A stretch of 64,000 bases of DNA. Source: Candidatus Nezhaarchaeales archaeon. Its GTDB lineage: Archaea > Thermoproteota > Methanomethylicia > Nezhaarchaeales > JAWCJE01. A model generated the notes under the pieces. The model saw nothing but the letters and a program-made list of their open reading frames with translations, was not told the DNA's origin and ran no database searches. Positions within the stretch are counted from its first letter, which is position 1. Each line of letters begins with the position of its first letter. The position numbers and the translations under genes are program-made. The DNA lies in contig JAWCJE010000001.1 in the NCBI GenBank assembly GCA_038853715.1, positions 117,963 through 181,962 on the forward strand. The letters run 5' to 3'. Positions 1-64,000 of this stretch are shown here, one piece after another.

Positions 1-969
1 AGTGCAGCTATGGCCGGGTTTAAGGTTGTCGTCGTGCCGACTAGGGGTGACGGCTGCATCGACATGGAAGCGTTAAAAAGCGTACTCTCAAACCGAACGG
101 CCGGTTTAATGCTTACCAACCCTAATACGTTAGGGGTTTTCGAGAAGGATATCGTGGAGATAGCGAAGATGGTACATGAACAAGGCGGACTACTCTACTA
201 CGATGGGGCGAACCTAAACGCTATACTTGGTAAGGCTAGGCCGGGTGATATGGGCTTCGACATAGTACATATAAACCTACATAAGACGTTTTCGACACCC
301 CATGGCGGCGGCGGGCCCGGAGCGGGGCCTATAGGCGTTAAGAAGCATCTTGAGGAGTTTCTACCCGTACCCTTAGTTAGGTATGACGGTAAGAAGTATT
401 ATTTGGACTACGACTTACCTCATAGTATAGGTAAGGTTAGAGCCTTCTACGGCAACTTTGAGGTGTTAGTACGTGCGTTCGCGTATATCTTAAGCATGGG
501 CGCTGAAGGGTTAAGGAAGGCGTCCGAGGTAGCGGTGCTTAACGCTAACTATTTAGCGAGGAAGGTGTCAAGGATTGAAGGTTTAACTGTACCTTACGGC
601 GGCTTAGTTAAACACGAGTTTGTAGCTAGCGCCTCTAAGCTTAAGTCGGCTACTGGCGTTGAAACGAAGCATGTAGCGAAGAGGCTACTGGATTACGGTG
701 TTCATGCACCTACCGTTTACTTCCCGCTTATAGTTGGCGAGGCGTTAATGATTGAGCCAACCGAAACGGAGGCCTTAGAGGAGATCGATAGGTTCGCTGA
801 GGCCTTATCTAGCATAGTTAATGAGGCTCGGGAGAAGCGTGAAGCCGTTCTTAACGCGCCCCATTCGACGTCGGTGGGGCTCCTGGACGAGGTTAAAGCC
901 TCCCACCCTAAGACTTTAAGCTTAAGCTGGAGAATGATGCGTAAGCGGCTAAAAACTTTAAGAGGGTGA
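1..969 (+). CDS. gcvPB: Glycine dehydrogenase (decarboxylating) subunit 2, C-terminal part. The ORF is open to the window start, so it is a partial gene.
   Basis: Shows the PLP-lysine motif '[16 protein letters not shown]' and the typical P-protein subunit 2 C-terminal region. It is followed 25 nt later by gcvH. Confidence 0.85.
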
Positions 970-993
970 ATTCTAGCTTTAAGCGGGTGGCAT

Positions 994-1413
994 ATGTTGA
1001 AGGTTGACGACGTAAACATACCCGATGATTTATACTATAGCCGTGAGCATGAATGGGCGAGGGTTGAAGGTGAAGGCGTAGTAAGGATCGGCGTAACCGA
1101 TTACGCTCAGAAAATGCTTCACGAGATAGTGTTCGTCAACCTACCTAAGGAGGGGGTAAGCGTAAAGCAGATGGAGGCCTTAGGGGCTGTAGAATCGGTT
1201 AAAGCGGTCTCCGACGTATACTCCCCGGTATCAGGACGCGTAGTAGCCGTAAACCAAGAGCTTTTAAATAGCCCGGAGCTAATAAACCAGGACCCCTACG
1301 GTAAGGGGTGGATAGCGTTAATACAGCCAGACAACCTTAAGGATGATCTAGCCCGCCTATTAACAGCTTCACAGTACGCGGACTACGTTAAACGGCTTCT
1401 TAAAGAAAAGTAA
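994..1413 (+). CDS. gcvH: Glycine cleavage system H protein (lipoyl carrier).
   Basis: 139 aa. Conserved 'EHEWARVEGEG' N-terminal region and the lipoyl-lysine context 'VESVKAVSDVYSPVSG'. Confidence 0.9.
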   Translation: MLKVDDVNIPDDLYYSREHEWARVEGEGVVRIGVTDYAQKMLHEIVFVNLPKEGVSVKQMEALGAVESVKAVSDVYSPVSGRVVAVNQELLNSPELINQDPYGKGWIALIQPDNLKDDLARLLTASQYADYVKRLLKEK

Positions 1414-1416
1414 AGA

Positions 1417-1878
1417 TTATAGCTTCTTATATACGAATATTTTATGTGTACACCAACGGTCGTAAACCTCTTCGACGCGCCAAGGACGCCAACCAGGAAC
1501 CTCGAAGTCATGGGAAACAACTCGCGCTCCAGGTTTAAGCTCTCTTTCAAGCTTTGGCCTTAATTTTTCGTTAACGCTCGTTAAAAGGTACATCGTCACG
1601 ACGTCGGCTTTACTTAAATCCACATCGTAAAAGCTTCCATGGATTACTTGAACCTCGGAGTTTAAATTGTAAAGCTTAATTTTCTCCTCTATCTGCGAGT
1701 ATAGATCCTTCCTTATTTCAACGCCGATGGCGTGAGCGCCAAACTCTTTAGCAGCTATAAACAGTATTCGTCCATCCCCAGCGCCTAGGTCGTAAACAAC
1801 GTCGCCGGGCTTAACCTCGGCTAATTGAAGCATCCTTCTTACTACGTGTTCAGGGCTACTAACGAAGGGAACGTCCAA
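1417..1878 (-). CDS. Class I SAM-dependent methyltransferase.
   Basis: Motif I 'VYDLGAGDGRILF' (GxGxG) with a downstream acidic strand. Size 153 aa. Confidence 0.7.
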   Translation of the reverse strand: MDVPFVSSPEHVVRRMLQLAEVKPGDVVYDLGAGDGRILFIAAKEFGAHAIGVEIRKDLYSQIEEKIKLYNLNSEVQVIHGSFYDVDLSKADVVTMYLLTSVNEKLRPKLERELKPGARVVSHDFEVPGWRPWRVEEVYDRWCTHKIFVYKKL

Positions 1879-1914
1879 ATGTAATCCCCCTAGGGGGTTA
1901 AGAGTAGCACTTCT

Positions 1915-2046
1915 TAAAGTTTTTTAATGAAGCGGAGAGGAAATACTTAAAGCTATGTTTAACTCCGAAGCCTTCACCATGATAGGGGGAAGACACACCG
2001 TAGCCGTAGCTAAGCAAGTAGGCGTTATAAATAGTATAAGTTACGC
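1915..2046 (+). pseudogene. Duplicated fragment of the pgk 3' coding region; a non-functional gene fragment sitting in an intergenic region.
   Basis: About 130 bp at 1915-2046 aligns at roughly 90% identity with pgk 36705-36843. It would encode 'EEILKAMFNSEAFTMIGGRHTVAVAKQVGVINSISY' against the PGK sequence 'EEILKAMANSKAFTMIGGGHTVAAAKQVGVIDSISY'. No ORF context surrounds it. Confidence 0.5.
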
Positions 2047-2169
2047 ATTAAGGCCAGCTTCCGAGCCCGAGGGCCCTTAAGCATCAATACGTGTTAAGCG
2101 TACGAAGAGCCTTTGATGGGAGGGAAAGTATAAAAGGGTGAGGGCTGCTGATTTAGCAGGTTTAGCCTC

Positions 2170-2571
2170 ATGCATACGCCTGAAGCAGTTTTCCTAAAAA
2201 GCTTAATGGATTGGGTTGAGGCCCAGAAGAAGATCTTAAACGCCTTTAAAGAGGCAGATAAGGAGCTTGAAAACGCGGATAGGTTAATGCAGGTGTTAGC
2301 TTCTAGGAACGCCTGCTTCCATATAGCTAGAACCATTAAGGGCTTCGAAAGCTGGCTTCAAAACCCTTTAGTAATAGGGCTTATGCCTAAGGAGATGGCC
2401 GACGAGGTTCGGAGGAAGCTATGGGACCTCATGAAGGAGGTAATGGAGTTCGATATAAAGCATACGAGCGACTTCACGAACCTACTGAAGAAGATGAGCG
2501 ACGAAGGCAAACTTCCACGCGTTCTCTTCGAGAAAAGGGAGGAAGCACGAAGAGTCCCCTATACGCTTTAA
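2170..2571 (+). CDS. Hypothetical protein, predicted helical.
   Basis: 133-aa ORF with normal codon usage and no recognisable motif. It overlaps a shorter antisense ORF, which I rejected. Confidence 0.4.
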   Translation: MHTPEAVFLKSLMDWVEAQKKILNAFKEADKELENADRLMQVLASRNACFHIARTIKGFESWLQNPLVIGLMPKEMADEVRRKLWDLMKEVMEFDIKHTSDFTNLLKKMSDEGKLPRVLFEKREEARRVPYTL

Positions 2572-3086
2572 AGGGTAAGTAGCGCCGTGAAACCCCCCAT
2601 TACTATGACTCCAGCCGCTAATACTCCTAAGGCTATCGAGATCAAGGCGGTCCATTTATCCATACCTAGTAGGTACGCCGCCAATGAAGCGGTCCAAGCA
2701 CCCGTTAAAGGTAGCGGTATAGCCGTGAATAGGGCTAACCCTAAAGGACCGTAACGATTAACGTATGGAATAACCCTCCTCCGCGTCCGCTCTAAGTATG
2801 TTGAATACGCGTTAACAATGCGTAAAGCTAAACCGGCGGAAGAAGCGTTAAAGGAAGCTTTACGCCGCGCCATTAAACATAGTGAGTCCTCCACGCTTTT
2901 AAGCGTAAAGAGTATTAAAGGCACCGGTAAAATATTACCGGTTATCGCCGTTACGTATACGAGGATCGGGTTAACGCCGGCTGCTAACCCTACCGGTATA
3001 GCTCCTCTAAGCTCCGATAATGGGAGCATGGAAAGCACGAAGATCAGTATTAAGACCTGTAGCTGATCCTCAACCCCCACCATCAC
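2568..3086 (-). CDS. Small multidrug-export-like integral membrane protein (COG2426-like).
   Basis: 172 aa with 4-5 predicted TM helices. The N-terminal 'LSELRGAIPVGLAAG' and the 'YGPLGLALFTAIPLPLTGAWTASLAAYLLG' pattern are typical of this family. Confidence 0.5.
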   Translation of the reverse strand: MMVGVEDQLQVLILIFVLSMLPLSELRGAIPVGLAAGVNPILVYVTAITGNILPVPLILFTLKSVEDSLCLMARRKASFNASSAGLALRIVNAYSTYLERTRRRVIPYVNRYGPLGLALFTAIPLPLTGAWTASLAAYLLGMDKWTALISIALGVLAAGVIVMGGFTALLTL

Positions 3087-3320
3087 CGCTCGCCAACCAA
3101 CCCCTCTTTAACACCTTAAAGGCTGGAGGCCCCTATAAAGGATTTAAGGGGAAGTATCATAGCTACGCGTCGACCTTACGGTTTTAAGGCTTAGAAAAGC
3201 CACACGGTTTTAGATCGTTAAGCGTTTAATGGGGTACGTGTCCTCCTAGCTGAGCCGGGAAACCGGAAACTTCTATACGTAGGTGTTTAAGTACTTAGAC
3301 GGCGCGGTTGAGGTGTTACC

Positions 3321-4325
3321 GTGAAGCGTAAGAGGACGGTTACCGCTTCAGCCCCTGGGAAGTGTATTATTACCGGTGAACACTTCGTCGTACATGGTGA
3401 GCCGGCGTTAGTTATGGCTATAAATAGGAGGGTGTATGTAGAATCGCGACTTAAAGAGGGGTCCGATGTTCAAATCGCTTCCGAGGACCTAGGCTTAGCT
3501 GGCTGCTTCATCGATGACGAATACAAGCCAATCCTAGGCGGAATGAGGGGGGAGGCCGTATTAAAACCGGTTAAAGCCGCGGTTATGGAGGTTTTTAAGG
3601 AGGCTAAAACCGTTAAAGGCTTAGATTTAAGGATACGATCGCAGATACCGGTAAGCTCAGGGCTAGGATCATCGGCTGCCTTAGTAGTAGCTAGTATCGC
3701 GGCCGTAAGTCGACTCTTAGAGGTTGAACTATCTAAGGAGGAGCTTTTTAAGCTAGCGGTGGAAGCTGAAAAGGTTGTCCACGTTAAACCTAGCGGAATA
3801 GACCCCTTAATATCGATAGGGGGAGGGATTATCGCCTTCCGTAGGGAGGAGGGATTCCTACCAGTTAAAAGCCCCGTATCGCTACCCCTGGTTTTAGGCA
3901 ATACGAAGACGCCTAGGTCAACGGGGGAGATGGTTAACCGTGTAGCTAAACTGAAGGAGAAGTACCCCGAAATCATTGATCCCTTATTTCATAGCGCTGG
4001 GCGCTTAACCATTAAGGCTATTGAAGCGGTTAGAAGCGGCGACTTAGTTACGCTGGGCGAATTAATGAACATAAACCACGAGCTTCTAAGCGCTATAGGC
4101 GTTTCAACCCCGAAGCTGGATAACCTAGTACGTAAAGCTAGAGAAGCGGGTGCTTTAGGGGCTAAGCTTACTGGCGCAGGCGGCGGCGGCTTCATGGTGG
4201 CCCTTTGCCCTAAGGAACGCGTAAGTAAAGTTTTTAAAGCTATTAAAAACGCTAAGGGAGAACCGTACGAGGCTAGGTTAGAGGAGGAAGGAGTAATCAT
4301 CGAGGAGGACGAACGTTTACGGTAA
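3321..4325 (+). CDS. mvk: Mevalonate kinase (GHMP kinase family).
   Basis: GTG start. Motifs 'GKCIITGEHFVVHG' and the GHMP motif 'PVSSGLGSSAALVVA', with a C-terminal 'GAKLTGAGGGG'. Confidence 0.85.
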   Translation: MKRKRTVTASAPGKCIITGEHFVVHGEPALVMAINRRVYVESRLKEGSDVQIASEDLGLAGCFIDDEYKPILGGMRGEAVLKPVKAAVMEVFKEAKTVKGLDLRIRSQIPVSSGLGSSAALVVASIAAVSRLLEVELSKEELFKLAVEAEKVVHVKPSGIDPLISIGGGIIAFRREEGFLPVKSPVSLPLVLGNTKTPRSTGEMVNRVAKLKEKYPEIIDPLFHSAGRLTIKAIEAVRSGDLVTLGELMNINHELLSAIGVSTPKLDNLVRKAREAGALGAKLTGAGGGGFMVALCPKERVSKVFKAIKNAKGEPYEARLEEEGVIIEEDERLR

Positions 4326-4420
4326 TAGTGAAAACGGCTTAAAACCCGGGGGTTAGGGTGTTGAAGCTTTTGGGAGATTACCAGTAAAGCATAATAAGGA
4401 TGGCCGCCTAACCTTTAGTC

Positions 4421-5605
4421 ATGCCTCCCCTACGCTTATCTTCAGAATTAGCCTGCTTAATACCGCCCTCCGAAACGCTCGGCGTTGTAGAGAGGATTGA
4501 AGTACTTAAGAGGCGCGGCGTGGACGTAGTTAGGTTCGATGTGGGGGAGCCGGACTTTAAAACCCCTGAACATATACAAAGGGCTGCTTTAAACGCGATT
4601 AGCGAGGGCTTCACTAAGTATACGTCTAGTAGGGGCATTCTTGAGTTAAGGCAGGCGATCGCCCTACATGTTAAGGACTGGATAGGCTTGGATTACGATC
4701 CTGAAAGCGAAATTATAGCGACGCCGGGGGCTAAGTTCGCCATATACGCGGCTATTCAAGCCGTGGTTAATAGGGGTGATGAAGTCATCATACTAACGCC
4801 GGCATGGCCGACTTACAAGGCTTGCGTACTAGCGGTTTTCGCGAAGCCGGTGGAGGTAGCGATGCTTGAGTCCTACAAGGTTAACGAGGAGGGGGTTAAA
4901 AACGCTATTACTAGTAGGACTAGGATGATAATGGTGAATACGCCTAATAACCCTACCGGAGGCGTATTAAGCGTTGAAGACTTAAAGTTGATCGCCGACC
5001 TAGCCGTTGACCATAGCCTACTGGTACTATCCGACGAGATCTATAAGGCGTTCGTTTTCGAGGGTAAACACGTAAGCATAGCGTCGTTACCGGGTATGCG
5101 TGAAAGAACCATCATCGTGGACGGATTAAGCAAAACGTACTCAATGACCGGCTGGAGGCTAGGCTTCGCGTTAGCGCCTAGAGAAGTAGTAGATGCGATG
5201 GTTAAAATCCAGCAGGCTTCCACCACCTGTCCGGCGAGCTTCGTTCAAAAGGCTGGAATAGCCGCGCTTACAGGCCCCCAAGACGTGGTTAAAAGGTTCC
5301 TAGAGGAGTACGATAGGAGGAGGAGACGGATTATTAGGGGGCTTAACCAGATAGAAGGCGTTAAATGCAATAACCCCCAAGGAGCCTTCTACGTATTCCC
5401 CGACTTTTCAAGCTTTAATATCCCATCGAAAATGCTAGCCGAACGCCTATTAATGGAGGCCGGCGTAGCCACCGTAGCCGGTAGCCCCTTCGGCCCCGGT
5501 GGTGAGGGGAAGCTTAGAATAGCGTACACTACGAGCATGGATAGGATTGAGGAGGGCCTACGTAGGATTAAAGACTTTGTAGATAAGCTTAAGGGGCTCA
5601 GCTAA
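4421..5605 (+). CDS. Aspartate/aromatic aminotransferase (class I, PLP-dependent).
   Basis: 'NPNNPTG' motif, the PLP-lysine context 'SKTYSMTGWRLG', and a C-terminal 'R' region. 394 aa. Confidence 0.85.
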   Translation: MPPLRLSSELACLIPPSETLGVVERIEVLKRRGVDVVRFDVGEPDFKTPEHIQRAALNAISEGFTKYTSSRGILELRQAIALHVKDWIGLDYDPESEIIATPGAKFAIYAAIQAVVNRGDEVIILTPAWPTYKACVLAVFAKPVEVAMLESYKVNEEGVKNAITSRTRMIMVNTPNNPTGGVLSVEDLKLIADLAVDHSLLVLSDEIYKAFVFEGKHVSIASLPGMRERTIIVDGLSKTYSMTGWRLGFALAPREVVDAMVKIQQASTTCPASFVQKAGIAALTGPQDVVKRFLEEYDRRRRRIIRGLNQIEGVKCNNPQGAFYVFPDFSSFNIPSKMLAERLLMEAGVATVAGSPFGPGGEGKLRIAYTTSMDRIEEGLRRIKDFVDKLKGLS

Positions 5606-5625
5606 AAACGGGTTTAAAATCCGGA

Positions 5626-6306
5626 TTAATACGCGGCCTTACAACTTGAGGCTAGGCAGTATTCCGTTATGTAGTTTAACGCCTTCATAGCCGCTTCTTC
5701 GATAAGCGTAAAGCTAATACCTGGAACCCCGCAGCTTACGAGGAGTACGTTCCGCGTATGTTCGGTTACCTTAGTACTTTCACTATCCCTATAGGGGTAG
5801 ATGGCTACTAGTTTCTCGCTATCGGCTATTACCGGTTCAAGGCCTTTAAGCGTTAACGGGGAGGCCATCCCTATGCCTATGAAAAGCTCCCCGGGTCTAG
5901 CGAACCTTAACGTTAAACCGCCCTTAACCCTATCCAAGTCGAAGGCGGCTATAGCTACCCCGGTTTCAAGTGAAGCTAGGTTGTAGGCGTCCACCACGTT
6001 ATTTACCTGGGGGAAGGGTTTACCGGTTAGAACCCTTCTAACTAATGCTTCACTAGCTGGACGGATCTTAGTTGGATCTATGCCGATACGCCAAAAGAAG
6101 TCGCGGTAGGCCCTAAAAATCGGTTGAAGTCTAACTTCCTCAAGCTTAAACCTTAACTTTAAGGAGGCGCAAACCTCCTCAATACGCGTTTTAAAGCCCG
6201 GTTTTGAAGCTTCAACCTTAACGCCTCTAACCGTTCGAAAAGCCACCGAAATACCCTGAAAACGCTCCTTTAAAGCGTTATCGATAGCTACTTCAGGCGT
6301 ATCCAT
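5626..6306 (-). CDS. B3/4 domain protein (tRNA-binding-like, COG3382).
   Basis: 226 aa with the B3/4-domain pattern '...VVDAYNLASLETGVAIAAFDLD...'. Confidence 0.65.
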   Translation of the reverse strand: MDTPEVAIDNALKERFQGISVAFRTVRGVKVEASKPGFKTRIEEVCASLKLRFKLEEVRLQPIFRAYRDFFWRIGIDPTKIRPASEALVRRVLTGKPFPQVNNVVDAYNLASLETGVAIAAFDLDRVKGGLTLRFARPGELFIGIGMASPLTLKGLEPVIADSEKLVAIYPYRDSESTKVTEHTRNVLLVSCGVPGISFTLIEEAAMKALNYITEYCLASSCKAAY

Positions 6307-6329
6307 CTACCTGCCCTTAACACTTAAAG

Positions 6330-7049
6330 TTAAACCCCTACTTTAATCCGCCGGTAGGCGGCAATAAGCGTAATGGCGCCACTAGCTACTATTACCGTTA
6401 ACACTACAAGGTTTTGGATGTAGATGACGCTAATAGTAACGTTATCGATAATCCAGGCTGCCTCCTCATCGCATGACGGATCGTATAGCGTTAAGTACAA
6501 CTTAATCGTTTGCCCCGCGTAAATCTGGGTTTTAGGCGTAATATCGATGGAGAAGTCCCTCCATTCGGTAAGGCCTTCGAACTGCTCCAGTAATACTTGA
6601 TCGTAAAGTACATTGCCAGTTACATCGATAACCCTAGCCGCTACCAACCCGAACCCGCTTTCCCTCTTTATCGAGGCCTCCAACACTATCCTAGTTAGAA
6701 ACGGGGAGGTTAAGTCTAAAGGACTTAAGTTAACGGGCTGGTATAGGCTTAAGACCCCGCAAGAAGTAGTTGATGAACGTACGCGTATAGCTGGTGGAGG
6801 CTTACCATCATCCTCGACGTATTCCACCTCGAACGCTGGAGTACCGCCTAAGCCCTTAATTGGTAGCTGTTCAACACGCCACTCCGCTAACCCTCTATCG
6901 AAGCTAGGGTTCTTATTTAGGATCTCCCTCGTAATTAAGGATTCGAGGATTTGCTGCCGGTAATACCAAGCGACCATGTTAATGCCTAAGAGTAGGAGCG
7001 TTAAGTTCATTACGTGTAGTAATGGCAGATGGAAGCTTGCCTTAAACAT
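6330..7049 (-). CDS. Hypothetical membrane-anchored protein with N- and C-terminal TM segments.
   Basis: 239 aa. It has an N-terminal hydrophobic segment and a C-terminal TM helix followed by 'RRIKVGV', which resembles an archaeal surface-protein anchor. No catalytic motif. Confidence 0.45.
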   Translation of the reverse strand: MFKASFHLPLLHVMNLTLLLLGINMVAWYYRQQILESLITREILNKNPSFDRGLAEWRVEQLPIKGLGGTPAFEVEYVEDDGKPPPAIRVRSSTTSCGVLSLYQPVNLSPLDLTSPFLTRIVLEASIKRESGFGLVAARVIDVTGNVLYDQVLLEQFEGLTEWRDFSIDITPKTQIYAGQTIKLYLTLYDPSCDEEAAWIIDNVTISVIYIQNLVVLTVIVASGAITLIAAYRRIKVGV

Positions 7050-7089
7050 GGTCGTTAAACCTATTACGGTCTAAATAGTTTTAGCTTTA

Positions 7090-7890
7090 AACTATTTGAA
7101 CCTTTTTATTGACGCTCTCCACGACTATAGACGAGGAGCTCTGTTCTTCGAGCTGAGGCTTTCATTAAGTTCCGGGCTATGTTAAGGCGGCCTACGCTAT
7201 GGAGACTAGCACCATAACCCGCTTAAGAACGTTCATAGCTCCGTTAAAGTCCGCGTTACAGGAATAGCCATGGTTTGAACTTTTAAACAAGCTTCAGACT
7301 TGGAAGCGTCTTGCCTCACGTTCTATGAGTTGGCTTAACCTATGGTATGGGAATCCGTTGCTAAGTTTTTCCGTCGAGGGGTTTGAGTTATGCTTAACGC
7401 CCTACTCGATCCCCCTTCGAAGCAACCAAAGGTTTATGGTGTTTCCACTAGACTCCGATGGAAATATGGTTTTGAACTCAACCGATTAAACCTTCTTCCC
7501 GCTTCAAACTCCACCATAAATTAGGTTTAATGGACGACGAGGCCAAGAAGGCCCTGAGAAGGGCGAGTGAAGCTGGAGGCTGAAGCATGATTGGCGCTTC
7601 GAGAACTTAAAGCGAGGTATGATGGGGGAGGCTTGTGGGGCCATTAAGGCCCGCTTTAAAACCTGAAGGACCTGGGGACGGCCTTCGAGTATGGGTCTAT
7701 GTTCATCTTCCAATATGTATGCTTACGACCGTTGAGCGGCGAAGTATGGGTGAAAGCTTTATAGGTGTTTTAGCTAATCACACGGGCCACTTAAGGTATT
7801 TAGCGCTGCCGATCGCTTTAACCATCTTACGTAAGGCGAGCCTCTACTTCGTAAGGTAATATTGAGTGTTACGCTTCCGCTCTAAAACGG
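7090..7890 (-). pseudogene. Degraded IS200/IS605-family TnpB (OrfB)-like remnant.
   Basis: This is an 860-bp gap with no ORF over 75 aa. Minus-strand translation of about 7213-7275 gives 'NHGYSCNADFNGAMNVLKRVMV', matching the TnpB C-terminal RuvC-III/zinc-finger signature 'C..AD.NAA.NIL.R'. Other frames give 'VKPTHRT..KT' (compare 'V.P.YTSQ.C') and 'VLEG', consistent with frameshift decay. Confidence 0.3.
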
Positions 7891-7910
7891 GATCGTAAGG
7901 TTTATTTAGC

Positions 7911-8618
7911 TTATGCTATTCTTACCGCTGTTTCTACTACGATACCGTAGTCCGTAATTCTATACGGTATAGTCCTTGGCGCGTGATGCATCCTCCTAAG
8001 CTTTTTAATCCTTAAACTTCCTACGGCTTCCGTTTCCTCCTGAAGTAACTCGAAGCTTAAAACGCCGTCGGCGAAGTGCTCGATAGTAGTTATAGTTTTA
8101 GGCTCGTGAAGCCCTGAAATAACTATTAGGAAGTGTAAGCCGCCGCTCCTTCTAACTTGGTGGGTGATTGCGTCTATCGGGTCTAGTAATTCCCTTAAAT
8201 CGTATAGAAGGAGGAAATAGGAGAAGGTGTCAACTACGGACCAACGGCCGTCAGCAATCATACTGGGTACGGTAGTTGATAAAGAGTCCAATAATACTCG
8301 GCGTCCAGATATACCCCTCCTAACGTTCATTCGTTGTGAGTATATATCGATAAACTCCCATAAATCCTTAACCTGATCTACATCCCAGCCGTAAGCCTGC
8401 ATTTCAGACTTAATTTCTTCAGGAGTATCTTCAACGGTGGCGTAGGCAACTTTACCTCCCTCCTTAGCCTTCGCGTAAAGTAGCTGCTGAACGAAGAGCC
8501 TATGACCCGACCCTGGATCTCCCAATACGAGGATGAGGCTACCATTCGGGAGGCCTCCTCCTAATATGTTGTCAAGGGTTTTTATACCGGTACTTATAAG
8601 GGCCTTCGCCGCGCTCAT
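7911..8618 (-). CDS. KaiC/RadA-like RecA-superfamily ATPase-domain protein with a degenerate P-loop.
   Basis: 235 aa with KaiC-like architecture ('GGGLPNGSLILVLGDPGSGHRLF...'). The Walker A lysine and Ser/Thr are replaced (GSGHR instead of GxGK[ST]). Confidence 0.6.
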   Translation of the reverse strand: MSAAKALISTGIKTLDNILGGGLPNGSLILVLGDPGSGHRLFVQQLLYAKAKEGGKVAYATVEDTPEEIKSEMQAYGWDVDQVKDLWEFIDIYSQRMNVRRGISGRRVLLDSLSTTVPSMIADGRWSVVDTFSYFLLLYDLRELLDPIDAITHQVRRSGGLHFLIVISGLHEPKTITTIEHFADGVLSFELLQEETEAVGSLRIKKLRRMHHAPRTIPYRITDYGIVVETAVRIA

Positions 8619-8670
8619 GCTGCGTCATCTTAAGCCTTTTTAACACTAAAAAACACGTTAATGTTGCGGT

Positions 8671-9804
8671 TCAATAAAATTTAAAGCTTACACCCCCTTG
8701 AATTAGTAACGGTTTAAGGTGTTGCCTCCTCATGAAGCCTATTAGCTCGTTGAGGTTTGGGTGGGATCCCTTCTCACTTGATATGTAGTATCCGGCTACG
8801 GCGTTAGCTACTATTAACTTAGCGGGGCTAGGTATATCTAAAGCCCAGCAGTAAACGTTACCAGCGTTCCAAGCGTCGCCAGCGCCAGTTACCCTTTTCA
8901 CCTGTACGTCGAAGGTGGGGAGTAGGGTAAAACCATCCTCCTCAAAGGATGCTGAGTAATTCGCCGTATGAAGGTAAACCTTAACGCGTAGAGCTTCATG
9001 TAGGAGGCGCGCCGCGGTTAATACTAGTTCGTCGGAGGGGCCTTTAGGCTTTAGACGCGCTATATCCTCATTTAAACATGAGGCATACCAGAGGGCTTCA
9101 TTCTCGTTTACGCTAAGGGCGTCGATTAGGCCGCTTTTAAGTACTTCGTCGATAAGCGTCTTAACTTCTCCAGCCCTACGTGATGGATCCCCTGTATCTA
9201 GGAAGATTTTAGGTTTACCCTGCTTCTTTAAGCGTTGAAGTACTGCCTTTATGAGCTCGGTGCCTCTACGGTTGGCCGTCCAGTTTAATAGGCATAATAC
9301 GTCGGCGTCCTCCATTAACGAGTATTCACGCTCGGTTAACCATTCGGGCCCGTATTTAGCTAACGTACCTGGGTCGCTAACCATTATGTTAACTAAGCGG
9401 CCCTTATGCTTTAGCTCGATGGAAACTGTTGACGATAATTCGCCATTACACCTTACGCCGCTAAGGTCGACGTCGAGGCCGGCCATAAACCATTTGAGGA
9501 GGTTTAGCCCGAGCTCGCTGGTTACCGATATTAAACGTACCCTTGCGCCTAGACGGGCAAGCGCTGAAGACGTATTTGCGGCGTTACCACCCCTCATAAC
9601 CATCTGCTTAGTAAGAGGTAGGCTTCCACCGCCTTGATCAGCTAGTAGGGTGAGGTCGGTTAAAAGGTTTGTTAAGTCTGCTTCGTAGCTTACTATTGTA
9701 TCTAGGAAGAAGTCCGGCATTACCGTGATTGTCGGCTTACCTTTAGCTGAGGTTAAGGCTTCAATAGCTTCATTTAACCAGCGGTTCATAGCCACTGGTA
9801 ACAC
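8671..9804 (-). CDS. PfkB/ribokinase-family carbohydrate kinase.
   Basis: 377 aa with the C-terminal signature 'VTGAGDAWNAG' (PfkB motif 2). Confidence 0.75.
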   Translation of the reverse strand: MLPVAMNRWLNEAIEALTSAKGKPTITVMPDFFLDTIVSYEADLTNLLTDLTLLADQGGGSLPLTKQMVMRGGNAANTSSALARLGARVRLISVTSELGLNLLKWFMAGLDVDLSGVRCNGELSSTVSIELKHKGRLVNIMVSDPGTLAKYGPEWLTEREYSLMEDADVLCLLNWTANRRGTELIKAVLQRLKKQGKPKIFLDTGDPSRRAGEVKTLIDEVLKSGLIDALSVNENEALWYASCLNEDIARLKPKGPSDELVLTAARLLHEALRVKVYLHTANYSASFEEDGFTLLPTFDVQVKRVTGAGDAWNAGNVYCWALDIPSPAKLIVANAVAGYYISSEKGSHPNLNELIGFMRRQHLKPLLIQGGVSFKFY

Positions 9805-9821
9805 GCTTAATCAGTTATCGT

Positions 9822-10562
9822 TTAAAAGGCTGGAGAAGCGGTTGAAGGGAGGCTTAGTACGACCTCGACGGGGCATGGTATACCGCTTAAAAGCTTCCTC
9901 CATTCATCGCCAAAGGCTAGTAACGTGAAAACGCCGACTAGCCTAGCTTTCGCCTTCCTAGTTATGTTTATTAGAGCCTGCACCGTTCTACCGGTTCTAA
10001 TCATGTCGTCAACTATTAATACGTCGTCCTTAGCCGTTAAGGAACGCTTTGGGACGTAGAGCGTGGTAAGCGATACCGGGCTACCAGCTGGGTAGGATTC
10101 CTCTATGAATTCTTTAACGCCTATATCCTTAGTCGCTTTAGCTATTACGATGGGGGCTTCAAGCGCTAACGCCACCGCTGTGGTTAATGGGATGCCGTTA
10201 ACAGCCGCCGTAACTACCTTGGTTATCCTCTTACCGGCGAACCTAGTCATTGCCTCGCTGGAGGCCTGCGTAAGCACGTAGGGGTCTTGGATTATGGGCG
10301 TTAAATCTACGTAGCCGTACTCATCGTACCTTAGTAGTGATTTAAGGATTGATGAGAAACTTATATTTCTATTCATGAGGCTCCAGAGGCTTTGAGCTAC
10401 GCTTTCACTAGGTGTTACATCGCCCTTAATGTATCTACATAGAACTGTTTCAGGCTTATTTAACTTCTTTGAGAGCTCCGCGTATGAATACACCTTTTTA
10501 AGGAGCCTTAACTTATTAACCACCATTAACCTAAACTTTAGGTTCTCCTCCTTACGCTTCAT
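9822..10562 (-). CDS. HTH plus type-I phosphoribosyltransferase-domain transcriptional regulator (GfcR/PyrE-like regulator architecture).
   Basis: The N-terminal wHTH region is followed by the PRTase PRPP-binding motif 'VLIVDDMIRTGRT'. It sits immediately upstream of the PfkB kinase on the same strand. Confidence 0.65.
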   Translation of the reverse strand: MKRKEENLKFRLMVVNKLRLLKKVYSYAELSKKLNKPETVLCRYIKGDVTPSESVAQSLWSLMNRNISFSSILKSLLRYDEYGYVDLTPIIQDPYVLTQASSEAMTRFAGKRITKVVTAAVNGIPLTTAVALALEAPIVIAKATKDIGVKEFIEESYPAGSPVSLTTLYVPKRSLTAKDDVLIVDDMIRTGRTVQALINITRKAKARLVGVFTLLAFGDEWRKLLSGIPCPVEVVLSLPSTASPAF

Positions 10563-10876
10563 ATTCCCCCTCTACAAGCCTGACATAAAAAATTGGTTTC
10601 ATCCCCTCTTAAGCTTTCCTTACTTAAATTAAACCGGACGTTGAGAGCCGTCACTACCATATTGATTCGCATTAAGCTAACGCTTTACCATAAGAGGCAT
10701 GCTTGATTAAACGCTACGTTGAAGCGTTACACCTAAGGCGGCATCGAGGCGCTTACGATCCTGAAGTTCCTCGAGCATTAATCCGCGTGAAATTTAATCC
10801 TTAAATTCTCCATTAGAGATAACGGTTAAGAAGCTGCTATCACCCTTAAAGGTCGAGGCTGTACGGTGAAAACGCT

Positions 10877-11794
10877 ATGAGGCCTGAGCTCATCCTTAAA
10901 GCTAGGGAGGCCAAGGCGGAGGAGCTCGAAAATCTAGCTTTAACCGTTAGGGCTATATTGCGTAAGGAAAGGGAGAAAGGTGTTTTCGGCGGCGGAATAG
11001 TGAAGGGGGGACTGGTACAGGTACGTGGATACGAGGAGGCTATAGTGATTGGAGATATCCATGGCGACTTCGAGGCCTTAACAACTATGGTTGAGGGGGC
11101 CGGTATACCCCGTGGTTTAGGTACTGATAGGCTACTAATCTTCCTAGGCGACTACGGAGATAGGGGGGAACAATCGGTTGAGGTCTACTTTCTAATTTTA
11201 GCTTTAAAAGCTTCATACCCCGATGGCGTAGTCCTACTTAGGGGTAATCATGAGGGCCCACATGATTTAGTGGCTAGCCCCCACGACCTTCCATACCAGT
11301 TCGTGGAGAGGTATGGGGATAAAGGGGTAAGGCTTTACCTGGTTATCTCCTCCCTCTTCGATGCTCTCCATCACGCTTTAACGGTTAATGGGTACTTAAT
11401 GCTTCACGGTGGGGCTCCGAGCGGAGCTAAAAGTATTGACGACATAGCGTACGCCCACGAGAAGCATCCGAGCGAAACCAGCCTTGAGGAAATACTTTGG
11501 AATGACCCCGTTGACGACGTACTGGGAACCTATCCATCGCCTCGAGGCGCCGGTAAACTCTTCGGTAAGGATGTAACGGAGCGCGTACTCTCAATGACGA
11601 ATTGCGAAGTATTAATTAGGGGGCATGAGCCCTGCCGTAAAGGTGTTAAAGTACAACACGACGGTAAGGTTTTAACGCTTTTCTCACGTAAAGGCTATCC
11701 ATACTGGAACGATGAGGCAGCCTACCTTAAGATAAACCTAAAGGATCAAGTTCTTAACGCGTATGAACTAGCTGAATCAGCTATCAAGTTTTAA
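10877..11794 (+). CDS. PPP-family Ser/Thr protein phosphatase (calcineurin-like metallophosphoesterase).
   Basis: Motifs 'GDIHGD', 'GDYGDRG' and 'LRGNHE' are all present. Confidence 0.8.
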   Translation: MRPELILKAREAKAEELENLALTVRAILRKEREKGVFGGGIVKGGLVQVRGYEEAIVIGDIHGDFEALTTMVEGAGIPRGLGTDRLLIFLGDYGDRGEQSVEVYFLILALKASYPDGVVLLRGNHEGPHDLVASPHDLPYQFVERYGDKGVRLYLVISSLFDALHHALTVNGYLMLHGGAPSGAKSIDDIAYAHEKHPSETSLEEILWNDPVDDVLGTYPSPRGAGKLFGKDVTERVLSMTNCEVLIRGHEPCRKGVKVQHDGKVLTLFSRKGYPYWNDEAAYLKINLKDQVLNAYELAESAIKF

Positions 11795-11806
11795 GAGGGG
11801 CTTGAC

Positions 11807-12403
11807 GTGAAATCAACTAGCGTTACGTTCCTAGATGAAACACTCAAAGCATCCGTAGTGCTCTGGCGTTTCCTTAACGGGATGAGGAGGCTTTGGGCCC
11901 CTTGGCGTATGGAGTACATAAAAAGCATTAACGAAAAGCCGAAGGGATGCATATTCTGCGAGAAAGCGAAGGAAGCTGATGACGAGAAGAACTTAATAGT
12001 TTATCGGGGTAGTGAGGCGTTCATAATGCTGAACGCCTACCCATATAATAGCGGGCACCTAATGGTTGCGCCATATCGGCATACTCCAAGTTTAACCGAT
12101 TTAAACGATCAGGAGCTCCTTAACGTTTTTAAGCTCGTCAACCTGGGCATTAAGGCCTTAACGCTCTCCATGAAGCCCGAGGGCTTTAACGTCGGCGTCA
12201 ACATAGGTAGGGCTGCTGGCGCCGGCGTAGCGGAGCACGTCCACGTCCACGTGGTTCCAAGGTGGGCTGGAGACACTAACTTTATGCCCGTGATAGGTGA
12301 AGTAAAGGTACTGCCCGAGCTTTTAAGGAATACTTGGCTTAAGGTTAGGGAGGCATTAAACAGTTTAACCTTATGCCGCTCGAGAAGCGATTTAACGCTG
12401 TAG
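11807..12403 (+). CDS. HIT (histidine triad) family nucleotide hydrolase/transferase.
   Basis: Histidine triad 'HVHVHVVPR', with 'CIFC' upstream. 198 aa, though the real start may lie downstream. Confidence 0.75.
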   Translation: MKSTSVTFLDETLKASVVLWRFLNGMRRLWAPWRMEYIKSINEKPKGCIFCEKAKEADDEKNLIVYRGSEAFIMLNAYPYNSGHLMVAPYRHTPSLTDLNDQELLNVFKLVNLGIKALTLSMKPEGFNVGVNIGRAAGAGVAEHVHVHVVPRWAGDTNFMPVIGEVKVLPELLRNTWLKVREALNSLTLCRSRSDLTL

Positions 12404-12556
12404 CCTAGATCCTTGAGCGAGCCGTAGGTAGCTTTACCCTCACCATAGCTTAACCACCATGCTAGCCTTAAACAGCACAGTTGTTCCCTAATGAGGGGGT
12501 TGGGGCCCGATAAAGTTTAAGGGCGAAGGCTGTTTACGTGTAGGCTTTAAAATTGG

Positions 12557-13828
12557 TTAGAGGAGCCCCATAAGCATGGGTATTAAATCGACTCCTCGAT
12601 TTAGTAAGCCTAGTTCGCCGCTTTTACAAGTCGATTCACAGAACTTTGAAGCGCCTCTACCCTTAACGCTACCAGCTATCATGAGTGGCACCGGGTCGTC
12701 GCTATGAGCCCTTAAATCGCATGGGGTTGCGTGATCGGCGGTTACGCATATTAAGCATTCATTAAGGTTTAACGCTTTAAGTAGCTCGCCGAAGAAGGCT
12801 TCATCGATTACGCTTATCAACTCGGCTTTAAGCTTAGCGTCTCCGTCGTGTCCGGGTTCATCGGGTCCCTTAATGTGTACGTAGAAGCAGTCGAAATCTC
12901 GGTACGCGTTTAAAAGCGCTTTAACCTTGAGTTCGCTATCAAGCTTAACGTTACCCGTGGGTGGAGGTATATTAACTACGTCCATTCCGGCTAGCTTTGC
13001 TATTCCTATCTCCACGGGCATTTCAGCTAGGCAGGCGAACCTAACCTTGTAGCGCTCGTTAATGTTGAATAGCTTAGGTAGCCTATTCCCGGCGTCGCGC
13101 GTAAGGATGATGTTGGCCTTCAATAAACCCTTGGAGGCCCTTTTCAGGTTGATCGGGTGTTCCTCGAGGATTAACCTACTTTTAACCGTAAACTCGTTAA
13201 TAAGTTGCGCTGAAATCTTGGAGGTTAGGCTATCGTCTAATGGTTTACACTCCTCCACCTTAAGCTCCAAGGGTATCTTAGCTATGCCTAGCCCTTCAAG
13301 CTTAGCGTAGCTAGGGTCCGTATTGGTTATACTACTCGATAGGGGTATGGTGCTCCTTATAACGAGGACGGCCCTATGCCCTATGGTGCTTTTAAACGTA
13401 AAGCTAGCCGGGTAGGATTCCAGCTTCACCAATCTATTTATGGCTTCGCCTAGGATTGAAGCCTCCTCGCTTGAAAGGCTTCTACCCACCCTCCTATCTA
13501 GGATTTTACCGTTAGGGGAGGCAGTAGCAAAATTACACCTGACAGCTAGGTCTCCATCGTTTAACGGTATGCCGGCGCCATAGGCTTCAATAGGCCCCCT
13601 ACCAGTATGGTACTTAAACGGGTCGTAGCCCAGCATGGATAAAACTGCTACATCGCTCTCCGGCGCAATCCCGCGTTTAACCGTGTATATTAAGCCGAGT
13701 TTAGCGTTTCGAACTAGAAGGTCCATATTAGGTGTATTAGCGTATTCAAGAGGCGTTTTACCGTTTAAAACCGGCGATGGACGATCCCCAGCGCCATCCA
13801 GCATGATGTAGATAAGCTTAGTACGCAT
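12557..13828 (-). CDS. apgM: 2,3-bisphosphoglycerate-independent phosphoglycerate mutase, archaeal type.
   Basis: 423 aa with the N-terminal 'IMLDGAGDRP' and the C-terminal 'VTADHATP' metal-site motifs. Confidence 0.85.
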   Translation of the reverse strand: MRTKLIYIMLDGAGDRPSPVLNGKTPLEYANTPNMDLLVRNAKLGLIYTVKRGIAPESDVAVLSMLGYDPFKYHTGRGPIEAYGAGIPLNDGDLAVRCNFATASPNGKILDRRVGRSLSSEEASILGEAINRLVKLESYPASFTFKSTIGHRAVLVIRSTIPLSSSITNTDPSYAKLEGLGIAKIPLELKVEECKPLDDSLTSKISAQLINEFTVKSRLILEEHPINLKRASKGLLKANIILTRDAGNRLPKLFNINERYKVRFACLAEMPVEIGIAKLAGMDVVNIPPPTGNVKLDSELKVKALLNAYRDFDCFYVHIKGPDEPGHDGDAKLKAELISVIDEAFFGELLKALNLNECLICVTADHATPCDLRAHSDDPVPLMIAGSVKGRGASKFCESTCKSGELGLLNRGVDLIPMLMGLL

Positions 13829-14172
13829 ATCGCCTCGGTTAAAGCTTAACTAGCTATGTTTTTAACCGATCATGAAGGTAGTACGCGTAGCAGAAGGTAA
13901 GCCTAAGGTAAATCCGTAGAAGGCTTCTTAGGTCGTAGTGATCGCGCTAGCTATTAAGGTTCGTTGGGAGGGTTATGGCGGGGTCCGTTATCCGTCGCGT
14001 GGAGAAAGATAGCACCTACAACTAATAGGTACTTCGGAATACTCTATAGCCGCGCTTAGTACTTTACGAAGTATGAGGATCGTTTAGCGTATTAAACCGA
14101 ACGGGTTTAAAGATACGTACTTCATACTTTTAATGGTGGTGAAGCTTAAGCGGTTCTTAAAGACTATTAAGC

Positions 14173-15186
14173 GTGAAGGCGGCGGTATTAATGAGGCTTC
14201 AACTAGCCGTCGATCTATACGACTTAGATCTATCTTTAACGCCTTCCTTCGTCTCATCCGTCTACGAGAGGAAGGCTAAGGGGGAGTGGGTTAAGGTCGC
14301 GGGTTACCTATCGGGTAAGCTTATGATTAAGCAGTTAAAGCCTTCTAAGCTGTTAATTAAGTGTTTAACGGATCAGCCTAAACTTGTTAAGAAGCTTGTT
14401 GAGTATGAGTTAGGCTTATGGCATGAGCCCTTCGAGCATGGTCTAGATAAACTACCTAGAAGCGTTAGAAGCGTTCTAGTTAAGCTAGCTTCAACGTACC
14501 CTGGGCTAAGGCTACCGATTAGTTATAGGGATCAGTTCTACATATTCGTAGCTGTCGTCCTCTCTAGGAGGGCTAATTACGATCGATGGGTGCTTAAATG
14601 GTGTAAGAGGATATGGCGATTGTATGATGGGAGGCTTGAGGCGTTAATTAACGCCGATCGGAGCGAGCTTACGCGGATCGGTTCGAGCTACCAGGTAATG
14701 TTGTTACCAACCCTTTTAAAGGGCCTCCTAGAGGCCGTACGCTGCTTAGGTGGGTTAAGCTCCTTCCTTAAACTTGATCCAAACCTAGCTAGAGCCTTAC
14801 TGATTAAAAGGTGTAAAGGTATAGGGCCTAAGCTTTCCGATTCCTTCGTGCTTTCGGTGTTTAAAGCGCCGCATATCATCCCTTGCGATGTACACCTAGT
14901 GACGGTTGCGTCTAGGATGGGGTTAATCGGTGAAGCCAAGGTAAAGCTGCCATCTAAACCTTTATGCTCTAAATACGTTTGTAGTGAGAAGGCTTCTAGC
15001 TTAACGCGTTTACCTGTATGCCCGAGGACGTCTAGTTGCGTTAGGAGTAGGTTGCAACGGATGGTGGGGGAGCTTGGAGGATGGCTTCAAACGATAACCT
15101 ACCTTCACGGTAGGAGCTACTGTAGGACCCTGAGGCCTAAGTGTAATGTATGTCCTATGCGCGAGGATTGTAAAGGGCGGCCGTAG
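14173..15186 (+). CDS. Divergent HhH-GPD DNA glycosylase with a C-terminal [4Fe-4S] cluster loop (EndoIII/MutY-like) and an N-terminal extension of about 150 aa.
   Basis: HhH motif 'LIKRCKGIGPKLSDSFVL' followed by the catalytic-Asp context 'IIPCDVHL'. The C-terminal 'CRTLRPKCNVCPMREDC' fits C-x6-C-x2-C-x5-C exactly. Confidence 0.55.
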   Translation: MKAAVLMRLQLAVDLYDLDLSLTPSFVSSVYERKAKGEWVKVAGYLSGKLMIKQLKPSKLLIKCLTDQPKLVKKLVEYELGLWHEPFEHGLDKLPRSVRSVLVKLASTYPGLRLPISYRDQFYIFVAVVLSRRANYDRWVLKWCKRIWRLYDGRLEALINADRSELTRIGSSYQVMLLPTLLKGLLEAVRCLGGLSSFLKLDPNLARALLIKRCKGIGPKLSDSFVLSVFKAPHIIPCDVHLVTVASRMGLIGEAKVKLPSKPLCSKYVCSEKASSLTRLPVCPRTSSCVRSRLQRMVGELGGWLQTITYLHGRSYCRTLRPKCNVCPMREDCKGRP

Positions 15187-15254
15187 GTTGACGTTCGCGC
15201 TGAAAACTTAAATTGCCGATGAGGGAGGGAGGGCTTAAGCTTCTTACATAAACC

Positions 15255-16856
15255 TTAAGGCTTCATTAGGAGTTGGGCTGAGGCTACGTAGTTAACGTAA
15301 TCCAGCGCCGCTTTAGCTCCGTTACTAGCTAACTCTATGAGGGGGTATGGGTATACGCCGAGTACGACGGTTGAAGCCGTTAATATCGTTATTGGCGCTA
15401 ACATGGGTAGGCCGGGCTCGCTAACCTGTTTAAGGCTGCTTGGAAGCTTCCCGAAGAAGACGGCGTGAATAACCCTAAACTGAGCCGCTAGTACGATTGC
15501 GCTTGTAACCACTAGGAGGATGGCTCCAACTATCGCTGTAGGGGTAAGCTTTTCGAGGGCCGCTATAACTAGTAGTAGTTTACTTACGAATACGTTTAAG
15601 GGTGGTACGCCGGCTATTGATAGCGCGCCTATAATATAGCAGGTAGCGGTGATAGGCATTCTAGCGTATAATCCGCCGAGTTCACGGATATCTCTAATAT
15701 GGGTTTTATGGATTATACAGCCGACGGTGAGGAAGAGGAGGGCCTTGGTGATCATGTGGTTTATGACGTGTAGCGTAGAAGCCGTTAAGCCTGATTCTGA
15801 TGCTAAACTTACGCCTAGGAAGGCGTAGCCGATGTTAGCGATCGTTGAGTAGGCTAGGAAGCGTTTAATATCGTTTTGTAGTAGCATAGCTAAACTGCCT
15901 AGTAGCATTGAAAGCATACTTAAAGCTGTGACGACTTGGATTGAACTATGTACGGCGTTTAATACCTCCTCGATTACGTTTACGCCTCCATGGAAGACCG
16001 TAAAAAGTAGGCGGATGGACGTGTAAACGGTAACCTTAACGAAGGCCCCTGAAAGTACGGCGCTTATAGGTGTTGGCGCGGCTGGATGCGCATCCGGTAG
16101 CCAAGTGTGTAATGGGGCTAAGGCAGACTTTAAGCCGAAGCTCCATAAAGTTAAGGCCATTATGGCTGGTAGGACGAGAGTTATGCTGGACGGTATATTC
16201 CTTATACCGCCGCTAAGGGGTTCGGGGCTTTGACTATGTAAGCTTATCTTCACGGATAGGTCCGCCATATTAAGGGTTCCGAAGGCCCCGTAGATGAAGG
16301 CGGTTGCGAAGTAGTAGAAGTTTAAGGCTAAAGCGCTCATGAACATGTATTTTAAGCCTGCTTCAACGGCTTCGAAGCTTCTCCTTAGGAAGGCGACGAG
16401 CGCGTAAGAAGGCACCGACATTAACTCTAGGAAGACGAAGAGGTTAAAGAGGTCGCCGGTATATAGTGCACCCATCATACCGGACTCTAAGGTTAATAGT
16501 AAAGCGTAGTATAGGCTAAGGTTACCCTCCCTACTCATGTACTCGGTTGAGTAGATGGTGGCTAATAGGATGATTGCGGCTGACGCTACAGCTATGAGGC
16601 TATTTAGCTTATCCACCTCTAAAACGATACCAACCGGCGGTGGGAAGCCTCCCATCCGGTAAAGTAGGATACCGTTACCTGAGGAGGCGTAAACCATCGT
16701 AAGCACGGCGAATAGTAGTGTAGCGGCAGAAGACATACAGGCGAATACGTTAACCCACTTCCTAGAGATGAAGGTACCTATGGCTGGTGCTAGGAAGCCG
16801 GCGAAGAGCGGTGTGAAAACGGTTAGGATGGCTGCGTGTATTAGGCTAACGGCCAT
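15255..16856 (-). CDS. mrpD: Mrp/Mbh antiporter-like subunit (MrpD/NuoN/MbhH-like); last gene of the operon.
   Basis: 533 aa polytopic protein with NuoL/M/N-family conserved TM motifs. Adjacent to the mrpC-like gene on the same strand. Confidence 0.75.
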   Translation of the reverse strand: MAVSLIHAAILTVFTPLFAGFLAPAIGTFISRKWVNVFACMSSAATLLFAVLTMVYASSGNGILLYRMGGFPPPVGIVLEVDKLNSLIAVASAAIILLATIYSTEYMSREGNLSLYYALLLTLESGMMGALYTGDLFNLFVFLELMSVPSYALVAFLRRSFEAVEAGLKYMFMSALALNFYYFATAFIYGAFGTLNMADLSVKISLHSQSPEPLSGGIRNIPSSITLVLPAIMALTLWSFGLKSALAPLHTWLPDAHPAAPTPISAVLSGAFVKVTVYTSIRLLFTVFHGGVNVIEEVLNAVHSSIQVVTALSMLSMLLGSLAMLLQNDIKRFLAYSTIANIGYAFLGVSLASESGLTASTLHVINHMITKALLFLTVGCIIHKTHIRDIRELGGLYARMPITATCYIIGALSIAGVPPLNVFVSKLLLVIAALEKLTPTAIVGAILLVVTSAIVLAAQFRVIHAVFFGKLPSSLKQVSEPGLPMLAPITILTASTVVLGVYPYPLIELASNGAKAALDYVNYVASAQLLMKP

Positions 16857-17243
16857 TTAACCGGCCAACCTCCTAACGCGTCTTTCATCTACGCTACCGT
16901 AAATCCTGTAGACGGCGATTATTAAGGCGACCGCGAAGGCCGTAACGGCCATATCGATAACTATGGCTGTTAACACTAAGCATTGCGGTAGAGGGTCTAC
17001 GGCTAGGCTTACGTAGCTTGAAATGTCCTCTCTTAACCCGTGCGGTATGACTGGCGCTATAGGGATGTTTGGCCACACTTCGCGGTACCCTAACGTTATG
17101 AAGAAGAGGTTTATGGAGTTCACCATTAACCCTAGCCCTATCAACTTCTTAACGAAGTTAGGCTTAGCTAGAACGCAGTATAACGCTATTAGGAAGAGCG
17201 TTACCGCGGCTAGGTACGGATATTGCTGAATAATGTTCGTCAA
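16857..17243 (-). CDS. mrpC: MrpC/NuoK-like small membrane subunit.
   Basis: 128 aa with a NuoK-like N-terminal region. Confidence 0.7.
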   Translation of the reverse strand: MTNIIQQYPYLAAVTLFLIALYCVLAKPNFVKKLIGLGLMVNSINLFFITLGYREVWPNIPIAPVIPHGLREDISSYVSLAVDPLPQCLVLTAIVIDMAVTAFAVALIIAVYRIYGSVDERRVRRLAG

Positions 17244-17725
17244 CGTTTTTCATCATCCCTACTCGGAGCTATCTCCCTTAAAGCCGTGAAGAAGAGGAAG
17301 GCTGCTAGGAAGCCCATACCAACGTTTATTGATTCACCTAACGCTAGTAGCGGTATTGAACCGGCCGATAAAGCTTCAACTCCAAACCATTTCTCCGGGA
17401 AGAAGCTTAACGGTAGACCCCATTCAGGTTTCGCTTGGTTCTGCATGAAGAAGCCGAAGCAGATACCCGTTAAGCTCGTTAAGGCTATTAAGCTTAACCC
17501 GAAGGCCTGGAACCTTAAAACGTGTTTAACCGGCGTTTTAGCTACGCATTCCTCGTACCCCATAGCCACCACGTAGAGTATGAAGGCCGCGCCTAGTAAA
17601 GCGCCGCCTTGAAAGCCGCCTCCGGGCGTGAAGTGTCCATGCATTATTACGTTAGCCGCTAACACTAAGATGAGCGGTGTTATAAGCCTAGTCGCGGTTT
17701 TAACGATGATACTCATCCCGCTCAA
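17240..17725 (-). CDS. mrpB: MrpB (MnhB-domain) subunit.
   Basis: 'HGHFTPGGGFQGG' signature of MnhB. Confidence 0.75.
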   Translation of the reverse strand: MSGMSIIVKTATRLITPLILVLAANVIMHGHFTPGGGFQGGALLGAAFILYVVAMGYEECVAKTPVKHVLRFQAFGLSLIALTSLTGICFGFFMQNQAKPEWGLPLSFFPEKWFGVEALSAGSIPLLALGESINVGMGFLAAFLFFTALREIAPSRDDEKR

Positions 17726-17991
17726 CTAAACCTCCTCCTTGAAAGTAGGGTTAAAACCCCTATTACGGCTATGAAGAAGACGCTGGTTTCCCCTAAAGTA
17801 TCGTAACCCCTATAATCCCATACGAGGGCTTGAACGGCTTCAGTAGCGGCTGTCTGCGTTAAAGTGTTGTTTAAGTAGTAGAGGGCAAGGGGACGTATGA
17901 AGCCGAAGCTTGGTAGCCCTACTACGCCGTAGGCTAATGTCAACCCTAGGACGGCTATGAAGGTTAACGCTAAAGCCTCCCTAACGTTCAT
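17722..17991 (-). CDS. MbhE-like small subunit (MnhB-related).
   Basis: 89 aa with the motif 'VWDYRGYDTLGE', which I recall as the MnhB-related family signature. Confidence 0.6.
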   Translation of the reverse strand: MNVREALALTFIAVLGLTLAYGVVGLPSFGFIRPLALYYLNNTLTQTAATEAVQALVWDYRGYDTLGETSVFFIAVIGVLTLLSRRRFS

Positions 17992-18245
17992 GGCTCCTCG
18001 AACCTCAAAGTCTTCTTTACAACTATAACGAGTAGGGCTGTCCCTACACCCGCATCTATAACTACTTGTGTTAACGCTATATCCGGGGCTTGAAGAACGT
18101 AGAATACGGCTGCTAATGCAACGCTTTGCATCGAGAGGAATATGTTAGCAGCTAGTAGGTCGCGCGTCCTTACGGCGAGAAACGCGAATATCAACATTAA
18201 CCCTAGTAACGCTACTAGGACGGCGTGGAAGACCTGCGGCGTCAA
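17988..18245 (-). CDS. MbhD-like subunit (DUF4040, MrpA C-terminal-like).
   Basis: 85 aa, two TM helices, with the conserved 'PDIALTQVVIDAGV' pattern. Confidence 0.6.
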   Translation of the reverse strand: MTPQVFHAVLVALLGLMLIFAFLAVRTRDLLAANIFLSMQSVALAAVFYVLQAPDIALTQVVIDAGVGTALLVIVVKKTLRFEEP

Positions 18246-18619
18246 GGATTTTCATCCTCCTTAAGCATATCGCAAGCCTTAGGCTCAAACTTAACGCCGG
18301 ACTTATACGCTGCCCTCGCGATCGCGTGGGCTCCGACGGGGGATGTTAAAACGATAAGTACGGCTACGAGTATGCATCCAGTAGCGATCGGCAGTTTAAC
18401 CTCAACCGGCTCGTTAAGAGTTAACGCTATTAACGCGACGCCTAGAATCGGATAGAAGGCTCCTCCAATACTACTAACCGTAGCAGCGTGGAGGCGGACG
18501 TAGAAGTTAGGGAACCTCACCATCCCGATGGCGCCCACCACGTTACAGAATAAGCCTACCCCGAGTAACGTTAAACCTACAACCTCCAGCGCCGATCGGA
18601 TTAACGACATTAAATCCAC
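18242..18619 (-). CDS. mrpG: MrpG (MnhG) subunit.
   Basis: 'GMVRFPNFYVRLHAATVSSIGG' matches the MnhG core motif. Confidence 0.75.
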   Translation of the reverse strand: MDLMSLIRSALEVVGLTLLGVGLFCNVVGAIGMVRFPNFYVRLHAATVSSIGGAFYPILGVALIALTLNEPVEVKLPIATGCILVAVLIVLTSPVGAHAIARAAYKSGVKFEPKACDMLKEDENP

Positions 18620-18894
18620 TATTCTCCAACCTCCCTACCTTCAAGGTACTTAGCTATATACAATGTTCCGATAAACCCTAAAACGGCTAGGGAGACTGCT
18701 ACCACGATGAAGAACGTGGAGGAATAGTAAAGGGCTAGGAGGACGAAGATTAAACAGGCCGCCGCGGAAGCAACATCTAAGGCTAAAACGCGGTCAGGTA
18801 TTGTAGGCCCGGCGGCCACCCTAAAAGCTAGGAGGGCTAGTGAAGCTAGAAGTGGAGCCATAAACCATATTAGGATGGCTTTATCCATTAGCAT
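18619..18894 (-). CDS. mrpF: MrpF (MnhF/PhaF) subunit.
   Basis: 91 aa with the 'GPTIPDRVLALD' motif. Confidence 0.7.
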   Translation of the reverse strand: MLMDKAILIWFMAPLLASLALLAFRVAAGPTIPDRVLALDVASAAACLIFVLLALYYSSTFFIVVAVSLAVLGFIGTLYIAKYLEGREVGE

Positions 18895-19421
18895 TACCCG
18901 AACACCTTTAGGAGTTTTTCGTCGAAGGCCTTATTGATGCTTTCGTAGCAAGCCTTAAGGTCCATGGAGGTAACGTTTATCCAGTTTACGTATATAACTC
19001 CACGTCCCGTATCGGTTTCAACGCTAACGGTTCCCGGCGTATTCGTTATGGAGCAGGCTACGGCGGTTAAGCCGAAGTCCGTTTTACACGTACATGGGAC
19101 CTTAACGATGCCCGGGTTTATCGGCATCCTTGGATGCAGTATCCTGTAGATTACGTCCTTATGGGCTAGGTACTCAGCCACCGTAAAGTAGTAGGCTACG
19201 TACTTCATACCCTCAATGAGGCGGCGAAGATTAAGCTCGGGGCGGCCCTTAAAGACGATGTCACGCGTGAAAAAGGCGAGTATTAATGAGGCTATTACGC
19301 CTAGTGAAACCTCGTCAGGCCTCACGTTACCGGATAGGAGAAGCCAGAATAGTAGGTAGAGGGAGGTTAAAACGGCGATTGCTGAAAGACCGTTTAACAC
19401 CTTCATTACCACCACCGCCAC
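18894..19421 (-). CDS. mrpE: MrpE (MnhE) subunit.
   Basis: 'ITNTPGTVSVETD...VIYVNWINV' matches the MnhE pattern 'TLTPGT...HWI'. Confidence 0.7.
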   Translation of the reverse strand: MAVVVMKVLNGLSAIAVLTSLYLLFWLLLSGNVRPDEVSLGVIASLILAFFTRDIVFKGRPELNLRRLIEGMKYVAYYFTVAEYLAHKDVIYRILHPRMPINPGIVKVPCTCKTDFGLTAVACSITNTPGTVSVETDTGRGVIYVNWINVTSMDLKACYESINKAFDEKLLKVFG

Positions 19422-21487
19422 GCGAATAGTAATACGATGAACATTAAGCCTGCGAAGGCGTAGAGGAGGTACGTAGCTAGATCGCCTAGGTGAATCGCCC
19501 TAACCCCCCTCGAAGCCTTTAGGAGGCTAGCCCCAAACCCATGGACTGATCGATTTATAAGCTTAAGCTCGAAACCCTTAAACGCGGCCCCCATACTCTT
19601 AGCGGTAAATGGGACCGCTAAGTAGTGGGACCTATCAATTACGCCTAACTCAACAATGTTGAAGAAGGCCTTAGTAAGCCTTAAGAAGCCGTAGACGAAG
19701 ACCTTGTAGTAAAACCTATTAATATACCACCTATTGAGTAGGAAGGACCTAATGGCTGAAAGCGTTGGATACGACTTTAATAGGCGGTCGGTATCCACCT
19801 TGGCTAAAACGTATGTTAAGGTGCCGGTTAAACCTCCAACAGCCAACATGGCGAAGGAGGTAACGGTTACAAGTATGCTCGACGCGGCTTCAACGTGGCT
19901 AGCGGCGTCGTGAACGTGGAGGACGCTGTGAAGAGCTGGTTCAACCCATGGGGCTGAGAGGCCTAAGGCTAAGGTCGCTAAGGCTAATAGGGCGTAGGGG
20001 ATTAGCATAGTGGCGTCCGCCTCTTCAACCTTATGCCCGTGTTTAAGTAGTTGTGAAAGCCATGCGCTTTTAGGGCTTAGGAATATTAATGATAGGTACC
20101 TTAAGCTGTAAAACACGGTTAAAGCCGAAGTTAGGGCGGCTAGGGCGAATAGTTCGACGCGGCCCGATGCTAAGCTTGAAAGTAGTACCGCCTCCTTACT
20201 GTAGAAGCCGCTGAACGGCGGTACTCCGGAGAGCGATAAGGCGGCGAAAAGCGTAAAGGTGAAGGTTAGGGGCATATACCTCCTTAACCCTCCAGCCTCT
20301 AGGATGAACCTTGACTCCGTAGCGTGGATAACGGCGCCGGCCGATAGGAATAAGGCGGCTTTAAATAGGGCGTGGCTAGTAAGGTGGAAGAAGCCCGCGG
20401 TATAACCCGTTAACCAATCTTCAGGTGTTAGGCCGGCGGAGCCTAAGGCTAGGAACATGTAGCCTATCTGGCTAACCGTTGAGTATGCTAAAACCTTCTT
20501 AATCTCGGTGGAGACTAAGGCTTGGGTTGCCGCCATGAAGGCCGTGAAGGCGCCGATGGAGGCGGCCGCGTAGAAGAAGAGGGTTAACTCCTTAAACCCG
20601 TGTATCCATGTAATAGTCCAGAACGTGGGGAGCATCCTAGCTAGTAGGTAGACGCCCGCCTTCACCATGGTTGCCGCGTGGATTAAGGCGCTAACCGATG
20701 TTGGGCCCGCCATAGCGTCGGGGAGCCATTCATGGAGGGGGAACTGAGCTGATTTACCGATCGGCCCCATGAGGAATAATATGGCTACCGGTAGCAGTAA
20801 ACCGGCTTGATGAAGCTTTAAGGCCCACTCCTTGGAGGTTTCGTAGAGCCCCTCATAGCTAACGGTGCCAGCAGCTAAGTAAATGGTTAGAATGGCGGCG
20901 AGGAGGCATACGTCGCCGACCCTAGTCGTTACGAAGGCTTTCATACCTGCGTGTGAAGGCGGGTAGGCTTCGGGCGGTTCACCGACCCAACACCTCCGCC
21001 AATCCTCCTTTAAATCCCGGTACCAGTAGCCTATGAGAGCGTAGCTACAAAGCCCTACGCCCTCCCAGCCAACATAGGTTATTACTAAGTTATCCGACAT
21101 TACGAGTAGGAGCATGCTGCCCACGAAGAGGTTCATGAAGAACCAGTACCTAGTTAGGCTTAGATCGCCGCGCATATAGCTTAAGCTATAAACCATTATT
21201 AATAGCGATATCCAAGACACTACGTTAGCCATTAAAACGCTTAAAGGATCCACTAAGACGCCTACGCTTACACCGTAAATCGGGTTCCATGGGAGTTTAA
21301 GGATGGAATGCTTTAAACCTCCGAGGGCTAGGTCTAAGAGCATGGAGGCTGCCGATAGTGAAGCGCCTAGCGTAAAGAGTGGAGCGGCGTAATCCCTAAG
21401 CTTAACGTTAAGCATGCCGAGTAACGGTGTAAGTAAGGCACCTAGTACTGGGAGCATCCAGGTAAGCCATGGGGCGTAGGGTATCAA
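19406..21487 (-). CDS. mrpA: MrpA/NuoL-like large antiporter subunit with a C-terminal extension.
   Basis: 693 aa NuoL/MrpA-type polytopic protein with a long C-terminal amphipathic region. It overlaps both the upstream and downstream genes, implying translational coupling. Confidence 0.75.
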   Translation of the reverse strand: MIPYAPWLTWMLPVLGALLTPLLGMLNVKLRDYAAPLFTLGASLSAASMLLDLALGGLKHSILKLPWNPIYGVSVGVLVDPLSVLMANVVSWISLLIMVYSLSYMRGDLSLTRYWFFMNLFVGSMLLLVMSDNLVITYVGWEGVGLCSYALIGYWYRDLKEDWRRCWVGEPPEAYPPSHAGMKAFVTTRVGDVCLLAAILTIYLAAGTVSYEGLYETSKEWALKLHQAGLLLPVAILFLMGPIGKSAQFPLHEWLPDAMAGPTSVSALIHAATMVKAGVYLLARMLPTFWTITWIHGFKELTLFFYAAASIGAFTAFMAATQALVSTEIKKVLAYSTVSQIGYMFLALGSAGLTPEDWLTGYTAGFFHLTSHALFKAALFLSAGAVIHATESRFILEAGGLRRYMPLTFTFTLFAALSLSGVPPFSGFYSKEAVLLSSLASGRVELFALAALTSALTVFYSLRYLSLIFLSPKSAWLSQLLKHGHKVEEADATMLIPYALLALATLALGLSAPWVEPALHSVLHVHDAASHVEAASSILVTVTSFAMLAVGGLTGTLTYVLAKVDTDRLLKSYPTLSAIRSFLLNRWYINRFYYKVFVYGFLRLTKAFFNIVELGVIDRSHYLAVPFTAKSMGAAFKGFELKLINRSVHGFGASLLKASRGVRAIHLGDLATYLLYAFAGLMFIVLLFAWRWW

Positions 21488-23019
21488 GGGGTACCACCCA
21501 TTAAGGCGAGTATGGCGTCGGCGGCTAGCTTAAATGGGGGTAGGAATAGATGTGGAAAGACACCTAATAGTGTAACGAAGAGGGCTATTAGCATCATGGG
21601 CACCACCATAACCAGCGGCGACTCCGAAACCATTTCAAAGGGCCTCGGTACCCCTTCATCCGGGATCTCGATCCGCTTAACGTACCTTTCGTAAAGCTCG
21701 TCTAAGCCCCACGCTCTTTCACCGAAGAACATACGTCTCACCGTCCAAAGGTAGTAGGCAGCCGTTAAAGCCGTGGAAGCTAAGCCAAGTAGGCATACGA
21801 GGTGGAAGCCCGCTTCAAAGGTCCCGGTGAAAAGCATTAATTCGCTAGCGAATCCTCCTAGCGGAGGCGTACCGGCTATCGATAAGGCGCCTATTAACGC
21901 TACTGTAGCCGTTATCGGCATCTTCCACGCGAGGCCGCCGAGCTTATCAATATACTTGGTGCCAGCTGAATGTACAAGGGAGCCGGCGCAGTATAGGAGG
22001 GAGCCTTTAGCAACTCCGTGGGTTAACATGTGGTATAAGCCACCTACAACGCCGATGGGTGTTAAGCTGGATATTCCTAGAAGGATGTAGCCCATCTGAT
22101 TAACTGAGCTATAGGCTAAAACCCTCTTAAAGTCCCTTTGGACGAGCGCCATTAAGGCGCCCCAAAACATGGTGATTAAAGCTAAAACCGATAACGCTGG
22201 AGACCAGCCCTTTATAACTGAGGGGAAGAAGGTGAATACGACGCGTATAAGCCCGTAGGCTCCGAGCTTTATCATAACCGCGCTTAATAAGGCATGTATT
22301 GGGACCGGGGCTTCACCGTGGAAGTCGGGCAGCCAGCTATGGAAGGGGAATACCCCCATTTTAACGGCGAAGCCTACGAACATGAGGAAGGCGATAACCC
22401 TCGCCGAAAAAGCGTCAACTCCGTTTAAAAGCCCTCTAGGAGGGTTAAGGTCTAGGGTACCTGTAAGCGAGTAAAACCATAGGATGCCGGCGAGGAGGCA
22501 TAACCCTCCAGCCACCATGTAGAGGATGTACTTAACGCCGATCACCCTAGCTTTACGCGTACCCCAAAGCGAAACGAGGAAGTAGGCGGGTATGTTCATA
22601 GCCTCGAAGAATAAGAAGAACTGTATTAGGTTTGTTGAAAGAGTTACGCCGAGCATACCTACCGCGTAGAATAGGAGTAACGCGTAGTAGAGCTCGATGT
22701 CATGCTTATCCTTCATATATTCGAAGGAGTAAACCGACGATACTAAACAGAGGCTGGCTATTGCAAACGCTAACGGTAGGTTTAACCAGTCTAAGAAGAG
22801 GTCGAAGCCCACGATTAATCCGCCCATCCTAATCCACCCGTAACCTTCGTAGGCGGGTATCCCGCGTAGGACGCTTAATAGCATCATGATGAGTGAAAGG
22901 GATAAGGCGGTGGAGGAGGCGAGGCACGCGTAAAACCTACCAATACGTAGGCCTCTAGCCGTAAGTATCACTATGAGCATAGCTATTAAGAGCGGTAGTA
23001 GAAGCGTTAAAAGCATCAA
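21484..23019 (-). CDS. mrpD: MrpD/NuoM-like antiporter subunit (paralog 2).
   Basis: 511 aa with conserved NuoM-type TM helices. Overlaps its neighbours by 4 nt. Confidence 0.75.
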   Translation of the reverse strand: MMLLTLLLPLLIAMLIVILTARGLRIGRFYACLASSTALSLSLIMMLLSVLRGIPAYEGYGWIRMGGLIVGFDLFLDWLNLPLAFAIASLCLVSSVYSFEYMKDKHDIELYYALLLFYAVGMLGVTLSTNLIQFFLFFEAMNIPAYFLVSLWGTRKARVIGVKYILYMVAGGLCLLAGILWFYSLTGTLDLNPPRGLLNGVDAFSARVIAFLMFVGFAVKMGVFPFHSWLPDFHGEAPVPIHALLSAVMIKLGAYGLIRVVFTFFPSVIKGWSPALSVLALITMFWGALMALVQRDFKRVLAYSSVNQMGYILLGISSLTPIGVVGGLYHMLTHGVAKGSLLYCAGSLVHSAGTKYIDKLGGLAWKMPITATVALIGALSIAGTPPLGGFASELMLFTGTFEAGFHLVCLLGLASTALTAAYYLWTVRRMFFGERAWGLDELYERYVKRIEIPDEGVPRPFEMVSESPLVMVVPMMLIALFVTLLGVFPHLFLPPFKLAADAILALMGGTP

Positions 23020-24461
23020 GGCGTTACAGCCTCCACGACAGGGTATAATACCTCTAGAACGGGGCTTGGAGCTACGCCTAGTATTACTGTTGCTAATCCG
23101 AGTGGAAGCAACGGTATTAACGTCCTCCAGTTTGCCTCCGTAACGTTTTCAAGGCTCCTAATGCTACTCGAGACGAACATCCTATATATGGCCCAGAGGA
23201 AGTAGGGAAAGGTAAGTAGGGCTCCAGCTACTGCTAGTAGCGCGTAGATCCAGCCGCGTTGAAAGCCGCCGCCGAAGAGCATCCATTCCCCTATGAAGCC
23301 CGCGAAGGGAGGTAGGCCTCCGAGGCTTAAAGCAGCTAATAGGAAGAAGGTACTGGTTAAAGGCATTTTAACGGCGACCCCTCGAAGCTCCTCAAGGTCT
23401 TCGCTAAACGCTTTCTCGCCGTAAACACCTGAACACATGAAGAGGAGCCCCTTACAGATCGCGCTATTTAAAGCGTAAAAGATGCTTCCAGCTAAACCAA
23501 GCGTCGTAAGGGTGGAGGCTCCGAACACCACGTAGCCAGCGTGGCTTATGCTTGAATATGAAAGCATACGTCTAAGGTCGCGTTGGGCTAGGGCCATGGC
23601 TGAGCCGTAAACCATACTGACTACGCCTATCAACATGAGCTGCCCAGCGAAGCCTGAAGCTAAAACCCCTAAAACGCCGAAGGGTATCCTAAATATGCCG
23701 TAGGTGGTAGCAACCATCATGACAGAGCTCATAACTACTGTTAACGGTAAAGGGCTGTAGCAGTAGGCATCGGGTAGCCATGCGTGAAGGGGGAAGACGG
23801 CTAACTTGATTAAGAAGCCTATCGTTATTAGTAGCGTAGCCTGAGTAAGTACTACGTCAGTAGCTCCGCTTAGCTTAAGCGTTATGTCAGCCATGCTTAA
23901 CGATCCGAGCCTTAACCCGATCATGATGAAGCCTATTAGGATGAGGATGGAGCCTACGTGGGTGAAGAAGAAGAACTTATACGCCGTTATATGCGCTCTA
24001 CCGGGCGAACCCCAAAAGAGTATAATGAAGAAGCATGGAACAAGCATCAACTCCCAGAAAACGTAGAACTGGAGGAGGTCGACGGCTAGGAGGACGCCGA
24101 TCACGCCGGCGTAAAATAGGGAGAAGCAAAAGTAGTACTCAGGGCTCCTAACGGTAAGAGCGCTGTAAACCATTGAGAGAAGCGTTATCGAAGCCGCGGC
24201 CACTAGGAGGGGTAGGCTTAGACCGTCAAGTAAAAGCCCGAAGCTAACCCCGTACTGAGGTATCCAGCTATACTTAAAGCTTAACGATCCGAGCCTTGAG
24301 AAGTCGACGGCTAATAGAAGTAGCAAGATAAGGGAGGTGGACGGGATGATGGAGAAGAGCTTAACGAATGAGGACTTAAGCCTCTTAGTTAACGCGTAAA
24401 GCGGAAATGGAAGCGCTACGGATGTAGCTAGCAATAGACATAGCCCTAGTATAGCCTCCAC
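23016..24461 (-). CDS. mrpD: MrpD/NuoN-like antiporter subunit (paralog 3); first gene of the operon.
   Basis: 481 aa NuoN/MrpD family protein. An AT-rich TATA-like sequence lies upstream. Confidence 0.75.
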   Translation of the reverse strand: MEAILGLCLLLATSVALPFPLYALTKRLKSSFVKLFSIIPSTSLILLLLLAVDFSRLGSLSFKYSWIPQYGVSFGLLLDGLSLPLLVAAASITLLSMVYSALTVRSPEYYFCFSLFYAGVIGVLLAVDLLQFYVFWELMLVPCFFIILFWGSPGRAHITAYKFFFFTHVGSILILIGFIMIGLRLGSLSMADITLKLSGATDVVLTQATLLITIGFLIKLAVFPLHAWLPDAYCYSPLPLTVVMSSVMMVATTYGIFRIPFGVLGVLASGFAGQLMLIGVVSMVYGSAMALAQRDLRRMLSYSSISHAGYVVFGASTLTTLGLAGSIFYALNSAICKGLLFMCSGVYGEKAFSEDLEELRGVAVKMPLTSTFFLLAALSLGGLPPFAGFIGEWMLFGGGFQRGWIYALLAVAGALLTFPYFLWAIYRMFVSSSIRSLENVTEANWRTLIPLLPLGLATVILGVAPSPVLEVLYPVVEAVTP

Positions 24462-24499
24462 CCGCCGTCAAACCCCTACATGAACTAAGAGAGCGTGGA

Positions 24500-24530
24500 A
24501 AACCGAGTTTAAATAATTTTTTACTGTACG
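24500..24530 (-). promoter_or_regulatory. Putative BRE/TATA promoter for the Mrp operon.
   Basis: Reads 'aaaaaattatttaaa' on the minus strand, about 50 nt upstream of the 24461 ATG, in a 260-bp divergent intergenic region. Confidence 0.3.
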
Positions 24531-24721
24531 TAGGTTTAGACGTTCAATCCCCTCCTACCGGCCGGGATTAATGCGGATAACGTAAAAATAGTAAACACTA
24601 CCTTGAGGAGCTACTAATACGCTTCACGTAGACCTGCTTTATTACAGTATTTCGATGAGGGGTCCTAAAGCTTTATTTTAGGTAGGTTTAAGCATCTTAA
24701 ACGTCGTAGTAAGGTGGTGGG

Positions 24722-25270
24722 GTGTTCGTCATGAACGCCTTTGCCTTAAAGGGTAAGGCTCCATCGTTTGGCGTAGGGGTTTTTGTAGATCCTACCGCTA
24801 GGATTATAGGCGACGTCGAGGTTGGGGATTACGCCGCGGTTTGGTACGGGAGCATCGTGAAGGGTGAGGATGGATTAACTAGGATTGGTGCTAGAAGCGT
24901 GATTATGGAGCAATGCTTAGTGGAGAATTCACAGTTAGGGGAGAAGGTCCTTGTAAGTCATAGGGCCGTGTTGCATAGGTGCGTAGTTGAAAGGGGTGTG
25001 CTTATAGGTATAGGTGCTATAGTACTTGATGGAGCCCGTATAGGCGAAGAAAGTATTGTAGGTGCCGGTAGCTTAATAATGGGTGGGTTTCGAGCGCCCA
25101 GGGGAAGCCTTATTGTAGGTAGTCCGGCGCGGGTTTTAAGGGAGGTAACCGATAAGGATAGGGCGTTCCTTGAAAAGGCCTTTAATGAGGCTTCGCTTAA
25201 ATCGAGGCTTTACGCTGAGGTAATAGGTACTGCTACATTTAGAGGGTATAGTAAATCCGCTGCTGATTAA
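24722..25270 (+). CDS. Gamma-carbonic-anhydrase-family / hexapeptide-repeat (left-handed beta-helix) protein.
   Basis: 182 aa with repeated [LIV]-G-x-x-x-x-I hexapeptides ('IGDVEVGDYAAVWYGSIVKGE...VLIGIGAIVLDGARIGEESIVGAGSLI'), typical of Cam/PaaY/CaiE-type proteins. The real start is possibly the ATG at 24731. Confidence 0.65.
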   Translation: MFVMNAFALKGKAPSFGVGVFVDPTARIIGDVEVGDYAAVWYGSIVKGEDGLTRIGARSVIMEQCLVENSQLGEKVLVSHRAVLHRCVVERGVLIGIGAIVLDGARIGEESIVGAGSLIMGGFRAPRGSLIVGSPARVLREVTDKDRAFLEKAFNEASLKSRLYAEVIGTATFRGYSKSAAD

Positions 25271-25285
25271 GGGTAGGCGTTAACG

Positions 25286-25975
25286 TTGATAGCGGCTTGT
25301 AGAAGTAATATGGTAAAACTCTTATTATCCATATTAAGCGAGGAGGAAGGTGTAGAAGAGGATACGTTAAGGCTTAAGCTGGGGGTTAATGAGTTAGATT
25401 TAAGCTTATTAAGGGAGTTGGCGGAGGAGGGCTTACTAAGCCGTGAGAATGGGTATTGGTGGATGCGTGATAAGTTTGGCTTAGCCCTTAAAGCTTTAAG
25501 GCTGGGCGCTAGTATTGAAGCTGTAGCTCAATCATTTACTTGGCGCGACTTCGAATGGTTCTCCTCTAAGGCTTTTGAGGCTAACGGCTACGAGGTGTTA
25601 AGGAGTGTGAGGTTCAGCTATCAAGGTAGGCGTTACGAAGTGGATGTAGTAGCCGCGAAGAAGCCGTTAGTAGTACTCGTGGATTGTAAGAGTTGGGGTA
25701 TAGTTAGCGGTAAAGCTTCGAGACTGAGAAGTTGTACGCTTAAACATGTTGAACGCGTTAAAGCCTTTAAGGGGTCTTTAAGCGAGTTGAAGCGTAAACC
25801 GAACATGGAAGGGTGGGATAAGGCGTACTTAGTGCCGGTGGTGGTAACGATCTTCGAGGAGGCGGTTAAGGTGCACATGGGCGTACCTATAGTCCCGATA
25901 TTTAAGTTGAATAGCTTCATTAGCGAGCTTGAAACGTACTTGGATACGGTTAACGCCGAGCTTATTACGCTTTAA
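25286..25975 (+). CDS. Restriction-endonuclease-like (PD-(D/E)xK, Mrr/NERD-type) domain protein with an N-terminal wHTH-like region.
   Basis: 'FEWFSSKAFEANGYEV...RRYEVDVVA...VLVDCKSW' fits the D...E-x-K nuclease core. 229 aa. Confidence 0.4.
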   Translation: MIAACRSNMVKLLLSILSEEEGVEEDTLRLKLGVNELDLSLLRELAEEGLLSRENGYWWMRDKFGLALKALRLGASIEAVAQSFTWRDFEWFSSKAFEANGYEVLRSVRFSYQGRRYEVDVVAAKKPLVVLVDCKSWGIVSGKASRLRSCTLKHVERVKAFKGSLSELKRKPNMEGWDKAYLVPVVVTIFEEAVKVHMGVPIVPIFKLNSFISELETYLDTVNAELITL

Positions 25976-26152
25976 AGGCTGGATACGCGCGTCGGGTCCA
26001 TCCATTGCGGGTATTAATCGTTATGGATGTTAAGCTCCTCCTTCAAGATGCTGAAAATTTTAAGGATTCTTATTGTGAGGCCGACTTGGGTTATTACCGT
26101 AATGCTTTATTAAAGCTATCTTTAAGCTAGAGTTTGAGGGGTTGATGTAGGC

Positions 26153-27034
26153 TTGTTTATCGGCGTTATCCACGGGTTAAGTACGCCGGATCATCCTTCA
26201 TCGGAGCTTCTTAAAGCGTTAAGGGATCGGGGTGTTGACGCCGACCTCTTAACGATATCTAAGATTACCGCCCACGTAGGCGCGAAGCGTTCCTTTAGCT
26301 ATAGGGGTAGTCAGCTTAAGCTTGATGGAGCCTTCGTACGCTCCTTAGGCTCCATATTAACCGCGGATCAACTCGTAAGGCGTATTAGCCTCTTAAGCCA
26401 CATGGAAGATGAAGGGGTAACCCTCATGAACCCCTTAGACCCTCTACTTAACTCTAGGGATAAGTATCGGTCCTTATGCATTCTTGAGAGGAGCGGATTA
26501 AGGGTTCCTAAGACCATTATTACTGAGGATCTTAAAGTAGCCTACGAATGGGTGAAAAAGGTTGGACAAGTAGTTATAAAGCCCGAGGTAGGATCGAGGG
26601 GCTATGGAGCCGTGAAGACCGATGACCCCGAGGTTGCCTTTAGGATACTTAAAACCCTGGCCTCCTTTAGGCAGCCGTTATACATTCAGGAGTACGTAGC
26701 GAAGCCGGAGCGCGATATTAGGGCCTTCGTCGTGGGGGATGAGGTAATAGCCGCCATATACAGGGTGGCGAGTCCATCTGAATGGAGGACTAACGTAGCT
26801 CAGGGGGGTAAGGCTAAACCGTTAAAGGTCACCGCTGAGGTCAGCGAGGTAGCGTTAAAGGCTACTTCATGCTTAGGGCTTTGGTACTCCGGCGTTGACA
26901 TAATAGAAGCCGCGGAGGGATACATGGTACTCGAGGTTAACGGATCCCCAGAGTGGGCTGGACTACAGGAGGCTACGGGAGTAAGGCCGGCTCCAATCAT
27001 GGTGGACTTCCTAATATCGAAGCTGAAAAGCTAA
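26153..27034 (+). CDS. RimK/LysX-family ATP-grasp ligase.
   Basis: 293 aa with the ATP-grasp motifs 'VVIKPEVGSRGYGAV' and 'LEVNGSPEWAGL', plus the 'IQEYV' hinge. Confidence 0.75.
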   Translation: MFIGVIHGLSTPDHPSSELLKALRDRGVDADLLTISKITAHVGAKRSFSYRGSQLKLDGAFVRSLGSILTADQLVRRISLLSHMEDEGVTLMNPLDPLLNSRDKYRSLCILERSGLRVPKTIITEDLKVAYEWVKKVGQVVIKPEVGSRGYGAVKTDDPEVAFRILKTLASFRQPLYIQEYVAKPERDIRAFVVGDEVIAAIYRVASPSEWRTNVAQGGKAKPLKVTAEVSEVALKATSCLGLWYSGVDIIEAAEGYMVLEVNGSPEWAGLQEATGVRPAPIMVDFLISKLKS

Positions 27035-27101
27035 ACCGTAACGCCTAAGCGTTTATGAAACGCTTAATTTAACGAAGCCTTAAAAAAACCTCCTTGACCC
27101 G

Positions 27102-27512
27102 GTGAATAGGATGTCCTGCCCCTTATGCGGTTCGTTTAGGCCTGAATACTTATGCATCCGATGTAGGAGGAGTGTTTGCGCTAATTGCTGGGATAAGCAG
27201 TGGCAGCTATGTAAGGAGTGCGCCCAATGGAAGTGGGCGATACTTGAAGATAGGCATAGGCAGCTTAACATACTGGTTCAACACGCTAAGGTCGCTAAGG
27301 AGCTTGTAAGGAAGGGTTGCGATTCATGCGTAATTCTAAGGGAGCTATTCCTCAGCTACCTAAAATGGCTTAAAGAGTTAGAGTTGGAAGCTGAAAGGGA
27401 AAGGTTTAATGAGGTCAAGGAGAGGATACCTCAACTTAGGAGGATGGTAACCGAAGTAACGCTACGCGCTTTGGTTAAGCAGGGTCTAAGTGTTGGTGAG
27501 GCTTGGGAATAG
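27102..27512 (+). CDS. Zinc-ribbon protein (4 x CxxC) with a helical middle and an acidic C-terminus ending ...GEAWE.
   Basis: Cysteine pairs 'CPLCGS...CIRCRR...CANCW...CKEC' at the N-terminus; the C-terminal pentapeptide 'GEAWE' precedes the stop. It lies 68 nt downstream of the ATP-grasp gene on the same strand. Confidence 0.5.
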   Translation: MNRMSCPLCGSFRPEYLCIRCRRSVCANCWDKQWQLCKECAQWKWAILEDRHRQLNILVQHAKVAKELVRKGCDSCVILRELFLSYLKWLKELELEAERERFNEVKERIPQLRRMVTEVTLRALVKQGLSVGEAWE

Positions 27513-27761
27513 GGTTAACGCGAACCTCCTCCGATACGCTTGACTTTTTAGCCTCGAACCAAGACGTTAGGAGTGTATGGCGTCATACGTTAAAGAGGTA
27601 GATAATCCGAAGGCTCCATAGCTGGAACTTCGAGAGGCTGCAGTTCTACATCGAGTACGAGTCTAAGCTAAACAGGTTACCAGGCCGTTGCCTCAGGAAG
27701 CCCTCAATGATCCCTAATAATAAAGATGAGGGGGGAGATCGATAAATCCAGCAACGGTAAG

Positions 27762-28304
27762 CTACTCCCAGAACTTTTTATGCCGCGGCATAGCTATTAG
27801 TTCTACTACTTCGAGCCTCCTATCGATAGGGCCTGTGAACATCTCGCTTGAAGACGAGGCCTTTACAATCACGGCCGTGTCGGCGCCTACATCGGTACCT
27901 CCAACCGATATTACCTGCTCTCCTACCTTTACCAATCCCTTATCAACGGCTATCAACGTGACCTCTACCGCCACCTTAAAGCCCTGCCCTAACGTGTAGT
28001 AAGCGTTCCTAGCTAGGTCTACGCCTTTAACGTGTAGGGGTAGATGGCAACGTTCCACCACTTCAACCCCTAGGCTCTTCAACTCGCCTACTATGGATGG
28101 CTCCATGTCTCTATATGAAACCGCTATTATACTCGCTTTACCCTTAAGGGCTTTAGCGAACTTTAACGCCGTACGTCCGCTAGTGCTCGCTACTATTACC
28201 TTCCTAATCCCCGTTTCATTTATCCTAAGGCTCACGGCTTCAATCACACGGTCAGTGTTAAGGGGGCCGGGTTCATCGAAATAGTAGTCGATCCTAGTGG
28301 ACAA
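27762..28304 (-). CDS. Pyruvate-kinase C-terminal (alpha/beta) domain-like protein.
   Basis: 'VIVASTSGRTALKFAKALKGKASIIAVS' and 'VGEQVISVGGTDVGADTAVIVKAS' parallel the PK C-terminal domain strands. This is a stand-alone 180-aa protein. Confidence 0.45.
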   Translation of the reverse strand: MSTRIDYYFDEPGPLNTDRVIEAVSLRINETGIRKVIVASTSGRTALKFAKALKGKASIIAVSYRDMEPSIVGELKSLGVEVVERCHLPLHVKGVDLARNAYYTLGQGFKVAVEVTLIAVDKGLVKVGEQVISVGGTDVGADTAVIVKASSSSEMFTGPIDRRLEVVELIAMPRHKKFWE

Positions 28305-28500
28305 GTCTAACCCTACGACCCCCAGTTCAAGGGCCTATATAAACCTAGCCTAGACGAGCTATCTTCTACCGCTTCAACGTCAGTTTAACGGCGTTAAAGC
28401 TGTTAGACTTTAGGAGGCCAATACTCATTACCGCTTTAACCGGTACCGCTTTAAGTATGCCTTACAGCTTTAGTTGTAGGACTTCGACGTGGTCTAGCTG

Positions 28501-29130
28501 ATGAGCGTTATCGAAAGCATAGCTTCCAACAGGTTAAAGGCGGGAAGGGGGCCTAAGATCAATATAGGGGTGGATAAAATAGTTTTAGCGTTAATGATTA
28601 TAGACAGGGAGGGGCCTATTGGGCGATATAAGCTTTCAAATGCGTTAAACGTAGGTGAAGGCGTAGTTAAGGCCCTCTTAAAGAGCTTTAAGGAGGGGGG
28701 GCTCGTAAAGGTCGCCGCGGGCCGTGGATGTAGTTTAACTGACAAGGGTCGAAGGGAGCTTGAAGGCTTTCTAAGTAGACGTCGGATAGCTTCGATTAAA
28801 CCGGTCGAAATGAAGGAGCTTTCACTAGGAGGGATTGAAGTAGCCGTACACTTAAGGGGTTTAGCTGGTAAGATTGGTAGCGGCATGGAGCAACGGGATG
28901 AAGCTATTAAGGCTGGGGGGCGGGGCGCTATAACCATAGTGATGCGTGGACGAACCTTAAAGGTGCCCGGGGTCTACGAGGACCTAGCTGAGGCCTATTC
29001 GGATGTAGCTAAAACCTTGCTTGAAAGCTTCGACTTAAACGAGAATGACGTACTAGTGGTATGTTCAGCTGATGACTACTGGAAGGCTAAGAGGGTTACA
29101 CTCGCCGTAGCTTTAAGCTTAACTAGCTGA
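28501..29130 (+). CDS. Hypothetical wHTH-containing protein (archaeal DUF-type putative regulator).
   Basis: N-terminal 'IVLALMIIDREGPIGRYKLSNALNVGEGVVKALLKSFKEGGLV' looks like a winged helix. The C-terminal domain is unknown. Confidence 0.4.
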   Translation: MSVIESIASNRLKAGRGPKINIGVDKIVLALMIIDREGPIGRYKLSNALNVGEGVVKALLKSFKEGGLVKVAAGRGCSLTDKGRRELEGFLSRRRIASIKPVEMKELSLGGIEVAVHLRGLAGKIGSGMEQRDEAIKAGGRGAITIVMRGRTLKVPGVYEDLAEAYSDVAKTLLESFDLNENDVLVVCSADDYWKAKRVTLAVALSLTS

Positions 29131-29769
29131 AGGACAGTAGCTTTTAACTGGGCATTCTAAACATAACGGCTTCCTAGCCTTACAGTAAGCCCTCCCTAAA
29201 GCTATTAGGAGTAAGTGCAAATCCAGGTAGTCCTTAGGTTCGTAGAGTTTTTGAAGGCTTAAACGGACCTCTTCATAGCCTGCGTCCTTAGGAGCTAGTC
29301 CTAAACGTTTTGAAACCCTATTAACGTGCGTATCGACGGGGATGGTCGGCTTATCGGAGCAGAAAGTGAGTAGGACGTCGGCAGTTTTAGGTCCAACCCC
29401 GGGTAGCTTCATTAACTCGTCTCTAGCCTGTTCTAAGGGTAGCTCGAGGACCTTATTTAAATCTCCGTTAAAACGTTTCAATATCTCTTCGGCTAGCCTC
29501 TTAAGGGTCTTGGACTTGTTCCTGAAGAGGCCTGCTACCTTTATTGCGTCGGCTATACGTTGCTCCGAGGTTGAAGCTAAGGATTGCGGTGTTGTTAACC
29601 CCTCCTTCTTTAAGCGTTGGTAAGCTTTAACGGTGTTTTTATCGTTAGTATGCTGGCTTATCACCGTTATAATTAATACTTGGAAGGGGTCTTTAGGGAT
29701 GGATAGCTCCGGCTTATTAAAACGCTTCTTTAAGGCAGTGTAGATTGCTAACGCGCGGCTATCGGTCAA
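29119..29769 (-). CDS. nth: Endonuclease III (HhH-GPD, Fe-S).
   Basis: 'LPGVGPKTADVLL', catalytic 'VDTHVNRV', and the C-terminal 'CKARKPLCLECPVKSYC' cluster loop. Confidence 0.85.
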   Translation of the reverse strand: MTDSRALAIYTALKKRFNKPELSIPKDPFQVLIITVISQHTNDKNTVKAYQRLKKEGLTTPQSLASTSEQRIADAIKVAGLFRNKSKTLKRLAEEILKRFNGDLNKVLELPLEQARDELMKLPGVGPKTADVLLTFCSDKPTIPVDTHVNRVSKRLGLAPKDAGYEEVRLSLQKLYEPKDYLDLHLLLIALGRAYCKARKPLCLECPVKSYCPSAS

Positions 29770-29779
29770 CGCGCATCAC

Positions 29780-30733
29780 TTATAAGCCTAGCCTTTCATA
29801 GAGGCTGGCTACGATTATTGGGAATATGATTGTTGCGTCGCCTTCGACTGTTACCTGTCTAGCTTTACCCTTAATCTTGCCCCACGATATCGCTTCCCTA
29901 GTTCTAGCTCCTGATAGGCTACCGTCGTACTCGGTAGCGGTGGTTATGTAGACGGCGTAATCAAGCCCTCCTTTAAACTGGCTAAACCATAGGGTATGAT
30001 GCTTTGAGATGCCGCCACCGAGGATAAGGGCTCCGATCCTCTTAGAATCGTAAACTATGTTTAGTAGCTCTTTCTCATCCTTGATTAGGTCCAGTTCGAG
30101 CTTACTGAACTGGGAGTGTATGGTTAGCTGTGTTCCGAAGGCGGAGTCGAGTAAGCCGGGTGAATAGATGGGTACGCCTTTTTTAGCCGCTTGGCGTAGA
30201 ATCGAGCCTTCATCGGTGAGCCTACGCCCAAACTCTTCAGCCAGCTCCCTACATGAATACTTTAATTTAACCTTGCATAGTTCATCTAGTACTGGTTTTA
30301 CGCCCTTCTCTATGAGGGGGCCGTAGCTATCCACGGGTATGAAGATGTTGCCGAGCCTCTGAATACGAAGCTTATGTAGCTCTACGTCGTCGACGTGGAA
30401 TGACCCATGGTAGTAGGCGCCACCCAAAGCTCTAGCTAGGTCGTGGTCGAAGGTTCCTCCGGTCGTTATAACGACGTCAACTAATCCCTTACCGATCATA
30501 TCGGCTATTAAGCCTCTTACCCCGGTAGCTACTATGCAGGCTGGGAAGGCTAAGAAGAACGTACATTCTTCATCCCTAACGGTCGCCTCTACTATGTCCA
30601 CGGCATCAGCTAAATGCTTAGCGCTAAACCCTCCTGCTTTAGCGAGTTGAAGGATGAGTTGGTTAACGGTCATACCCTTATGAACGGAGATATCTTCAAC
30701 CCTTAAGGTTAGTAGGGATCCTTCCCCAACCAT
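29780..30733 (-). CDS. dys: Deoxyhypusine synthase.
   Basis: 317 aa with DHS-family conserved regions ('GGTFDHDLARALGG', 'ILGGGISKHH'). Confidence 0.75.
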   Translation of the reverse strand: MVGEGSLLTLRVEDISVHKGMTVNQLILQLAKAGGFSAKHLADAVDIVEATVRDEECTFFLAFPACIVATGVRGLIADMIGKGLVDVVITTGGTFDHDLARALGGAYYHGSFHVDDVELHKLRIQRLGNIFIPVDSYGPLIEKGVKPVLDELCKVKLKYSCRELAEEFGRRLTDEGSILRQAAKKGVPIYSPGLLDSAFGTQLTIHSQFSKLELDLIKDEKELLNIVYDSKRIGALILGGGISKHHTLWFSQFKGGLDYAVYITTATEYDGSLSGARTREAISWGKIKGKARQVTVEGDATIIFPIIVASLYERLGL

Positions 30734-30737
30734 TCAG

Positions 30738-31124
30738 CTACACCTTCATCCAAGCTTCATAAGCGTCCGCTAAACGGCGAAGGGCTCGTGCAAACTCCCT
30801 ACTAACGACGTATAAGCCCCTCTCACTATCGAGGCTTAGTAGCCCCATGGGGATGAGGAACTCCCTTAAGACCTTGTAGGCCGTACTACGCCTATTCTTC
30901 CCAAAGCTCCTATTAATGAAGCTTGAAAGCTCGCTTCTACTTACTGATAGTTCGCTTCTACCGTTTTCAATAGATACGTCCTTAATCCATGTTAGAACCT
31001 CGAGGGCGATCTCGCGGTACGAGGCCGACGAGGAGAAGACGATATCGATTATGTCGCGGATGCTCATCCTACTTTTAACTTTTGCTACTGGTAGGTACAT
31101 ATAACCCGTTGAACGCTTATTCAA
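30738..31124 (-). CDS. Hypothetical small protein.
   Basis: 128-aa ORF directly downstream of dys on the same strand. No motif recognised. Confidence 0.35.
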   Translation of the reverse strand: MNKRSTGYMYLPVAKVKSRMSIRDIIDIVFSSSASYREIALEVLTWIKDVSIENGRSELSVSRSELSSFINRSFGKNRRSTAYKVLREFLIPMGLLSLDSERGLYVVSREFARALRRLADAYEAWMKV

Positions 31125-31205
31125 TCATAACCCCGTTAACGCTAAAAGCTATAGCCTTATTTAACCTTAAACAGCTTAACGGAGCCTCTACATAGCCTAG
31201 TAGGC

Positions 31206-31655
31206 TTGGTGGAAGTTTTGATCCCTGATCTTGACGTCTTGGTGATTAGGAAGGAGCACGTTAAAGCCTTGGTTAAGGAGGCGTTAAGGGATTTAACCGT
31301 TGAGGCGTGCGGCCTTTTAATCGGTAGAGTTGAAGGTGGGAGGGTTATGGTGGAGGAGGTGTTAATCGGTGAGAACGTAAAGCGTTCATCGACTAGGTTT
31401 GAGGTTGACCCCGGCCTTGTATATCGAGCTATAATTCAAGCCGAAGCTAGAGGCCTTGAACTAGTGGGGGTTTTCCATTCGCATCCAGCTCCCCCAATTC
31501 CTTCGCAGGTAGACGTTGAAGGTATGCGGCTTTGGCCTATTGCTTGGCTTATTGTAAGCACGTTGGATGGGAGTTACGCGGCCTATACGCTTAAAAACGG
31601 TGAAGTAAAACCTTTGAGGTTAGAGGCCGCTGATGAAGCTTTTTTCAACCCTTAA
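31206..31655 (+). CDS. JAMM/MPN+ metalloprotease (desampylase/deubiquitinase-like).
   Basis: 'EACGLLIG' and the JAMM motif 'HSHPAPPIPSQVD' (HxHx7Sx2D). Confidence 0.75.
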   Translation: MVEVLIPDLDVLVIRKEHVKALVKEALRDLTVEACGLLIGRVEGGRVMVEEVLIGENVKRSSTRFEVDPGLVYRAIIQAEARGLELVGVFHSHPAPPIPSQVDVEGMRLWPIAWLIVSTLDGSYAAYTLKNGEVKPLRLEAADEAFFNP

Positions 31656-32132
31656 TACTTCATGGCTACCTTTAGCCTTTGAGTAGGCTTCAAGTAGCTC
31701 CTTGTTAAGCTTTAGGAAGGTATCTCCCCATTTAAATATTGAAATCGTTTTAAGGGCTTCCTCCTTAAAGCCTGTGATGTAGAGGGCTGCGGCTAAGGCT
31801 TCAACTGTTGAAAGCTTACCGGGTTCACCGTAATTAACTGGGTTACCGGCTACTAGGTAGGGGAGGCGGCGTTTAACGCCGCGAATCCTCCTTTTAAATA
31901 CCTCCTCAGCCTGGGACCAGGAGCAGTCAACGGCTAGTAGGCCTCGAGCCTTAACGAGGCCTTCATCCTCGGGTGATAAAACCTTTAAAGCGAAGGGGTT
32001 AAGCACTACTAAACCCCTGGGTATCTGAGATAGCCTATATACGGGTTCAGCTAAGCCAAACCTCTTAAGCTTAAGCCCTGAACACTTACCGGGGTCGCAT
32101 TGATCTAGAAGGTATACGACGAGGCGGATCAA
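31620..32132 (-). CDS. Tsr3-family 16S/18S rRNA aminocarboxypropyltransferase.
   Basis: 170 aa with 'CDPGKCSGLKL' and the 'AVDCSWSQ' motif. Confidence 0.65.
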   Translation of the reverse strand: MIRLVVYLLDQCDPGKCSGLKLKRFGLAEPVYRLSQIPRGLVVLNPFALKVLSPEDEGLVKARGLLAVDCSWSQAEEVFKRRIRGVKRRLPYLVAGNPVNYGEPGKLSTVEALAAALYITGFKEEALKTISIFKWGDTFLKLNKELLEAYSKAKGSHEVLRVEKSFISGL

Positions 32133-32303
32133 GCGTTAAACCCTTCCTTAATGCTTCTCCCCATGCTATTTAAAGAGGCCTGTAAATAATTGTTTAATAG
32201 GCTTGCTTATTGAAAAGTTAAACCTATACCCCGGCTATGAGGGGGAGGGAAAAACTTAAAACCGCTCTCCTCCACTTCTCCTTCCGGAGGCATAAGAGGG
32301 GAG

Positions 32304-32855
32304 TTGAATACTAACTGTCCCCATGGGATTTTTCTACCTAAGTACTTCTTCGTCACTAGCGGTAAAGCCGTAAGCTCCGAGTCCCCGTTAAACGCCTTCG
32401 ACCTAGCCTTAATGGATGCGAAGATTGATCAATGCAACATAGTCTCCGTTTCCTCCATAATACCGCCTGACGCTAAACAGATAGACCCTATAAATATAAC
32501 TCCTGGCACCATAGTGTTCGCGGTTCTAGCTAGAATGGATGGAGCGAGTGGTGAAACCATAGGTGCAGGTATAGCTTGGGCGTGGGGTACTAGGAATGGG
32601 GTGGATAAGTACGGCGTAGTAGCTGAAGCCCACGGCTATAAGGATAAGCAAGCACTTGAAAAGGAGTTAAAGGCTAAAATACAGATGATGGGTAAAATAA
32701 GGAGGTTATCGTTCACTGACATATACACTAAGGTTGAAAGCATTGATACTATACCTAAGGGTAAGTATGGATGCGTAGTTAGCGCCTTCGTCTACGTACC
32801 TTGGAGCGAGAAGGAAGGCGGTAGGAACGTAAACCCTACAAGTATCAAGCAGTAA
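32304..32855 (+). CDS. pdaD: Pyruvoyl-dependent arginine decarboxylase.
   Basis: 'KYFFVTSGKAVSSESPLNAFDLAL', with the Ser-Ser self-cleavage site context. Confidence 0.8.
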   Translation: MNTNCPHGIFLPKYFFVTSGKAVSSESPLNAFDLALMDAKIDQCNIVSVSSIIPPDAKQIDPINITPGTIVFAVLARMDGASGETIGAGIAWAWGTRNGVDKYGVVAEAHGYKDKQALEKELKAKIQMMGKIRRLSFTDIYTKVESIDTIPKGKYGCVVSAFVYVPWSEKEGGRNVNPTSIKQ

Positions 32856-32953
32856 GCCTAGAGGAGGCTAAGAGTTAAATCTTTTAGTTAGGTATTACTA
32901 CTTTTAACGCCATTTAACCCAACTACTACCTTAACCTCTTCAACGTTTAACAG

Positions 32954-33026
32954 TGAGTCTATTGCAAAACTCTATTACTTAAGTTGATCGGTCAAGTATT
33001 TACTAAGAGTTTTGCAATGAGTTCAG
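32954..33026. repeat. Inverted-repeat element copy A (13-bp perfect arms 'attgcaaaactct'/'agagttttgcaat', about 35-bp spacer). This is a diverged member of the family also seen at 42071-42157 and 57627-57725.
   Basis: Arms were read directly from the sequence. The spacer 'cggtcaagtatttact' resembles the spacers of the other two copies ('cggtcaattagttatt', 'gtcaattgattatc'), and the right arm shares 'GAGTTTT..A..GAGTTC' with them. Confidence 0.5.
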
Positions 33027-33751
33027 TATTAAGCAATTGGAGCAGCGCGTACCGTACTTGTTAGGTTGCCGCTGATGATCTATATCTAGGCGTATAAGTT
33101 ACCAGGACTTCGGCGTAACGGAAAACATTCTCATCGGGTATATTGGGACGTACCTGTTTAGAGGGCTCCTAAAAGCCCATAATCTACTTCAGTTTCAGTA
33201 GGTTGAACTACTAATATGTAAAGAAAAAATAGAGGATAGGTTTTGAATGTTTTACCAGATCACGTTAAAGTTGCATGGACATACTTGAACTTCGCGGGGT
33301 AGTTTTAAGCCGCACCTACTGCATACTATCCATTCCGCGCTAGTCTTATCGGATCCCTTTAATGAAGGGTGAGGCGTAGAAGGCTTTGGCTGTGAAGAAT
33401 CTTTCTGGTTAACGTTTACTGGTGAAAACGTGGCACGCTCCTTGGTAAACCCCTACCCTCCGCACCGAAATACCTCCGGGGGTCTAGGCTTCCCAAGATA
33501 CATATAAACCTTTTCGCGTTGATCCGGGTACTATCAAGTTCTTTCAGGGTTTAAATATTAACCTTAAGCATCTCCAGATATAAGATAAAAACTTAATAGT
33601 ATCTCGATCAGCGTTAAGGGATACCTTTTGGATTACTTAGTTGTGCTTCGCGAGGCTTTACCGTGATTATGAGGTGTTAACGCCACTTGAAGTATTAAAC
33701 GTATACGTGGCTTAAGCTGGATTAGACGTTTATGCACTTTAACTTAAGGCT

Positions 33752-35494
33752 TTAGAGGGCGCTGGTTGGAGCCTTGAACTCGATGTCGTATAGCTCGCGG
33801 ACCTTATCGATCGTATCGGCTTCAAAGGGGCCTTTATCCTCCCTAACTCTAAGGATACGTGGGAATCTTAAAGCGTAACCAGCCCTATAGTGAGGGCTTC
33901 TCTGTACTTCTGCGAAGCCGACTTCGACAACGACTTCAGGTTTAACTATTAGGGTACGTCCGTACTTAGCTATGCTTAAAGCTTTAAGCCTCTCGGTCAT
34001 GTAGATGATTTCGTCATCCCTTAAGCCTGTGAAACACTTACCGACGGGTTCAAAGGCCCCGGTTCGAGGGTTGTAAGCAGCTAGTGTGTAGTTACTTAAC
34101 CACTTATAGCGGTAACCGTAACCGTACTCGGCGGCTACTATGACTAGGTCTAGGGTTAGGGGGGTTGCTTTAACCTTAAGCCACCTCCTACCTCGAACCC
34201 CGGGTGTATAAGGTGATTGAAGGCTTTTAGCCATAACCCCTTCACAGCCTATGCTTAAGGCCTCCTTAAAGAAGGCTTCAGCCTCCTTAACGTTCCCGGT
34301 GATTAACCGCTTAACGAGCGGTATATCGCCGGCCACTTGTTCAAGGAGGTCCCTACGCTTCACGTAGGGTTCGTCGATGAGCTCTTTACCGTTCATGTAG
34401 AGGACGTCGAAGAGGTAAAGCTTAACTGGTAGTTCCTTAACCATCTCTTGAATATCCTTAACCCTTCTAAACCTCCTCATAACGTACTGGAAGGGCCTTA
34501 ACCTACCGTCGACGCCTAGAGCAACTACCTCCCCTTCAACTATGCATGATTCGGCGTTTAACTCGTTAAGCGTGAGGCTAACTACCTCGGGTATGGACGT
34601 GGTTATATCCTTCAGGTGCCTACTATATATTCTGATTTCTCCGCCGCGTTTATGAAGCTGAACCCTTGCACCATCAAGTTTATACTCGAGGGCGGTGGTG
34701 TAGCCATGCTCCTTAAGGGCTTCGGTGATGCTTCCGACGTTTTCGGCTAGCATCGGTTTTAAGGGATGAAACACTGTTATGCTAAGGCTTCTTAAACCGT
34801 TAACGCCGTATTTCATGGAGGTTTTAGCTACTAACCCTATGTCGCTCGTAATCATGTTAGCCCTTCTAACGTCCTCCAGCGGAACATTAAAGGCTCTAGT
34901 TAAGGCCTCTTCTAGTAGGTTTTCCCCAAAGCCGTACCTCCTCTCCTTAACGATGAGTTTGGCAGCATACTTAGCCTCAAGGGGTGTTAAACGGCTGAAT
35001 AGGGCCTCCAACAACCTTTCCTTAACCCTCCTAGAGTAGAGGCCTTTAGCTTCAGCCATCTTAACTAGGAAGCCGTAAACGTCGGTAACGGTTAATGCTT
35101 CACTGCTCGGGGTTAACGTGTATTGTTTTACGGGCTTCTTAGCCTTGAAGAGCCCCATTAACGTGTTTCCTAAATCTCCCGTTTCGTTAAAGGCTTTAAG
35201 GAAGTCCTCGTCGCCTATCTTAAGCAGACGTTTAACCACCTTTAACAGTGTTAAAGTGCTAATATCGAGTTCCCGTTGATCCCAAGCTGGAAATACTTCG
35301 CCGATCACCATAAGCGCCGCTATAGGCAGCGAAGCCTCATCGAGCCTCCTAAGGTAGTCAGCCGCCAAGTTCACCATAACCGTCCTACTTTCAGTTCTCT
35401 CAATACGCTCGCAGAGGTTACAGAGCTCCATAAAGCTCGACAAGCGTATCACGCTTAAACTAAGGGATCTGATTATAGGAATCGTGGGGGCCAT
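33752..35494 (-). CDS. lig: ATP-dependent DNA ligase.
   Basis: 580 aa with the adenylation motif I 'EYKLDGARVQLH' (KxDG) and conserved downstream ligase and OB-fold regions. Confidence 0.9.
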   Translation of the reverse strand: MAPTIPIIRSLSLSVIRLSSFMELCNLCERIERTESRTVMVNLAADYLRRLDEASLPIAALMVIGEVFPAWDQRELDISTLTLLKVVKRLLKIGDEDFLKAFNETGDLGNTLMGLFKAKKPVKQYTLTPSSEALTVTDVYGFLVKMAEAKGLYSRRVKERLLEALFSRLTPLEAKYAAKLIVKERRYGFGENLLEEALTRAFNVPLEDVRRANMITSDIGLVAKTSMKYGVNGLRSLSITVFHPLKPMLAENVGSITEALKEHGYTTALEYKLDGARVQLHKRGGEIRIYSRHLKDITTSIPEVVSLTLNELNAESCIVEGEVVALGVDGRLRPFQYVMRRFRRVKDIQEMVKELPVKLYLFDVLYMNGKELIDEPYVKRRDLLEQVAGDIPLVKRLITGNVKEAEAFFKEALSIGCEGVMAKSLQSPYTPGVRGRRWLKVKATPLTLDLVIVAAEYGYGYRYKWLSNYTLAAYNPRTGAFEPVGKCFTGLRDDEIIYMTERLKALSIAKYGRTLIVKPEVVVEVGFAEVQRSPHYRAGYALRFPRILRVREDKGPFEADTIDKVRELYDIEFKAPTSAL

Positions 35495-35511
35495 TTTAAG
35501 GCTTAAACAGC

Positions 35512-35536
35512 CTTACATTTTTAAAATAAAAGCCAG
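35512..35536 (-). promoter_or_regulatory. Putative TATA/BRE promoter of lig (short or leaderless 5' UTR).
   Basis: 'cttttattttaaaaatg' on the minus strand, 20-40 nt upstream of the lig ATG. It lies in an AT-rich divergent intergenic region shared with pgk. Confidence 0.35.
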
Positions 35537-35697
35537 TGGAATCCCTTAGTATTCTTTCAATGTTTTAATAAATCTCTTTTAATGCTTTAATAATCTTTAG
35601 GCGAGCTTAATCAGGAAGGGTGATTCCGCAGGTTAAGCAACCTTTATTACTTACTTTTCCTTTTTGATCGTGGGCTAGGTTCGAGGCGGCTTGGCCT

Positions 35698-36936
35698 ATG
35701 TCCAAGCTGGATTTTTTAACGATGGATGATTACGACTTTACCGGTAAGAGGGTGCTTTTAAGGGTTGACATGAACATACCGGTGGATAAAGCTACGGGGC
35801 GGCTTAAGGAGACTGCGAAGATATATGAGCATGCTAAAACGATTTTGGAGTTAGTTAGGAAGAAGGCTAAGGTGGTTGTCTTAACACATCAAGGTAGACC
35901 GGGTGAATCCGACTTTATACCGCTTGATCAGCACGTTGAAGTTTTAAGCTCGATAATAAGCCGCGTGAAGTACGTTAAGGACTTAATGGGCGAGGAGGCT
36001 GAAAGGTCCATAAAGGAATTGAAAAATGGAGAAGTCTTAGTCCTTGAAAACGTGAGGACGTGGCCGGAGGAGCTTAAGGAGCAACCTCCCGAAGAGCTTG
36101 CTAAGTCTAAGCTGGTTCAGAAGCTAGCCCCCCTCTTCGACGTCTTCGTTAACGATGCCTTCGGCGCCGCCCATAGAAGTCAAGCGTCCTTAGTGGGGTT
36201 CGCCGAAGTATTACCCACCGTCGCTGGGAGGCTTATGGAGTGGGAGCTTAAAATGCTGGTTAAAGCCGCTTCTAAACCTGAGAGGCCCTCAATATACATA
36301 CTTGGAGGGGTTAAAGCGGAAGACGCCGTAGAGGTATGTGAAGGCGTACTATCCAGGGGGGTAGCGGATAAGGTTTTAACGGGCGGCTTAATAGCCTCCA
36401 TATTCCTAACGGCTAAAGGATATAGGCTTGGAGAGCCTAATGAGCAATTGATTGAGAAGAAGGGCTTTAAAAGCATGGTTCCCGATGCACAAAAGCTACT
36501 CTCTAGGTTTGAAGGAAGGATCGTAACACCGGTGGACGTAGCCGTTGAAAAGCCTCGAGGTAAACGTAGCGAGGTTAAGGTAGGCGACCTACCCGTGGAC
36601 GCCCTAATAAAGGATGTAGGAGCTGATACGATAAACCTCTATAAGGAGGAATTAAAGGACGCTAAAACCGTGGTGTTTAGCGGCCCCCTAGGGGTTTTCG
36701 AGGAGCCCTTATTTATGAGGGGGACAGAGGAAATACTTAAAGCTATGGCTAACTCCAAAGCCTTCACTATGATAGGGGGAGGACACACCGTAGCCGCGGC
36801 TAAGCAGGTAGGCGTTATAGATAGTATAAGCTACACTTCAACGGGTGGTGGAGCGTTAACAGCCTACTTAACGGGGAAGGAGCTACCAGTAGTAACCGCG
36901 CTTAGAAAAGCCGCTCTAAGAAGACGGACTGGCTAA
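35698..36936 (+). CDS. pgk: Phosphoglycerate kinase.
   Basis: 412 aa with the N-terminal 'RVDMNIPV', 'GGGA' and the C-terminal 'GGGHTVAAA' PGK motifs. Confidence 0.9.
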   Translation: MSKLDFLTMDDYDFTGKRVLLRVDMNIPVDKATGRLKETAKIYEHAKTILELVRKKAKVVVLTHQGRPGESDFIPLDQHVEVLSSIISRVKYVKDLMGEEAERSIKELKNGEVLVLENVRTWPEELKEQPPEELAKSKLVQKLAPLFDVFVNDAFGAAHRSQASLVGFAEVLPTVAGRLMEWELKMLVKAASKPERPSIYILGGVKAEDAVEVCEGVLSRGVADKVLTGGLIASIFLTAKGYRLGEPNEQLIEKKGFKSMVPDAQKLLSRFEGRIVTPVDVAVEKPRGKRSEVKVGDLPVDALIKDVGADTINLYKEELKDAKTVVFSGPLGVFEEPLFMRGTEEILKAMANSKAFTMIGGGHTVAAAKQVGVIDSISYTSTGGGALTAYLTGKELPVVTALRKAALRRRTG

Positions 36937-37056
36937 ACGTTACATACCACCTTTTTAATCTTTTTCATGGTAGATCGTCCGGCTGATCGTTGACATTATG
37001 GGCGTTAAAGCCGGCTTTAAGTGGTAAGACTTAATTGGAGTTGCCCTACTTAGTAG

Positions 37057-38103
37057 GTGGTGTTTGATACGCCTAAGCCTATGGTTAAGGTATGTGTTAA
37101 CGGTTACGGCGTTATAGGTAAAAGGTGTGTTAGCGCCATCCTTAAGCAGAACGATATGAAGCTTGTTGGCATTAGCGATGTATCTGCTGATTGGCGTATT
37201 AAAATGGCGGTTAGGAAGGGGATACCTATCTACGCGGCCATTCCAGAAAGGGTGGAGGAGATGAAGAAGGCCGGAGTGGAGGTGGCTGGATCCTTAGAGG
37301 ATCTACTTAAGCAGGTCGACGTGGTTATTGATTGCACTCCAGCTAAGGTTGGAGCGCGTAATAAGGAGCTCTACGTTAAGTTGGGGGTTAAGGGGATATT
37401 TCAAGGCGGGGAGAAGCATGAGGTTGCGGGGACAAGCTTCGTAGCTCAATGTAACTACGAAGAATCCTTGGGGAAGGCCTTTACTAGGGTGGTGTCCTGT
37501 AATACGACGGCGCTTTGTAGGGTTTTAGGTGCCATCCATAAGCGGTATGGGGTTAGGAAGGTACGCGTCGTTATAGTTAGGCGCGCCGTGGATGTATGGG
37601 AAAGTGGACGCACTGGGATCATGAACACCGTGGTACCCGAAATAGGCGTGAGCCATCACGCCCCGGACGTAAAGACTGTAATTCATGACCTCGACATAGT
37701 AAGCATGGCCGCTAAAGGGGCCCATAACTTATTCCATCTACACTTCGCCATACTTGAACCGAAGGTTAAATTATCCAAGGATGAAGTGATTACTGCTCTA
37801 CGTGAAGAGCCGCGCATAGCATTAGTTAGAGGGGCTGACGGGGTCGACGGTCTCCACTCGATATTCGAAATAGGCCGCGATACCGAAAGGCCGCGAGGCG
37901 ATATATATGAGATACCGGTGTGGGAGGACGGAGTAATGGTGATCGGTGAAGAAGTATACTTAATGTGGGCAACCCCGAACGAGAGTAACGTAGTACCTGA
38001 GAACGTTGACGCGGTACGCGCGTTAACCGAAACAACCTTAGATTGGCGTGAATCCGTAGCTCAAACGGATGAGGCGTTAGGCATAACGAAAAACCTCTAC
38101 TAA
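37057..38103 (+). CDS. gap: Glyceraldehyde-3-phosphate dehydrogenase, archaeal type II.
   Basis: 'KVCVNGYGVIGKR' Rossmann motif and the catalytic 'SCNTTAL'. The true start is probably the internal ATG at 37081. Confidence 0.9.
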   Translation: MVFDTPKPMVKVCVNGYGVIGKRCVSAILKQNDMKLVGISDVSADWRIKMAVRKGIPIYAAIPERVEEMKKAGVEVAGSLEDLLKQVDVVIDCTPAKVGARNKELYVKLGVKGIFQGGEKHEVAGTSFVAQCNYEESLGKAFTRVVSCNTTALCRVLGAIHKRYGVRKVRVVIVRRAVDVWESGRTGIMNTVVPEIGVSHHAPDVKTVIHDLDIVSMAAKGAHNLFHLHFAILEPKVKLSKDEVITALREEPRIALVRGADGVDGLHSIFEIGRDTERPRGDIYEIPVWEDGVMVIGEEVYLMWATPNESNVVPENVDAVRALTETTLDWRESVAQTDEALGITKNLY

Positions 38104-38104
38104 C

Positions 38105-38854
38105 CTACCTTCCATTTTTGTTTAAACCATTAAAAGCCTTAGCTGCGGCTTCCAATACTTCTAACGCTTCAGCCTTAGAAGTTACGCCGACCGCTACGGA
38201 TTCCACGAACTTCACCTTAGCTATAAAGTTGAAGGCTTCAAGAGGCCTTATAACGCCGGCTCCGAGCACCTTCTTAGCTATCACCGGTTTTCCGAGCCTC
38301 TCAATCAACGGTATTACGTTTTGAGGTGGAGCATCCATAAATATGCCCTTACTATTCAAGGTTAGCATTACAAAGTCGTAGTCGAACGGAAAAGCCTTTG
38401 AAAGTAGGCGTTTAAGCGTAGTGTAAGGCTTATGTGTTGCTAGCCCCGCTAACATACCGCGCTCCTTAACCTCCTTAAGGAGGCGTTTTACGACGTCAAT
38501 TCTAGCCTGATCGGTAAGTGAAGCGTGAAGGACCGCCGCTTTACTGTTAACGTCCTCTAAAGCCTTAATATCATCGTTTAGGTTGCCTACGCCTACGGAT
38601 CCAACGATGGTAAAGCTAAAACCCCTACGCTTAACCTCCTTAACCGCTTCAATCAATGGCTTGAAGGGTAAAAGCTGCAACCCTTCAAAGCCGATCTTAG
38701 CGCATTCCTCGAGTAAGGCTACAATGTTGCCCGGGTTTAAGTAGAAGTACGCGTAGTATTCGTAGGCTTTCCACCCGAACTGGCCAGCCCCTATGAATGG
38801 TGAGCTACCTACCAGCAGTCTAGGGAGGTTTAAGGTCAACTTTAAGCGCTCCAA
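38105..38854 (-). CDS. Hypothetical protein (possibly TIM-barrel-like), in an operon with surE and an amino-acid-kinase-family gene.
   Basis: 249-aa ORF with a 2-nt gap to surE. No confident motif. Confidence 0.4.
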   Translation of the reverse strand: MERLKLTLNLPRLLVGSSPFIGAGQFGWKAYEYYAYFYLNPGNIVALLEECAKIGFEGLQLLPFKPLIEAVKEVKRRGFSFTIVGSVGVGNLNDDIKALEDVNSKAAVLHASLTDQARIDVVKRLLKEVKERGMLAGLATHKPYTTLKRLLSKAFPFDYDFVMLTLNSKGIFMDAPPQNVIPLIERLGKPVIAKKVLGAGVIRPLEAFNFIAKVKFVESVAVGVTSKAEALEVLEAAAKAFNGLNKNGR

Positions 38855-38855
38855 G

Positions 38856-39656
38856 CTAAAGCTGTCCTACACCCTTAAGGAGGATGTTAAGGTTAAGCCT
38901 TGAGGATGGGAACAAGGCTTTAAGGGGGGTTATCGTTAAGAAGCCTTGTTTAAGCGCACCCACATCAGTATTAATCCTATCATCGGGGTAGACGCTTAAA
39001 TCCCATCCCCTTACATAGAAGCTTCCACCGTTCTCCTCTACGTGTATATCTTCACGAGCCTTACGGGAGGGTGTGGTTACCTTAACCCCAATCCAACCCC
39101 CAGGCGGTACGTTTACTGATAGTAAGTCTACCCCTTTAGGCATACCGTTAACTAGTACGGCTTTAGCTATCCTCCTCAAGGCCTCCATGGATGGCTTTAA
39201 CTCTTTAATGCTTACCTTTAACCCACGTTTTAATGGATCCCTGCTTAACGCGTAGGATAACGCTACCGACTTAACGCCGTGAAGCGCGGCTTCTAAAGCG
39301 GCTCCAACCGTAGCTGAGTCTAAGAGGTCCTCCATTCCAACGTTAGGCCCTAGGTTTATCCCTGAAACCAGTAAATCTGGTTTACCCTTTAATATCTTGA
39401 AGAGCGCTATTAACACGGCGTCGGCCGGCGTCCCATTAACCACGTAGGCTTTAGAGCCGTCAGCCAGCTTAACTTCGTTCACATGTAAACGCTTAGATAA
39501 CGTTAACGCTTTACCCATACCACTATACTCCTTATCCGGGGCGACTACTACTACGTTGCCTAAGCCTTCCAATGCTTTTTTAGCCGCCAATAGCCCTATG
39601 GAGCTAAAACCGTCATCATTGGTCAGTAGGATAACAGGCATGGTTAAACTCTCCAC
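38856..39656 (-). CDS. surE: 5'/3'-nucleotidase SurE.
   Basis: N-terminal 'ILLTNDDGFSSIGL' and the conserved 'GTPADAV' region. Confidence 0.85.
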   Translation of the reverse strand: MESLTMPVILLTNDDGFSSIGLLAAKKALEGLGNVVVVAPDKEYSGMGKALTLSKRLHVNEVKLADGSKAYVVNGTPADAVLIALFKILKGKPDLLVSGINLGPNVGMEDLLDSATVGAALEAALHGVKSVALSYALSRDPLKRGLKVSIKELKPSMEALRRIAKAVLVNGMPKGVDLLSVNVPPGGWIGVKVTTPSRKAREDIHVEENGGSFYVRGWDLSVYPDDRINTDVGALKQGFLTITPLKALFPSSRLNLNILLKGVGQL

Positions 39657-39673
39657 TCGGCTACTTGAAGCCT

Positions 39674-40492
39674 TTAAGCGGTAATCGTAGTACCGAGCCC
39701 CCTAATCCCCATTAAAGCCTGCTTTAAAAGCCCGGGCTTTAACGCGTTAATAACCTCCGATTCCACCCCTAACTTAGCTAACTCGTATAGTTCAACCACC
39801 TTATGTAGCATACCGCCTGTAACGTCCGGAGAGGTTGAAGGTGTCATACTTTCCAATATGTTCGGCAGGTTGCTTGAACATACCTTCCTGATGAGCTTGG
39901 CGTCCGCGTACCTTTTAGGGTCCTTATCGTAGACGCCGTCAACGTCGGTACAAACGATAACCTTACTAGCACCTAGCTTAACGGCTAAATGCCTAATTAT
40001 CCTCTCAGTGGATATTATGGTGAAACCTAGCTCTTCATCCATTACGGCGTCGCCGAAGGGAACTGGTATTAAACGATGCTTTAAAAGGGCTTTAACGGGT
40101 TCCAAGAAGGAGGATACGATTACCCTGCGCCTAGCTATTAGGAAGGCTGATGGTTGAACTGATACCGCCGGTACTCCATGCCTTAATAGGCTGCTGACGA
40201 TTACCCGGTTTAAACTGGATGCGGCGTCCTGGGTTAAAGCGTAACCCAAAACGCTCCCCCTATGATTAACCCCCTCCTTTAACCCCTCATGAACCCCGTA
40301 CTTAGCCGCTATGGGGTGAGGGAAGGAGCCACCGCCGTGAGCTACTATTAACGCCCCATTGAACGATGCGTAAGCCTCCGATAACTCCATCGATAACCTA
40401 TCGATAACCTCGTAGTTAGCTTTGAAAGGCCTATCCTTAAAGGTTATTACGGACCCTCCAAGCTTAACCAAGATGAGGCCGGCCAGAACCAA
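39674..40492 (-). CDS. Amino-acid-kinase-family protein, probably isopentenyl phosphate kinase.
   Basis: 'LVKLGGSVIT' plus 'VAHGGGSFPHPIAAKYG' (IPK-type His motif) and a C-terminal 'VTGGM'. Confidence 0.6.
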   Translation of the reverse strand: MVLAGLILVKLGGSVITFKDRPFKANYEVIDRLSMELSEAYASFNGALIVAHGGGSFPHPIAAKYGVHEGLKEGVNHRGSVLGYALTQDAASSLNRVIVSSLLRHGVPAVSVQPSAFLIARRRVIVSSFLEPVKALLKHRLIPVPFGDAVMDEELGFTIISTERIIRHLAVKLGASKVIVCTDVDGVYDKDPKRYADAKLIRKVCSSNLPNILESMTPSTSPDVTGGMLHKVVELYELAKLGVESEVINALKPGLLKQALMGIRGLGTTITA

Positions 40493-40746
40493 CCCCCCCT
40501 AAAACCCGGGAAACAGGCCTTTTAAGTTATAAAGGAAGAAGGCAGGCGCTTCACCCACTACTTCAGAGGTCGTGAAAAGAAGCCGTCGTCTGAAGGCGCG
40601 TAAGCTTCAGGCGAACGAAGATTGCGCATCCAAAAACTTCAATCCCTCTTTAAAGAGGCCTCTAAGGGCGTAAACGTCGTAGGCCTTAACAGTTAAGGGC
40701 ACAACTTTAAATACGATACCTCCGAATCTTTATAGAGGCGAATGAA

Positions 40747-41586
40747 GTGGGGCCGTTAAAACGCGAAATCCTAGAGCTGCTAGATAAGGATTTAGAGTTC
40801 CGCTACGCGATCGCAGGATATCTAGGGTTATCTGAGGTCTTAAAGAGACTTAATGCCTTAGTCGAGGAACAAGTAAAGCTTAGGGAGGAACAAGTAAAGA
40901 TATGGAGGGAAATAGCGTCATTAAGGGAGGAACAAGCGAAGCTAAGCGAGGAACAAGTAAAGCTTAGGGAGGAACAAGTAAAGATATGGAGGGAAATAGC
41001 GTCATTAAGGGAGGAACAAGCGAAGCTAAGCGAGGAACAAGTAAAGCTTAGGGAGGAACAAGTAAAGATATGGAGGGAAATAGCGTCATTAAGGGAGGAA
41101 CAAGCGAAGCTAAGCGAGGAACAAGTAAAGCTTAGGGAGGACTTTAATAGGATGCTTGATGAACTCAAGCGTCTCAACGTTAGACTCAGCAGGGTTGAAA
41201 GAACGCTGGAGAAGCTTACCGTTGACGTTGAAGATGAGGCTAGGTCTGTCCTCAAGCATAAGCTTAAGGAGATGGGTATAAGCGTTGAGTTAACCTCTTT
41301 AACCCTTCCAGGATTAGAGCTTAATATTTACGGCGCTTCGAACGACGTCTGCCTAATCGGTGAAGCCACCGTTAGGGCTGGGGCAGACCTTGCGGATGAA
41401 CTACTAAGGAGGCTTGAGAGGCTTAAAAGGGATTACCCTGAAAAGCTTAGAAGGAAGGTCGTGCTCGCGATTTACACCTCATTACCCATGGCCGAGCTCG
41501 TGGAGAAGGCTAAGGAGAAAGGGATCTGGCTCCTAAAAGCCACAGAAGAATTTCATAAACCCGAAAAATTATTCATAGAGCTCTAA
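40747..41586 (+). CDS. Coiled-coil protein with three identical 28-aa repeats and a C-terminal alpha/beta domain (possible PD-(D/E)xK-like 'ELNIYGASNDVCLIGEATVR').
   Basis: The repeat 'EEQVKLREEQVKIWREIASLREEQAKLS' occurs three times. The C-terminal 150 aa is non-repetitive. Confidence 0.6.
   Translation: MGPLKREILELLDKDLEFRYAIAGYLGLSEVLKRLNALVEEQVKLREEQVKIWREIASLREEQAKLSEEQVKLREEQVKIWREIASLREEQAKLSEEQVKLREEQVKIWREIASLREEQAKLSEEQVKLREDFNRMLDELKRLNVRLSRVERTLEKLTVDVEDEARSVLKHKLKEMGISVELTSLTLPGLELNIYGASNDVCLIGEATVRAGADLADELLRRLERLKRDYPEKLRRKVVLAIYTSLPMAELVEKAKEKGIWLLKATEEFHKPEKLFIEL
40864..41141 (+). repeat. Perfect direct tandem repeat of 84 bp, 3.3 copies, inside the CDS.
   Basis: Units start at 40864, 40948 and 41032 and are identical at the nucleotide level. 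A partial fourth unit runs to about 41141. Confidence 0.9.
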
Positions 41587-41826
41587 AACATGAGGCATTA
41601 CGTAGGCCGCCCCATGAAATAGCTACACCCACTCCGACCTTAGCTACCTTCACGCTGACCGTTAAGAACCTCTAAGCACATATCGCCATGTGATAATGTT
41701 AAACCTTGAAGGCATGGGCTTCTCGGGGTGGAGCTCGTTAGAAGGGCTTAGTGATGCAACCCCGGATCTAGCAACGAACGGAACAATGGTATTCCTATTC
41801 GTTAAGGGTACAGGCGGAGACTATGG

Positions 41827-42045
41827 ATGAACACGTACTTTAACGGGTGGCAAGGATGGCAACAGGTACCGGGAGGGTTAACGGATGTAGGCCCGGCGGT
41901 AATGGCTTACGATGGTGGATTGATGCTCGTGGTTAAAGACGCGGGACTCGGAATATGGTACAACACCTACAACGGCTCATGGAGAGAGTGGACCCTAATA
42001 GACGGATTAACAAACACACAACCGGAACTAACACCAAGCCAATAA
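41827..42045 (+). CDS. Small Trp/Gly-rich hypothetical protein, possibly the distal part of a frameshifted beta-propeller/lectin-like gene.
   Basis: 72 aa ('WQGWQQVPGGLTDVGPAVMAYDGGLMLVVKDAGLGIWYNTYNGSWREWTLIDG'). An upstream 39-aa ORF in another frame (41706-41825) overlaps by 'atga' and would continue the same blade-like repeat. A T-rich palindrome follows the stop. Confidence 0.3.
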   Translation: MNTYFNGWQGWQQVPGGLTDVGPAVMAYDGGLMLVVKDAGLGIWYNTYNGSWREWTLIDGLTNTQPELTPSQ

Positions 42046-42070
42046 AAACACTCCTCTTTTTTAAAAAAAG

Positions 42071-42157
42071 GTTCGTCTGAAAACCCTAGGCTGATCTTGA
42101 AACCCTAACACGTTAAGTTAGCCGGTCAATTAGTTATTAGGAGTTTTCAGACGAGTT
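42071..42157. repeat. Inverted-repeat element copy B ('gttcgtctgaaaaccct' ... 'aggagttttcagacgagttc').
   Basis: IR arms of about 15-17 bp separated by roughly 50 bp. The spacer contains 'cggtcaattagttatt'. Related to copies A and C. Confidence 0.55.
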
Positions 42158-42285
42158 CTTTGCAACAGACTCTTTTAAAAGGAGTTAAAGATTGTATGGA
42201 AGAGCTAGTTAAGGAAGGCTATATTTTACAGCAAATTAGGCCGGGGATGAAACCATGTTAAGGCAGCCCGTTTCTTCAAGGTTTT

Positions 42286-42864
42286 TTACGTTGCCTCCAA
42301 TATCTTGTTTAACGTTTCAAATAGCTCCAGGTACCTTCCTTTGGCTTGGGATTGCCACCCTTTGAGGGCGTTGAATATGTTGCCTATATCGTAGACCGAG
42401 GTTGCTTCCCGAGGGAGGCCGTCCTCCTCGAGTAAGCGTTTAAGCTCCCGCTTTAACGCTTCCTTATCGCCGCCTAGATTATACGAAGTCGCTACCGCAA
42501 CTTCCGAAGGAGTGCAAGGCCCCTTCACCCATGTGAAGCCCGCGCGTTCCACCTTACCCGGTTCCATGAAAAACCTGGCTGCGCGTACCACTTGACTAAG
42601 AGCTTCTTTAAGCTTGCTTTGAAGCTTACTCACTTTAACCTCGGCTACCGCGAACTGCTTCTGGCTAGCTAAGGCAGAGGCCGCGTCAACCTCCAACTTG
42701 TCAATTTTTAGGGGGCCCCTCGTAGCCTTCCACACGGGCTTGGTTTGGCTGAGAACCCTGCCGAGCCACCAAATGCATAGCGGCTCTCCTAACGACGTTC
42801 GCACATGACCCGGGTTCCTTCTGAGAAACTTAGTAATCCACGGAATGCTTTCGGGCTTCGCCAC
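42286..42864 (-). CDS. Hypothetical protein.
   Basis: 192 aa (GTG start, with an in-frame stop 90 nt upstream). No motif recognised. Confidence 0.4.
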   Translation of the reverse strand: MAKPESIPWITKFLRRNPGHVRTSLGEPLCIWWLGRVLSQTKPVWKATRGPLKIDKLEVDAASALASQKQFAVAEVKVSKLQSKLKEALSQVVRAARFFMEPGKVERAGFTWVKGPCTPSEVAVATSYNLGGDKEALKRELKRLLEEDGLPREATSVYDIGNIFNALKGWQSQAKGRYLELFETLNKILEAT

Positions 42865-43072
42865 CTCGAAGAACGCTATCAGAACCTTCGTATGCCTTAG
42901 AAGCTCGTTCGTAAAGCCCTCGACGAGGACATCAAACTCGTCTACTTAGATACGTGTCCTTCAAGGATCGCGGAACTCCTTAGAGGATGAAGTGGGTTTT
43001 CCTGGAGGTTCGGCTATGCCCGGATAGCTAGAAAAGCACGGGGTTTTACATGGATTTTGACGTATTTAGTTA

Positions 43073-43387
43073 TTACTTCTTGTTTACGGAGACTTTATCC
43101 AATCCGAGTTCACTAATAACTCTTTTTCCCTTTGCGGTTAAACGGAACATTGAAATTTTCTTACTTCTTCTCTTGTACTCACTTTCAACTAATCCGACAT
43201 CCTTCAGTACACCTAGATGATAAGCAAGCAATCCCTTTTCAATGCTAGTTTCCCTCGCAAGATCATTAAAGGCTATATTTGGTTTATTAGATAACGTAAT
43301 TAAAATGTTAAGCCTACAATCGTTATCTAATGCTCTGTAGACCTTTAATTTTTCACGCAACTCCATATTTACGGACGGTTTCTCCAT
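43073..43387 (-). CDS. ArsR/SmtB-like winged-HTH transcriptional regulator (low-GC islet).
   Basis: 104 aa. 'LDNDCRLNILITLSNKPNIAFNDLARETSIEKGLLAYHLGVLKDVGLV' is a typical ArsR-type HTH. Local GC is about 37%, against about 50% in the flanks. Confidence 0.6.
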   Translation of the reverse strand: MEKPSVNMELREKLKVYRALDNDCRLNILITLSNKPNIAFNDLARETSIEKGLLAYHLGVLKDVGLVESEYKRRSKKISMFRLTAKGKRVISELGLDKVSVNKK

Positions 43388-43459
43388 TTAAACCATCCCG
43401 TGGAGGTATTTCCCTCTAAATGATTAGCGCTACAGGTATAAAATTTTTTCTCTGATAAA

Positions 43460-44002
43460 TCATATTTTACCTAATGCTACCAATTTTCTATACCGCATGG
43501 TTATTGTAATGACTATTCTTTCGGAAGTAGGAAAGACGCTTTTGCCCTCATCATCGTAAGCGTAAACATGTCCATACTTCACTACATGATTCAGGTATAC
43601 GTCCGTTAAGTAACCGGTAGAGTTCCCATATATAGGATGGTATTCGTATGGAGTAAGTACTCTAAGCTTCGGGGCAATATTCCTCTTATCATGAAATTGT
43701 ACGAATTCGGTAACAGATCCCCAGGATGTTGTGTCAACAAATATTAAATCCACGTCGGCTCTTTCTAAAACAGCCTCCTCGATTAAACTTGGTGCCACAT
43801 CATCGGAAACAAAGTCATCTTCAGGTATTAAACTAAGTATTCCTTGTTCTTCGAGCATTCTATCAAGCTTTCTTCTTTTTTCAAGCCCCTCTCCTCCCGC
43901 TCCCAATAATACTACGATTATGCATGTCTCCTGTACGCGTTGTTCTAATTCTTGTCTCGTTTTCTGAATATATTCCCTCGCTTCTTGAAGACTTTTAAAC
44001 AT
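43460..44002 (-). CDS. Hypothetical alpha/beta (Rossmann-like) protein in the low-GC islet.
   Basis: 180 aa with a 'CIIVVLLGAGGEG' strand-loop and 'VDLIFVDTTSWGS'. No confident family. Confidence 0.4.
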   Translation of the reverse strand: MFKSLQEAREYIQKTRQELEQRVQETCIIVVLLGAGGEGLEKRRKLDRMLEEQGILSLIPEDDFVSDDVAPSLIEEAVLERADVDLIFVDTTSWGSVTEFVQFHDKRNIAPKLRVLTPYEYHPIYGNSTGYLTDVYLNHVVKYGHVYAYDDEGKSVFPTSERIVITITMRYRKLVALGKI

Positions 44003-44211
44003 TTAAATAGACCTCTTTGAGGGAATTCAAAGAAAATGGAATTCGTCTTAAAAAACATTTCCCTTACTCCTACCAAGCTCTTCAAGTACAGCTTTCCGCT
44101 GCTTTTCTATAAAGCCTTCGAAAGGCTTAAGAGGAAGATTGAAGCCTGCTTTAAACCCTAAAATTTTTTCTCGGTGCTTATCGCGGTAGCTACGCGAGAA
44201 GGTGTTAAGCC

Positions 44212-44937
44212 GTGAGGGTTATACCGGTGATGGACTTGTCCAACGGCGTCGTTGTTCACGCTGTTAAGGGTGAGAGGGAGAAGTATAAGCCGTTGAGGAG
44301 TAGGATTTGCCCTAGCTCTAACCCGGTGGAGGTTGCGCTTGCCTTTAAATCGTTAGGCCTTAAGGAGCTGTACGTGGCCGACCTGGACATGATACGCGGT
44401 AGGGGCAGGAACCTGAACCTGCTCCCCACCATTAAGGGGTTGACAGGGTTAAGGATTATGGTTGACGCCGGCGTAAATAGCGCGGCGGAGGCTGAGGAGG
44501 TTTTAAGGAGTGGGGCTTCAAAGGTTGTTGTAGGCACGGAGACGTTGAGGGGGCTTAACGAGTTAAGGGAAATACTGGAGGCGGTTGGTAGCGATAGGGT
44601 TGCTGTTAGCGTGGATTTAAAGTTTGGCAGCATAATTTCGTTAAGCACGGAGTTAAGCGGTATGGGGCCCCTTAACCTCGCTAAGACGCTTCAAGAAGTA
44701 GGGGTTGGGGAGCTTATAGTCCTTGAGCTTACGAGGGTTGGTAGTAGGCTGGGCCCAGACGTAGAGTTAGCCGAGCTCGTAGTAGGGGCGGTTACCGTCC
44801 CGGTTATCGTAGGCGGAGGCATACGGAGCGTTAACGATATCCTCGAGCTTTTAAGAGTGGGCGTATCCGGGGTTTTGGTGGCGACGGTCCTACACGATGG
44901 GGCGTTAAAAGCCGAGGATCTAGCCCGTATATTATAG
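44212..44937 (+). CDS. HisA/HisF-family (beta/alpha)8-barrel protein lying outside a his operon.
   Basis: 'VIPVMDLSNGVVVHAVKG' N-terminal and C-terminal 'VIVGGGIRSVNDI' phosphate-binding motifs. Confidence 0.6.
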   Translation: MRVIPVMDLSNGVVVHAVKGEREKYKPLRSRICPSSNPVEVALAFKSLGLKELYVADLDMIRGRGRNLNLLPTIKGLTGLRIMVDAGVNSAAEAEEVLRSGASKVVVGTETLRGLNELREILEAVGSDRVAVSVDLKFGSIISLSTELSGMGPLNLAKTLQEVGVGELIVLELTRVGSRLGPDVELAELVVGAVTVPVIVGGGIRSVNDILELLRVGVSGVLVATVLHDGALKAEDLARIL

Positions 44938-45041
44938 CCTGTTAAGCGCGGTTTTAAGCGTTCCCGGCTTCCTTAACCGTAAGGAATTTATATTGAAGCA
45001 ACCTCTTCAGGTCTCGGTGTTAAAAGGCAAGGGAGGGAGGT

Positions 45042-46388
45042 GTGATGGAGAAGGTTAGGTACTGGGATCCTAAAGTGGAGCTAATGTCCGTCGAGGAAAT
45101 GAGGAAGCTGCAGTTAAAACGGTTAAAAGCAGTCCTTAACTACGTTTACGAGCGTAGCGCTTTCTACCGTAGGAAGTTTGATCAGGCCGGGGTTAAACCA
45201 GATGACCTTAAAACCCTTGAAGACTTAAGGAAGTTCCCCTTCACCGTTAAGGACGATCTAAGGGAGTATGGCTATCCGCATGGAGGTGACTTCAGGTGTG
45301 TACCTATGGATGCTACTCCATACTTCCATTGTACCTCGGGGACCACTGGTAAGCCTACGGTAATGTACTATACGGAGAAGGATAAGGGGACTTGGGAGGA
45401 TTTAGGGGCGCGCTCATTAACCGCCGCTGGCGTTAGGAAGGGTGACATAATGCTGAACTGCTACGGCTACGGTCTATTTACCGGTGGATTAGGATTCCAT
45501 TACGCTGGTATTAGGGTTGGGGCGGTCGTAATACCTTGGAGCGTGGGGAGGACGGAGGCTATGATACAGGCGTTGAAGGACTTCAAGGTAACAGTATTAA
45601 CCGGAACCCCGTCGTACGAATACTACATAGGCGAAGTCATCGGTAAGATGGGCCTTGACCCCGTTAAGGACTTATACTTAAGGGTAGCGCTACCTGGAGC
45701 TGAAACGTGGACCGAGGATATGAGGAGGAGGATTGAGGAGAGCTTGGGGCTAAAGGCCCATGGTGGTGGAGCCGTTAACTGCTACGGTCTAGCCGAGATG
45801 GGCGGCCCCTTCGTGGGTATGGAGTGCGTTTACGAGAAGGGGGTACACCTATGGGTTGACAGCTACTACGTTGAGGTAATAGATCCTGAAACCGGTGAAG
45901 CCTTAGAGCCTGAAGAGGAGGGGGAACTCGTATTTACGAACATGGCTTATGAGGGGATGCCGATAATACGCTACAGGACTAGGGACATAACCAAGCTGAT
46001 AGTGGACCCATGCGAATGTGGTAGAAAGGCGTTTCCACGCTTCCCTAGGATCGTGGGGAGGACCGATGACTCCTTCTCGTATAAGGGTACGAAGATATTC
46101 CCATCGGCCGTTCACGAAGCCGTTATGAAGTTCCCAGAGGTACAGGAGTTTCAAATAGTGGTTGATAAAACAGTGATGCCATACACGATGGTCATAAGGG
46201 TGGAGGTACCGAAGGATAAGCAGACTCCTGAGTTAAAGGAGAGGATCGAGAGGGAGCTTGATAGAACGTTATTCGTGGCTCCACCAGTAGAGATAGTGGA
46301 CGTAGGCGTCCTTCCAAGGTTTGAAGGTAAAGCTAAACGCGTCATATTTAAAGAGCCCGCTAAACCTGAAGAGCTAAAAATTAGGTAA
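45042..46388 (+). CDS. Phenylacetate-CoA ligase-like / coenzyme F390 synthetase-family adenylating enzyme.
   Basis: 448 aa with 'TSGTTGKPTV', 'YGLAEMGG' and PaaK-type C-terminal regions. Confidence 0.8.
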   Translation: MMEKVRYWDPKVELMSVEEMRKLQLKRLKAVLNYVYERSAFYRRKFDQAGVKPDDLKTLEDLRKFPFTVKDDLREYGYPHGGDFRCVPMDATPYFHCTSGTTGKPTVMYYTEKDKGTWEDLGARSLTAAGVRKGDIMLNCYGYGLFTGGLGFHYAGIRVGAVVIPWSVGRTEAMIQALKDFKVTVLTGTPSYEYYIGEVIGKMGLDPVKDLYLRVALPGAETWTEDMRRRIEESLGLKAHGGGAVNCYGLAEMGGPFVGMECVYEKGVHLWVDSYYVEVIDPETGEALEPEEEGELVFTNMAYEGMPIIRYRTRDITKLIVDPCECGRKAFPRFPRIVGRTDDSFSYKGTKIFPSAVHEAVMKFPEVQEFQIVVDKTVMPYTMVIRVEVPKDKQTPELKERIERELDRTLFVAPPVEIVDVGVLPRFEGKAKRVIFKEPAKPEELKIR

Positions 46389-46470
46389 AGCTAAACACTC
46401 CATCCTTTATTTTCCCCCGGTAAAGACGAGTTTTACGAAGTATCGACGCTTAAACATTATTAGTTTAAGC

Positions 46471-46573
46471 GTTGCTTTGTGGCTTAATTCCTAGCCCTAC
46501 ATTAACTCCACATGAGTTAACGTGAGGTATTTAATGTGGGATTAGTGAGGAGTACATAATTAAGCCACAAAGC
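46471..46573 (+). ncRNA. Copy 1 of a roughly 103-nt structured element (16-bp terminal stem 'GCUUUGUGGCUUAAUU'/'AAUUAAGCCACAAAGC' plus internal hairpins). It is a candidate small RNA or MITE.
   Basis: About 92% identical to 57444-57546. The differences keep the base-pairing intact (a t>c / a>g pair in the outer stem, and U.G to C-G or C-G to U.G changes in the inner stems). It is flanked by the palindromes 'gcttaaac...gtttaagc' and 'aagcgtttaaacgctt'. Confidence 0.5.
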
Positions 46574-46824
46574 ATAAGCGTTTAAACGCTTCGCTAGGTG
46601 TTAACCGTTGGGTTACGCCTTTATCTTCCTTAAAGGTTGGAAGCTTAAAATCTTAAGCGAAGCTAATTTAAGCTTAGAAAAGTAACGGCGCTGGACTTCG
46701 ATAGGTTTTAACGTCGTTGGCTTAAACCCTAACTCCCGTTTTAACTAAGGTTAAAGGTAAGCTTTTAGTAGTAAAGGCCTTAAAGATGTTTTGGCGCCTT
46801 TAACCGTTAAAGGCTGGGGGCTTC

Positions 46825-47316
46825 ATGATCTTCGAAGTTATAGTTAGGGCCTTAATCCATGATGGTGAAGGGAGAATCCTCATAGGTAGGAAGAGGCGGG
46901 ATATACCTCACCCCCTTCAAGGCCGATGGCATTTTATAGGTGGAAGACTGGAGTACGATGAAGACCCTTGGAACGCCGTAGTAAGGGAGGTTGAAGAGGA
47001 GGTTGGGATTAAGGTGCGCCCGGTTAGGCTGATAGACGCCTACCCCGAATTCTTGGTTTGGCCGATGGAAAGCGGTATACCCTCCCAGTATACTTTACAT
47101 TTAGTCTTTGAATGTATGGCTACTACGCTGGAAACAGTTAAACCTAGCGATGACGTGGAGGAGGCTAAATGGATTAGAGTTGAGGAGTTAAGGGACTATC
47201 TAGATGATAGAGAATCGTTGCTTCGTTCAAGTAGGGTGGTTAGCTTTATAGAGTTATTGAAGGGGCGGGGCGATGCCATGCCTTTAAGCAGTATAGAGGG
47301 GTTGGGGGATCGTTAA
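46825..47316 (+). CDS. NUDIX hydrolase.
   Basis: Nudix box 'GGRLEYDEDPWNAVVREVEEEVGI'. Confidence 0.8.
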   Translation: MIFEVIVRALIHDGEGRILIGRKRRDIPHPLQGRWHFIGGRLEYDEDPWNAVVREVEEEVGIKVRPVRLIDAYPEFLVWPMESGIPSQYTLHLVFECMATTLETVKPSDDVEEAKWIRVEELRDYLDDRESLLRSSRVVSFIELLKGRGDAMPLSSIEGLGDR

Positions 47317-47317
47317 A

Positions 47318-48088
47318 GTGAAGCTAGGCGTCTCCATACTACCCTTCATAGATAAACCCTTTAAAGAGGCCGTTAGCTTCATCAGCGAGGCCGGAGTAAC
47401 GCATCTAGAGCTACTGGATGAAGCTAGGATTAGGCTAAATAAGGAAAGGATAAGGGTTCTAGAGCAGCTTAAATCCACGCTTAACCTAAACTATACGCTT
47501 CACGCGCCCTTCGTAGATATAAACGTAGCTTCGTTCAACCCATACATGAGGCTGGCCGCCTTAAGGTATTTAGAGTCATCGCTCCATCACGCTAGTAAGT
47601 TGGAATGCGCGATCTGGGTATTACACGCCGGTTATTATCCGCATCCGAAGACGGTTAAGCGGGCTTACGAGATAAGCTTAAAGTCGATAGAATACCTAGC
47701 TAGGAAGGCTGAGGGGCTAGGTTTAACTGTAGCGGTTGAAAACGGCTCTACGGATTTCAACTACCTCTTCGTTAAAGCCGAGGATTTTGAAAGGTATTTT
47801 CAAAGGCTTGAAGGGCTTAATAACGTTAAGGTATGCCTTGACGTAGGGCACGCGAATACAGCTGGCCAGATTAATGAGTTCTTAAAGCGTTTATCGAGTC
47901 GGATAGCTCACGTACACGTACACGATAACCATGGATCCTCCGATGAACATCTACCGTTATATGAGGGGAACGTGGATTGGAAGGGGTTTCTAACCGAGCT
48001 TTCACGTTTAGGCTTTGAAGGGGTTGTGGTCGTTGAAACTATGAGTAATCCCCTTAAGAGCCTTCAACTCCTAGAAAGCCTACTGTAA
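47318..48088 (+). CDS. Sugar phosphate isomerase/epimerase (xylose-isomerase-like TIM barrel).
   Basis: 256 aa with 'HVHVHDNHG' and 'LHAPF' motifs. Confidence 0.7.
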   Translation: MKLGVSILPFIDKPFKEAVSFISEAGVTHLELLDEARIRLNKERIRVLEQLKSTLNLNYTLHAPFVDINVASFNPYMRLAALRYLESSLHHASKLECAIWVLHAGYYPHPKTVKRAYEISLKSIEYLARKAEGLGLTVAVENGSTDFNYLFVKAEDFERYFQRLEGLNNVKVCLDVGHANTAGQINEFLKRLSSRIAHVHVHDNHGSSDEHLPLYEGNVDWKGFLTELSRLGFEGVVVVETMSNPLKSLQLLESLL

Positions 48089-48283
48089 CCTATTCAGCCG
48101 ATACCTTTAACCCTGCATGTAAGCGTATTTCGATCATCGGCGTAATAGGTTCTACTACGCCTTTTAAAGAAGCGACGCGAATACGTACTGGTTAGGCCGT
48201 TTCCGTTAAACGTGTTCGAGCTAAGTAGGTTAACGAGGTAGGCTTTTTAGCTTGCCTTACGTTCTTACTACGGTGCTTAAATA

Positions 48284-48877
48284 ATGGTTAAGCTCGAGGT
48301 TAAAAGGTTATGGGAGTTTTTCCGCCTACTCTACCCATGTCAGGTGGTGTTTATCACTTGTTATGCTAACGGTAGGTCGAACGTCATGACGTCGTCGGCC
48401 CTACCGGTATCCTTTAAGCCCCCGCTTTTAGCCGTAAGTATAGCTCCAACTAGGTATTCCTATCACCTCATAAGGATGGGTAGGGAGTTCGTAGTCAATA
48501 TTCCATCGGCTAGCTTAATGGAGAAAGCCTTACTCTGCGGTATGACCTCCGGGAGGGGGATGGATAAGTTTAAGGAGCTAGCTTTAACCCCTGCTAAAGC
48601 TAGATTGGTGGCCGCTCCGATTATTCAGGAGTGTATAGCTCATTTAGAGTGTAGGTTGGTTAAGGAGGTGGAGGCGGGTGATCACGTACTGTTTATCGGT
48701 GAGGTACTTACGGCTTACGCTGAAGCGGATCTAGTAAGTGAGGACGATGACGGTATACTGGTTTGGAACTTGGAGAAGGCTAATTTACTACTACACGTAG
48801 GAGGGAGGATTTTCACCGTTCCCGGGAAACCCGTGAAGGCTTTAACCGCGTACTCATTCTTTACTAGGTTTAATTAA
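48284..48877 (+). CDS. Flavin-reductase-like FMN-binding domain protein.
   Basis: 'NVMTSSALPVSFKPPLLAVSIA' split-barrel flavin reductase pattern. 197 aa. Confidence 0.65.
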   Translation: MVKLEVKRLWEFFRLLYPCQVVFITCYANGRSNVMTSSALPVSFKPPLLAVSIAPTRYSYHLIRMGREFVVNIPSASLMEKALLCGMTSGRGMDKFKELALTPAKARLVAAPIIQECIAHLECRLVKEVEAGDHVLFIGEVLTAYAEADLVSEDDDGILVWNLEKANLLLHVGGRIFTVPGKPVKALTAYSFFTRFN

Positions 48878-48925
48878 ACTCTAGGGTAAGGTTTAATTGC
48901 TGGTCCTCCCCCCACTTCGACGGCC

Positions 48926-49489
48926 ATGAGGATAGTGGTCGGTATTTCGGGGGCTAGCGGCATTATCTACGGGGTTAGGTTATTGCAGGCTTTAAAGGAG
49001 TTAAACGTGGAAGTACATTTAACCATGACTAACTTAGCTGTAAAGATCGCTAAGCTTGAAGAGGATATCGACAGGGAGGATATCGTTAAGCTAGCGGCTT
49101 ACTACTACGATGTTGACGACTTAACGGCTCCTATAGCGAGCGGCTCCTTTACGCACGACGGGATGGTTATAGCTCCGTGTAGTATGAAAACGTTAGCCGG
49201 AATAGCTAATGGCTACGCTGACAACTTACTATTGAGGGCTGCCGACGTAACCTTAAAGGAGGGGAGGAAGCTTATCTTAGTGCCGAGGGAAACGCCGTTA
49301 AGCGTAATCCACTTAAGGAACATGTTAACACTAGCGGAAGCCGGAGTAATCATACTGCCAGCTATGCCAGCGTTTTACGGTAGGCCGAAGAGCATTAAAG
49401 ACCTGGTAGACTACGTGGTAGGACGCGTACTAGACCAGTTAAAGATACGGCATAAGCTATATGAAAGGTGGGGAGGTCCACGCGTTTAG
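48926..49489 (+). CDS. ubiX: Flavin prenyltransferase UbiX (prFMN synthase).
   Basis: 'MRIVVGISGASGIIYGVRLLQAL' and the conserved 'IAPCSMKTLAGIANGY' motif. Confidence 0.85.
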   Translation: MRIVVGISGASGIIYGVRLLQALKELNVEVHLTMTNLAVKIAKLEEDIDREDIVKLAAYYYDVDDLTAPIASGSFTHDGMVIAPCSMKTLAGIANGYADNLLLRAADVTLKEGRKLILVPRETPLSVIHLRNMLTLAEAGVIILPAMPAFYGRPKSIKDLVDYVVGRVLDQLKIRHKLYERWGGPRV

Positions 49490-49734
49490 GTATGGCCTCC
49501 ATTAACGTTTAAATGTTAATTTAGACGCGGATGCTTCATATCCGATTACGATTCCAACGTTAAACGTATTACTCTACGCGAAGTTATCGTAGGGTTAAGC
49601 GTAGGCTTTAATAGAGCTACTTGAAGGCCTTGAAGTCGCCCATAACCTTTAATACTTACGCGTTTTAGGGCTTTAACCTCGCATCGTTAATTAAGGTTCT
49701 AATAGATGCGCATTGAGAAAGACTTTGACCGTAT

Positions 49735-51000
49735 ATGAAGAACGTGGTGATCGTTGGAACCCTTGATACTAAGGGGGCTGAAATTCTCTACTTAAAGGAC
49801 CTCATATTGAAGCGGGGGCATAACGCCTTAGTGATGGATTTAAGCATGGGGCGCGAACTTAGACTTAAAGGTGAAATCACGCCGGAGGAGGTAGCTAAGG
49901 CTGCCGGCGTGGATATAGAGGAGGTTAGGGCTTTAGCGGATAGGGGGCAGAGGCTTAAAGCCAGCGAGCTAATGGTTAAAGGCGCTATTGAAAAGGTTAA
50001 GCAGCTTTACGCGGAGGGTAAGCTACATGGTATAGTCGCGCTCGGAGGCCATACCGCTACGGTAACCGGTACTACGATTATGAGGGCTTTACCCTTCGGC
50101 GTCCCGAAACTTATGATATCCAGCACGGCCGGTATGCCGGCCTACGTAGCGCAGTACATAGGTACTAACGACGTAATGCTGCTTCATTCAGTGCTAGATA
50201 TAGCTGGTTTAAACGACTTCATAAAGAACGTCCTCGAACGTGGAGCTGGAGCAATCTGCGGCGCTATCGAAACCGTAACGACTACTACGGCCGCCCTACT
50301 AACTAAGAAGGAGAAGCCGCTAATAGCCATAACGGAGTTCGGTTTCTCGGAGAAATGCTGTACGAAGGTTAAGGAACTACTTAAGCAGAAGGGCTACGAG
50401 GTAATAGCGTTCCACGCTCAAGGAGTAGGGGATAGGGCTATGGAGGACCTCTTAAGGCAAGGCTACTTCGACGGCGTCATAGACGTCGTACCGGCGGGCG
50501 TTAGCGAAAACCTATTTAAAGGTAATAGGGATGCCGGCCCGAATAGGCTTGAGGCAGCCGGGGAAAGGGGGTTACCGCAGGTAGTAACGCCCTGCGGCTT
50601 TGAAATGATAAGCTGCGGGCCCTACCCGGAGAGGACGAAGCAAATAGTTCCAGACTACGAGAAGAGGAAGATGGCGTTAATAGATCCGTTAAGGGCTCAA
50701 GCGAGAACAACGGCTGAAGAGTTGAAGAAGGTGGCTAAAGTGGTAGCTGAAAAGCTTAATAAGGCTAAAGGCCCCGTTAAGTTCCTAATACCGCTTAAAG
50801 GCTGGTCGTCGCTATCTAGGCCCGGCGGTCCACTACATGAACCTGAGACCGATATGGTTTTCGTAGAGGAATTAAGGAAGCAGTTAAAGCCCGAGATTGA
50901 AGTAAGGCTAATCGACGCCGAGCTTAATGACCCCAGCTTCGCTGAAGAAGTGTTTAAAGCGTTTGAAGAAGCCTTTAAACAAGCAGTTAAAAAGCCTTAA
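49735..51000 (+). CDS. UPF0261 (Tm-1-like) family protein.
   Basis: 421 aa. 'VVIVGTLDTKGAEILYL' N-terminus and the 'MRALPFGVPKLMIS' motif, which is shared with the paralog at 63126. Confidence 0.6.
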   Translation: MKNVVIVGTLDTKGAEILYLKDLILKRGHNALVMDLSMGRELRLKGEITPEEVAKAAGVDIEEVRALADRGQRLKASELMVKGAIEKVKQLYAEGKLHGIVALGGHTATVTGTTIMRALPFGVPKLMISSTAGMPAYVAQYIGTNDVMLLHSVLDIAGLNDFIKNVLERGAGAICGAIETVTTTTAALLTKKEKPLIAITEFGFSEKCCTKVKELLKQKGYEVIAFHAQGVGDRAMEDLLRQGYFDGVIDVVPAGVSENLFKGNRDAGPNRLEAAGERGLPQVVTPCGFEMISCGPYPERTKQIVPDYEKRKMALIDPLRAQARTTAEELKKVAKVVAEKLNKAKGPVKFLIPLKGWSSLSRPGGPLHEPETDMVFVEELRKQLKPEIEVRLIDAELNDPSFAEEVFKAFEEAFKQAVKKP

Positions 51001-51107
51001 CGGGCGCCTAAAACCTACGACCCTTTATAAGCCGTAGACGGGTAGTAGTGGATGGAAGGCTGGGTGTTAGCACTTTAGGCTTAATCGCTCCTCGGGAAAA
51101 AAGGCTC

Positions 51108-53438
51108 CTACTCGAGTTTAAAGAGTTCTTTAAACTCCTTTGGTTTAGGTAAGCCTTTTTTCTCAGGGTTCCATTCTTCGTCCGATACTTTGTACACCTT
51201 ACATAGGAAGCCTCTAAGAGTCCAGCAGCCTAGCACTTCGTCGCACCACTTATCGGGATCGTCATCGGTTAGAACGTTTACGTTGGAGATCCAAACGCCG
51301 TGAAGGTATGGTTCCTCACCAGGCATTTCAGGGTACCACCAACCGTGTTGCGCATGAACTACGTTGGGGTGGATGCCGTCGAATAGCTTAGCTTTCTGCA
51401 TGATCCTACCCTTCTTTGTTTCAATCCACGTCCAGTCGCCATCACTTATCCCTAGTTTAGCCGCCGCTTCAGGGTGTATCTCGACTCTAGGCCATGGGTA
51501 TATCCTCCTAAAGGACTCGATTTGACGGTGCTCGGAGTGGAAGTAGGGTAGGAACCTACCGCCGGTTATCAGTATGAACGGATACTCCTTAGCTAGCTCC
51601 GGAGTACTAATGGGGCTTTCGGGAGGCTCCTTATAGTAGGGGAGTGGGTCGTAGCCTAGCTTCTCCATGATGGTGGAGTAAAACTCGATCTTCCTAGTCG
51701 GGGTGCCGAACCCCATCTTCTCGTACTTCTTATACTCGGGTGGAGGAGCGTATATGCCGCCGGTCTTCTCGATGAACTCCTTGAAGGATGAATAGCCTAG
51801 GGGCTTAAGCCTATAGTCGTATACTTCCTCAACGGCCCTCCAAGGCCAGTATTCACCCTGTCCAAGCCTTACTGCTAAGCCCCTCCAGAACTCGTAGTCC
51901 GTACGCCTTTCGTATTCACCGGGCTTACTAGCCGGTAATACCGCCTCGCATGCTTTAATACTAGGAGAGTTTGTTCTAAACTCGTAGAGGGTAGGTCTTT
52001 CAAGCCAGGAAGCGGCCGGGAAGACGTAGTCGGCTAGCTCAGCGCTAGGTGTTAGGAAGTAGTCAACCACTACGTAGAGGTCTAGGTTCTTTAAGGCTTC
52101 ATACACTAGCTTAACGTTCGCCTGAGTGACCATCGGGTTGCTGGACATAGTTATTAAGGCCTTAACGGGGTAAGGCTTACTAGTGATTATAGCCCTGTAG
52201 AGTAGGGGTGCGTTAGCTAGGCACGTATAGGCTTGTAGGTCTCCGCGCTTACCCCATACCTTCTCCACGTTGCCCTGTATAAGCTCGTAGCCTGGCCATG
52301 ACTCTAGCTTAAACCTATCTGATCCTATCTGCTTTTTACGCCGTTCAGGGGGTAAAGCGTTAGGAAGCTCCATTTCGTGCTCGGTTATCAATTTAGGGTT
52401 AGGGCCAGCTAGCTGATAGCCTCCAGGTATGTCGATGCTCCCGGTTAAGGCGGTTATAATGTGACAGGCGTGTATTACTGAGTGGGCATTATACTGATGC
52501 GCGGCGCCCATCCCTTCGATAGCTACCGCTGGCTTATTTGCCGCGAAGGTTCTAGCGGCTTCAACTATCTTCTCGGCTGGAACCCAGGTTATCTCAGCGG
52601 CCTTATCCGGCGGATACTGCTTAACGCGTTCATGAAGCCTATCGAAGCCGTAGCACCATTTCCCCACGAACCCTTTATCGTAGAGCCCCTCCTCTATGAT
52701 CACGTTCATCATGGATAGTAGCAACGCTACATCCGTACCGGGCCTTACCTGTAGCCATAGATCGGCGTTTCTAGCGGCTTCACTCCTCCTAGGGTCTACA
52801 ACTATTAACTTAGCGCCCTTCTTCTTAGCCTCCCTAATCGCGTCCCAGATTGTTTGATGGGCAGGTGGAGGGTTCCTACCTACTAGCATTATGCATCGAG
52901 AATACGTTAAGTTCTCGCCTGGGTACCACCATGGGAACCAGCCTAATACTGCTAATGCAACCGTGGCCGAATTACCGTGGCATATATGGGCCTGGCCAAC
53001 CTGGTTAGGGCTACCGAGGAGGTTAAGGAAGCGGTACCTAAACTCTTCGTAGGTTCTACAGGTACCGTGGGTTACCGCTACGGCTTCGGGGCCGTACTTA
53101 CTAATGACCTCCTTAATCTTGGAGGCTACTTCGTCTAGTGCTTCGTCCCACGACGTCGGCTTCCACCTGGCTTCACCTCTTTCGCCTACCCTTTTCAACG
53201 GGTACCTAAGCCTTTTAGGATGGTGGAACCACTCCTTAAAGGAGCGCCATCGAGGGCAGTCAGCCCTAGGCGAAGGGCCGGCATCGATAAGGTCGCCGTA
53301 CTTAGACCTCTTCACGTCAACGAAGCACTTCGGCTTACACCACCAGCAAATAGCTTTCCCTACGTATACTTCACTCACGAAAGCCGCGCTGACGTAAGCG
53401 TCGCTACCTTCTTTCAAGCTCCTTTCTCCTAAGTTCAA
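51108..53438 (-). CDS. Molybdopterin (Mo/W-bisPGD) oxidoreductase of the DMSO-reductase superfamily, cytoplasmic; substrate unknown.
   Basis: 776 aa with the N-terminal cysteine motif 'CWWCKPKC...C' (Fe-S) and MopB/molybdopterin-binding regions. There is no twin-arginine signal. Its start overlaps the upstream ligase gene by 35 nt. Confidence 0.7.
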   Translation of the reverse strand: MNLGERSLKEGSDAYVSAAFVSEVYVGKAICWWCKPKCFVDVKRSKYGDLIDAGPSPRADCPRWRSFKEWFHHPKRLRYPLKRVGERGEARWKPTSWDEALDEVASKIKEVISKYGPEAVAVTHGTCRTYEEFRYRFLNLLGSPNQVGQAHICHGNSATVALAVLGWFPWWYPGENLTYSRCIMLVGRNPPPAHQTIWDAIREAKKKGAKLIVVDPRRSEAARNADLWLQVRPGTDVALLLSMMNVIIEEGLYDKGFVGKWCYGFDRLHERVKQYPPDKAAEITWVPAEKIVEAARTFAANKPAVAIEGMGAAHQYNAHSVIHACHIITALTGSIDIPGGYQLAGPNPKLITEHEMELPNALPPERRKKQIGSDRFKLESWPGYELIQGNVEKVWGKRGDLQAYTCLANAPLLYRAIITSKPYPVKALITMSSNPMVTQANVKLVYEALKNLDLYVVVDYFLTPSAELADYVFPAASWLERPTLYEFRTNSPSIKACEAVLPASKPGEYERRTDYEFWRGLAVRLGQGEYWPWRAVEEVYDYRLKPLGYSSFKEFIEKTGGIYAPPPEYKKYEKMGFGTPTRKIEFYSTIMEKLGYDPLPYYKEPPESPISTPELAKEYPFILITGGRFLPYFHSEHRQIESFRRIYPWPRVEIHPEAAAKLGISDGDWTWIETKKGRIMQKAKLFDGIHPNVVHAQHGWWYPEMPGEEPYLHGVWISNVNVLTDDDPDKWCDEVLGCWTLRGFLCKVYKVSDEEWNPEKKGLPKPKEFKELFKLE

Positions 53439-55083
53439 CCCTTTTAATTTTCCCAGTTTCGGTCTTTGGTAGTTCGGTAACGAACTCTATTTCTTTAGGG
53501 GCTTTGTAGGGCGCTATCAAACCTTTAACGAAGCCCCTTATCTCCTCCTTTAGTTTATCGCTTGCTTCATAGCCGGGTTTTAACACTATGAAGGCTTTAA
53601 TCGCTTGTCCACGTTCAGGGTCCGGTACACCTATGACGCCGGCTTCAGCTATAGCTGGATGCTTCACCAGGACCTCTTCAACCTCGTGAGGGGATACCCT
53701 ATAGGCCGCCGTCTTTATTATGTCGTCACTCCTACTAACAAACCAGAAGAAGCCATCCGCGTCCCTATAACACACGTCGCCTGTATAGTTCCATCCATCC
53801 TTAACGGATTCCGCTTGCTTCTCAGGCTTCCTCCAGTACCTTATTCCTACGGGGCCTATTACCGCTAGATGTCCAACTTCGCCTACGGGTTGCTCTCTAC
53901 CTTCATCGTTAAACACCCTTACATCGTAGCCTGGCACTGGGAGTCCCATGGAGCCCGGCTTGATTTGTCCGAACCTCGATGATATGAAGCCGTCGAGGAG
54001 CTCCGTACAACCGATATGCTCGAGGACTTCGCAGCCGAAGAACCCCTTTACCTCATGGTATAATGAAGGAGGACAGGGTTCACCGGCGGTTACACAAACC
54101 CTAAGCGAGCTGAAGTCGTATTTTTTACGTTCCTCCTTTAAGGCCACCATGGCCCTATAGGCCGTAGGAACGGCGTAGAGGATCGATATCCTATGCTTCT
54201 CTATGAGCTCGAACATGAGTATGGGGTCAAACCTCCTAGGCCCTATTAACGATGCCGTCGCTCCATGACGGAGGGGGTTGCCTATCAACCCCGTATGTCC
54301 GTAGGCGAAGGCCATGGTGGGTGGGCCTCCCCATACATCCTTTTCATTGGCCATTAAAACGTTCTTCGCGTAACAATCGGCTATGGCTAAGTAGTGCCTA
54401 TGCGTATGAATACAACCTTTAGGAGGCCCAGTGGTACCCGACGTGTATAGTAGTAGTGCGATTTCATCCTGATCGACGCGAACGGGGTCTAGCTTCGTAG
54501 CGTCCTTAAACCTATCCATGAGGTCGTCGAAGGCTATGTACGGATCCTTAACCTCGCTTGGCTTAACCCCTGCTAATACTACGTGTCTAACCGTTTTAAG
54601 CTCGTCCTTAACTTTTTCAACTTCTTCAAGTAGGGGTGGGGTCGTAATGAGGATTTTAGCTTCACAGTCGTTAGCTATGTATGAAATCTCCTTAGCTCTA
54701 AGTAGGGTGAACGTCGGGACGCTTATAGCGCCTATCTTTTGGGCTGCTAAGCTACTTACTACGAACTCAGGTATGTTAGGGAGCCTTAACATTACGCGGT
54801 CTCCGACTTCAACGCCTAGGCTTTTTAAGGCGTTGCCGAACCTATTCACCATTAACTGAAGCTCGCCGTAGGTTATCCTACGTTCGTCGATTAGGATAGC
54901 TGCCTTACCCCCATACCCCTTCCTAGCGTTTTCGTCTACCAGGATCTCGGCTATGTTGAGCTTAGCAGGCCAAGTTTTAGCCTCGGGGAAGTCCAGTTTA
55001 AACCTCGGCCACATCTCCTTCGGGGGGCCGTACTTCTCGATTAACGACAACCCTTCCCACCCTACGGGAAGAGTTCCTTCCAC
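53404..55083 (-). CDS. AMP-dependent synthetase / acyl-CoA (aryl-CoA) ligase.
   Basis: 'LYTSGTTGPPKG' AMP-binding motif, 'YGHTG' and the C-terminal 'GKIKRVEL'. It overlaps the UbiD-like gene by 22 nt. Confidence 0.8.
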   Translation of the reverse strand: MEGTLPVGWEGLSLIEKYGPPKEMWPRFKLDFPEAKTWPAKLNIAEILVDENARKGYGGKAAILIDERRITYGELQLMVNRFGNALKSLGVEVGDRVMLRLPNIPEFVVSSLAAQKIGAISVPTFTLLRAKEISYIANDCEAKILITTPPLLEEVEKVKDELKTVRHVVLAGVKPSEVKDPYIAFDDLMDRFKDATKLDPVRVDQDEIALLLYTSGTTGPPKGCIHTHRHYLAIADCYAKNVLMANEKDVWGGPPTMAFAYGHTGLIGNPLRHGATASLIGPRRFDPILMFELIEKHRISILYAVPTAYRAMVALKEERKKYDFSSLRVCVTAGEPCPPSLYHEVKGFFGCEVLEHIGCTELLDGFISSRFGQIKPGSMGLPVPGYDVRVFNDEGREQPVGEVGHLAVIGPVGIRYWRKPEKQAESVKDGWNYTGDVCYRDADGFFWFVSRSDDIIKTAAYRVSPHEVEEVLVKHPAIAEAGVIGVPDPERGQAIKAFIVLKPGYEASDKLKEEIRGFVKGLIAPYKAPKEIEFVTELPKTETGKIKRVELRRKELERR

Positions 55084-56489
55084 CTTGATTTAACCTTCTC
55101 CACTACTGCCTTATCTAGTTCTACGGGTACTGGCTTCTGCCTCCACTCGTAGGGTATGGTGGCGTCGATTATAATCCTCGAGGTTATTAACCTAGCCTCC
55201 GGGTCTATTGGTAGCGATGGGTCGAGTGGTGTGGATCTACCGCGCTTAATTATCTCGGTACTCCTGTAGGGCTGGTATCTAACACTTAAAGCCCACAGCA
55301 CCCTTGATAGGTCGGATGGATCTATGTCGTCGTCGACGACTATAACGGTTTTAAGCCCATAGGCGCCCATCTCGGTCGATATGGCCGCCGTCCCAACCTG
55401 GATTGAATGGCCCGGGTACATCTGCTTAACAGATATTATGGCTATGTAGCGGCCGGCGGCTTCGGGAGGACAGTATACAGCCTTAATGCCTGGTATCTTC
55501 ATCTCCTCAAGCTCGCTCCAGAGGGAGGCGGTATAGGTTAACGCCATAACCATGTGGGTATCGGTTACAGGCCTACCTACGCTGGTCATCCAGAAGATCG
55601 GGTTATCCCTATAGGTAACGCAGTTAACCTTTATGAAGTTCCTTTTAACTGCGCCAAGCCCTGAATAGTAGCCCGTGTACTCGCCGAAGGGCCCCTCATC
55701 CCTAAAGGCCGAGGCATCCACCTCTCCTTCGACGACGATCTCGGCCCCGATGGGTATTGGTAGATCCACCGTTTCACCTTTAACCACCTCGACTGGTGAA
55801 CGCCTAAGCGCTCCAGCGTAGTCGTACTCTGAGCGCTCGGCAGGCAACCTTGAAGCGGAGACCAAGAATATTATGGGGTCCACGCCTACGCATACCGCCA
55901 CCGGCATGGGCTCCTTTCGCTCAGCGTACTTCTTTAACATTAAGTCTGCGTGTTTACCCGGGATGAACTGTGTACCTAAGGTTTGCCTATCGAGTAGTTG
56001 AAGCCTATAGGTCCCTATGTTAACCCAGCCGCTTTCAGGATCCTTGGTTATAACGCAGACAGCGGTTCCGAAGTAGCGTCCTCCATCGCGAGGGTATAGG
56101 TGTGGAACCGGAAACTTAGTGAGGTCAACCTTATCACCTTCGTCTACGTTCTCCTTGCAAGGAGCTTTACCCTCCTTAACCCATTTCGGGGGTATTAGCT
56201 TATCAGGCTTGGTTCTTTCAACCCATTCCTTGGTGAGCTGCGGTAAAATGCTTGTTTTAGGCATTTCCATTGCTAATGCAAGCCTACTTGTCGTGGTAAG
56301 GGCGCTAGCGAAAACCGGGGTTTTATAGCCTTTAACGTTCTCGAAGAGGAGTGCGGGTCCATCCTTCTCCTCGTTCATTTTGGCTATGTGGGCCATCTCT
56401 AAGTACCAGTCGACCTCGGCTTTTACCCTCCGTAGCTCCCCTTCACCCTCAAGCCTGGCTATAAAGTCTCGAAGGTCCTTATAAGGCAT
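55062..56489 (-). CDS. UbiD-family (prFMN-dependent) reversible (de)carboxylase.
   Basis: 475 aa. 'MPYKDLRDFIARLEGEGELRRVKAEVD' N-terminus and UbiD conserved regions throughout. Confidence 0.85.
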   Translation of the reverse strand: MPYKDLRDFIARLEGEGELRRVKAEVDWYLEMAHIAKMNEEKDGPALLFENVKGYKTPVFASALTTTSRLALAMEMPKTSILPQLTKEWVERTKPDKLIPPKWVKEGKAPCKENVDEGDKVDLTKFPVPHLYPRDGGRYFGTAVCVITKDPESGWVNIGTYRLQLLDRQTLGTQFIPGKHADLMLKKYAERKEPMPVAVCVGVDPIIFLVSASRLPAERSEYDYAGALRRSPVEVVKGETVDLPIPIGAEIVVEGEVDASAFRDEGPFGEYTGYYSGLGAVKRNFIKVNCVTYRDNPIFWMTSVGRPVTDTHMVMALTYTASLWSELEEMKIPGIKAVYCPPEAAGRYIAIISVKQMYPGHSIQVGTAAISTEMGAYGLKTVIVVDDDIDPSDLSRVLWALSVRYQPYRSTEIIKRGRSTPLDPSLPIDPEARLITSRIIIDATIPYEWRQKPVPVELDKAVVEKVKSRWKELFP

Positions 56490-56591
56490 AAGGAAAACCT
56501 CATACGTTCTATTCTTTCATTCTTAAAAAGCTTTTTAACGGTTAAGCGTTAATGGTAACCTTTAAAACCTCCTTAACCTACCTTATCTATT

Positions 56592-57440
56592 GTGCGCAAT
56601 CGCGATGAGAAGGTCGTCGAATGCTTAATGAGGCTGGGCCTTCCAGCTGCTGAAGCTAAGCTATACGCGTTCCTACTTAAAAGCCCGGGGCTTAACTTAA
56701 GGCAGATTAGCGAGCACCTTAAAATCTCGATTCCTAGGGTGTACAAGCTTATCGCCAACCTTAAGTCGAGGGGGTTAATGATTAGCTCACCGCGCCAAAG
56801 GTCTAAAGCCTACTTCGTAGTGCCCCCAGCCGTAGCTGCATCGGTTCTAACTAAGGGTTTTGAGGAGAAGTTCTATACGGCCTTAAACCTAAAGGACGAG
56901 TTAGTAAGGGAGGTTAAAGTACTGGGTCAACCGTGCTTTAACGACTACTCCCTCTTCGAGTACACGAATAGGCACGCGATTATCCATACGCTGAAGAACC
57001 TTATTGAGGAGAGTAGGGGCGAGCTTATGAGCATTATGACGGCCGGCTGCCTTATACGATCCGTGTACCTGTTTAAGGATGAAATTAGGAGTGCTACGTC
57101 GCGAGGTGTAAAAGTATTCATCCTCGCGCCCTTCTCCAAAGCCCCCTACGGGGTTATGCTCGAGGCTATGAGGTGGGGGGAGTGCAGGGAGGTTGAAGAG
57201 GTTGAAGCTAAGGTACTACTAAAAGACTCTGAAGAAGCGTTTTTAACGCCGGCTAAAGAAGCGCTTAACGAGGGGGATGCCTATGAGTATGGAGTACACA
57301 TACGGAACAGGAGCATTGTTAACGTTTTAAGGAGGATGTTTACCTTCCTATGGCATTCCTCCCAACCCATAACCCCTCAACGCCTAAGGGATGAGGTAGG
57401 GGCTAAAGTAGGAGTAAGTAAAGCTACGCTGAAAGCCTAA
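56592..57440 (+). CDS. TrmB-family transcriptional regulator, transcribed divergently from the UbiD operon.
   Basis: TrmB-type N-terminal HTH 'LGLPAAEAKLYAFLLKSPGLNLRQISEHLKISIPRVYKLIANLKSRGLM'. The likely true start is the ATG at 56630. Confidence 0.6.
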   Translation: MRNRDEKVVECLMRLGLPAAEAKLYAFLLKSPGLNLRQISEHLKISIPRVYKLIANLKSRGLMISSPRQRSKAYFVVPPAVAASVLTKGFEEKFYTALNLKDELVREVKVLGQPCFNDYSLFEYTNRHAIIHTLKNLIEESRGELMSIMTAGCLIRSVYLFKDEIRSATSRGVKVFILAPFSKAPYGVMLEAMRWGECREVEEVEAKVLLKDSEEAFLTPAKEALNEGDAYEYGVHIRNRSIVNVLRRMFTFLWHSSQPITPQRLRDEVGAKVGVSKATLKA

Positions 57441-57443
57441 CGG

Positions 57444-57546
57444 GTTGCTTTGCGGCTTAATTCCTAGCCTTACATTAACTCTACACGAGTTAGCGTGAGG
57501 TATTTAATGTGGGATTAATGAGGGGTACATAATTAAGCCGCAAAGC
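57444..57546 (+). ncRNA. Copy 2 of the roughly 103-nt structured element; begins 4 nt after the TrmB-like gene stop.
   Basis: See copy 1. The outer stem is 'GCUUUGCGGCUUAAUU'/'AAUUAAGCCGCAAAGC'. Confidence 0.5.
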
Positions 57547-57626
57547 TAGAGAAATATAAAGGAATTAGTCTCACAGCACATTCAAGCAAAGCCTAGAAGA
57601 ATCTCGCTAAAATTTTACGAGTTATT

Positions 57627-57725
57627 TCTGAACTCATCTGAAAACTCATTAGTCGCTTTTGAGGCTTTAGTAGGTTAAAATAGCTAGTCAATTGATTATC
57701 AAGAGTTTTCAGCCGAGTTCTCTGA
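57627..57725. repeat. Inverted-repeat element copy C ('tctgaactcatctgaaaactc' ... 'gagttttcagccgagttctctga').
   Basis: 18 of 20 bp in the arms are complementary across a roughly 55-bp spacer containing 'gtcaattgattatc'. The right arm supplies the last 9 codons and the stop of the 57699..58154 gene. Confidence 0.55.
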
Positions 57726-58154
57726 CAATTTTGAGAATAGGGGATCAAGATATTTTTCCGAATATGCAGACAGATGTATAAATAGAGATGAGCGAATGTG
57801 GAAAACTAGGTTTTTTGCTGGTACCCGCATCTTCCCAGCTTCTTTCTCTGCTATTTGTAATGAAACCTCATTCAGCCTTTTCACTAATGGATGCTCTGTA
57901 TTTATCCTGTATAGCGTTGCTCTTCCTATGTTTCTTGAAGGCTTAACTATTTCTAACTCCTCAAGGTCTTTGAAGTTCTTGTAGAAAGTTTGCTTGCTCA
58001 TTCCTAACTCTCTTACAACCTCGCTCTTGCTGAAGTCAAAGTATGGGTTATCTAGGAAAATATCTAATATTCTTAGCTTAGGTGAGTAGCCTAACATCTT
58101 TACGAAAAGGGTTTCCCCGAGATCCTTGTACCTTACTTCCGACATCTCAAGCAC
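57699..58154 (-). CDS. Winged-HTH transcriptional-regulator-like protein (low-GC islet).
   Basis: 151 aa. 'KLRILDIFLDNPYFDFSKSEVVRELGMSKQTFYKNFKDLEELEIVK' looks like a wHTH. GC is about 40%. Confidence 0.5.
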   Translation of the reverse strand: MLEMSEVRYKDLGETLFVKMLGYSPKLRILDIFLDNPYFDFSKSEVVRELGMSKQTFYKNFKDLEELEIVKPSRNIGRATLYRINTEHPLVKRLNEVSLQIAEKEAGKMRVPAKNLVFHIRSSLFIHLSAYSEKYLDPLFSKLSENSAENS

Positions 58155-58314
58155 CGTAGTTTACATTCTTCTTAGAATTGATTAGAAATTGAAGTATTTG
58201 AATCTCAACCGTTAATGGTATTATAAGTGTACTATGTTTCCTCTAAGCGTAAATAGAGAAGTAAGGTTATGGTTCTGAGTAAGTTAAGGAACAGGGTGTT
58301 GGGATGCTATATAC

Positions 58315-58494
58315 ATGCCTCTCGATAGCCTTGCGCGATGGCTCAGCAGGAAGATAAAGCGGAATGGAAAAAGGGTTCAAAGAGCTATAAGGCAACTCGT
58401 CAAAGACGGATATCTCATACTCCACAAAAGGGGAGAAACGGCCTCATTAAATCCAGCAAGAAGTAGGGAAACCTTAGAGCTTATCGGAACTTAA
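58315..58494 (+). CDS. Possible 59-aa small wHTH-like protein (below the ORF-track cutoff).
   Basis: 'MPLDSLARWLSRKIKRNGKRVQRAIRQLVKDGYLILHKRGETASLNPARSRETLELIGT', found by translating by eye within the low-GC islet. Confidence 0.25.
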   Translation: MPLDSLARWLSRKIKRNGKRVQRAIRQLVKDGYLILHKRGETASLNPARSRETLELIGT

Positions 58495-58775
58495 GGAAAC
58501 TCCACGCATCAACAGAACTCTTTTAGAGCATAGTGAATCTTTCCACATGGTAAATTATGAAAGGCAGTTTTACATACTAACAGGAAACTTTCTTCTTTCG
58601 CTTTGGATATTCTCCAAAAGTCTAGCAGACCTCTTAACCCTCAATTCCGATCAGGAGAAAGTAGCCCCAACTTGCTTGTAAACTTGCTAGACTCGAACTA
58701 AATTTGTGGCGCCGCCTACTCGAGGCCTTACCCTTCGTTAAGCCTTGCGGTAACTAGTAAAAAAATGGCGGGGTT

Positions 58776-59900
58776 TTACCGCCCTTGATCAGGTGGAGGC
58801 GTACCCGGCGGCGCCGGTAGGGTTAGGGGTGTTCTAAGCCAAAACGCGTTATGAGCTATGAGGGCTGGGGCTAGTACGCATAGGTTAAAGTATATTATGG
58901 CTAGGTTCACGTCGAAAAACGCGAGTCCTACAGCAGCTGCAGTAGCTGCTAGCGGTGAAAGTATTAGGGTTAGTAGGGAAGCCCAGATGGCTGTTAGTAC
59001 GATCACGATGACGAAGCTAAGCATACCCCTCTTCGGCTGCTTATACTGAGCTACGCCGGTAAAGGAGAACATCCAGGAGAAGGTTAAGGACCAGAATATT
59101 ATCGACGACGCCACGGCCCCGAAGGAGAAGGTGGGGCTTACCCCCGCCCTTAAACCGCCCTCCCAGCATACGTAGGCCAGTACGAGGCTAACCAGTGTTT
59201 GAGCAACCGCCATACCCGGCTGCTTAAGCTTTCCGAAGGGCCACCCCTGGGTTACGAAGATGGGTGAGAACACGAAGAACCACGCTATATGCCACACTAA
59301 GAAGCCCACCAACCAGTCGATTGGGATGGGCCCCTTAGGGTCAAAGGGTGTTCCAGCCAGTGGTGTTCCCTGTAGGTTTACTAGCGTAAGCCACATGATG
59401 GACGCTACTAGGTAGATAACGACGGCCGCTATCGGGATCATGGCCCACGGCTTAACGCGGCCGGCGAAGGGCCAGCAGCCCCAGTTAATACACCAGAGGA
59501 GGGTCGTCCAGAAGGCTAGTACGCCGAACCAGAGGAAGAAGGGGAATATCGGCCACCTCGGGTATACGTAGTGCATGAAGGCTACGTTCACCGCTACTAT
59601 AATCCACCAGATAACGGTCATACCTAGGCCCGTTAACCCCCTACTTACGCCGGGTTTCCACCTTCCAGCTGGAGGAGCTAGAGGCCAGTTTCCACCGGCA
59701 ACAGCCAGTATTCCGAGCCAAACCAACATTATGAGGGAGCCCGGTAGAAAGCCTGTTACAACTAGGCCTACTGAAGGTAGGTATGTGAAGGCCGCTAAGC
59801 CGAAAACGGTGAGGGCTACGAACTGGATTAACGCAGCCTTAGGCCCGGTGGGGCCTATACCTATTTTAGGAGGAGCTTCCTTCCCGCTCACCTTTTCCAC
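58776..59900 (-). CDS. Polytopic, Trp-rich integral membrane protein, a possible transporter. A hairpin plus T-tract terminator lies at its 3' end.
   Basis: 374 aa with about 10 hydrophobic helices. The hairpin 'ggcggtaaaaccccgcc' followed by 'ttttttt' (minus strand) sits at the stop codon. Confidence 0.55.
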   Translation of the reverse strand: MEKVSGKEAPPKIGIGPTGPKAALIQFVALTVFGLAAFTYLPSVGLVVTGFLPGSLIMLVWLGILAVAGGNWPLAPPAGRWKPGVSRGLTGLGMTVIWWIIVAVNVAFMHYVYPRWPIFPFFLWFGVLAFWTTLLWCINWGCWPFAGRVKPWAMIPIAAVVIYLVASIMWLTLVNLQGTPLAGTPFDPKGPIPIDWLVGFLVWHIAWFFVFSPIFVTQGWPFGKLKQPGMAVAQTLVSLVLAYVCWEGGLRAGVSPTFSFGAVASSIIFWSLTFSWMFSFTGVAQYKQPKRGMLSFVIVIVLTAIWASLLTLILSPLAATAAAVGLAFFDVNLAIIYFNLCVLAPALIAHNAFWLRTPLTLPAPPGTPPPDQGR

Positions 59901-60054
59901 CTAGGTTAGGTTTAGAACGTTGAAGGAAGTATTTATGCATGTTTAACGCTTTACGGTTAATAGCCTCAACATTTTTCGAGTCCATTTAACCGTGAAACGT
60001 TAAACAATACATAAGTATTGAGTCCACACCACCTCTACTTCAAGGTGGTTTTTA

Positions 60055-61917
60055 ATGAGTAGGGAGGAACGCTTTCCATTCCCCGAGGAAGTAAAGATAC
60101 CTCCGGAGCTAGAAGGATGGGAGGAGATGTATCCTTCACATTACCTCTTCAGTAAGGAGAGGGAGGAGTGGGAGAAGAGGCACTTCTGGTACCACGATAA
60201 AATACACGGCCCGGACCCAATGTACCCGCTGGATTTAATCTTTCACGAGGCGTGGCAAGCAGCCCTAGCCCAGTATACAACGAGAACGTTCGCGATACCG
60301 CCAGCTCAGGGAGTAGCTCAGAGGATTTTGGGCTGCTACTTCTACATAGCCGCGGTTGAACCGCCGCCCGAAGAGGTTGTAAAGGAGAAGGCTGAACTGT
60401 TTAAGAAGCGCGTGTTGGACTTCGTCTTTAAGGAGTACGGCCCTAAGATGTGGGAGTCGTGGCTTAAGAGGTTTAGGGAGCTTGGTGAAAAGATGGCGCG
60501 GATCGAAGTACCCCAGGAGCTACCGAAGTACGAAAGCGACGACGTAGTTTTCCCAGAGCCGCGCGGGTATTCAACGGCGCATAAACTTGTGGAAGCGTGG
60601 AACGAGTTAATTAACTACCTGTATAGGGGGTGGCAGTACCACTTCCAGTACTTAAATTTAACCTACCTAGCGTACTTGATGTTTACGGATCTTTGTAAGA
60701 AGCTATTCCCCGGAATTAGCGATAGCGCCATAGGGAAAATGGTGGCCGGAGCCTACGTACAAATGTTCCGCCCGGAGGAAGAGCTGTGTAGACTGGCTAG
60801 GTTGGCCATTACCTTGCCGGGTGTACCCGAGGTCCTGAAGAAGGATGTTCCGGCTAAGCAGAAGATGGAGGAGCTCTCTAAGTTTACCGAGGGAAAAATA
60901 TGGCTTGAGGAGTACAAGAAGATAGAGGACCCGTGGCTATACGTTTCGTGCGGTAGTGGATGGTACCACTACGAGGGAAGCTGGATAACTCACCCGGACG
61001 TACCCTTCGGGTACCTCAAAAGCTACATTGAAAGGTTGGAGAAGGGGGAAAGGATCGAGAGGAGGCTCGAGGAAATAGATAAGAGGAGGGAGGAAATAGT
61101 TGCCGAGTACCGCAAGCTTATAAAGACCGAGGAAGATAGGAAAGCCTTCGACGAAGCCTATAGGCTATGTAGAAGGATTTACACCTACGCCGAGGACCAC
61201 CTCTTCTGGGTGGAGCACTGGTTCCATACTATCTGGTTTAGGAAGGTGAGGGAGTTTGGAAACGTATTCGTTAAGTACGGCTTCGTAAAGGAGGTGGACG
61301 ACATATTCCTGTTTAACAGGTTTGAGATACCGGTAATGATCGAGGACTTAAACATTGCGTGGTCGCTGGGTGAAGGAGTACCTCCGAGGGCTAAGTACTG
61401 GCGGGAGAAGGCTGAGAAACGTAAGAAGATTCTAGAGGCAGCTAAGAAGTGGACGCCACCACCGGCGCTAGGAATACCCCCGAAGGAGGTTGTGGAGCCC
61501 TTCACGGTAATGCTGTGGGGTATTACAACGGAAAAGGTGAAGGAGTGGTTGAAGGGAGTTGTCGTTAAGCTGGAGGAAATAACCGAGATTAAGGGGTTCC
61601 CGTCCTCCTCAGGCCTCGTTGAAGGGCCCGCCAGAGTAATTAAGCTGGTGGATCAGATAGGAGAAGTACAACCCGGTGAAATTCTAGTGTGTCCCAATAC
61701 CAATCCTGCGTGGGCACCCGTGTTTACGAAGATTAAAGCCGCCGTAACCGATATCGGCGGGATAACTTCTCACGCCGCAATAGTAAGCAGGGAGTACGGC
61801 CTACCGGCGGTAACGGGTACAGGTATTGCCACCTCGGTGATTAAAACCGGAGACATGATAAGGGTTGATGGAGATAGGGGAGTAGTTACAATCCTAAGCC
61901 GAGCCGCGCAAACGTAA
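60055..61917 (+). CDS. PEP-utilising-enzyme mobile (phosphohistidine) domain protein, phenylphosphate-synthase alpha-subunit-like (lacks the ATP-grasp domain).
   Basis: 620 aa. The C-terminal 'TDIGGITSHAAIVSREYGLPAVTGTG' is the phospho-His swivel domain of PEP synthase/PPDK. It has a long unique N-terminal region. Confidence 0.7.
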   Translation: MSREERFPFPEEVKIPPELEGWEEMYPSHYLFSKEREEWEKRHFWYHDKIHGPDPMYPLDLIFHEAWQAALAQYTTRTFAIPPAQGVAQRILGCYFYIAAVEPPPEEVVKEKAELFKKRVLDFVFKEYGPKMWESWLKRFRELGEKMARIEVPQELPKYESDDVVFPEPRGYSTAHKLVEAWNELINYLYRGWQYHFQYLNLTYLAYLMFTDLCKKLFPGISDSAIGKMVAGAYVQMFRPEEELCRLARLAITLPGVPEVLKKDVPAKQKMEELSKFTEGKIWLEEYKKIEDPWLYVSCGSGWYHYEGSWITHPDVPFGYLKSYIERLEKGERIERRLEEIDKRREEIVAEYRKLIKTEEDRKAFDEAYRLCRRIYTYAEDHLFWVEHWFHTIWFRKVREFGNVFVKYGFVKEVDDIFLFNRFEIPVMIEDLNIAWSLGEGVPPRAKYWREKAEKRKKILEAAKKWTPPPALGIPPKEVVEPFTVMLWGITTEKVKEWLKGVVVKLEEITEIKGFPSSSGLVEGPARVIKLVDQIGEVQPGEILVCPNTNPAWAPVFTKIKAAVTDIGGITSHAAIVSREYGLPAVTGTGIATSVIKTGDMIRVDGDRGVVTILSRAAQT

Positions 61918-62009
61918 GTAGCTTTAACCCCTTTATCTACTAGATAACGGCTTTACTTACTCCACAACCTTTTTTAACCTATAAAACAGGGGATTTATGG
62001 TGGAACTTA

Positions 62010-63068
62010 TTGAGCTACGCGTTAAGGTTTGAAGAAATAGATAAGTCCTCCCTACCCTTGGTAGGCGGTAAAAACGCTAGTCTAGGGGAGTTGATTAAAG
62101 CAGGCTTTAGGGTACCTCCAGGCTTTGCTGTTACTACCGCTAGCTACATTAAGTTTATTACGGCGACCGGGATTAAGGAGTCGATATACGAGGCGCTGTC
62201 AGCCGTTAAACCTGACGACGACGCTTCAATTAACGAAGCCAGCGCAAGGATTCGCAGCCTATTCGAGAAGGCTCAAATACCTAAGGACGTCGAGCAGGAG
62301 ATAAGGAAGAACTACCTTGCCCTATGCGAGGTATGCGGACGTGAAAACGTACCAGTAGCGGTACGATCCAGTGCTACCGCCGAAGACGTACCAACGGCGA
62401 GCTTCGCCGGGCAGCAGGAAACATACCTATGGGTTAGAGGGGCTGACGAGGTGACCGGTAAGGTTAAGAAGTGCTGGTCAAGCCTGTTTACCCCCCGCGC
62501 TATATCCTACAGGATAAGGATGGGCTTCCCCCACGAAAAGGTCTTTATGAGTGTTGGTGTTCAAAAAATGGTAAATGCTAAGTCAGCCGGGGTAATGTTC
62601 ACGCTTGACCCTACAACCGGCGACCCCTCTAGAATAGTGATTGAGGCTAACTGGGGCTTAGGCGAAGCCGTGGTTTCAGGCTCCGTAAACCCCGATAGGT
62701 TCTCCGTGGATAAGGTACTGCTTGAAATAAGCGAGAAGAAGATATCGGTTAAAGAGGTAATGTCGGCCTTAGACCCCGTGAAGAAGGAGGTAGTATTAGT
62801 AAGTACGCCGCCGGAGAAGCGAAATAGCCCCTGCCTAAACGATGAAGAGGTTATAGAGCTGGCGAAAAACGGGAAGCGGATCGAGGAACACTACGGATGC
62901 CCCCAAGACATCGAGTGGGCTATAGACCTCGACCTATTCTTCCCCGATAACGTGTTTATCGTTCAAAGCCGTCCCGAAACCGTTTGGAGCCAACGTAAGA
63001 GGGAGGTAATTTTTCGCGGTAAAAGCGTAAACGATTTAATATGGGAAAGCGTCTTTAAAAAGCGTTAA
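62010..63068 (+). CDS. PEP-synthase/PPDK N-terminal nucleotide-binding (ATP-grasp) domain protein, phenylphosphate-synthase beta-subunit-like.
   Basis: 352 aa with a TTG start. 'LPLVGGKNASLGELI' is the pyruvate phosphate dikinase PEP/pyruvate-binding (PPDK_N) signature. It is a separate polypeptide from the His-domain protein. Confidence 0.7.
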   Translation: MSYALRFEEIDKSSLPLVGGKNASLGELIKAGFRVPPGFAVTTASYIKFITATGIKESIYEALSAVKPDDDASINEASARIRSLFEKAQIPKDVEQEIRKNYLALCEVCGRENVPVAVRSSATAEDVPTASFAGQQETYLWVRGADEVTGKVKKCWSSLFTPRAISYRIRMGFPHEKVFMSVGVQKMVNAKSAGVMFTLDPTTGDPSRIVIEANWGLGEAVVSGSVNPDRFSVDKVLLEISEKKISVKEVMSALDPVKKEVVLVSTPPEKRNSPCLNDEEVIELAKNGKRIEEHYGCPQDIEWAIDLDLFFPDNVFIVQSRPETVWSQRKREVIFRGKSVNDLIWESVFKKR

Positions 63069-63125
63069 CGTAGCTGTTACGTATTCTACTTCCGTAATAG
63101 CTATAAAACTGGTAAGTCAAGGTGG

Positions 63126-64000
63126 CTACCGGCTAAATACCTTTTCAAGCTCCTCTACCAAGGCCTCCGCGAAGAATGGTTCGTTTATATGGGCCTCTAC
63201 TTCCACTATCGGTATCTTCGGGCTTAAGCGTTTTCTTAACTCCTCTACGAAGAGTTCTATGAGCCTCCTACTATAAAACCCCGTTTTCTCGCTATCCACC
63301 TCTGACCATCCTTTAAGCGGGACTAGGAAGCGTGTTGGCCCTCGAGCGTTGTTAAGCCTTTCAGCTATGAGTTTAGATAGAGTTAAAAGATCCTCCTCTG
63401 AGGAGCGGATAACGAAGCGGAAGTCCTTCTTAAAGTGCGGCCGGCTTTTTAACTCGCTTCTTAGCTCCTTTAAAACTATGCAATCTAAGCCTCCGGGGGC
63501 GACGATTAACGGTATTCCTCGTTGCCCCGCCTCCTTAAGCCTATTGGGTTTAACGTTGCCGCAGAAACCTCCATACATACTATCTAGGAGTTCGTGGAGC
63601 GTTACGTCGATCACGGCGTCTAGGAGGCCCTGCTTAACGAATTCCTCCATCGTTGAGCCTCCTATACCGTTAGCGTGGAACGCGACCGCCTGAAAGCCTT
63701 TACTATTTAACCTAGGTTTAAGCTCGTTAACGCAAGGAGTCGTATAACCGAACATGGATACGCCTACCTTAGGCTGTCCGGTTAAGCGTAACGGCTCAGC
63801 GTTATTAGCCATTCCGGCTATAGCCCATGCAGCCTCTGAAAGTAGCCTCCTACTTAGATCGTTAAGGCCTGCTAAATCAACGACGCAGTGCATCATACAT
63901 ATGTCGGAGGTATCTACGAACTCGGCGATATCCCTCGACATGACCGTTGATAGCATAAACTTAGGCAGGCCGAAGGGGAGGGCCCTCATAGCCGCGGTGG
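63126..64000 (-). CDS. UPF0261 (Tm-1-like) family paralog; the N-terminus lies beyond the window end.
   Basis: 'MRALPFGLPKFMLS...' and the C-terminal region are homologous to the 49735..51000 protein. The ORF is still open at position 64000. Confidence 0.6.
   Translation of the reverse strand, partial: TAAMRALPFGLPKFMLSTVMSRDIAEFVDTSDICMMHCVVDLAGLNDLSRRLLSEAAWAIAGMANNAEPLRLTGQPKVGVSMFGYTTPCVNELKPRLNSKGFQAVAFHANGIGGSTMEEFVKQGLLDAVIDVTLHELLDSMYGGFCGNVKPNRLKEAGQRGIPLIVAPGGLDCIVLKELRSELKSRPHFKKDFRFVIRSSEEDLLTLSKLIAERLNNARGPTRFLVPLKGWSEVDSEKTGFYSRRLIELFVEELRKRLSPKIPIVEVEAHINEPFFAEALVEELEKVFSR

Follow-up and report, generated by a model that had tools for sequence, protein, structure and literature searches.

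MMEJ is the known end-joining route in archaea, and captured DNA is known to create promoters, both as IS-derived hybrid promoters and as promoters arising from non-promoter sequence. Experiments on archaeal break repair are limited to a few model species and have given mostly 1-2-bp indels. The crenarchaeal primase PriSL anneals on 2-4 G:C pairs, polymerises across discontinuous templates and contributes to MMEJ (PMC12019639). Filler insertions of the MMEJ, MMBIR or template-switch type carry a distant piece of the same genome into a break site, and in bacteria homology-facilitated illegitimate recombination (HFIR) can integrate short linear DNA through one anchored and one illegitimate joint, the anchors usually being at least 100 nt of homology (PMC3240628). 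Intergenic gene-fragment relics, as treated by Pseudofinder (PMC9336565), are short, decaying and non-functional pieces of genes found between genes, with a broken frame, relaxed constraint and mis-annotation as small hypothetical proteins.

Here we describe a tract of 159 nt derived from the gene pgk, located at positions 1886-2044 (plus strand) of the window, by which we mean the whole 64,000-nt stretch of DNA that was analysed. The tract lies in the spacer between two divergent genes, one encoding a class I SAM-dependent methyltransferase (MTase) and the other a DUF2153 protein. It is of a known kind, a gene-fragment relic that probably stems from illegitimate repair, and it is an unusually tidy archaeal example of this kind and no new type of system. 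All the features of intergenic relics listed above are found in it; unlike those relics, its parent gene is intact in the same genome, and it is a sharp-ended internal piece inserted in a conserved promoter spacer and not a residue of decay in situ.

With filler insertions the tract shares a donor at a distant site of the same genome, a candidate G/C-rich microhomology at the left end, the lack of transposon hallmarks, and indels and substitutions clustered near one junction; CTTA/CTTAAAG repeats hint at extra local switches. The documented archaeal events are, however, mostly 1-2 bp indels, whereas the present insertion would be about 150 nt and is deduced from an old, diverged product. A limited literature search found no paper on comparable long ectopic templated insertions in archaea. 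Integration of short linear DNA by one anchored and one illegitimate joint, as in HFIR, could also apply, with pgk DNA from a lysed sibling cell as a possible source, but the anchor would here be 5-11 nt. As with captured-DNA promoters, DNA foreign to the locus is predicted to supply the core promoter elements of the adjacent gene, the donor in this case being a housekeeping coding sequence instead of a mobile element.

The tract would provide a clean natural record of an ectopic templated insertion of about 150 nt in an uncultured hyperthermophilic archaeon. Its two halves are of the same age and lie in different functional contexts, which provides a built-in control when neutral mutation spectra of the lineage are studied. 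The left end seems to have turned into the core promoter of the gene next to it, and the replacement of a promoter by captured coding DNA can be put to the test here.

Homology between the spacer and pgk

The spacer was compared with the 64-kb window by BLASTN. Positions 1921-2044 matched pgk positions 36709-36834 on the same strand with 110 of 126 positions identical (87.3%), one 2-nt gap and an E-value of 4e-39, and the remaining spacer matches within the window were at chance level. Chance similarity is ruled out by this E-value, and the similarity is genuine homology. In a self-comparison of the window, the pair of pgk and spacer was the sole gene-to-spacer duplicate. Within the match, an in-frame core at 1937-2044 is identical to 36727-36834 at 98 of 108 positions (90.7%); its translation is EEILKAMFNSEAFTMIGGRHTVAVAKQVGVINSISY in the spacer copy and EEILKAMANSKAFTMIGGGHTVAAAKQVGVIDSISY in PGK. 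The peptide EEILKAMANSKAFTMIGGGHTVAAAKQVG is PGK's own sequence, the spacer fragment reading EEILKAMFNSEAFTMIGGRHTVAVAKQVG.

Gapped local alignment (Smith-Waterman) gave a full collinear homology of 1886-2044 with 36684-36834 (score 191), in which the 159-nt tract is a copy of 151 nt of pgk. Relative to the donor, the tract is longer by 10 nt within 1909-1927 and shorter by 2 nt at 1936/1937. An exact 11-mer, CCCCCTAGGGG, is found just left of both copies and occurs twice in the window, where 0.1 occurrences are expected. The left extension as a whole (1886-1915 against 36684-36713) is ungapped, with 23 of 30 positions identical and a score of 30; shuffled sequences had a mean score of 12.1 and a maximum of 24, and this score was reached by none of 2000 shuffles. 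In the 19 nt beyond the shared 11-mer, 13 positions are identical (P = 2e-4, the test being conditional on the 11-mer). The right end of the homology is sharp, at 2044/36834, and the flank to its right scores no better than shuffles.

An earlier note on this DNA had reported an ectopic duplicate of pgk in an intergenic spacer at about 90% identity. The duplicate and its location in the spacer agree with the BLASTN result, and the identity with that of the in-frame core. The note had also allowed for an identity no better than random, which is not what BLASTN of the spacer against the window returned (87.3%, E 4e-39). Its limits have to be redrawn. A copy of about 130 bp had been placed at 1915-2046 and matched to pgk 36705-36843; the copy and the match are real, but the homology reaches further left, to 1886 and 36684, and stops at 2044 and 36834 on the right. 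The origin from pgk was likewise correct, but the assignment to the 3' coding region was less so, the donor being an internal piece and the last 102 nt of the gene being absent from the copy.

The donor gene pgk (35698-36936, plus strand; Pfam PF00162) is intact, encodes 412 aa and is followed on its 3' side by the gap gene (37057-38103). By the alignment, the donor segment covers 36684-36834 (plus strand), 34.8 kb from the copy in the window, and comprises 50 of the 412 codons (codons 330-379), encoding PLGVFEEPLFMRGTEEILKAMANSKAFTMIGGGHTVAAAKQVGVIDSISY. Among 5.8 billion proteins, the next-closest non-self PGK is 54-56% identical, and the fragment has 87-91% DNA identity to the lineage's own pgk. 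A foreign pgk was rejected as the donor, no PGK above 56% identity being present among these proteins. Because the next-closest PGK is this distant, the sequences identify the source of the tract as the lineage's own pgk or that of a very close sibling strain. Both DNA uptake from a sibling strain and intragenomic copying fit the sequence equally, and either may have taken place.

Eight loci taken from independent NCBI, JGI and Logan assemblies (L011-L014 and L053-L056) agree in every position of the spacer (100% identity), and an assembly chimera or other artefact is therefore ruled out. For the pgk 3' region, ten loci (L001-L010) have the same sequence. Strain variants carry 1-2 SNPs per approximately 5.5 kb and none in the spacer, and the tract is fixed in the population. 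The variation within the species is too clonal to inform on the tract.

The recipient spacer and its relatives

The MTase gene (1417-1878, minus strand) has a TTG start, and its 5' region now consists of pgk-derived DNA. Its ORF is intact and conserved; at the start, relatives have ATG GTT GAC versus TTG GAC in the window. The DUF2153 gene (2170-2571, plus strand; Pfam) is the conserved divergent partner of the MTase gene. Between the two genes the window has 291 nt, made up of 7 nt to the left of the tract, the tract itself and 125 nt to its right (7 + 159 + 125 = 291). The right remainder (2045-2169, plus strand) is free of pgk sequence and holds the TATA-like GTATAAAAGG of DUF2153 at 2128-2137, which puts TATAAAA at -41..-35 of the DUF2153 start.

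MAGs under the name Candidatus Nezhaarchaeales archaeon, as well as metagenomes from hot springs, contain proteins identical to those of the window. Approximately 35 loci of other Nezhaarchaeales and related Thermoproteota keep the divergent MTase/DUF2153 pair, and tblastn with PGK and with the 41-aa ORF described below as queries found no PGK-like sequence in these relatives' loci. Judged from this comparison, the tract is a lineage-specific gain, none of the roughly 35 orthologous spacers having it.

The MTase search found no homologs between 77% and 100% identity, and those at 75-77% identity have a different synteny and are without pgk DNA. An exact-peptide genome scan for closer relatives gave no match. 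When metagenome and genome contigs were scanned by alignment, all relatives that came up had at most 69% identity, and the window's own species was not among the results. The single closer relative, the sister lineage L015, has a DUF2153 protein that is 86% identical; its 2.1-kb contig opens with the remnant of a Nextera adapter at what corresponds to window position ~2081, just right of the tract.

The spacers of most of the closer relatives are 163-187 nt long (302 nt in L016), and those of more distant relatives 237-252 nt. Their layout starts with a CCCC run near the MTase start, complementary to a Shine-Dalgarno-like GAGGGG/GGGG. At a distance of 32-35 nt from that start follows the beginning of a box, C[CT]TAAATTTATTT, which is conserved in nine relatives, and from this box to the DUF2153 start there are about 124-127 nt, including a TATA of the TTAAAAG type about 40 nt before the DUF2153 start. 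The right flank in the window, at 125 nt, has the same length as this interval in relatives. Box positions were set by the distance from the start codons; MAFFT, applied to the spacers, wrongly paired the box of the relatives with the pgk-native CTTAAAGCTATG. The window's TAATCCCCC resembles CTAATCCCCTT of L028 and TAACCCCCTT of L047. The ancestral spacer and the junction microhomologies referred to below were deduced from relatives with 65-69% DUF2153 identity.

Decay of the tract and alternative readings

The right two-thirds of the tract (1937-2044, plus strand) decays cleanly, with no indels against pgk. Its 10 substitutions are nine transitions and one transversion, and eight of the ten change G:C to A:T when pgk is taken as ancestral. 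This bias matches the spectrum of spontaneous mutation in Saccharolobus islandicus, which has 59-66% GC-to-AT transitions (PMC12019639). Four of the substitutions are synonymous and six non-synonymous (dN 0.075, dS 0.193), with a dN/dS of 0.39, the expectation for one free and one constrained copy being 0.5. If pgk accepts synonymous changes only and the copy is free, a non-synonymous share of 64% is expected, and 60% was observed.

On these 10 substitutions, an omega on the copy of 0.1 or less is rejected (p = 0.0015), as is one of 0.2 or less (p = 0.026), and an omega of 1 fits. Three of the five amino-acid changes affect conserved PGK positions, namely G362R in the GGG motif and A367V, both at invariant residues, and A351F, at a residue that at least 90% of 14 PGKs share. 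Since conserved PGK residues are replaced, these three changes arose on the copy. The right part thus fits neutral decay, although, with 16 substitutions in the whole tract, a moderate constraint with an omega of about 0.3-0.5 may also have acted on it. For a neutral sequence of 108 nt in a compact genome, the lack of indels is slightly unexpected. The PGK frame of the left part contains stop codons, and the tract as a whole has what is expected of a relic: significant homology to a functional parent gene, a partial gene with its frame broken, and relaxed constraint.

NCBI MAGs list an ORF of 41 codons, MFNSEAFTMIGGRHTVAVAKQVGVINSISYALRPASEPEGP (1955-2080, plus strand), as a hypothetical protein. 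It starts at the Met350 codon of PGK and runs 12 codons into spacer DNA. A functional product of the tract would be either this 41-aa microprotein with the C-terminal motif of PGK, or a sense-decoy or antisense RNA that acts on pgk. Such a product would be in line with the ATG of the ORF and its being called by the NCBI pipeline in several MAGs, with exact runs of up to 21 nt in common with pgk mRNA and with the 108 nt kept without indels, but the substitutions fit neutrality, with an omega of 0.2 or less rejected, and the invariant GGG motif is altered. The ORF has no Pfam match, variants or homologs; its 90% cluster has one member, and tblastn was blank in the loci of relatives. It has no Shine-Dalgarno at a usable distance and no plus-strand YTTTAAR upstream. 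Purifying selection, homologs and translation signals, by which a small protein would be recognised, do not single it out.

For an RNA, Rfam had no match to the tract at the gathering threshold or at E <= 1, and folding was no better than that of shuffles (z-scores of -0.33 to +1.17 for tract and donor, and of -1.0 to +0.26 for the adjacent spacer). No YTTTAAR is placed on either strand to transcribe the well-conserved part, and no minus-strand promoter-like motif was found right of the tract. A scan for bacterial-type promoters and terminators gave no match, the scan model being bacterial and ill-suited to an archaeon. The copy has the same sense as pgk mRNA. A promoter and terminator of its own, structure and a known family, as expected of a regulatory sRNA, are not seen in the tract. 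As judged from these signals, the tract is not a gene and not a structured RNA, the ORF is probably spurious, an accidental product of the Met350 codon of PGK, and we regard a functional product as very unlikely. MEM1537780.1 and the entries identical to it are almost certainly mis-annotations and not proteins.

Archaeal integrative elements duplicate part of their target gene, and the two copies, as direct repeats 34.8 kb apart, might therefore represent attL and attR flanking an integrated element, or the scar left by one that targeted pgk. The 34 kb that separate the copies were scanned with Pfam, and none of their ORFs of 120 aa or more is an integrase or transposase; these ORFs are housekeeping except for three without a Pfam match, and the interior genes include those for an aminotransferase, a KaiC-like protein, PfkB, phosphoglycerate mutase, Mrp-type antiporter subunits and DNA ligase. 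The geometry is wrong for 3'-end integration, as pgk is intact and located downstream of the ectopic copy, which ends 102 nt short of the pgk stop codon and lacks the 3' end of the gene. Att pairs start out identical, whereas these copies differ by 13%. No terminal inverted repeats or target-site duplication surround the tract, and a scan of viral contigs found none that carries the shared 21-mer. For these reasons an attachment-site duplicate is excluded with near certainty, and a viral or mobile origin in general was rejected on the same lack of a viral 21-mer, of an interior integrase or transposase and of terminal or target-site repeats. The tract does not resemble a MITE or an insertion sequence either, having no such repeats and being present in two copies in 64 kb, one of which is the gene itself.

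A different history would start from a whole or large second pgk between MTase and DUF2153 that was later deleted to about 150 nt. The tract has the same orientation as pgk and lies on the same replicon 35 kb away, and pseudogene erosion is common in prokaryotes (PMC9336565). However, the piece is internal, its homology breaks off at either end and leaves no residual similarity beyond, and no relative has a pgk copy at the locus. In addition, the flanks sum to the ancestral spacer with its conserved elements in place, and two precise deletions would therefore be needed, which makes this history improbable. Several suggestions of the earlier note can be judged from these results. A decoy or antisense regulatory fragment finds no backing in the Rfam search, the folding, the sense orientation or the placement of YTTTAAR. 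A past segmental duplication does not agree with the presence of just an internal piece of about 151 nt with sharp ends, and capture by a mobile element disagrees with the missing integrase, transposase, repeats and viral 21-mer. The footprint of a past recombination or template-switching event is the suggestion that is borne out: the comparison with relatives that the note had proposed showed no pgk-like DNA in about 35 orthologous spacers and an identical tract in assemblies of the same lineage, and the flanks sum to the ancestral spacer length.

Proposed origin and the MTase-proximal end

We consider it probable that the tract arose by a microhomology-primed templated insertion or replacement during DNA repair, and that it is now mostly a relic, with a left end that may have taken over as the MTase promoter. 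Like templated insertions in general, it has a donor in its own genome, is absent from the ancestral locus and shows no hallmarks of transposition. A break or collapsed fork would have been repaired by microhomology-primed synthesis on an ectopic template (MMEJ/MMBIR-type), with an internal pgk piece of about 151 nt, codons 330-379, being copied into the MTase 5' region 34.8 kb away. The left joint would lie in a G/C-rich CCCC(C)T common to the ancestral spacer and to pgk codons Pro330-Leu331, and the right joint at the distal edge of the ancestral MTase TATA box. This candidate left microhomology is present in pgk and in the relatives L028 and L047. By analogy, a CCCC(C)T joint would suit the activity of PriSL.

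About 40 nt of ancestral sequence would have been replaced or displaced by 159 nt, and the spacer would have grown from about 170 nt to 291 nt. Afterwards, the right 108 nt, as spacer DNA with no function, would have drifted under the bias towards G:C-to-A:T transitions that hyperthermophilic Thermoproteota typically show, and the left 51 nt, where the MTase needs ribosome-binding and TATA signals, would have been reshaped by small insertions, a deletion and transversions. An earlier model of a pure 124-nt insertion beyond an untouched MTase TATA box was dropped, as the homology continues to 1886.

The neutral distance of the copy within its own lineage is about 0.075-0.1, and the dS to the L015 lineage is 0.61, about 0.3 per lineage. 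The event is therefore probably younger than the L015 split. From the same distances it is estimated to be far older than the present population diversity.

The remodelled left third (1886-1936, plus strand; 51 nt) contains all the indels of the tract together with five transversions and one transition. The substitution spectra of the left and right parts differ (Fisher p = 0.0076, with 16 substitutions in all). The near end of the tract is 8 nt away from the MTase start codon, and the left part overlaps the predicted MTase 5' UTR and core promoter. That the copy extends this far was absent from the earlier note.

The left tract end is a 12-nt palindrome, CCCCCTAGGGGG (1886-1897), which on the minus strand gives a Shine-Dalgarno-like GGGGG at -13..-9 of the MTase TTG start; the CCCC(C)T of the palindrome also occurs in the spacers of L028 and L047 and in pgk. 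A TATA-like CTTTAAG (1913-1919, minus strand) lies at -41..-35 of the MTase start and is made of a pgk-derived CTT and an inserted AAAG. Its counterpart in relatives is ATTTAAG or ATTTAGG at about -39..-33. Among 41 other upstream regions in the window, YTTTAAR is approximately 6-fold enriched at -50..-25 over coding sequence (7.5 versus 1.25 per kb) and is found there in eight, an example being GGCTTTAAGTGG upstream of gap. The predicted ribosome-binding and TATA signals of the MTase are thus both located in DNA that is now pgk-derived.

It is possible, but on balance doubtful, that the left third is a working core promoter and 5' UTR of the MTase which selection rebuilt after the ancestral one had been destroyed or displaced. 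The pgk DNA may have been tolerated through pre-existing TATA-like motifs at usable distances (CTTATTTATG; CTTTAAG on the MTase strand). The start of the tract 8 nt from the MTase gene, the GGGGG at -13..-9 and the CTTTAAG at the position both of the enriched YTTTAAR of the genome and of the relatives' box argue for such a promoter, as does the confinement of indels and of a transversion-rich spectrum to the left part (p = 0.0076). The MTase ORF is intact and conserved and must therefore be expressed from somewhere. On the other hand, the box, which sits at the ancestral position within DNA alignable to pgk on either side of it, may be ancestral DNA retained in a mosaic, and the clustered changes may come from error-prone synthesis near the invasion point and not from selection. 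The support from the motif is purely statistical, eight of 41 genes having it at this position.

We tentatively suggest that repair-copied pgk codons 330-379 might have taken the place of the MTase core promoter and 5' UTR, with selection then rebuilding the TATA and Shine-Dalgarno signals at the ancestral spacing. Perhaps this rebuilding was brought about by an insertion of about 10 nt and several transversions. If true, the locus would be a natural, datable archaeal case of a long ectopic templated insertion combined with the birth of a promoter from coding DNA.

The left part may accordingly be read in three ways, as signals rebuilt by selection, as an ancestral box within a multi-switch mosaic, or as the result of errors in repair synthesis. 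A second CTTTAAG (1946-1952, minus strand) is native to pgk (donor 36736-36742) and lies 68-74 nt before the MTase start. The two sites fall within an imperfect 18-nt direct repeat, D1 (1902-1919 versus 1935-1952, 13 of 18 positions identical), which hints that the extra AAG was copied locally from the native CTTTAAG site.

Flanks of the pgk-derived tract

The pgk-derived tract (window 1886-2044) lies between a SAM-methyltransferase gene (MTase, 1417-1878, minus strand) and a DUF2153 gene (2170-2571, plus strand). The ATG GTT start of the MTase is present in all relatives (e.g. 4826-4840 of L017, one of the relatives' loci compared for this spacer), but is lost in the window at 1876-1885. The MTase of the window appears to start at TTG, having M-D-V-P in place of M-V-D-V-P. 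The pgk-derived tract has its left end directly beside the lost start, whose loss may belong to the event that produced the tract.

On the other side, ACTCCTCTTTGAGGGTTG is near-invariant across the spacers of the relatives, immediately 5' of the DUF2153 start (e.g. L017 4960-5000). This region carries a small CCTC/GAGG hairpin in the relatives and may be a 5' UTR element. In the window (2141-2169) only TGAGGGCTG is retained, followed by a different hairpin, GCTGCTGATTTAGCAGG.

Isolation of the PGK

In terms of sequence identity, the PGK of the window (35698-36936) is unusually isolated: out of 5.8 billion proteins, the closest homolog shares 54-56% identity with it. For the neighbouring MTase and DUF2153 proteins, relatives reach 66-86%. 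Those of the top PGK matches that bear names are mostly from Bathyarchaeia.

Annotation and database records

A 41-aa ORF in the pgk relic (window 1955-2080) is found in GenBank as 'hypothetical protein' (MEM1537780.1, MEM2212410.1, MEM2380836.1 and MEM2497069.1) and is probably an accidental ORF. Pattern-based DUF2153 scans of metagenome-contig and genome-contig collections did not recover the window's own species, which seems to be absent from, or masked in, the collections scanned; JGI contigs of this species exist (Ga0212120_1000102 and Ga0209080_1000016). The public Logan contig SRR14241346_162001, a 2.1-kb contig of a sister lineage with an 86% identical DUF2153, starts with a Nextera adapter remnant, GTATAAGAGACAG (positions 1-13), across which a spurious 25-aa gene has been called.

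Other repeats in the window

A second repeat pair (46471-46573 and 57444-57546), 92% identical over 103 nt, is unrelated to the pgk tract. Both copies are intergenic. Terminal inverted repeats of 16 nt (GCTTTGTGGCTTAATT...AATTAAGCCACAAAGC) bound a long hairpin in each copy, with fold z-scores of -6.1 to -7.2 and a compensatory change in the stem between the copies (GUGGC/GCCAC versus GCGGC/GCCGC). Rfam gives no match for the pair, which resembles either a MITE or a structured-RNA element.

Furthermore, an 84-bp perfect tandem repeat (40863-41141; 3.3 copies, 100% identical) lies inside an ORF on the plus strand (40747-41586), whose coiled-coil-like product thereby contains units of 28 aa, EEQVKLREEQVKIWREIASLREEQAKLS. 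Strains vary in the number of repeats, the gene lengths at this place being unequal among L001-L004, four of the ten loci that share an identical pgk 3' region.

Follow-up and report, generated by a model that had tools for sequence, protein, structure and literature searches.

The minus strand of the window, a 64-kb stretch of DNA from a hot-spring archaeon of the Nezhaarchaeales, carries eleven genes from 24461 down to 15255 that form one tight operon, and on these genes the ORF listing, Pfam and the genes called by NCBI in two MAG contigs are concordant. All junctions among the eleven either abut or overlap by 1–16 nt, the largest named overlap being the 16 nt shared by the end of the NuoL-like gene and the start of MrpE. 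Read 5' to 3', the operon opens with M1, a NuoM-like protein of 481 aa (23016–24461, PF00361), followed by M2, a second NuoM-like protein of 511 aa (21484–23019, PF00361), and a NuoL-like protein of 693 aa (19406–21487, PF00662 and PF00361). There follow MrpE (MbhA-like, MNHE; 18894–19421, PF01899, 1.6e-34), MrpF (MbhB-like; 18619–18894, PF04066), MrpG (MbhC-like; 18242–18619, PF03334, 3.8e-22), separate MbhD-like (17988–18245, PF13244) and MbhE-like (17722–17991, PF20501) genes, MrpB (MbhF-like, MnhB domain; 17240–17725, PF04039, 6.9e-25), the MrpC/MbhG/NuoK-like gene (16857–17243, PF00420) and, last, an MrpD/MbhH-like protein of 533 aa (15255–16856, PF00361). The first-pass annotation of an Mbh-ordered Mrp operon with four large antiporter-like subunits is thereby confirmed. 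This exact 11-gene architecture occurs in one lineage only, that of the window species; for the 533-aa subunit there is an 80% identical relative that keeps the MbhE-MnhB-C-D order and likewise has no NuoH following D, but it comes from a contig of just 5 kb.

The neighbouring gene had been sought beyond 16856 and described as a divergently oriented glycosylase. The operon in fact ends at 15255, and the gene past its 3' end (14173–15186, plus strand) is convergent with it and shows only a weak similarity to endonuclease III/Ogg, far below threshold. At the opposite end, a 182-aa gamma-carbonic-anhydrase (gamma-CA)-family hexapeptide protein with a Hexapep Pfam match (24722–25270, plus strand) is indeed encoded divergently and directly upstream, across a 260-bp intergenic region (24462–24721) in which AT-rich, TATA-like boxes point in both directions. 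As read from the sequence, these boxes lie at about 24508–24522 for the operon and about 24672–24680 for the gamma-CA-like gene. A promoter and terminator scan gave nothing above chance; the scan is of the bacterial type and does not apply to archaea.

Large antiporter-like subunits and pump number

Residue comparison finds the TM5 Glu and TM7 Lys kept in all four large subunits. M1 (329.7 bits) and M2 (318.5 bits) both exceed the NCBIfam cut-off of 263.8 bits for TIGR01972 (NDH_I_M), and both have the TM12 Glu. M2 carries E139, K220, K251, H330/H334/K338 and E393, the last of which, in TM12, is the NuoM signature. M1, with TM5 E137, TM7 K219 and TM12 E392, is without the TM8 Lys and both TM11 His, and so looks like a partly degenerate pump subunit; no relative of it above 42% identity was found outside its own species. 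The closest PDB relatives of M1 are NdhD3 and NuoM, and for M1 and M2 alike the nominal top match is NdhD3 of NDH-1MS, which scores barely above ordinary NuoM (1.6e-55 vs 6.2e-54). Being only 34% identical to each other, M1 and M2 are not recent duplicates. Nor are they simple orthologues of the NuoM of Nezhaarchaeales complex I, to which M2 is 37% and M1 32% identical, less than the 45% reached by the distant NuoM of L101, an independent archaeal contig.

The NuoL-like subunit exceeds the TIGR01974 (NDH_I_L) cut-off, at 465 vs 407.5 bits, is 54–57% identical to NuoL from Nezhaarchaeales complex I clusters, and matches NdhF1, not NdhF3. It is the equivalent of MrpA TM1–16; its lateral helix is extended, and an anchor helix follows at the C-terminus. 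By NCBIfam cut-offs and PDB matches, then, the upstream trio that had been called MrpD-like, MrpD-like and MrpA/NuoL-like is better described as NuoM-, NuoM- and NuoL-type, i.e. of the complex I type and not MrpD/MrpA. The 533-aa subunit, on the other hand, finds its best PDB match in MbhH (6cfw_H, 6.8e-82) and carries E144, K243, K274, H363/H367/K371 and K426.

The lateral helix of the NuoL-like subunit is 27 residues longer than that of Nezhaarchaeales complex I NuoL, its spacer measuring 77 aa as against 50 aa in three-pump clusters; an AF2 model (pLDDT 83.7) places helices at 566–584 and 591–658, then TM16 at 670–692. Across the loci compared, spacers of 76–77 aa co-occur with four antiporter-like genes (L010, L011, L076, L081, L082), and spacers of 49–50 aa with three (L007-9, L022, L023 and L101, the last at 50 aa). 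This pattern matches the 26-aa insertion in the NuoL lateral helix of "2M" complex I (PMC9040806), and the operon itself encodes exactly four antiporter-like subunits.

The helix length would fit equally well if the fourth subunit were a NuoN encoded elsewhere (N+M+M+L), in which case one operon might serve two complexes whose genes are merely co-transcribed: the distal eight genes would specify a group 3 Mrp of the Pyrococcus furiosus type, and NuoM-NuoM-NuoL the distal pump module of a "2M" complex I or Fpo-like enzyme, with nuoABCDHIJKN elsewhere in the genome. The nearest relatives of the NuoL-like subunit are genuine complex I NuoL proteins, at an identity within the 42–69% that flanking orthologues show when the window is compared with the related genome L097, and M1 and M2 are NuoM by cut-offs and by their NuoM-specific TM12 Glu, so all three could be part of a complex I whose genes lie elsewhere. 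In other Nezhaarchaeales, where the complex I clusters are complete with 11 subunits, nuoL and nuoM already form a sub-cluster two unrelated genes away from nuoA-N, and stand-alone L-M pairs exist in other archaea (L005, L006, L048). The EFGBB'CD core of P. furiosus, moreover, can function without MrpA (PMC8415708), and the Mrp core is therefore not strictly dependent on L and M. Against such a division stand the tightness of every junction, above all the 16-nt overlap of the NuoL stop with the MrpE start, the low identity of M1 and M2 to Nezhaarchaeales complex I NuoM, and the absence of nuoA-K/N from the 64 kb. So, too, does L101, in which the same core subtype (37–51% identity) is followed directly after D by NuoL and one NuoM: the same linkage of NuoL/NuoM to the Mrp core is observed there in a different gene order. 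We regard two co-transcribed complexes as rather unlikely.

Small subunits, redox genes and the gamma-CA-like neighbour

The MrpA profile (773 positions) is tiled by the NuoL-like subunit at 8–580, MbhD at about 602–669 and MbhE at about 689–762; with B, C, D, E, F and G added, all Mrp domains are present in the operon. The MbhD-like protein is the first, NuoJ-like half of the MrpA C-terminal domain and the MbhE-like protein the second, so that the operon would constitute a "group 3" Mrp whose MrpA is split and which has two extra pumps. MrpC, MbhD, MrpF and the 533-aa subunit all find their best PDB matches among MBH/MBS chains (MbsG and MbhG for MrpC). In MrpF the Asp equivalent to D35 is conserved within an LALD motif (alignment to 6cfw_B and 6z16_F). 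In the MbhD-like protein the key Glu of the Na+/H+ coupling site (MbhD E69, MrpA E706) is Gln, with an Asp four residues on, and in the MrpC-like protein Asn42 and Asn45 sit where Mrp and MBH carry His or Asp. These replacements leave the ion specificity, and even canonical coupling, uncertain.

The earlier statement that no NuoB/C/D/H/I-like module follows holds for the operon and for the window as a whole: tblastn with queries from related archaea gave no match to NuoA/B/C/D/H/I/J, MbhI-like or FrhB in the 64 kb, and a Pfam scan of the window's other ORFs of at least about 130 aa found no hydrogenase or Nuo peripheral-arm genes. This bears on the proposal that the 11 proteins are the full membrane arm of a new respiratory complex, onto which a redox module encoded elsewhere (a NuoH-like anchor with NuoB/C/D/I-like or other subunits) would dock in trans. 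In every Mbh-like locus retrieved (L092, L097, L102, L050, L055) NuoH/MbhM and MbhI lie inside the cluster, and NuoH adjoins Mrp-like or pump genes in every Mbh/Mbx/complex-I-like locus retrieved (these five with L018, L024, L027, L007 and L010), whereas the window operon is without these genes, obligatory in the Mbh-like loci. The syntenic site in the related genomes L094 and L097 does hold a full Mbh-like respiratory complex, and the set of N-like, two M, L and J/K-like subunits mirrors a complete complex I pump module. In L102 the same core subtype is followed by MbhI-like and NuoH genes; with these in place of NuoL/M, that locus also agrees with the idea that either the MBH redox module or MrpA-N can pair with the same MrpD face (PMC7419157; PMC8415708), which is to say that the face of MbhH on which the MBH module docks is taken by MrpA-N-type subunits (PMC7419157). 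In MBS the redox module docks onto the MrpA-N-like subunit itself (PMC8415708), and a partner encoded elsewhere is thus sterically conceivable. Stand-alone multi-pump Mrp clusters are, however, common in bacteria, and a respiratory arm served in trans seems to us improbable.

The gamma-CA-like protein has a degenerate active site, as judged from its residues: the first Zn-ligand His is Glu, the other two His being kept, and relative to canonical gamma-CAs Arg59 is replaced by Lys, Asp61 by Glu, Gln75 by Met and Asp76 by Glu. Gamma-CAs are peripheral subunits of plant and protist complex I. One might accordingly imagine the protein as a peripheral subunit of the present complex, or as coupling it to CO2/bicarbonate conversion in the manner of NDH-1MS or DAB. 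Its gene adjoins the operon across the 260-bp spacer and is missing from the syntenic position in L094 and L097, the relatives with an Mbh-like complex, so that gene and operon may have come in together; homology of the protein to complex I gamma-CA subunits can be detected (about 1e-27), and NdhD3 of NDH-1MS is the nominal top match of M1 and M2. That match is, however, nearly equalled by ordinary NuoM, and the NuoL-like subunit sides with NdhF1. Free bacterial gamma-CA-family proteins are closer relatives (1e-32) than are complex I subunits, at 131.5 bits the protein falls short of the NF050158 cut-off of 250, the gene is encoded on the other strand and has a TATA-like box of its own, and no homologue was found within 10 kb of 100 other Mrp/complex-I loci. 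The suggested link to the operon thus fares poorly, and we consider a role of this protein in the complex very improbable.

The proposed antiporter

We hold it probable, if not securely so, that the products of the 11 genes make up a single stand-alone cation/proton antiporter, powered by ion gradients and belonging to the "group 3" type of the Mrp (CPA3) superfamily; most likely this is a known class of antiporter in an unusual form with four pumps, and not a hidden respiratory enzyme. The packing of the genes and the recurrence in L101 of the NuoL/NuoM–Mrp core linkage both support this assignment; we infer a single complex of all 11 products, together with its subunit order, direction, ion and stoichiometry. 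MrpA would be split into a complex-I-type NuoL (TM1–16 and the lateral helix) and MbhD and MbhE (TM17–21), with the two NuoM-type pump subunits inserted as extras. The order in the membrane may be [MrpE-G-F-B] - [MbhD/MbhE, MrpC] - MbhH/MrpD-like - NuoM - NuoM - NuoL, the longer lateral helix of NuoL running back across the three other antiporter-like subunits. By analogy with solved Mrp structures, proton entry through up to four antiporter-like channels could then drive the export of Na+ (or another cation) by way of the small-subunit module, an exchange that would be strongly electrogenic, with a high H+ to cation ratio. Such an exchange might be useful for pH and ion homeostasis in alkaline hot springs; Nezhaarchaeales have been reported to be more abundant in alkaline springs (PMC11094006).

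Comparison with known systems

The idea of a stand-alone Mrp complex with several antiporters and Mbh-type gene order is supported by the residues kept in all four large subunits, by the absence of redox-module genes from the 64 kb and by the layout of the distal eight genes. That layout is the one seen in the stand-alone group 3 Mrp of P. furiosus (mrpEFGBB'CD, PF1147-53; Haja et al. 2021, PMC8415708), which shares the E-F-G-(MbhD/MbhE)-B-C-D order, the MbhH/MrpD-like last subunit and the lack of a redox module. P. furiosus, however, lacks a counterpart of MrpA-N and has only one antiporter-like subunit, whereas the window operon adds a NuoL-type MrpA-N equivalent and two NuoM-type subunits upstream; MbhD and MbhE, separate genes here, are fused there as MrpB.

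The complex is less unusual than first described: several MrpD/NuoM/NuoL-like genes in group 3 Mrp are already in the literature (PMC8415708; PMC7784846), and in about a dozen bacterial loci of our sample E-F-G-MbhD/E-B-C-D is joined by a further two large subunits, again without redox genes. In bacteria it is common for Mbh-ordered clusters to carry three large subunits, of which the last bears a helix-plus-anchor tail. These bacterial group 3 systems (Ca. Nitrospira alkalitolerans, PMC7784846; L039, L043, L061, L085, L013, L046) resemble the window operon in their Mbh-ordered small subunits, their several antiporter-like subunits, one of them with the lateral-helix-plus-anchor tail, and the absence of NuoB/C/D/H from the locus. 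Their extra subunits, however, come after mrpD, are in most cases two, and share only about 30% identity with those of the window, which has three, placed upstream and of archaeal complex I type, with a NuoL helix of four-pump length.

The "2M" complex I of Nitrospira and relatives (Chadwick et al. 2018, cited in PMC9040806) likewise has two NuoM, four pumps and a NuoL lateral-helix insertion, of about 26 aa as compared with 27 aa in the window. The window differs in having no NuoA/H/J or Q/N-module genes nearby, an MbhH/MrpD-like protein in the N position and MbhD/MbhE/MrpC in the J/K position, as well as MrpB/E/F/G, which complex I does not have. Each subunit of the eight-gene Mrp module has its homologue in Thermococcales MBH and MBS (PDB 6CFW, 6U8Y), but MbhI, MbhM (NuoH) and MbhJKLN genes are absent, and the place beside MbhH, filled by the hydrogenase module in MBH and by MbsH' in MBS, would here be filled by NuoL/NuoM. 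The canonical group 1 Mrp of Anoxybacillus flavithermus and Bacillus pseudofirmus (6Z16, 7QRU), finally, shares the domains A-N, A-C and B-G, the TM5 Glu/TM7 Lys pairs and the MrpF Asp; the window departs from it in having MrpA in three genes, two extra pump subunits and another gene order, with Gln at the Glu706 equivalent and Asn at those of MrpC His37 and His40.

Gene content and subunit types of the operon

Eleven minus-strand genes, running from 24461 down to 15255, form a single tightly packed operon in which each gene abuts or overlaps the next by 1–16 nt, the overlap between the genes for the 693-aa protein and MrpE being 16 nt. By Pfam, three large PF00361 genes (481, 511 and 693 aa) stand at the operon start and a fourth (533 aa) at its end, and MNHE, MrpF, MrpG, MbhD, MbhE, MnhB and NuoK/MrpC-like genes lie between them. 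The ORF table, Pfam and independent NCBI gene calls are concordant on this point, and bear out the Mbh-ordered operon with four large PF00361 genes described in the first-pass annotation. Its account of the 3' border needs correction: the neighbouring gene had been described as divergent and lying beyond 16856, but it is in fact convergent (14173–15186, + strand), and the boundary is at 15255. The 337-aa protein encoded there has no Pfam match and is conserved in position (42%) in the related locus L097; it is possibly a diverged HhH DNA glycosylase, its match to endonuclease III/Ogg (1.5e-8, 34.6 bits vs a cut-off of 211.7) being far sub-threshold. An Rfam scan of the whole window gave no match, and a scan for sigma-70 promoters and intrinsic terminators, with bacterial models not applicable to archaea, gave nothing above chance. 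The window derives from a metagenome-assembled genome of Candidatus Nezhaarchaeales, and the same proteins are present on JAWBVH010000002.1 (GCA_038840635.1) and JAWCEV010000002.1 (GCA_038859265.1), both labelled Nezhaarchaeales at NCBI.

The large subunits were typed by best hits, signature residues and family cut-offs, in place of a full PF00361 phylogeny. The 533-aa protein, whose closest solved structure is MbhH (6cfw_H, 6.8e-82), followed by MbsH and MrpD, is assigned to the MbhH/MrpD type. The three upstream subunits had initially been taken for MrpD-like (two) and MrpA/NuoL-like (one) proteins; the family cut-offs instead make them NuoM, NuoM and NuoL, with M1 (481 aa) and M2 (511 aa) both above that of NDH_I_M (TIGR01972) and the 693-aa protein passing that of NCBIfam NDH_I_L (TIGR01974). 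The top PDB relatives of the latter are NdhF1 and NuoL, with the alignment running through the lateral helix, and its closest database relatives (54–57%) are NuoL proteins from complete 11-subunit complex I clusters of other Nezhaarchaeales, ordered A-B-C-D-H-I-J-J'-K-N-x-x-L-M; judged by these similarities, it is clearly of complex I descent. All four large subunits keep the TM5 Glu, the TM7 Lys and a TM12 Lys or Glu, the last being the NuoM-specific Glu in M1 and M2 and Lys in the 533-aa and 693-aa proteins. In M1, the TM8 Lys and the two TM11 His are missing, so that it looks partly degenerate; outside its own species, its relatives reach at most 42% identity. Because M1 and M2 are only 34% identical, they are not the product of a recent duplication. 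An assignment of the two as NdhD3-type CO2-uptake subunits was rejected, as the NdhD3 score is barely above that of NuoM and the NuoL matches NdhF1 rather than NdhF3.

No single gene of the operon encodes MrpA. On the NCBIfam MrpA profile PRK12647 (773 positions), however, the NuoL-like protein covers positions 8–580, MbhD 602–669 and MbhE 689–762; the three tile the profile and therefore together equal one MrpA. The full set of Mrp domains (MrpA-N, MrpA-C, B, C, D, E, F and G) is present. Along the cation path, the Asp of cation entry in MrpF (MrpF D35) is conserved. The window MbhD has Gln at the position of MbhD E69/MrpA E706, considered key for Na+/H+ coupling, and an Asp at +4, one turn later, which may be a relocated carboxylate. 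At the positions held by His or Asp in Mrp and MBH (MrpC H37/H40; MbhG D37/H41), the window MrpC has Asn42 and Asn45. The same Gln is seen in the cores (the E-F-G-MbhD-MbhE-B-C-D part) of two comparison loci, L101 and L102, in which MrpC has Asp; the cores of L092, L097 and L012 have Tyr at the E69 position, as in complex I NuoJ.

Lateral-helix length and the partners of the core

Relative to the NuoL of Nezhaarchaeales complex I, the window NuoL carries a 27-residue insertion in its C-terminal amphipathic helix, which resembles a tandem repeat of a helix unit (ELGVIDRSHY... / ELKLINRSVH...). An AlphaFold2 model (mean pLDDT 83.7), of low confidence within the inserted part, has helices at 566–584 and 591–658 and then the terminal TM helix at 670–692. 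For all NuoL-like genes in the retrieved loci, we took as the spacer the distance from the RW[YF]IN motif to the R..[QH].G motif preceding the last transmembrane helix. The length of the lateral helix so defined tracks the number of pump subunits in these loci. The spacer is 49–50 aa in clusters with three antiporter-like genes (L007-9, L022, L023, L101), 49 aa in the truncated L014, where two such genes are visible, and 76–77 aa in clusters with four (L010, L011, L076, L081, L082). The window NuoL has a spacer of 77 aa, in an operon with four antiporter-like genes. In an alignment, the ~27-aa unit of the lateral helix is present three times in P0148 and P0162, 766-aa Asgard NuoL proteins of Promethearchaeota/Hodarchaeota; if the same rule applies, these would span four neighbours, for a total of five pump subunits.

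The sole close relative of the core, at 80% identity on two 5-kb Logan contigs, has the order MbhD-MbhE-MnhB-C-D followed by unrelated genes, with no NuoH. Of the more distant relatives, the one that scores highest for the 533-aa subunit comes from L101, an archaeal contig (GC 37%) with the order F-G-MbhD-MbhE-MnhB-C-D(510)-NuoL(680, spacer 50)-NuoM(497), then DNA polymerase B, and with small subunits 37–51% identical to those of the window, better than any other reference. From this order and similarity, NuoL/NuoM genes are physically linked to this core subtype in a second lineage too, where the genes are arranged differently; the contig is cut at its upstream end, and a redox module may have lain there. 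The same core subtype recurs in L102 as Fer4-E-F-G-MbhD-MbhE-B-C-D-MbhI-like-NuoH, which by its gene order is an MBH-like respiratory form. The partners of one core subtype are, then, MbhI and NuoH in L102, NuoL and one NuoM in L101, and a long-helix NuoL with two NuoM in the window.

Genome contigs were also surveyed for such architectures with a 34-sequence MrpD/MbhH alignment, the matches listed all being at ≤39% identity. In a rough annotation of the 80 loci listed, about a dozen bacterial loci (e.g., L039, L043, L061 and L085) have a Mbh-ordered E-F-G-(MbhD)-MbhE-B-C-D followed by two more large subunits. Where these bacterial clusters were inspected, the last large subunit is typically ~570–630 aa (up to ~715), with a helix-plus-anchor tail, and no NuoB/C/D/H was found in the locus. 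Metagenome contigs scanned with the window protein and its 80% relative returned two irrelevant 29% matches only. A separate archaeal arrangement (L003:5551–13799 and L004:5584–13594) has four successive NuoL/NuoM-like genes (661, 743, 543 and 635 aa), with no small subunits between them and a J-J'-K-N cluster a few kb off on the opposite strand.

Redox genes, the syntenic site and the upstream neighbour

Searches by tblastn with queries from L007, a Nezhaarchaeales complex I locus, and L092, an Mbh-like locus of a related genome, found none of NuoA, B, C, D, H, I, J, MbhI-like or FrhB in the 64 kb; in particular, N7_NuoH, N92_NuoH and N92_x113 gave no match for NuoH/MbhM or MbhI-like genes. 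NuoB/C/D/I-like (MbhJ/K/L/N) Pfam domains are likewise absent from the window ORFs scanned. In L092, L097 and L102, NuoH and MbhI-like genes come right after D. By Pfam, the remaining window ORFs are of housekeeping and central metabolism, bar a molybdopterin oxidoreductase gene that lies 26 kb off, among UbiD and CoA-ligase genes. The first-pass annotation had raised the idea of a respiratory membrane arm, and a redox module encoded elsewhere and docking in trans is a possible but unsupported reading. To call it impossible because both docking faces are occupied would be too strong, as the MBS module docks onto an MrpA-N-like subunit; against it, in all the clusters retrieved that are Mbh-like, Mbx-like or complex-I-like, NuoH adjoins the pump or Mrp-like genes.

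The length of the NuoL helix fits equally well a second reading, in which two complexes share one operon, with M-M-L forming the distal part of a 2M-type complex I that has its remaining genes at another site, and simply co-transcribed with a P. furiosus-type Mrp; the complex I descent of the NuoL also speaks for it. We nevertheless consider this rather unlikely, given that the junction is translationally coupled, that the linkage of NuoL/NuoM to the core recurs in L101, and that M1 and M2 are 32–37% identical to Nezhaarchaeales NuoM vs 45% for the distant L101 NuoM.

Two other parts of the window are of separate interest. The segment 48284–56489 has flavin reductase, UbiX-like flavoprotein and UPF0261 genes on the + strand; in the same cluster, with a TrmB regulator alongside, are a UbiD-family decarboxylase (55062–56489, −), an AMP-forming ligase (53404–55083, −) and the molybdopterin oxidoreductase (776 aa; 51108–53438, −). 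The cluster resembles gene sets for anaerobic aromatic-acid (de)carboxylation. At 60055–63068 (+), a PEP synthase/pyruvate phosphate dikinase-like enzyme is split over two adjacent genes in an unusual order, a 620-aa protein ending in the PEP-utilizers mobile domain and then a 352-aa PPDK_N (ATP-binding) protein.

In the Nezhaarchaeota-like loci L092–L094 and L097, the core is of another subtype, F-G-MbhD-MnhB-C-E-D-x-NuoH, and NuoB-C-D-I runs divergently from it. In L097 (2650–15380), a 14-gene Mbh-like complex (in which x is x113) lies between flanks shared with window 14173–27034, at 42–69% identity overall: the 337-aa protein (42%), an Mrr-like nuclease (47%), RimK (59%), deoxyhypusine synthase (69%) and DNA ligase (68%), along with DUF4443 and HhH-GPD. 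In L094 (115–8280; contig cut on one side), the flank on the right is again that of the window (Mrr 45%, RimK 56%, deoxyhypusine synthase 64%), with an Mbh-like complex before it. The flanks are the same around a different operon, so the locus has been remodelled: where relatives hold a respiratory complex, the window carries an inverted operon devoid of redox genes. That the window core is simply a diverged orthologue of the L094/L097 complex is not favoured, since gene order differs, MbhE and MnhB are fused there, MbhD has Tyr there vs Gln here, and the L101 and L102 cores are closer to the window.

Among these Mbh-like complexes, the extra gene on the redox side is FrhB/FdhB-like and F420-related in L092 and L093 (L092:3782–4846), and encodes a BtpA-family protein in L097 (3802–4608), which suggests different electron donors. 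Elsewhere in the window, at 8671–10562, a PfkB-family kinase gene directly adjoins a Pribosyltran gene (9822–10562), and in L007 (1–18462) genes of these two families lie on opposite sides of an S26e-ProRS-complex I-L15e segment. The two Pribosyltran proteins are 51% identical, no match was obtained for the PfkB fragment, and essential genes of the L007 segment would have to have been relocated; the pattern hints only weakly at a rearrangement around the complex I site, and nothing firm follows from it.

A hexapeptide/gamma-CA-family gene (24722–25270, + strand) lies divergently, 260 bp upstream of the operon, and the original suggestion that the two are linked does not hold up well. Aligned with solved gamma-CA-family proteins, its product has Lys, Glu, Met and Glu at Arg59, Asp61, Gln75 and Asp76 (Cam numbering), and of the zinc ligands His81, His117 and His122 the first is Glu and the other two are kept (4mfg, 1xhd, 9jyw). 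It scores 131.5 bits vs the NF050158 cut-off of 250, and is nearer to free bacterial homologues than to the gamma-CA subunits of complex I. The gene is absent at the syntenic L094/L097 site, where a different operon sits, and has no homologue in the 100 other loci; the 80% relative is a 5-kb contig. With degenerate zinc and active-site residues, a score below cut-off and this distribution, a role in the complex is unlikely.

A putative four-pump antiporter and its known counterparts

In solved Mrp structures, MrpA-N adjoins MrpD and the small subunits are on the other side of MrpD, and the MBH redox module occupies the place that MrpA-N has in Mrp (PMC7419157). By this logic, the expected order of the encoded proteins is [E-G-F-B]-[MbhD/E, C]-D-M-M-L, in which the extended NuoL helix would clamp the three neighbouring pumps. 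The sequence itself shows which genes are present and how they are packed, the types of the subunits and their residues, the length of the helix and the lack of redox genes in the 64 kb; a single complex, with its subunit order, direction, ion and stoichiometry, is inferred, the ion only tentatively in view of the Gln in MbhD and the Asn in MrpC. Such a complex would most likely exchange cations for protons, driven by a gradient and in a strongly electrogenic manner, with up to four proton channels. At alkaline pH, proton capture must be driven by the membrane potential (PMC7419157), and strongly electrogenic antiport would be useful there; Nezhaarchaeales are reported to be more abundant in alkaline springs (PMC11094006). 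A bolder proposal, to which we give only a slim chance, holds that the operon arose as a natural hybrid: an MBH-type Mrp core would have acquired a distal pump module of complex I type (a NuoL with the 2M-type helix extension plus two NuoM), and the five-module membrane arm so formed would work either as a stand-alone antiporter moving three to four H+ per cation or as the pumping part of a respiratory enzyme with a NuoH-anchored redox module encoded in trans. In the respiratory case, such an enzyme would be an extant form intermediate between Mrp, MBH and complex I.

A shared stock of interchangeable modules is thought to underlie Mrp, MBH/MBS and complex I. With one core in three partner sets, and a NuoL helix that tracks pump number, the exchange of such modules can be seen in natural sequences. 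Provided that the four-pump Mrp assembles as predicted, the limit to the number of antiporter-like subunits in a chain, and the effect of chaining on the H+/cation stoichiometry, could be studied in a simple system free of redox chemistry; both questions are also central to the mechanism of complex I. For annotation, "NuoL/NuoM" calls in archaeal MAGs alone do not indicate complex I.

Among known systems, group 3 Mrp is defined by the lack of a single mrpA gene, an irregular gene order and sometimes several mrpD copies (PMC8415708, PMC5703873); the operon, M-M-L-E-F-G-MbhD-MbhE-B-C-D with four PF00361 genes and no single mrpA, falls within this class. P. furiosus has a stand-alone mrpEFGBB'CD without the MrpA "energy-input module" (PMC8415708, PMC5703873). 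The window's distal eight genes share this layout, and its three upstream genes add the missing MrpA-N equivalent and two more pumps. In the group 3 cluster of Ca. Nitrospira alkalitolerans, NuoM- and NuoL-like genes come after mrpD (PMC7784846). For "2M" complex I, PMC9040806, citing Chadwick et al. 2018, describes a 26-aa insertion that accompanies the fourth pump subunit. The window agrees in having two NuoM and a NuoL with a lateral-helix insertion of about this size (27 residues; spacer 77 vs 50 aa), but NuoA, H, J, K, N and the Q-module (NuoB, C, D, I) are not found in the 64-kb window, where the only J/K-type genes are the NuoK-like MrpC and NuoJ-like MbhD/E, of Mrp/MBH type. The group 3 class, multi-pump variants and the helix-extension rule are thus already known. 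What is new is the combination, in one operon, of an archaeal MBH-type Mrp core with a complex-I-derived, long-helix NuoL and two NuoM upstream, its location at a site that holds a respiratory MBH-like complex in relatives, and the occurrence of one core subtype with three alternative partner modules.

Follow-up and report, generated by a model that had tools for sequence, protein, structure and literature searches.

We analysed a 64-kb stretch of DNA (the window) from a hot-spring archaeon, Candidatus Nezhaarchaeales, in which a minus-strand open reading frame, unbroken by stops over 51108..53438, encodes an enzyme of the Mo/W-bisPGD superfamily (the Mo enzyme). The Pfam domains Molybdopterin (PF00384, E 2.8e-47) and Molydop_binding (PF01568, E 1.4e-19) both score over their gathering cutoffs, and PF04879 gives no match. 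The gene proposed in an earlier note on this DNA is thus real, and it does lie downstream, on the same strand, of genes for an AMP-forming aryl-CoA ligase and a UbiD-family (de)carboxylase (Table 1).

The operon and its phenol-activation cluster

The length of 776 aa first given to the Mo enzyme is an artefact of longest-ORF calling, in which the start is put at the first TTG to follow a stop codon. Homologs begin about 10 residues ahead of the first cysteine, and the gene calls on identical MAG contigs mostly use GTG 53378 (756 aa) and otherwise TTG 53417 (769 aa), so that on sequence comparison GTG 53378 is the supported start. It leaves a gap of 25 nt to the ligase stop at 53404, where TTG 53417 would give a 14-nt overlap. 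The 35-nt overlap reported before follows from the mechanical TTG, and translational coupling by overlap is unsupported given this gap and the spacing of the ligase, which when called at TTG 55050 (548 aa, with GGTGG upstream) starts 11 nt past the UbiD stop without overlap. Since the corrected starts give short gaps between the three genes, ubiD, the ligase gene and the Mo gene form a tight co-directional operon in which the Mo gene is last. A TATA-like box lies 5′ of ubiD, and an oligo-T run beyond the Mo gene is likely to be the archaeal terminator of the operon.

Table 1. Features of the operon and its surroundings, in window coordinates.
Feature	Position	Strand	Details
PaaK-like (phenylacetate-CoA ligase family) aryl-CoA ligase	45042..46388	+	TIGR02155 413 bits, below cutoff of 646
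NUDIX hydrolase	46825..47316	+	PF00293; recurs in orthogroup loci including L007, L019
Flavin reductase-like protein	48284..48877	+	PF01613
UbiX flavin prenyltransferase	48926..49489	+	TIGR00421 268 bits, above cutoff; PF02441
UPF0261/MarK-family putative aromatic (phenolic OH) kinase	49735..51000	+	Pfam UPF0261 and UPF0261_C
Oligo-T run (T6)	51097..51102	-	5 nt beyond Mo-gene stop codon, read from sequence
AH-like Mo/W-bisPGD and [4Fe-4S] enzyme (Mo enzyme)	51108..53378	-	756 aa, start GTG 53378
Other possible Mo-gene starts	53417; 53438	-	TTG 53417 (769 aa); TTG 53438 (776 aa, mechanical call)
AMP-forming aryl-CoA ligase, benzoate-CoA ligase family	53404..55050	-	548 aa; TIGR02262 396 bits, cutoff 375
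UbiD-family prFMN (de)carboxylase, phenylphosphate carboxylase beta-like	55062..56489	-	TIGR02724 528 bits, cutoff 469
TrmB-family transcriptional regulator	56592..57440	+	divergent from operon; Pfam TrmB and Regulator_TrmB
Phenylphosphate synthase alpha-like (PpsA)	60055..61917	+	PF00391 at residues 539-609; NF006153/PRK08296 888 bits, above cutoff
Phenylphosphate synthase beta-like (PpsB)	62010..63068	+	ATP-binding PPDK_N domain, PF01326 399 bits
Second UPF0261/MarK-family gene	63126..64000	-	cut by window end; 395 aa full-length on identical contigs

The best PDB matches of the ligase are anthranilate-CoA ligase (4wv3) and benzoate-CoA ligase (2v7b), and the UbiD-family protein is named phenylphosphate carboxylase subunit beta at NCBI. 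The PpsA-like protein combines a substrate-binding domain with a C-terminal phospho-His swivel domain, and homologs 60-64% identical to it adjoin relatives of the Mo gene, members of the orthogroup described below, in other loci. The complete UPF0261 gene, convergent with the Mo gene, matches the MarK structure 9mpy over its full length (E 2e-56) and retains the D-T-K motif; members of this family are proven ATP-dependent kinases of a phenolic OH para to a carbonyl (PMC12624787). By its sequence UbiX is assigned to prFMN synthesis for UbiD, and the flavin reductase-like protein probably supplies it with FMNH2. The NUDIX hydrolase may serve in DMAP supply or as a CoA/nucleotide pyrophosphatase, and PaaK-like genes adjoin genes of the acetylene hydratase (AH)-like family repeatedly in other loci. 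The presence of phenylphosphate-synthase-like genes, UbiX and MarK-type kinases marks the cluster, as judged from these assignments, as one for anaerobic phenol activation. The anaerobic aromatic pathway first proposed is thereby upheld, and these are genes that had been overlooked.

Fold, clade and active site

The closest solved protein is AH (2e7z; E 2e-146, 492 bits), with a score more than twice that of any formate dehydrogenase (FDH) or polysulfide reductase (Psr); PsrA reached 235 bits. An AF2 model (pLDDT 89, pTM 0.92) superimposes on 2e7z with Foldseek TM scores of 0.89/0.92, and among more than 180 PDB matches at E < 0.001 all of the best 50 listed are DMSOR-family proteins. AH of Pelobacter/Syntrophotalea acetylenica has the same four-domain fold (rmsd 2.7 Å) and about 41% identity across 680 aligned residues. 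Like the Mo enzyme it is a single cytoplasmic subunit with no Tat signal, with an N-terminal four-Cys [4Fe-4S] site and a Cys metal ligand. This ligand, Cys141 in AH, corresponds to Cys133 of the Mo enzyme, which also aligns with the Sec/Cys of FDH. The cluster cysteines C11, C14, C18 and C41 (756-aa numbering) make up the C-x2-C-x3-C...C motif noticed earlier and are invariant in 23 homologs; the ligand Cys is invariant as well. The Pfam domains, the four-Cys motif with its Cys ligand and the fold place the protein in the Mo/W-bisPGD superfamily, and within it in the AH clade, outside the FDH, formylmethanofuran dehydrogenase and respiratory reductase clades.

A twin-arginine is missing from the first 60 residues, of which only 10 precede the first Cys. 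No ORF of at least 45 aa in the whole 64-kb window carries a ferredoxin CxxCxxCxxxC motif. When about 45 of the window's ORFs were scanned with Pfam, no partner of the Fe-S, NrfD/DmsC or cytochrome type came up, and DmsB-like partners occur in none of the 35 orthogroup loci of at least 10 kb. These searches, with the motifs above, characterise the Mo enzyme on predicted features as a soluble, cytoplasmic, single-subunit W- or Mo-bis-pyranopterin protein with one N-terminal [4Fe-4S] cluster. The picture of a stand-alone DMSOR member resembling AH, with no Tat signal, electron-transfer subunit or membrane anchor, and distinct from a respiratory reductase, is corroborated; neither an FDH or formylmethanofuran dehydrogenase assignment nor a canonical partner subunit emerged. 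The suggested likeness to transhydroxylase turned out to be distant, at 17% identity and Foldseek rank 40. Pyrogallol-phloroglucinol transhydroxylase of Pelobacter acidigallici is likewise a cytoplasmic DMSOR enzyme acting on a phenolic ring, but its three Fe-S clusters sit in a beta subunit, and its large subunit has none.

While fold and ligand Cys are kept, the pocket is rebuilt. The hydrophobic ring of the acetylene pocket, which we take to be Ile113, Ile142, Trp179, Trp293 and Trp472 of AH, is replaced by C107, H134, Q175, E288 and R468, and Lys48 of AH by Arg43. In AH, Trp179 and Trp472 are active-site residues, and Asp13, which adjoins the second cluster Cys and is hydrogen-bonded to the W-bound water, is essential for activity (PMC12096430). 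The Mo enzyme has Lys15 at this position (motif CWWC-K). Asp follows the second Cys in none of the aligned AH-like sequences, three N-terminally incomplete ones being unscored. With Asp13 changed to Lys and the pocket turned polar, the Mo enzyme is not an acetylene hydratase sensu stricto (EC 4.2.1.112). AH differs further in falling outside the orthogroup in the tree. Fusions to NAD(P)H reductase modules occur among relatives of the Mo enzyme, whose own gene has an aromatic context and not one of acetylene or acetaldehyde metabolism. The substitutions suggest that the active site was remodelled to accept an aromatic substrate of polar or anionic character.

An orthogroup linked to aryl kinases

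The Mo enzyme carries every element of a signature (C-x2-C-K-P-[KR]-C, C41-x-R43, [SC]107, C133-H134, Q175, E288, [HR]468) that marks an orthogroup monophyletic in 100/100 NJ bootstraps, throughout which Lys15 is invariant. The orthogroup occurs in archaea, Chloroflexi and Desulfobacterota. Sixty-six non-redundant loci carry the signature, and 419 confirmed metagenome loci match one of two search motifs, of which the signature is one. We define these proteins here, by signature and monophyly, as Pps/MarK-linked AH-like enzymes, a widespread and uncharacterised group.

Gene neighbourhoods were compared between 35 orthogroup loci of at least 10 kb and 65 paralog loci. PpsA/B, UPF0261, DUF89 or UbiD genes were found in 29/35 of the former and 11/65 of the latter (p = 2e-10). 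The linkage specific to the orthogroup is to phenylphosphate-synthase-like genes, UPF0261/MarK kinases and DUF89 phosphatases, the last present in 12 of the 35 orthogroup loci and none of the 65 paralog loci. Orthogroup genes often share operons with UbiD and aryl-CoA ligases, with no significant enrichment over paralogs. Operons of the type ppsA-ppsB-ubiD-UPF0261-Mo occur (L100, L108), and UbiD, ligase, UPF0261 and UbiX are retained beside orthologs of 87% and 76% identity. P0036, a protein with the exact signature, includes a fused GltD-like module for NAD(P)H, FAD and Fe-S, and a separate GltD-like gene lies directly 5′ of a paralog (L025); these NAD(P)H-dependent modules point to redox chemistry. 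In L027 and L035 the gene immediately upstream of a paralog encodes a family III CoA-transferase, as would fit CoA esters being substrates in the AH-like family. An HcrA-like gene from the family of xanthine oxidase (XO) co-occurs in two orthogroup loci (L109, L141), directly 5′ of the Mo gene in L109, and an HcrA-like protein in L044 scores 720 bits on TIGR03194.

The reaction of the Mo enzyme

From the observed or computed fold, cofactor-binding motifs, clade, orthogroup, gene context and fusions we infer the substrate, reaction direction and electron donor. [quoted passage not shown] Phenol would be converted to phenylphosphate, 4-hydroxybenzoate, 4-hydroxybenzoyl-CoA and finally benzoyl-CoA and H2O. 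In the last step the reduced, Cys133-bound metal centre would take the para oxygen from 4-hydroxybenzoyl-CoA, and a soluble donor would restore two electrons by way of the [4Fe-4S] cluster; this donor may be ferredoxin in the present archaeon and NAD(P)H, through the GltD-like module, in relatives.

Among the grounds for this reading, the Mo gene immediately follows genes for a PpcB-like UbiD and a benzoate-CoA-ligase-family enzyme, and XO-family genes are absent from the window, where the usual cluster place of the XO-type enzyme holds none; they are likewise absent from 33/35 long orthogroup loci. In characterised phenol degraders that place is held by XO-type 4-HBCR (PMC6114531, PMC1924859). 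HcrABC/PcmRST has this position, after phenylphosphate synthase, carboxylase and CoA ligase, in Thauera, Geobacter and Desulfatiglans, and the net reaction proposed here is identical. The analogy is one of function only, since HcrABC is unrelated in sequence and fold: it is a three-subunit enzyme with an MCD cofactor and FAD and 2Fe-2S subunits, and the Mo enzyme is a single bis-PGD protein. Lacking MoCoBD/Ald_Xan_dh_C, FAD and 2Fe-2S domains in Pfam, the Mo enzyme is itself no XO-family 4-hydroxybenzoyl-CoA reductase.

Apart from AH, no relatives of characterised function are nearer than the aromatic (catechol) dehydroxylases (PMC7028382). These bis-MGD enzymes (Dadh, Hcdh and Cadh of Eggerthella, Dodh and Cldh of Gordonibacter), for which AH is the closest characterised relative, strip aromatic hydroxyl groups reductively. 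The Eggerthella enzymes have a Tat signal, a 4Fe-4S subunit and a membrane anchor, none of which the Mo enzyme has. Those of the Gordonibacter type are soluble and have no Tat signal, like the Mo enzyme, but have a small 4Fe-4S partner. The characterised enzymes were compared by description; a Gordonibacter homolog (L087) belongs to the same superclade as the Mo enzyme. Catechols serve these enzymes as respiratory acceptors, whereas the Mo enzyme lies in a catabolic operon of phenol carboxylation and CoA ligation.

Several observations count against the analogy with HcrABC. Characterised DMSOR-family dehydroxylases require a catechol motif (PMC12771579), which 4-hydroxybenzoyl-CoA does not have. 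The orthogroup is distinguished by its linkage to aryl kinases and phosphatases and not by UbiD or CoA ligases; since only Pps, UPF0261 and DUF89 are enriched, the enzyme could act at or before phosphorylation. The HcrA-like genes in L109 and L141 indicate that it is not always a replacement of the XO type, and no benzoyl-CoA reductase or downstream ring-degradation genes were found within the window. Among the hydroxylation, dehydroxylation and hydration steps named in the earlier note, reductive dehydroxylation nevertheless appears best supported, and non-redox hydration is disfavoured.

Removal of the para-hydroxyl is the obligatory step by which the benzoyl-CoA pathway receives phenol, p-cresol, 4-hydroxybenzoate and tyrosine-derived phenolics. 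To our knowledge, XO-type HcrABC is the only enzyme known to perform it reductively, and we know of no enzyme identified for gentisyl-CoA dehydroxylation or 4-aminobenzoyl-CoA deamination. If the analogy with HcrABC holds, an AH-like, partner-less W/Mo enzyme in archaeal and sediment-bacterial phenol operons would represent a missing enzyme class, DMSOR-type dehydroxylation would reach beyond catechols, and annotation by hcrABC only would under-call phenol degradation in Dehalococcoidia, Desulfobacterales and thermophilic archaea.

Alternatively, and rather unlikely in our view, the Mo enzyme could be related to the gut catechol dehydroxylases, yet cytoplasmic and without partners, and strip one hydroxyl from a dihydroxybenzene of the catechol or hydroquinone type, yielding phenol for phosphorylation by PpsAB/UPF0261 and carboxylation by UbiD. 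The nearest redox relatives have been characterised as catechol dehydroxylases, and the Gordonibacter homolog is 43% identical; its active site is nevertheless far from that of the Mo enzyme (W134/W288 as against H134/E288). The orthogroup-specific linkage is to phenol kinases rather than CoA ligases, and PpsA-like genes directly adjoin the Mo gene in L012 and L093, but in the window the Mo gene is co-transcribed behind the ligase and not with ppsAB. Two dehydroxylases dividing labour would fit the HcrA-like co-occurrence; a 4-hydroxybenzoyl-CoA reductase would still be needed, and neither the window nor most of the loci show one.

It is more doubtful that the substrate is an aryl phosphate produced by a kinase encoded nearby, UPF0261/MarK or Pps. 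The W/Mo centre would then reductively eliminate phosphate from, for example, 4-phosphooxybenzoyl-CoA in an ATP-assisted dehydroxylation, or the enzyme would convert the aryl phosphate and leave removal of the phosphate to a DUF89, HAD or HD phosphatase. For reductive deoxygenation, phenols are classically activated as aryl phosphates. A one-strand core UPF0261-DUF89-Mo is found in L017, L018, L109 and L131, in 17/51 loci the gene next upstream on the same strand is DUF89 or UPF0261, and the restriction of DUF89 to orthogroup loci and the phenolic-OH kinase activity of the UPF0261 family point the same way. The window itself has no DUF89 gene, and phenylphosphate formation together with the phosphatase component of phenylphosphate carboxylase already explains kinases and phosphatases. 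The active site is rich in Lys, Arg and His (K15, K/R17, R43, H134, R/H468), but these cationic residues might equally hold CoA phosphates, and the reaction is without precedent in enzymology. At least as doubtful is a general form, in which the orthogroup and a UPF0261/MarK kinase, often with DUF89, would perform phosphate-assisted reductive dehydroxylation across Archaea, Chloroflexi and Desulfobacterota. The kinase would esterify 4-hydroxybenzoyl-CoA, or a related phenolic acid, with phosphate at its para-hydroxyl, and the low-potential W/Mo centre would reductively cleave the aryl C-O bond to give phosphate and benzoyl-CoA. This would amount to a third, ATP-coupled phenol deoxygenation beside XO-type 4-HBCR and the catechol dehydroxylases.

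A water-dependent hydroxylase or dehydrogenase is improbable. Such an enzyme would take oxygen from water to oxidise a C-H bond, either of benzene, giving phenol, or of a side chain, the phenol being drawn off by ATP-dependent phosphorylation, as the tight linkage to phenol kinases would allow, and the NAD(P)-linked module might accept the electrons. Ethylbenzene dehydrogenase, of the DMSOR family, does hydroxylate hydrocarbons with water, but the likeness to it is low (105 bits, 18% identity), and the polar, charged pocket suits benzene poorly. Aromatic C-H hydroxylation with NAD(P)+ is by our estimate very unfavourable, both thermodynamically and kinetically, and the sole genes genetically linked to the conversion of benzene to phenol, Gmet_0231/0232, encode unrelated proteins (PMC4033198).

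Still less probable is a non-redox hydratase or other AH-like lyase with an unsaturated intermediate as substrate. In its favour, no solved structure is closer than that of AH, which likewise stands alone, but the essential Asp and hydrophobic ring of AH are gone, no scorable aligned AH-like sequence retains that Asp, and the fused or adjoining NAD(P)H reductase modules point to net electron transfer. The catalytic subunit of an FDH/CO2 reductase or a sulfur/polysulfide reductase with partners encoded elsewhere, as the automatic JGI names ('anaerobic selenocysteine-containing dehydrogenase', 'thiosulfate/polysulfide reductase chain A'), a Cys133-His134 dyad like the Sec/Cys-His dyad of FDH and the DsrM/DsrK-like genes just 5′ of the 87% ortholog in L007 might suggest, is extremely unlikely, since TIGR01591 (311 bits, cutoff 666; hence no FDH alpha/FdhF member) and PhsA (271 against 694) score below cutoff, the essential Arg333 of FdhH aligns to Leu, the RGQNNVQG motif is missing, a Tat signal is lacking, the window has no NrfD or 4Fe-4S partner, and AH scores far higher.

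Through the linkage described here, the recently characterised UPF0261/MarK aromatic kinases acquire a specific partner and a place in a pathway. The linkage also suggests aromatic catabolism in the Nezhaarchaeales, which have mainly been discussed for methane and hydrogen metabolism.

Scaffold and reaction centre of the molybdenum enzyme

The minus-strand ORF 51108..53438 is present and encodes a member of the Mo/W-bisPGD (DMSO reductase) superfamily with the Pfam domains Molybdopterin and Molydop_binding. The C-x2-C-x3-C...C motif described in the earlier note is seen in the N-terminus of the product (...VYVGKAICWWCKPKCFVDV...ADCPRW), where 4/4 cysteines are invariant among homologs, and the reported lack of a Tat signal was borne out, no twin-arginine being present within residues 1-60 of the longest ORF. 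The length of 776 aa and the 35-nt overlap with the CoA ligase gene proved to be artefacts of taking the first TTG past a stop codon as start. Homologs begin about 10 residues ahead of the first Cys, and gene calls in identical public contigs, which by exact sequence match place the window in Candidatus Nezhaarchaeales MAGs from NCBI, start the Mo gene at GTG 53378 (756 aa) or TTG 53417 (769 aa), the former separated from the ligase stop by 25 nt. For the ligase itself the called start is TTG 55050, 11 nt past the UbiD stop. An element resembling a TATA box and an SD-like GAGGT motif precede ubiD, and a T6 run lies 3′ of the Mo gene stop. With these short spacers and flanking elements, ubiD, ligase and Mo gene form a compact operon, but the proposed translational coupling by overlap is not supported.

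Among solved proteins, acetylene hydratase (AH, PDB 2E7Z) is the closest to the query, with 492 bits and 41% identity over 680 aligned residues, followed by PsrA (235 bits) and the FDHs (~200). The AlphaFold model (pLDDT 89, pTM 0.92) gives TM 0.89/0.92 on AH and about 0.75 on the next matches. Scores were far under every cutoff of the NCBIfam equivalog models (FDH, PhsA, DmsA, NasC and others) and, in line with the earlier expectation, no clear assignment to an FDH or FMD clade was obtained. The Cys-His dyad of the query does resemble that of FDH, but a Leu stands opposite FdhH Arg333 and no RGQNNVQG motif is present; FDH, FMD and PsrA identities were rejected on these scores, the missing Arg333 and the more than twofold higher score of AH. 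The suggested likeness to transhydroxylases did not hold, since pyrogallol transhydroxylase is a remote match at rank 40 in the structure comparison.

Of the residues with assigned roles in AH (PMC12096430), the metal ligand Cys141 is kept as C133, while Lys48 corresponds to R43 and the essential Asp13 to K15, a comparison based on the published AH motif. In the pocket, Ile113, Ile142, Trp179, Trp293 and Trp472 correspond to C107, H134, Q175, E288 and R468. A genuine acetylene hydratase was rejected because Asp13 and the hydrophobic ring are both replaced, and judged by its sequence the query is an AH scaffold without the AH reaction centre.

The phenol-activation cluster

The Mo gene lies in an anaerobic phenol-activation cluster. 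UbiD scores 528 bits on the phenylphosphate carboxylase beta model, above its trusted cutoff of 469. The CoA ligase, for which anthranilate- and benzoate-CoA ligases are the best solved matches, reaches 396 bits on the model of the benzoate-CoA ligase family (cutoff 375). The earlier note had missed further members, namely a split phenylphosphate-synthase-like (Pps) pair, UbiX with a flavin reductase and a NUDIX hydrolase, a PaaK-like ligase, a divergent TrmB regulator and two flanking UPF0261 genes (Table). The row from NUDIX hydrolase to UbiX looks like a self-contained prFMN supply module that would turn DMAPP into DMAP, deliver FMNH2 and carry out the prenylation serving UbiD. UPF0261 was identified in 2025 as an ATP-dependent kinase of phenolic hydroxyl groups and named MarK, the first activity for the family (PMC12624787); a window copy can be aligned to the MarK structure from end to end, with the D-T-K motif conserved. 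The genes for the 374-aa protein and for the 151-aa HTH-like protein are conserved across all identical Nezhaarchaeales contigs, and the 374-aa protein has no counterpart in the other loci compared (L007-L090). Elsewhere the window carries housekeeping genes together with Mrp/Mbh-type antiporter subunits, of which the four in a row suggest a membrane-bound hydrogenase or Mrp-type complex.

Table. Location of the features discussed, in the window or in fetched loci (L numbers).
Feature	Location	Strand	Remark
Proton_antipo_M (Mrp/Mbh/complex-I antiporter-like) genes	15255-24461	-	four large subunits in a row
NUDIX hydrolase, CbiR-like TIM-barrel phosphodiesterase, flavin reductase, UbiX	46825-49489	+	in a row
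UPF0261/MarK-family gene	49735-51000	+	flanks cluster
151-aa HTH-like protein	57699-58154	-	between TrmB regulator and ppsA
374-aa protein	58776-59900	-	no Pfam or NCBIfam match; between TrmB regulator and ppsA
Pps-like swivel-His domain protein	60055-61917		half of split pair
Pps-like PPDK_N ATP domain protein	62010-63068		other half of split pair
UPF0261/MarK-family gene	63126-64000	-	flanks cluster
AH-like fragment and end of 698-aa DMSOR gene	L001 1-1377		MAG GCA_038861225.1; ~1-2.5 kb past window end (64000)
DsrE, TusA, x, DsrM-like, DsrK-like	L007 2967-5618		same strand as Mo gene
P0036 fusion protein	L009 10001-13606		1201 aa
DUF89/ARMT1 phosphatase and Mo gene	L018 362-5346		Desulfobacterales
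HcrA-like gene	L044 5361-7652		near AH-like paralog
CKPH variant with carboxylase-like genes	L093 5408-13995

The orthogroup and its neighbourhoods

Homologs of the query number in the thousands. Genomes of Dehalococcoidia and Desulfobacterota each carry many paralogs, and the active-site positions vary widely among paralogs. Within this diversity an orthogroup shares a signature identical to the query (C-x2-C-K-P-[KR]-C, R43, [S/C]107, C133-H134, Q175, E288, [H/R]468); it is monophyletic in 100/100 bootstraps of a neighbour-joining tree of corrected p-distances, AH and a Gordonibacter homolog falling outside. A metagenome scan with two motifs, one being the signature C[FW][WF]CKP[RK]C, yielded 419 confirmed loci, and the 66 non-redundant signature-bearing loci analysed belong to Nezhaarchaeales, a bacterium (76% identity), Anaerolineales/Dehalococcoidia, Desulfobacterales and Syntrophaceae. 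The literature search returned no description of an association between AH-like enzymes and phenylphosphate genes.

The 35 orthogroup loci of at least 10 kb were compared with 65 loci of other AH-like paralogs, with ORFs that came from mechanical calling and were assigned by BLASTP to reference proteins. Linkage to the orthogroup was significant for Pps-type genes (19/35 against 4/65, p 1e-7), UPF0261 (18/35 against 4/65, p 4e-7), DUF89/ARMT1 phosphatase (12/35 against 0/65, p 8e-7) and AOR (8/35 against 1/65, p 8e-4), but not for UbiD (10/35 against 9/65) and CoA-activating enzymes (12/35 against 18/65), which are common across the whole AH-like family. Typical arrangements are the operons ppsA-ppsB-ubiD-UPF0261-Mo (L100, L108), UPF0261-DUF89-Mo (L017, L018, L131) and AOR-PpsA-like-PpsB-x-DUF89-Mo (L127, L129), and the immediate upstream same-strand neighbour is DUF89 or UPF0261 in 17/51 cases. 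UbiD, ligase, UPF0261 and UbiX are kept near the 87% and 76% orthologs. UPF0261 copies often number 2-4, and some loci that carry them (L007, L011, L096, L106) have no Pps-type kinase at all; the UPF0261 proteins beside AH-like Mo enzymes, in the window as in the 18 loci, may be ADP-forming phenol kinases of anaerobes.

The DUF89/ARMT1 'damage-control phosphatase' gene, absent from the archaeal window, lies immediately 5′ of the Mo gene in many Desulfobacterales loci (L017, L018, L109, L131, L127, L129); its product may serve as the phosphatase component, acting on the aryl phosphate, of a phenylphosphate carboxylase, or may work with the Mo enzyme. The AOR genes (L023, L091, L120, L121, L127, L129, L137, L156) are of the classical tungsten aldehyde:ferredoxin oxidoreductase type and not BamB (366 bits to 1aor against 181 to BamB); they might provide reduced ferredoxin or channel 4-hydroxybenzaldehyde into the pathway.

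Electron transfer and candidate reactions

The earlier note had seen no partner subunit, and this was confirmed: a CxxCxxCxxxC ferredoxin motif occurs in no window ORF of at least 45 aa (64 kb), Pfam scans of ~45 window ORFs revealed no Fe-S, NrfD/DmsC or cytochrome partner, and DmsB-type partners occur in 0/35 orthogroup loci. Since the DmsB-like genes of related loci adjoin more distant DMSOR paralogs (23-39% identity) and not AH-like genes, a hidden partner was rejected as well. Just past the window end, one MAG carries a 290-aa C-terminal fragment of an AH-like paralog, 39% identical to the query, and the terminus of a 698-aa DMSOR gene with Molybdop_Fe4S4 (L001); neither is an Fe-S or anchor partner. 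In other MAGs a radical-SAM gene occupies this position. In L007, the locus of the 87% ortholog, a Dsr set immediately 5′ of the Mo gene could represent membrane-linked electron input or an unrelated sulfur-relay cluster; its DsrM/DsrK-like genes, preceded by DsrE/TusA and without window counterpart, are probably unrelated to the Mo enzyme.

P0036 carries the exact orthogroup signature in an AH-like part fused to an N-terminal NAD(P)H/FAD/[4Fe-4S] GltD-like module. Two other fusions are known (P0060 and P0143, the latter of 1216 aa and found in a representative-library search that also returned a large family; fusions span 1201-1216 aa), and in L025 a separate GltD-like gene lies directly upstream of a paralog, showing the same reductase/AH-like partnership. 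These sequences suggest that the chemistry of the orthogroup is redox and not hydration. An HGD-D pair beside the fusion protein, considered as a candidate benzoyl-CoA reductase, best matches the double-cubane reductase family, below cutoff, and BcrC/BzdN only weakly.

In the characterised anaerobic phenol degraders the cluster comprises phenylphosphate synthase, carboxylase, CoA ligase and an XO-family 4-hydroxybenzoyl-CoA reductase (PMC1924859, PMC6114531). The AH-like protein is the only redox enzyme of the phenol cluster in the window and in most orthogroup loci, an HcrA-like XO-family gene being found in 2/35 (directly upstream of the Mo gene in L109), and among redox relatives of AH with known function, aromatic dehydroxylases are the nearest (PMC7028382). 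Reductive dehydroxylation of 4-hydroxybenzoyl-CoA was therefore taken as the most likely role of the query, with a probability of about 0.4; like every functional statement made here, it is inferred from homology, the substitutions at the active site, protein fusions and gene neighbourhood. By late 2025 the only known DMSOR-type dehydroxylases acted on catechols, and 4-hydroxybenzoyl-CoA reductase was known as XO-type only (PMC12771579). The electron donor would be ferredoxin in the Nezhaarchaeales enzyme and NAD(P)H in the fused relatives.

It speaks against 4-hydroxybenzoyl-CoA as substrate that the linkage specific to the orthogroup is to aryl kinases and phosphatases and not to CoA ligases, and two alternatives were therefore kept, both favoured by this linkage. 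Dehydroxylation of a dihydroxybenzene to phenol, upstream of phosphorylation, is a somewhat doubtful possibility, and action on a phosphorylated phenolic intermediate, including ATP-assisted dehydroxylation, a somewhat less probable one. A hydroxylase, hydratase or FDH/Psr function is unlikely.

In Dehalococcoidia and Syntrophales, HcrA-like XO-family genes also lie near AH-like paralogs outside the orthogroup (L029, L037, L043, L044); the one in L044, for example, scores 720 bits against the alpha model of 4-hydroxybenzoyl-CoA reductase, which is below cutoff. This hints that XO-type and AH-like dehydroxylases work side by side, as in gut urolithin metabolism. The benzene genes Gmet_0231/0232 of Geobacter encode unrelated proteins, and a link to them was rejected. 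In L093 a CKPH variant of the orthogroup has acetone/acetophenone-carboxylase-like genes (gamma, hydantoinase A and B) on one side and a PpsA-like gene on the other, an arrangement reminiscent of acetovanillone and 4-hydroxyacetophenone catabolism with its kinase-carboxylase-phosphatase logic.
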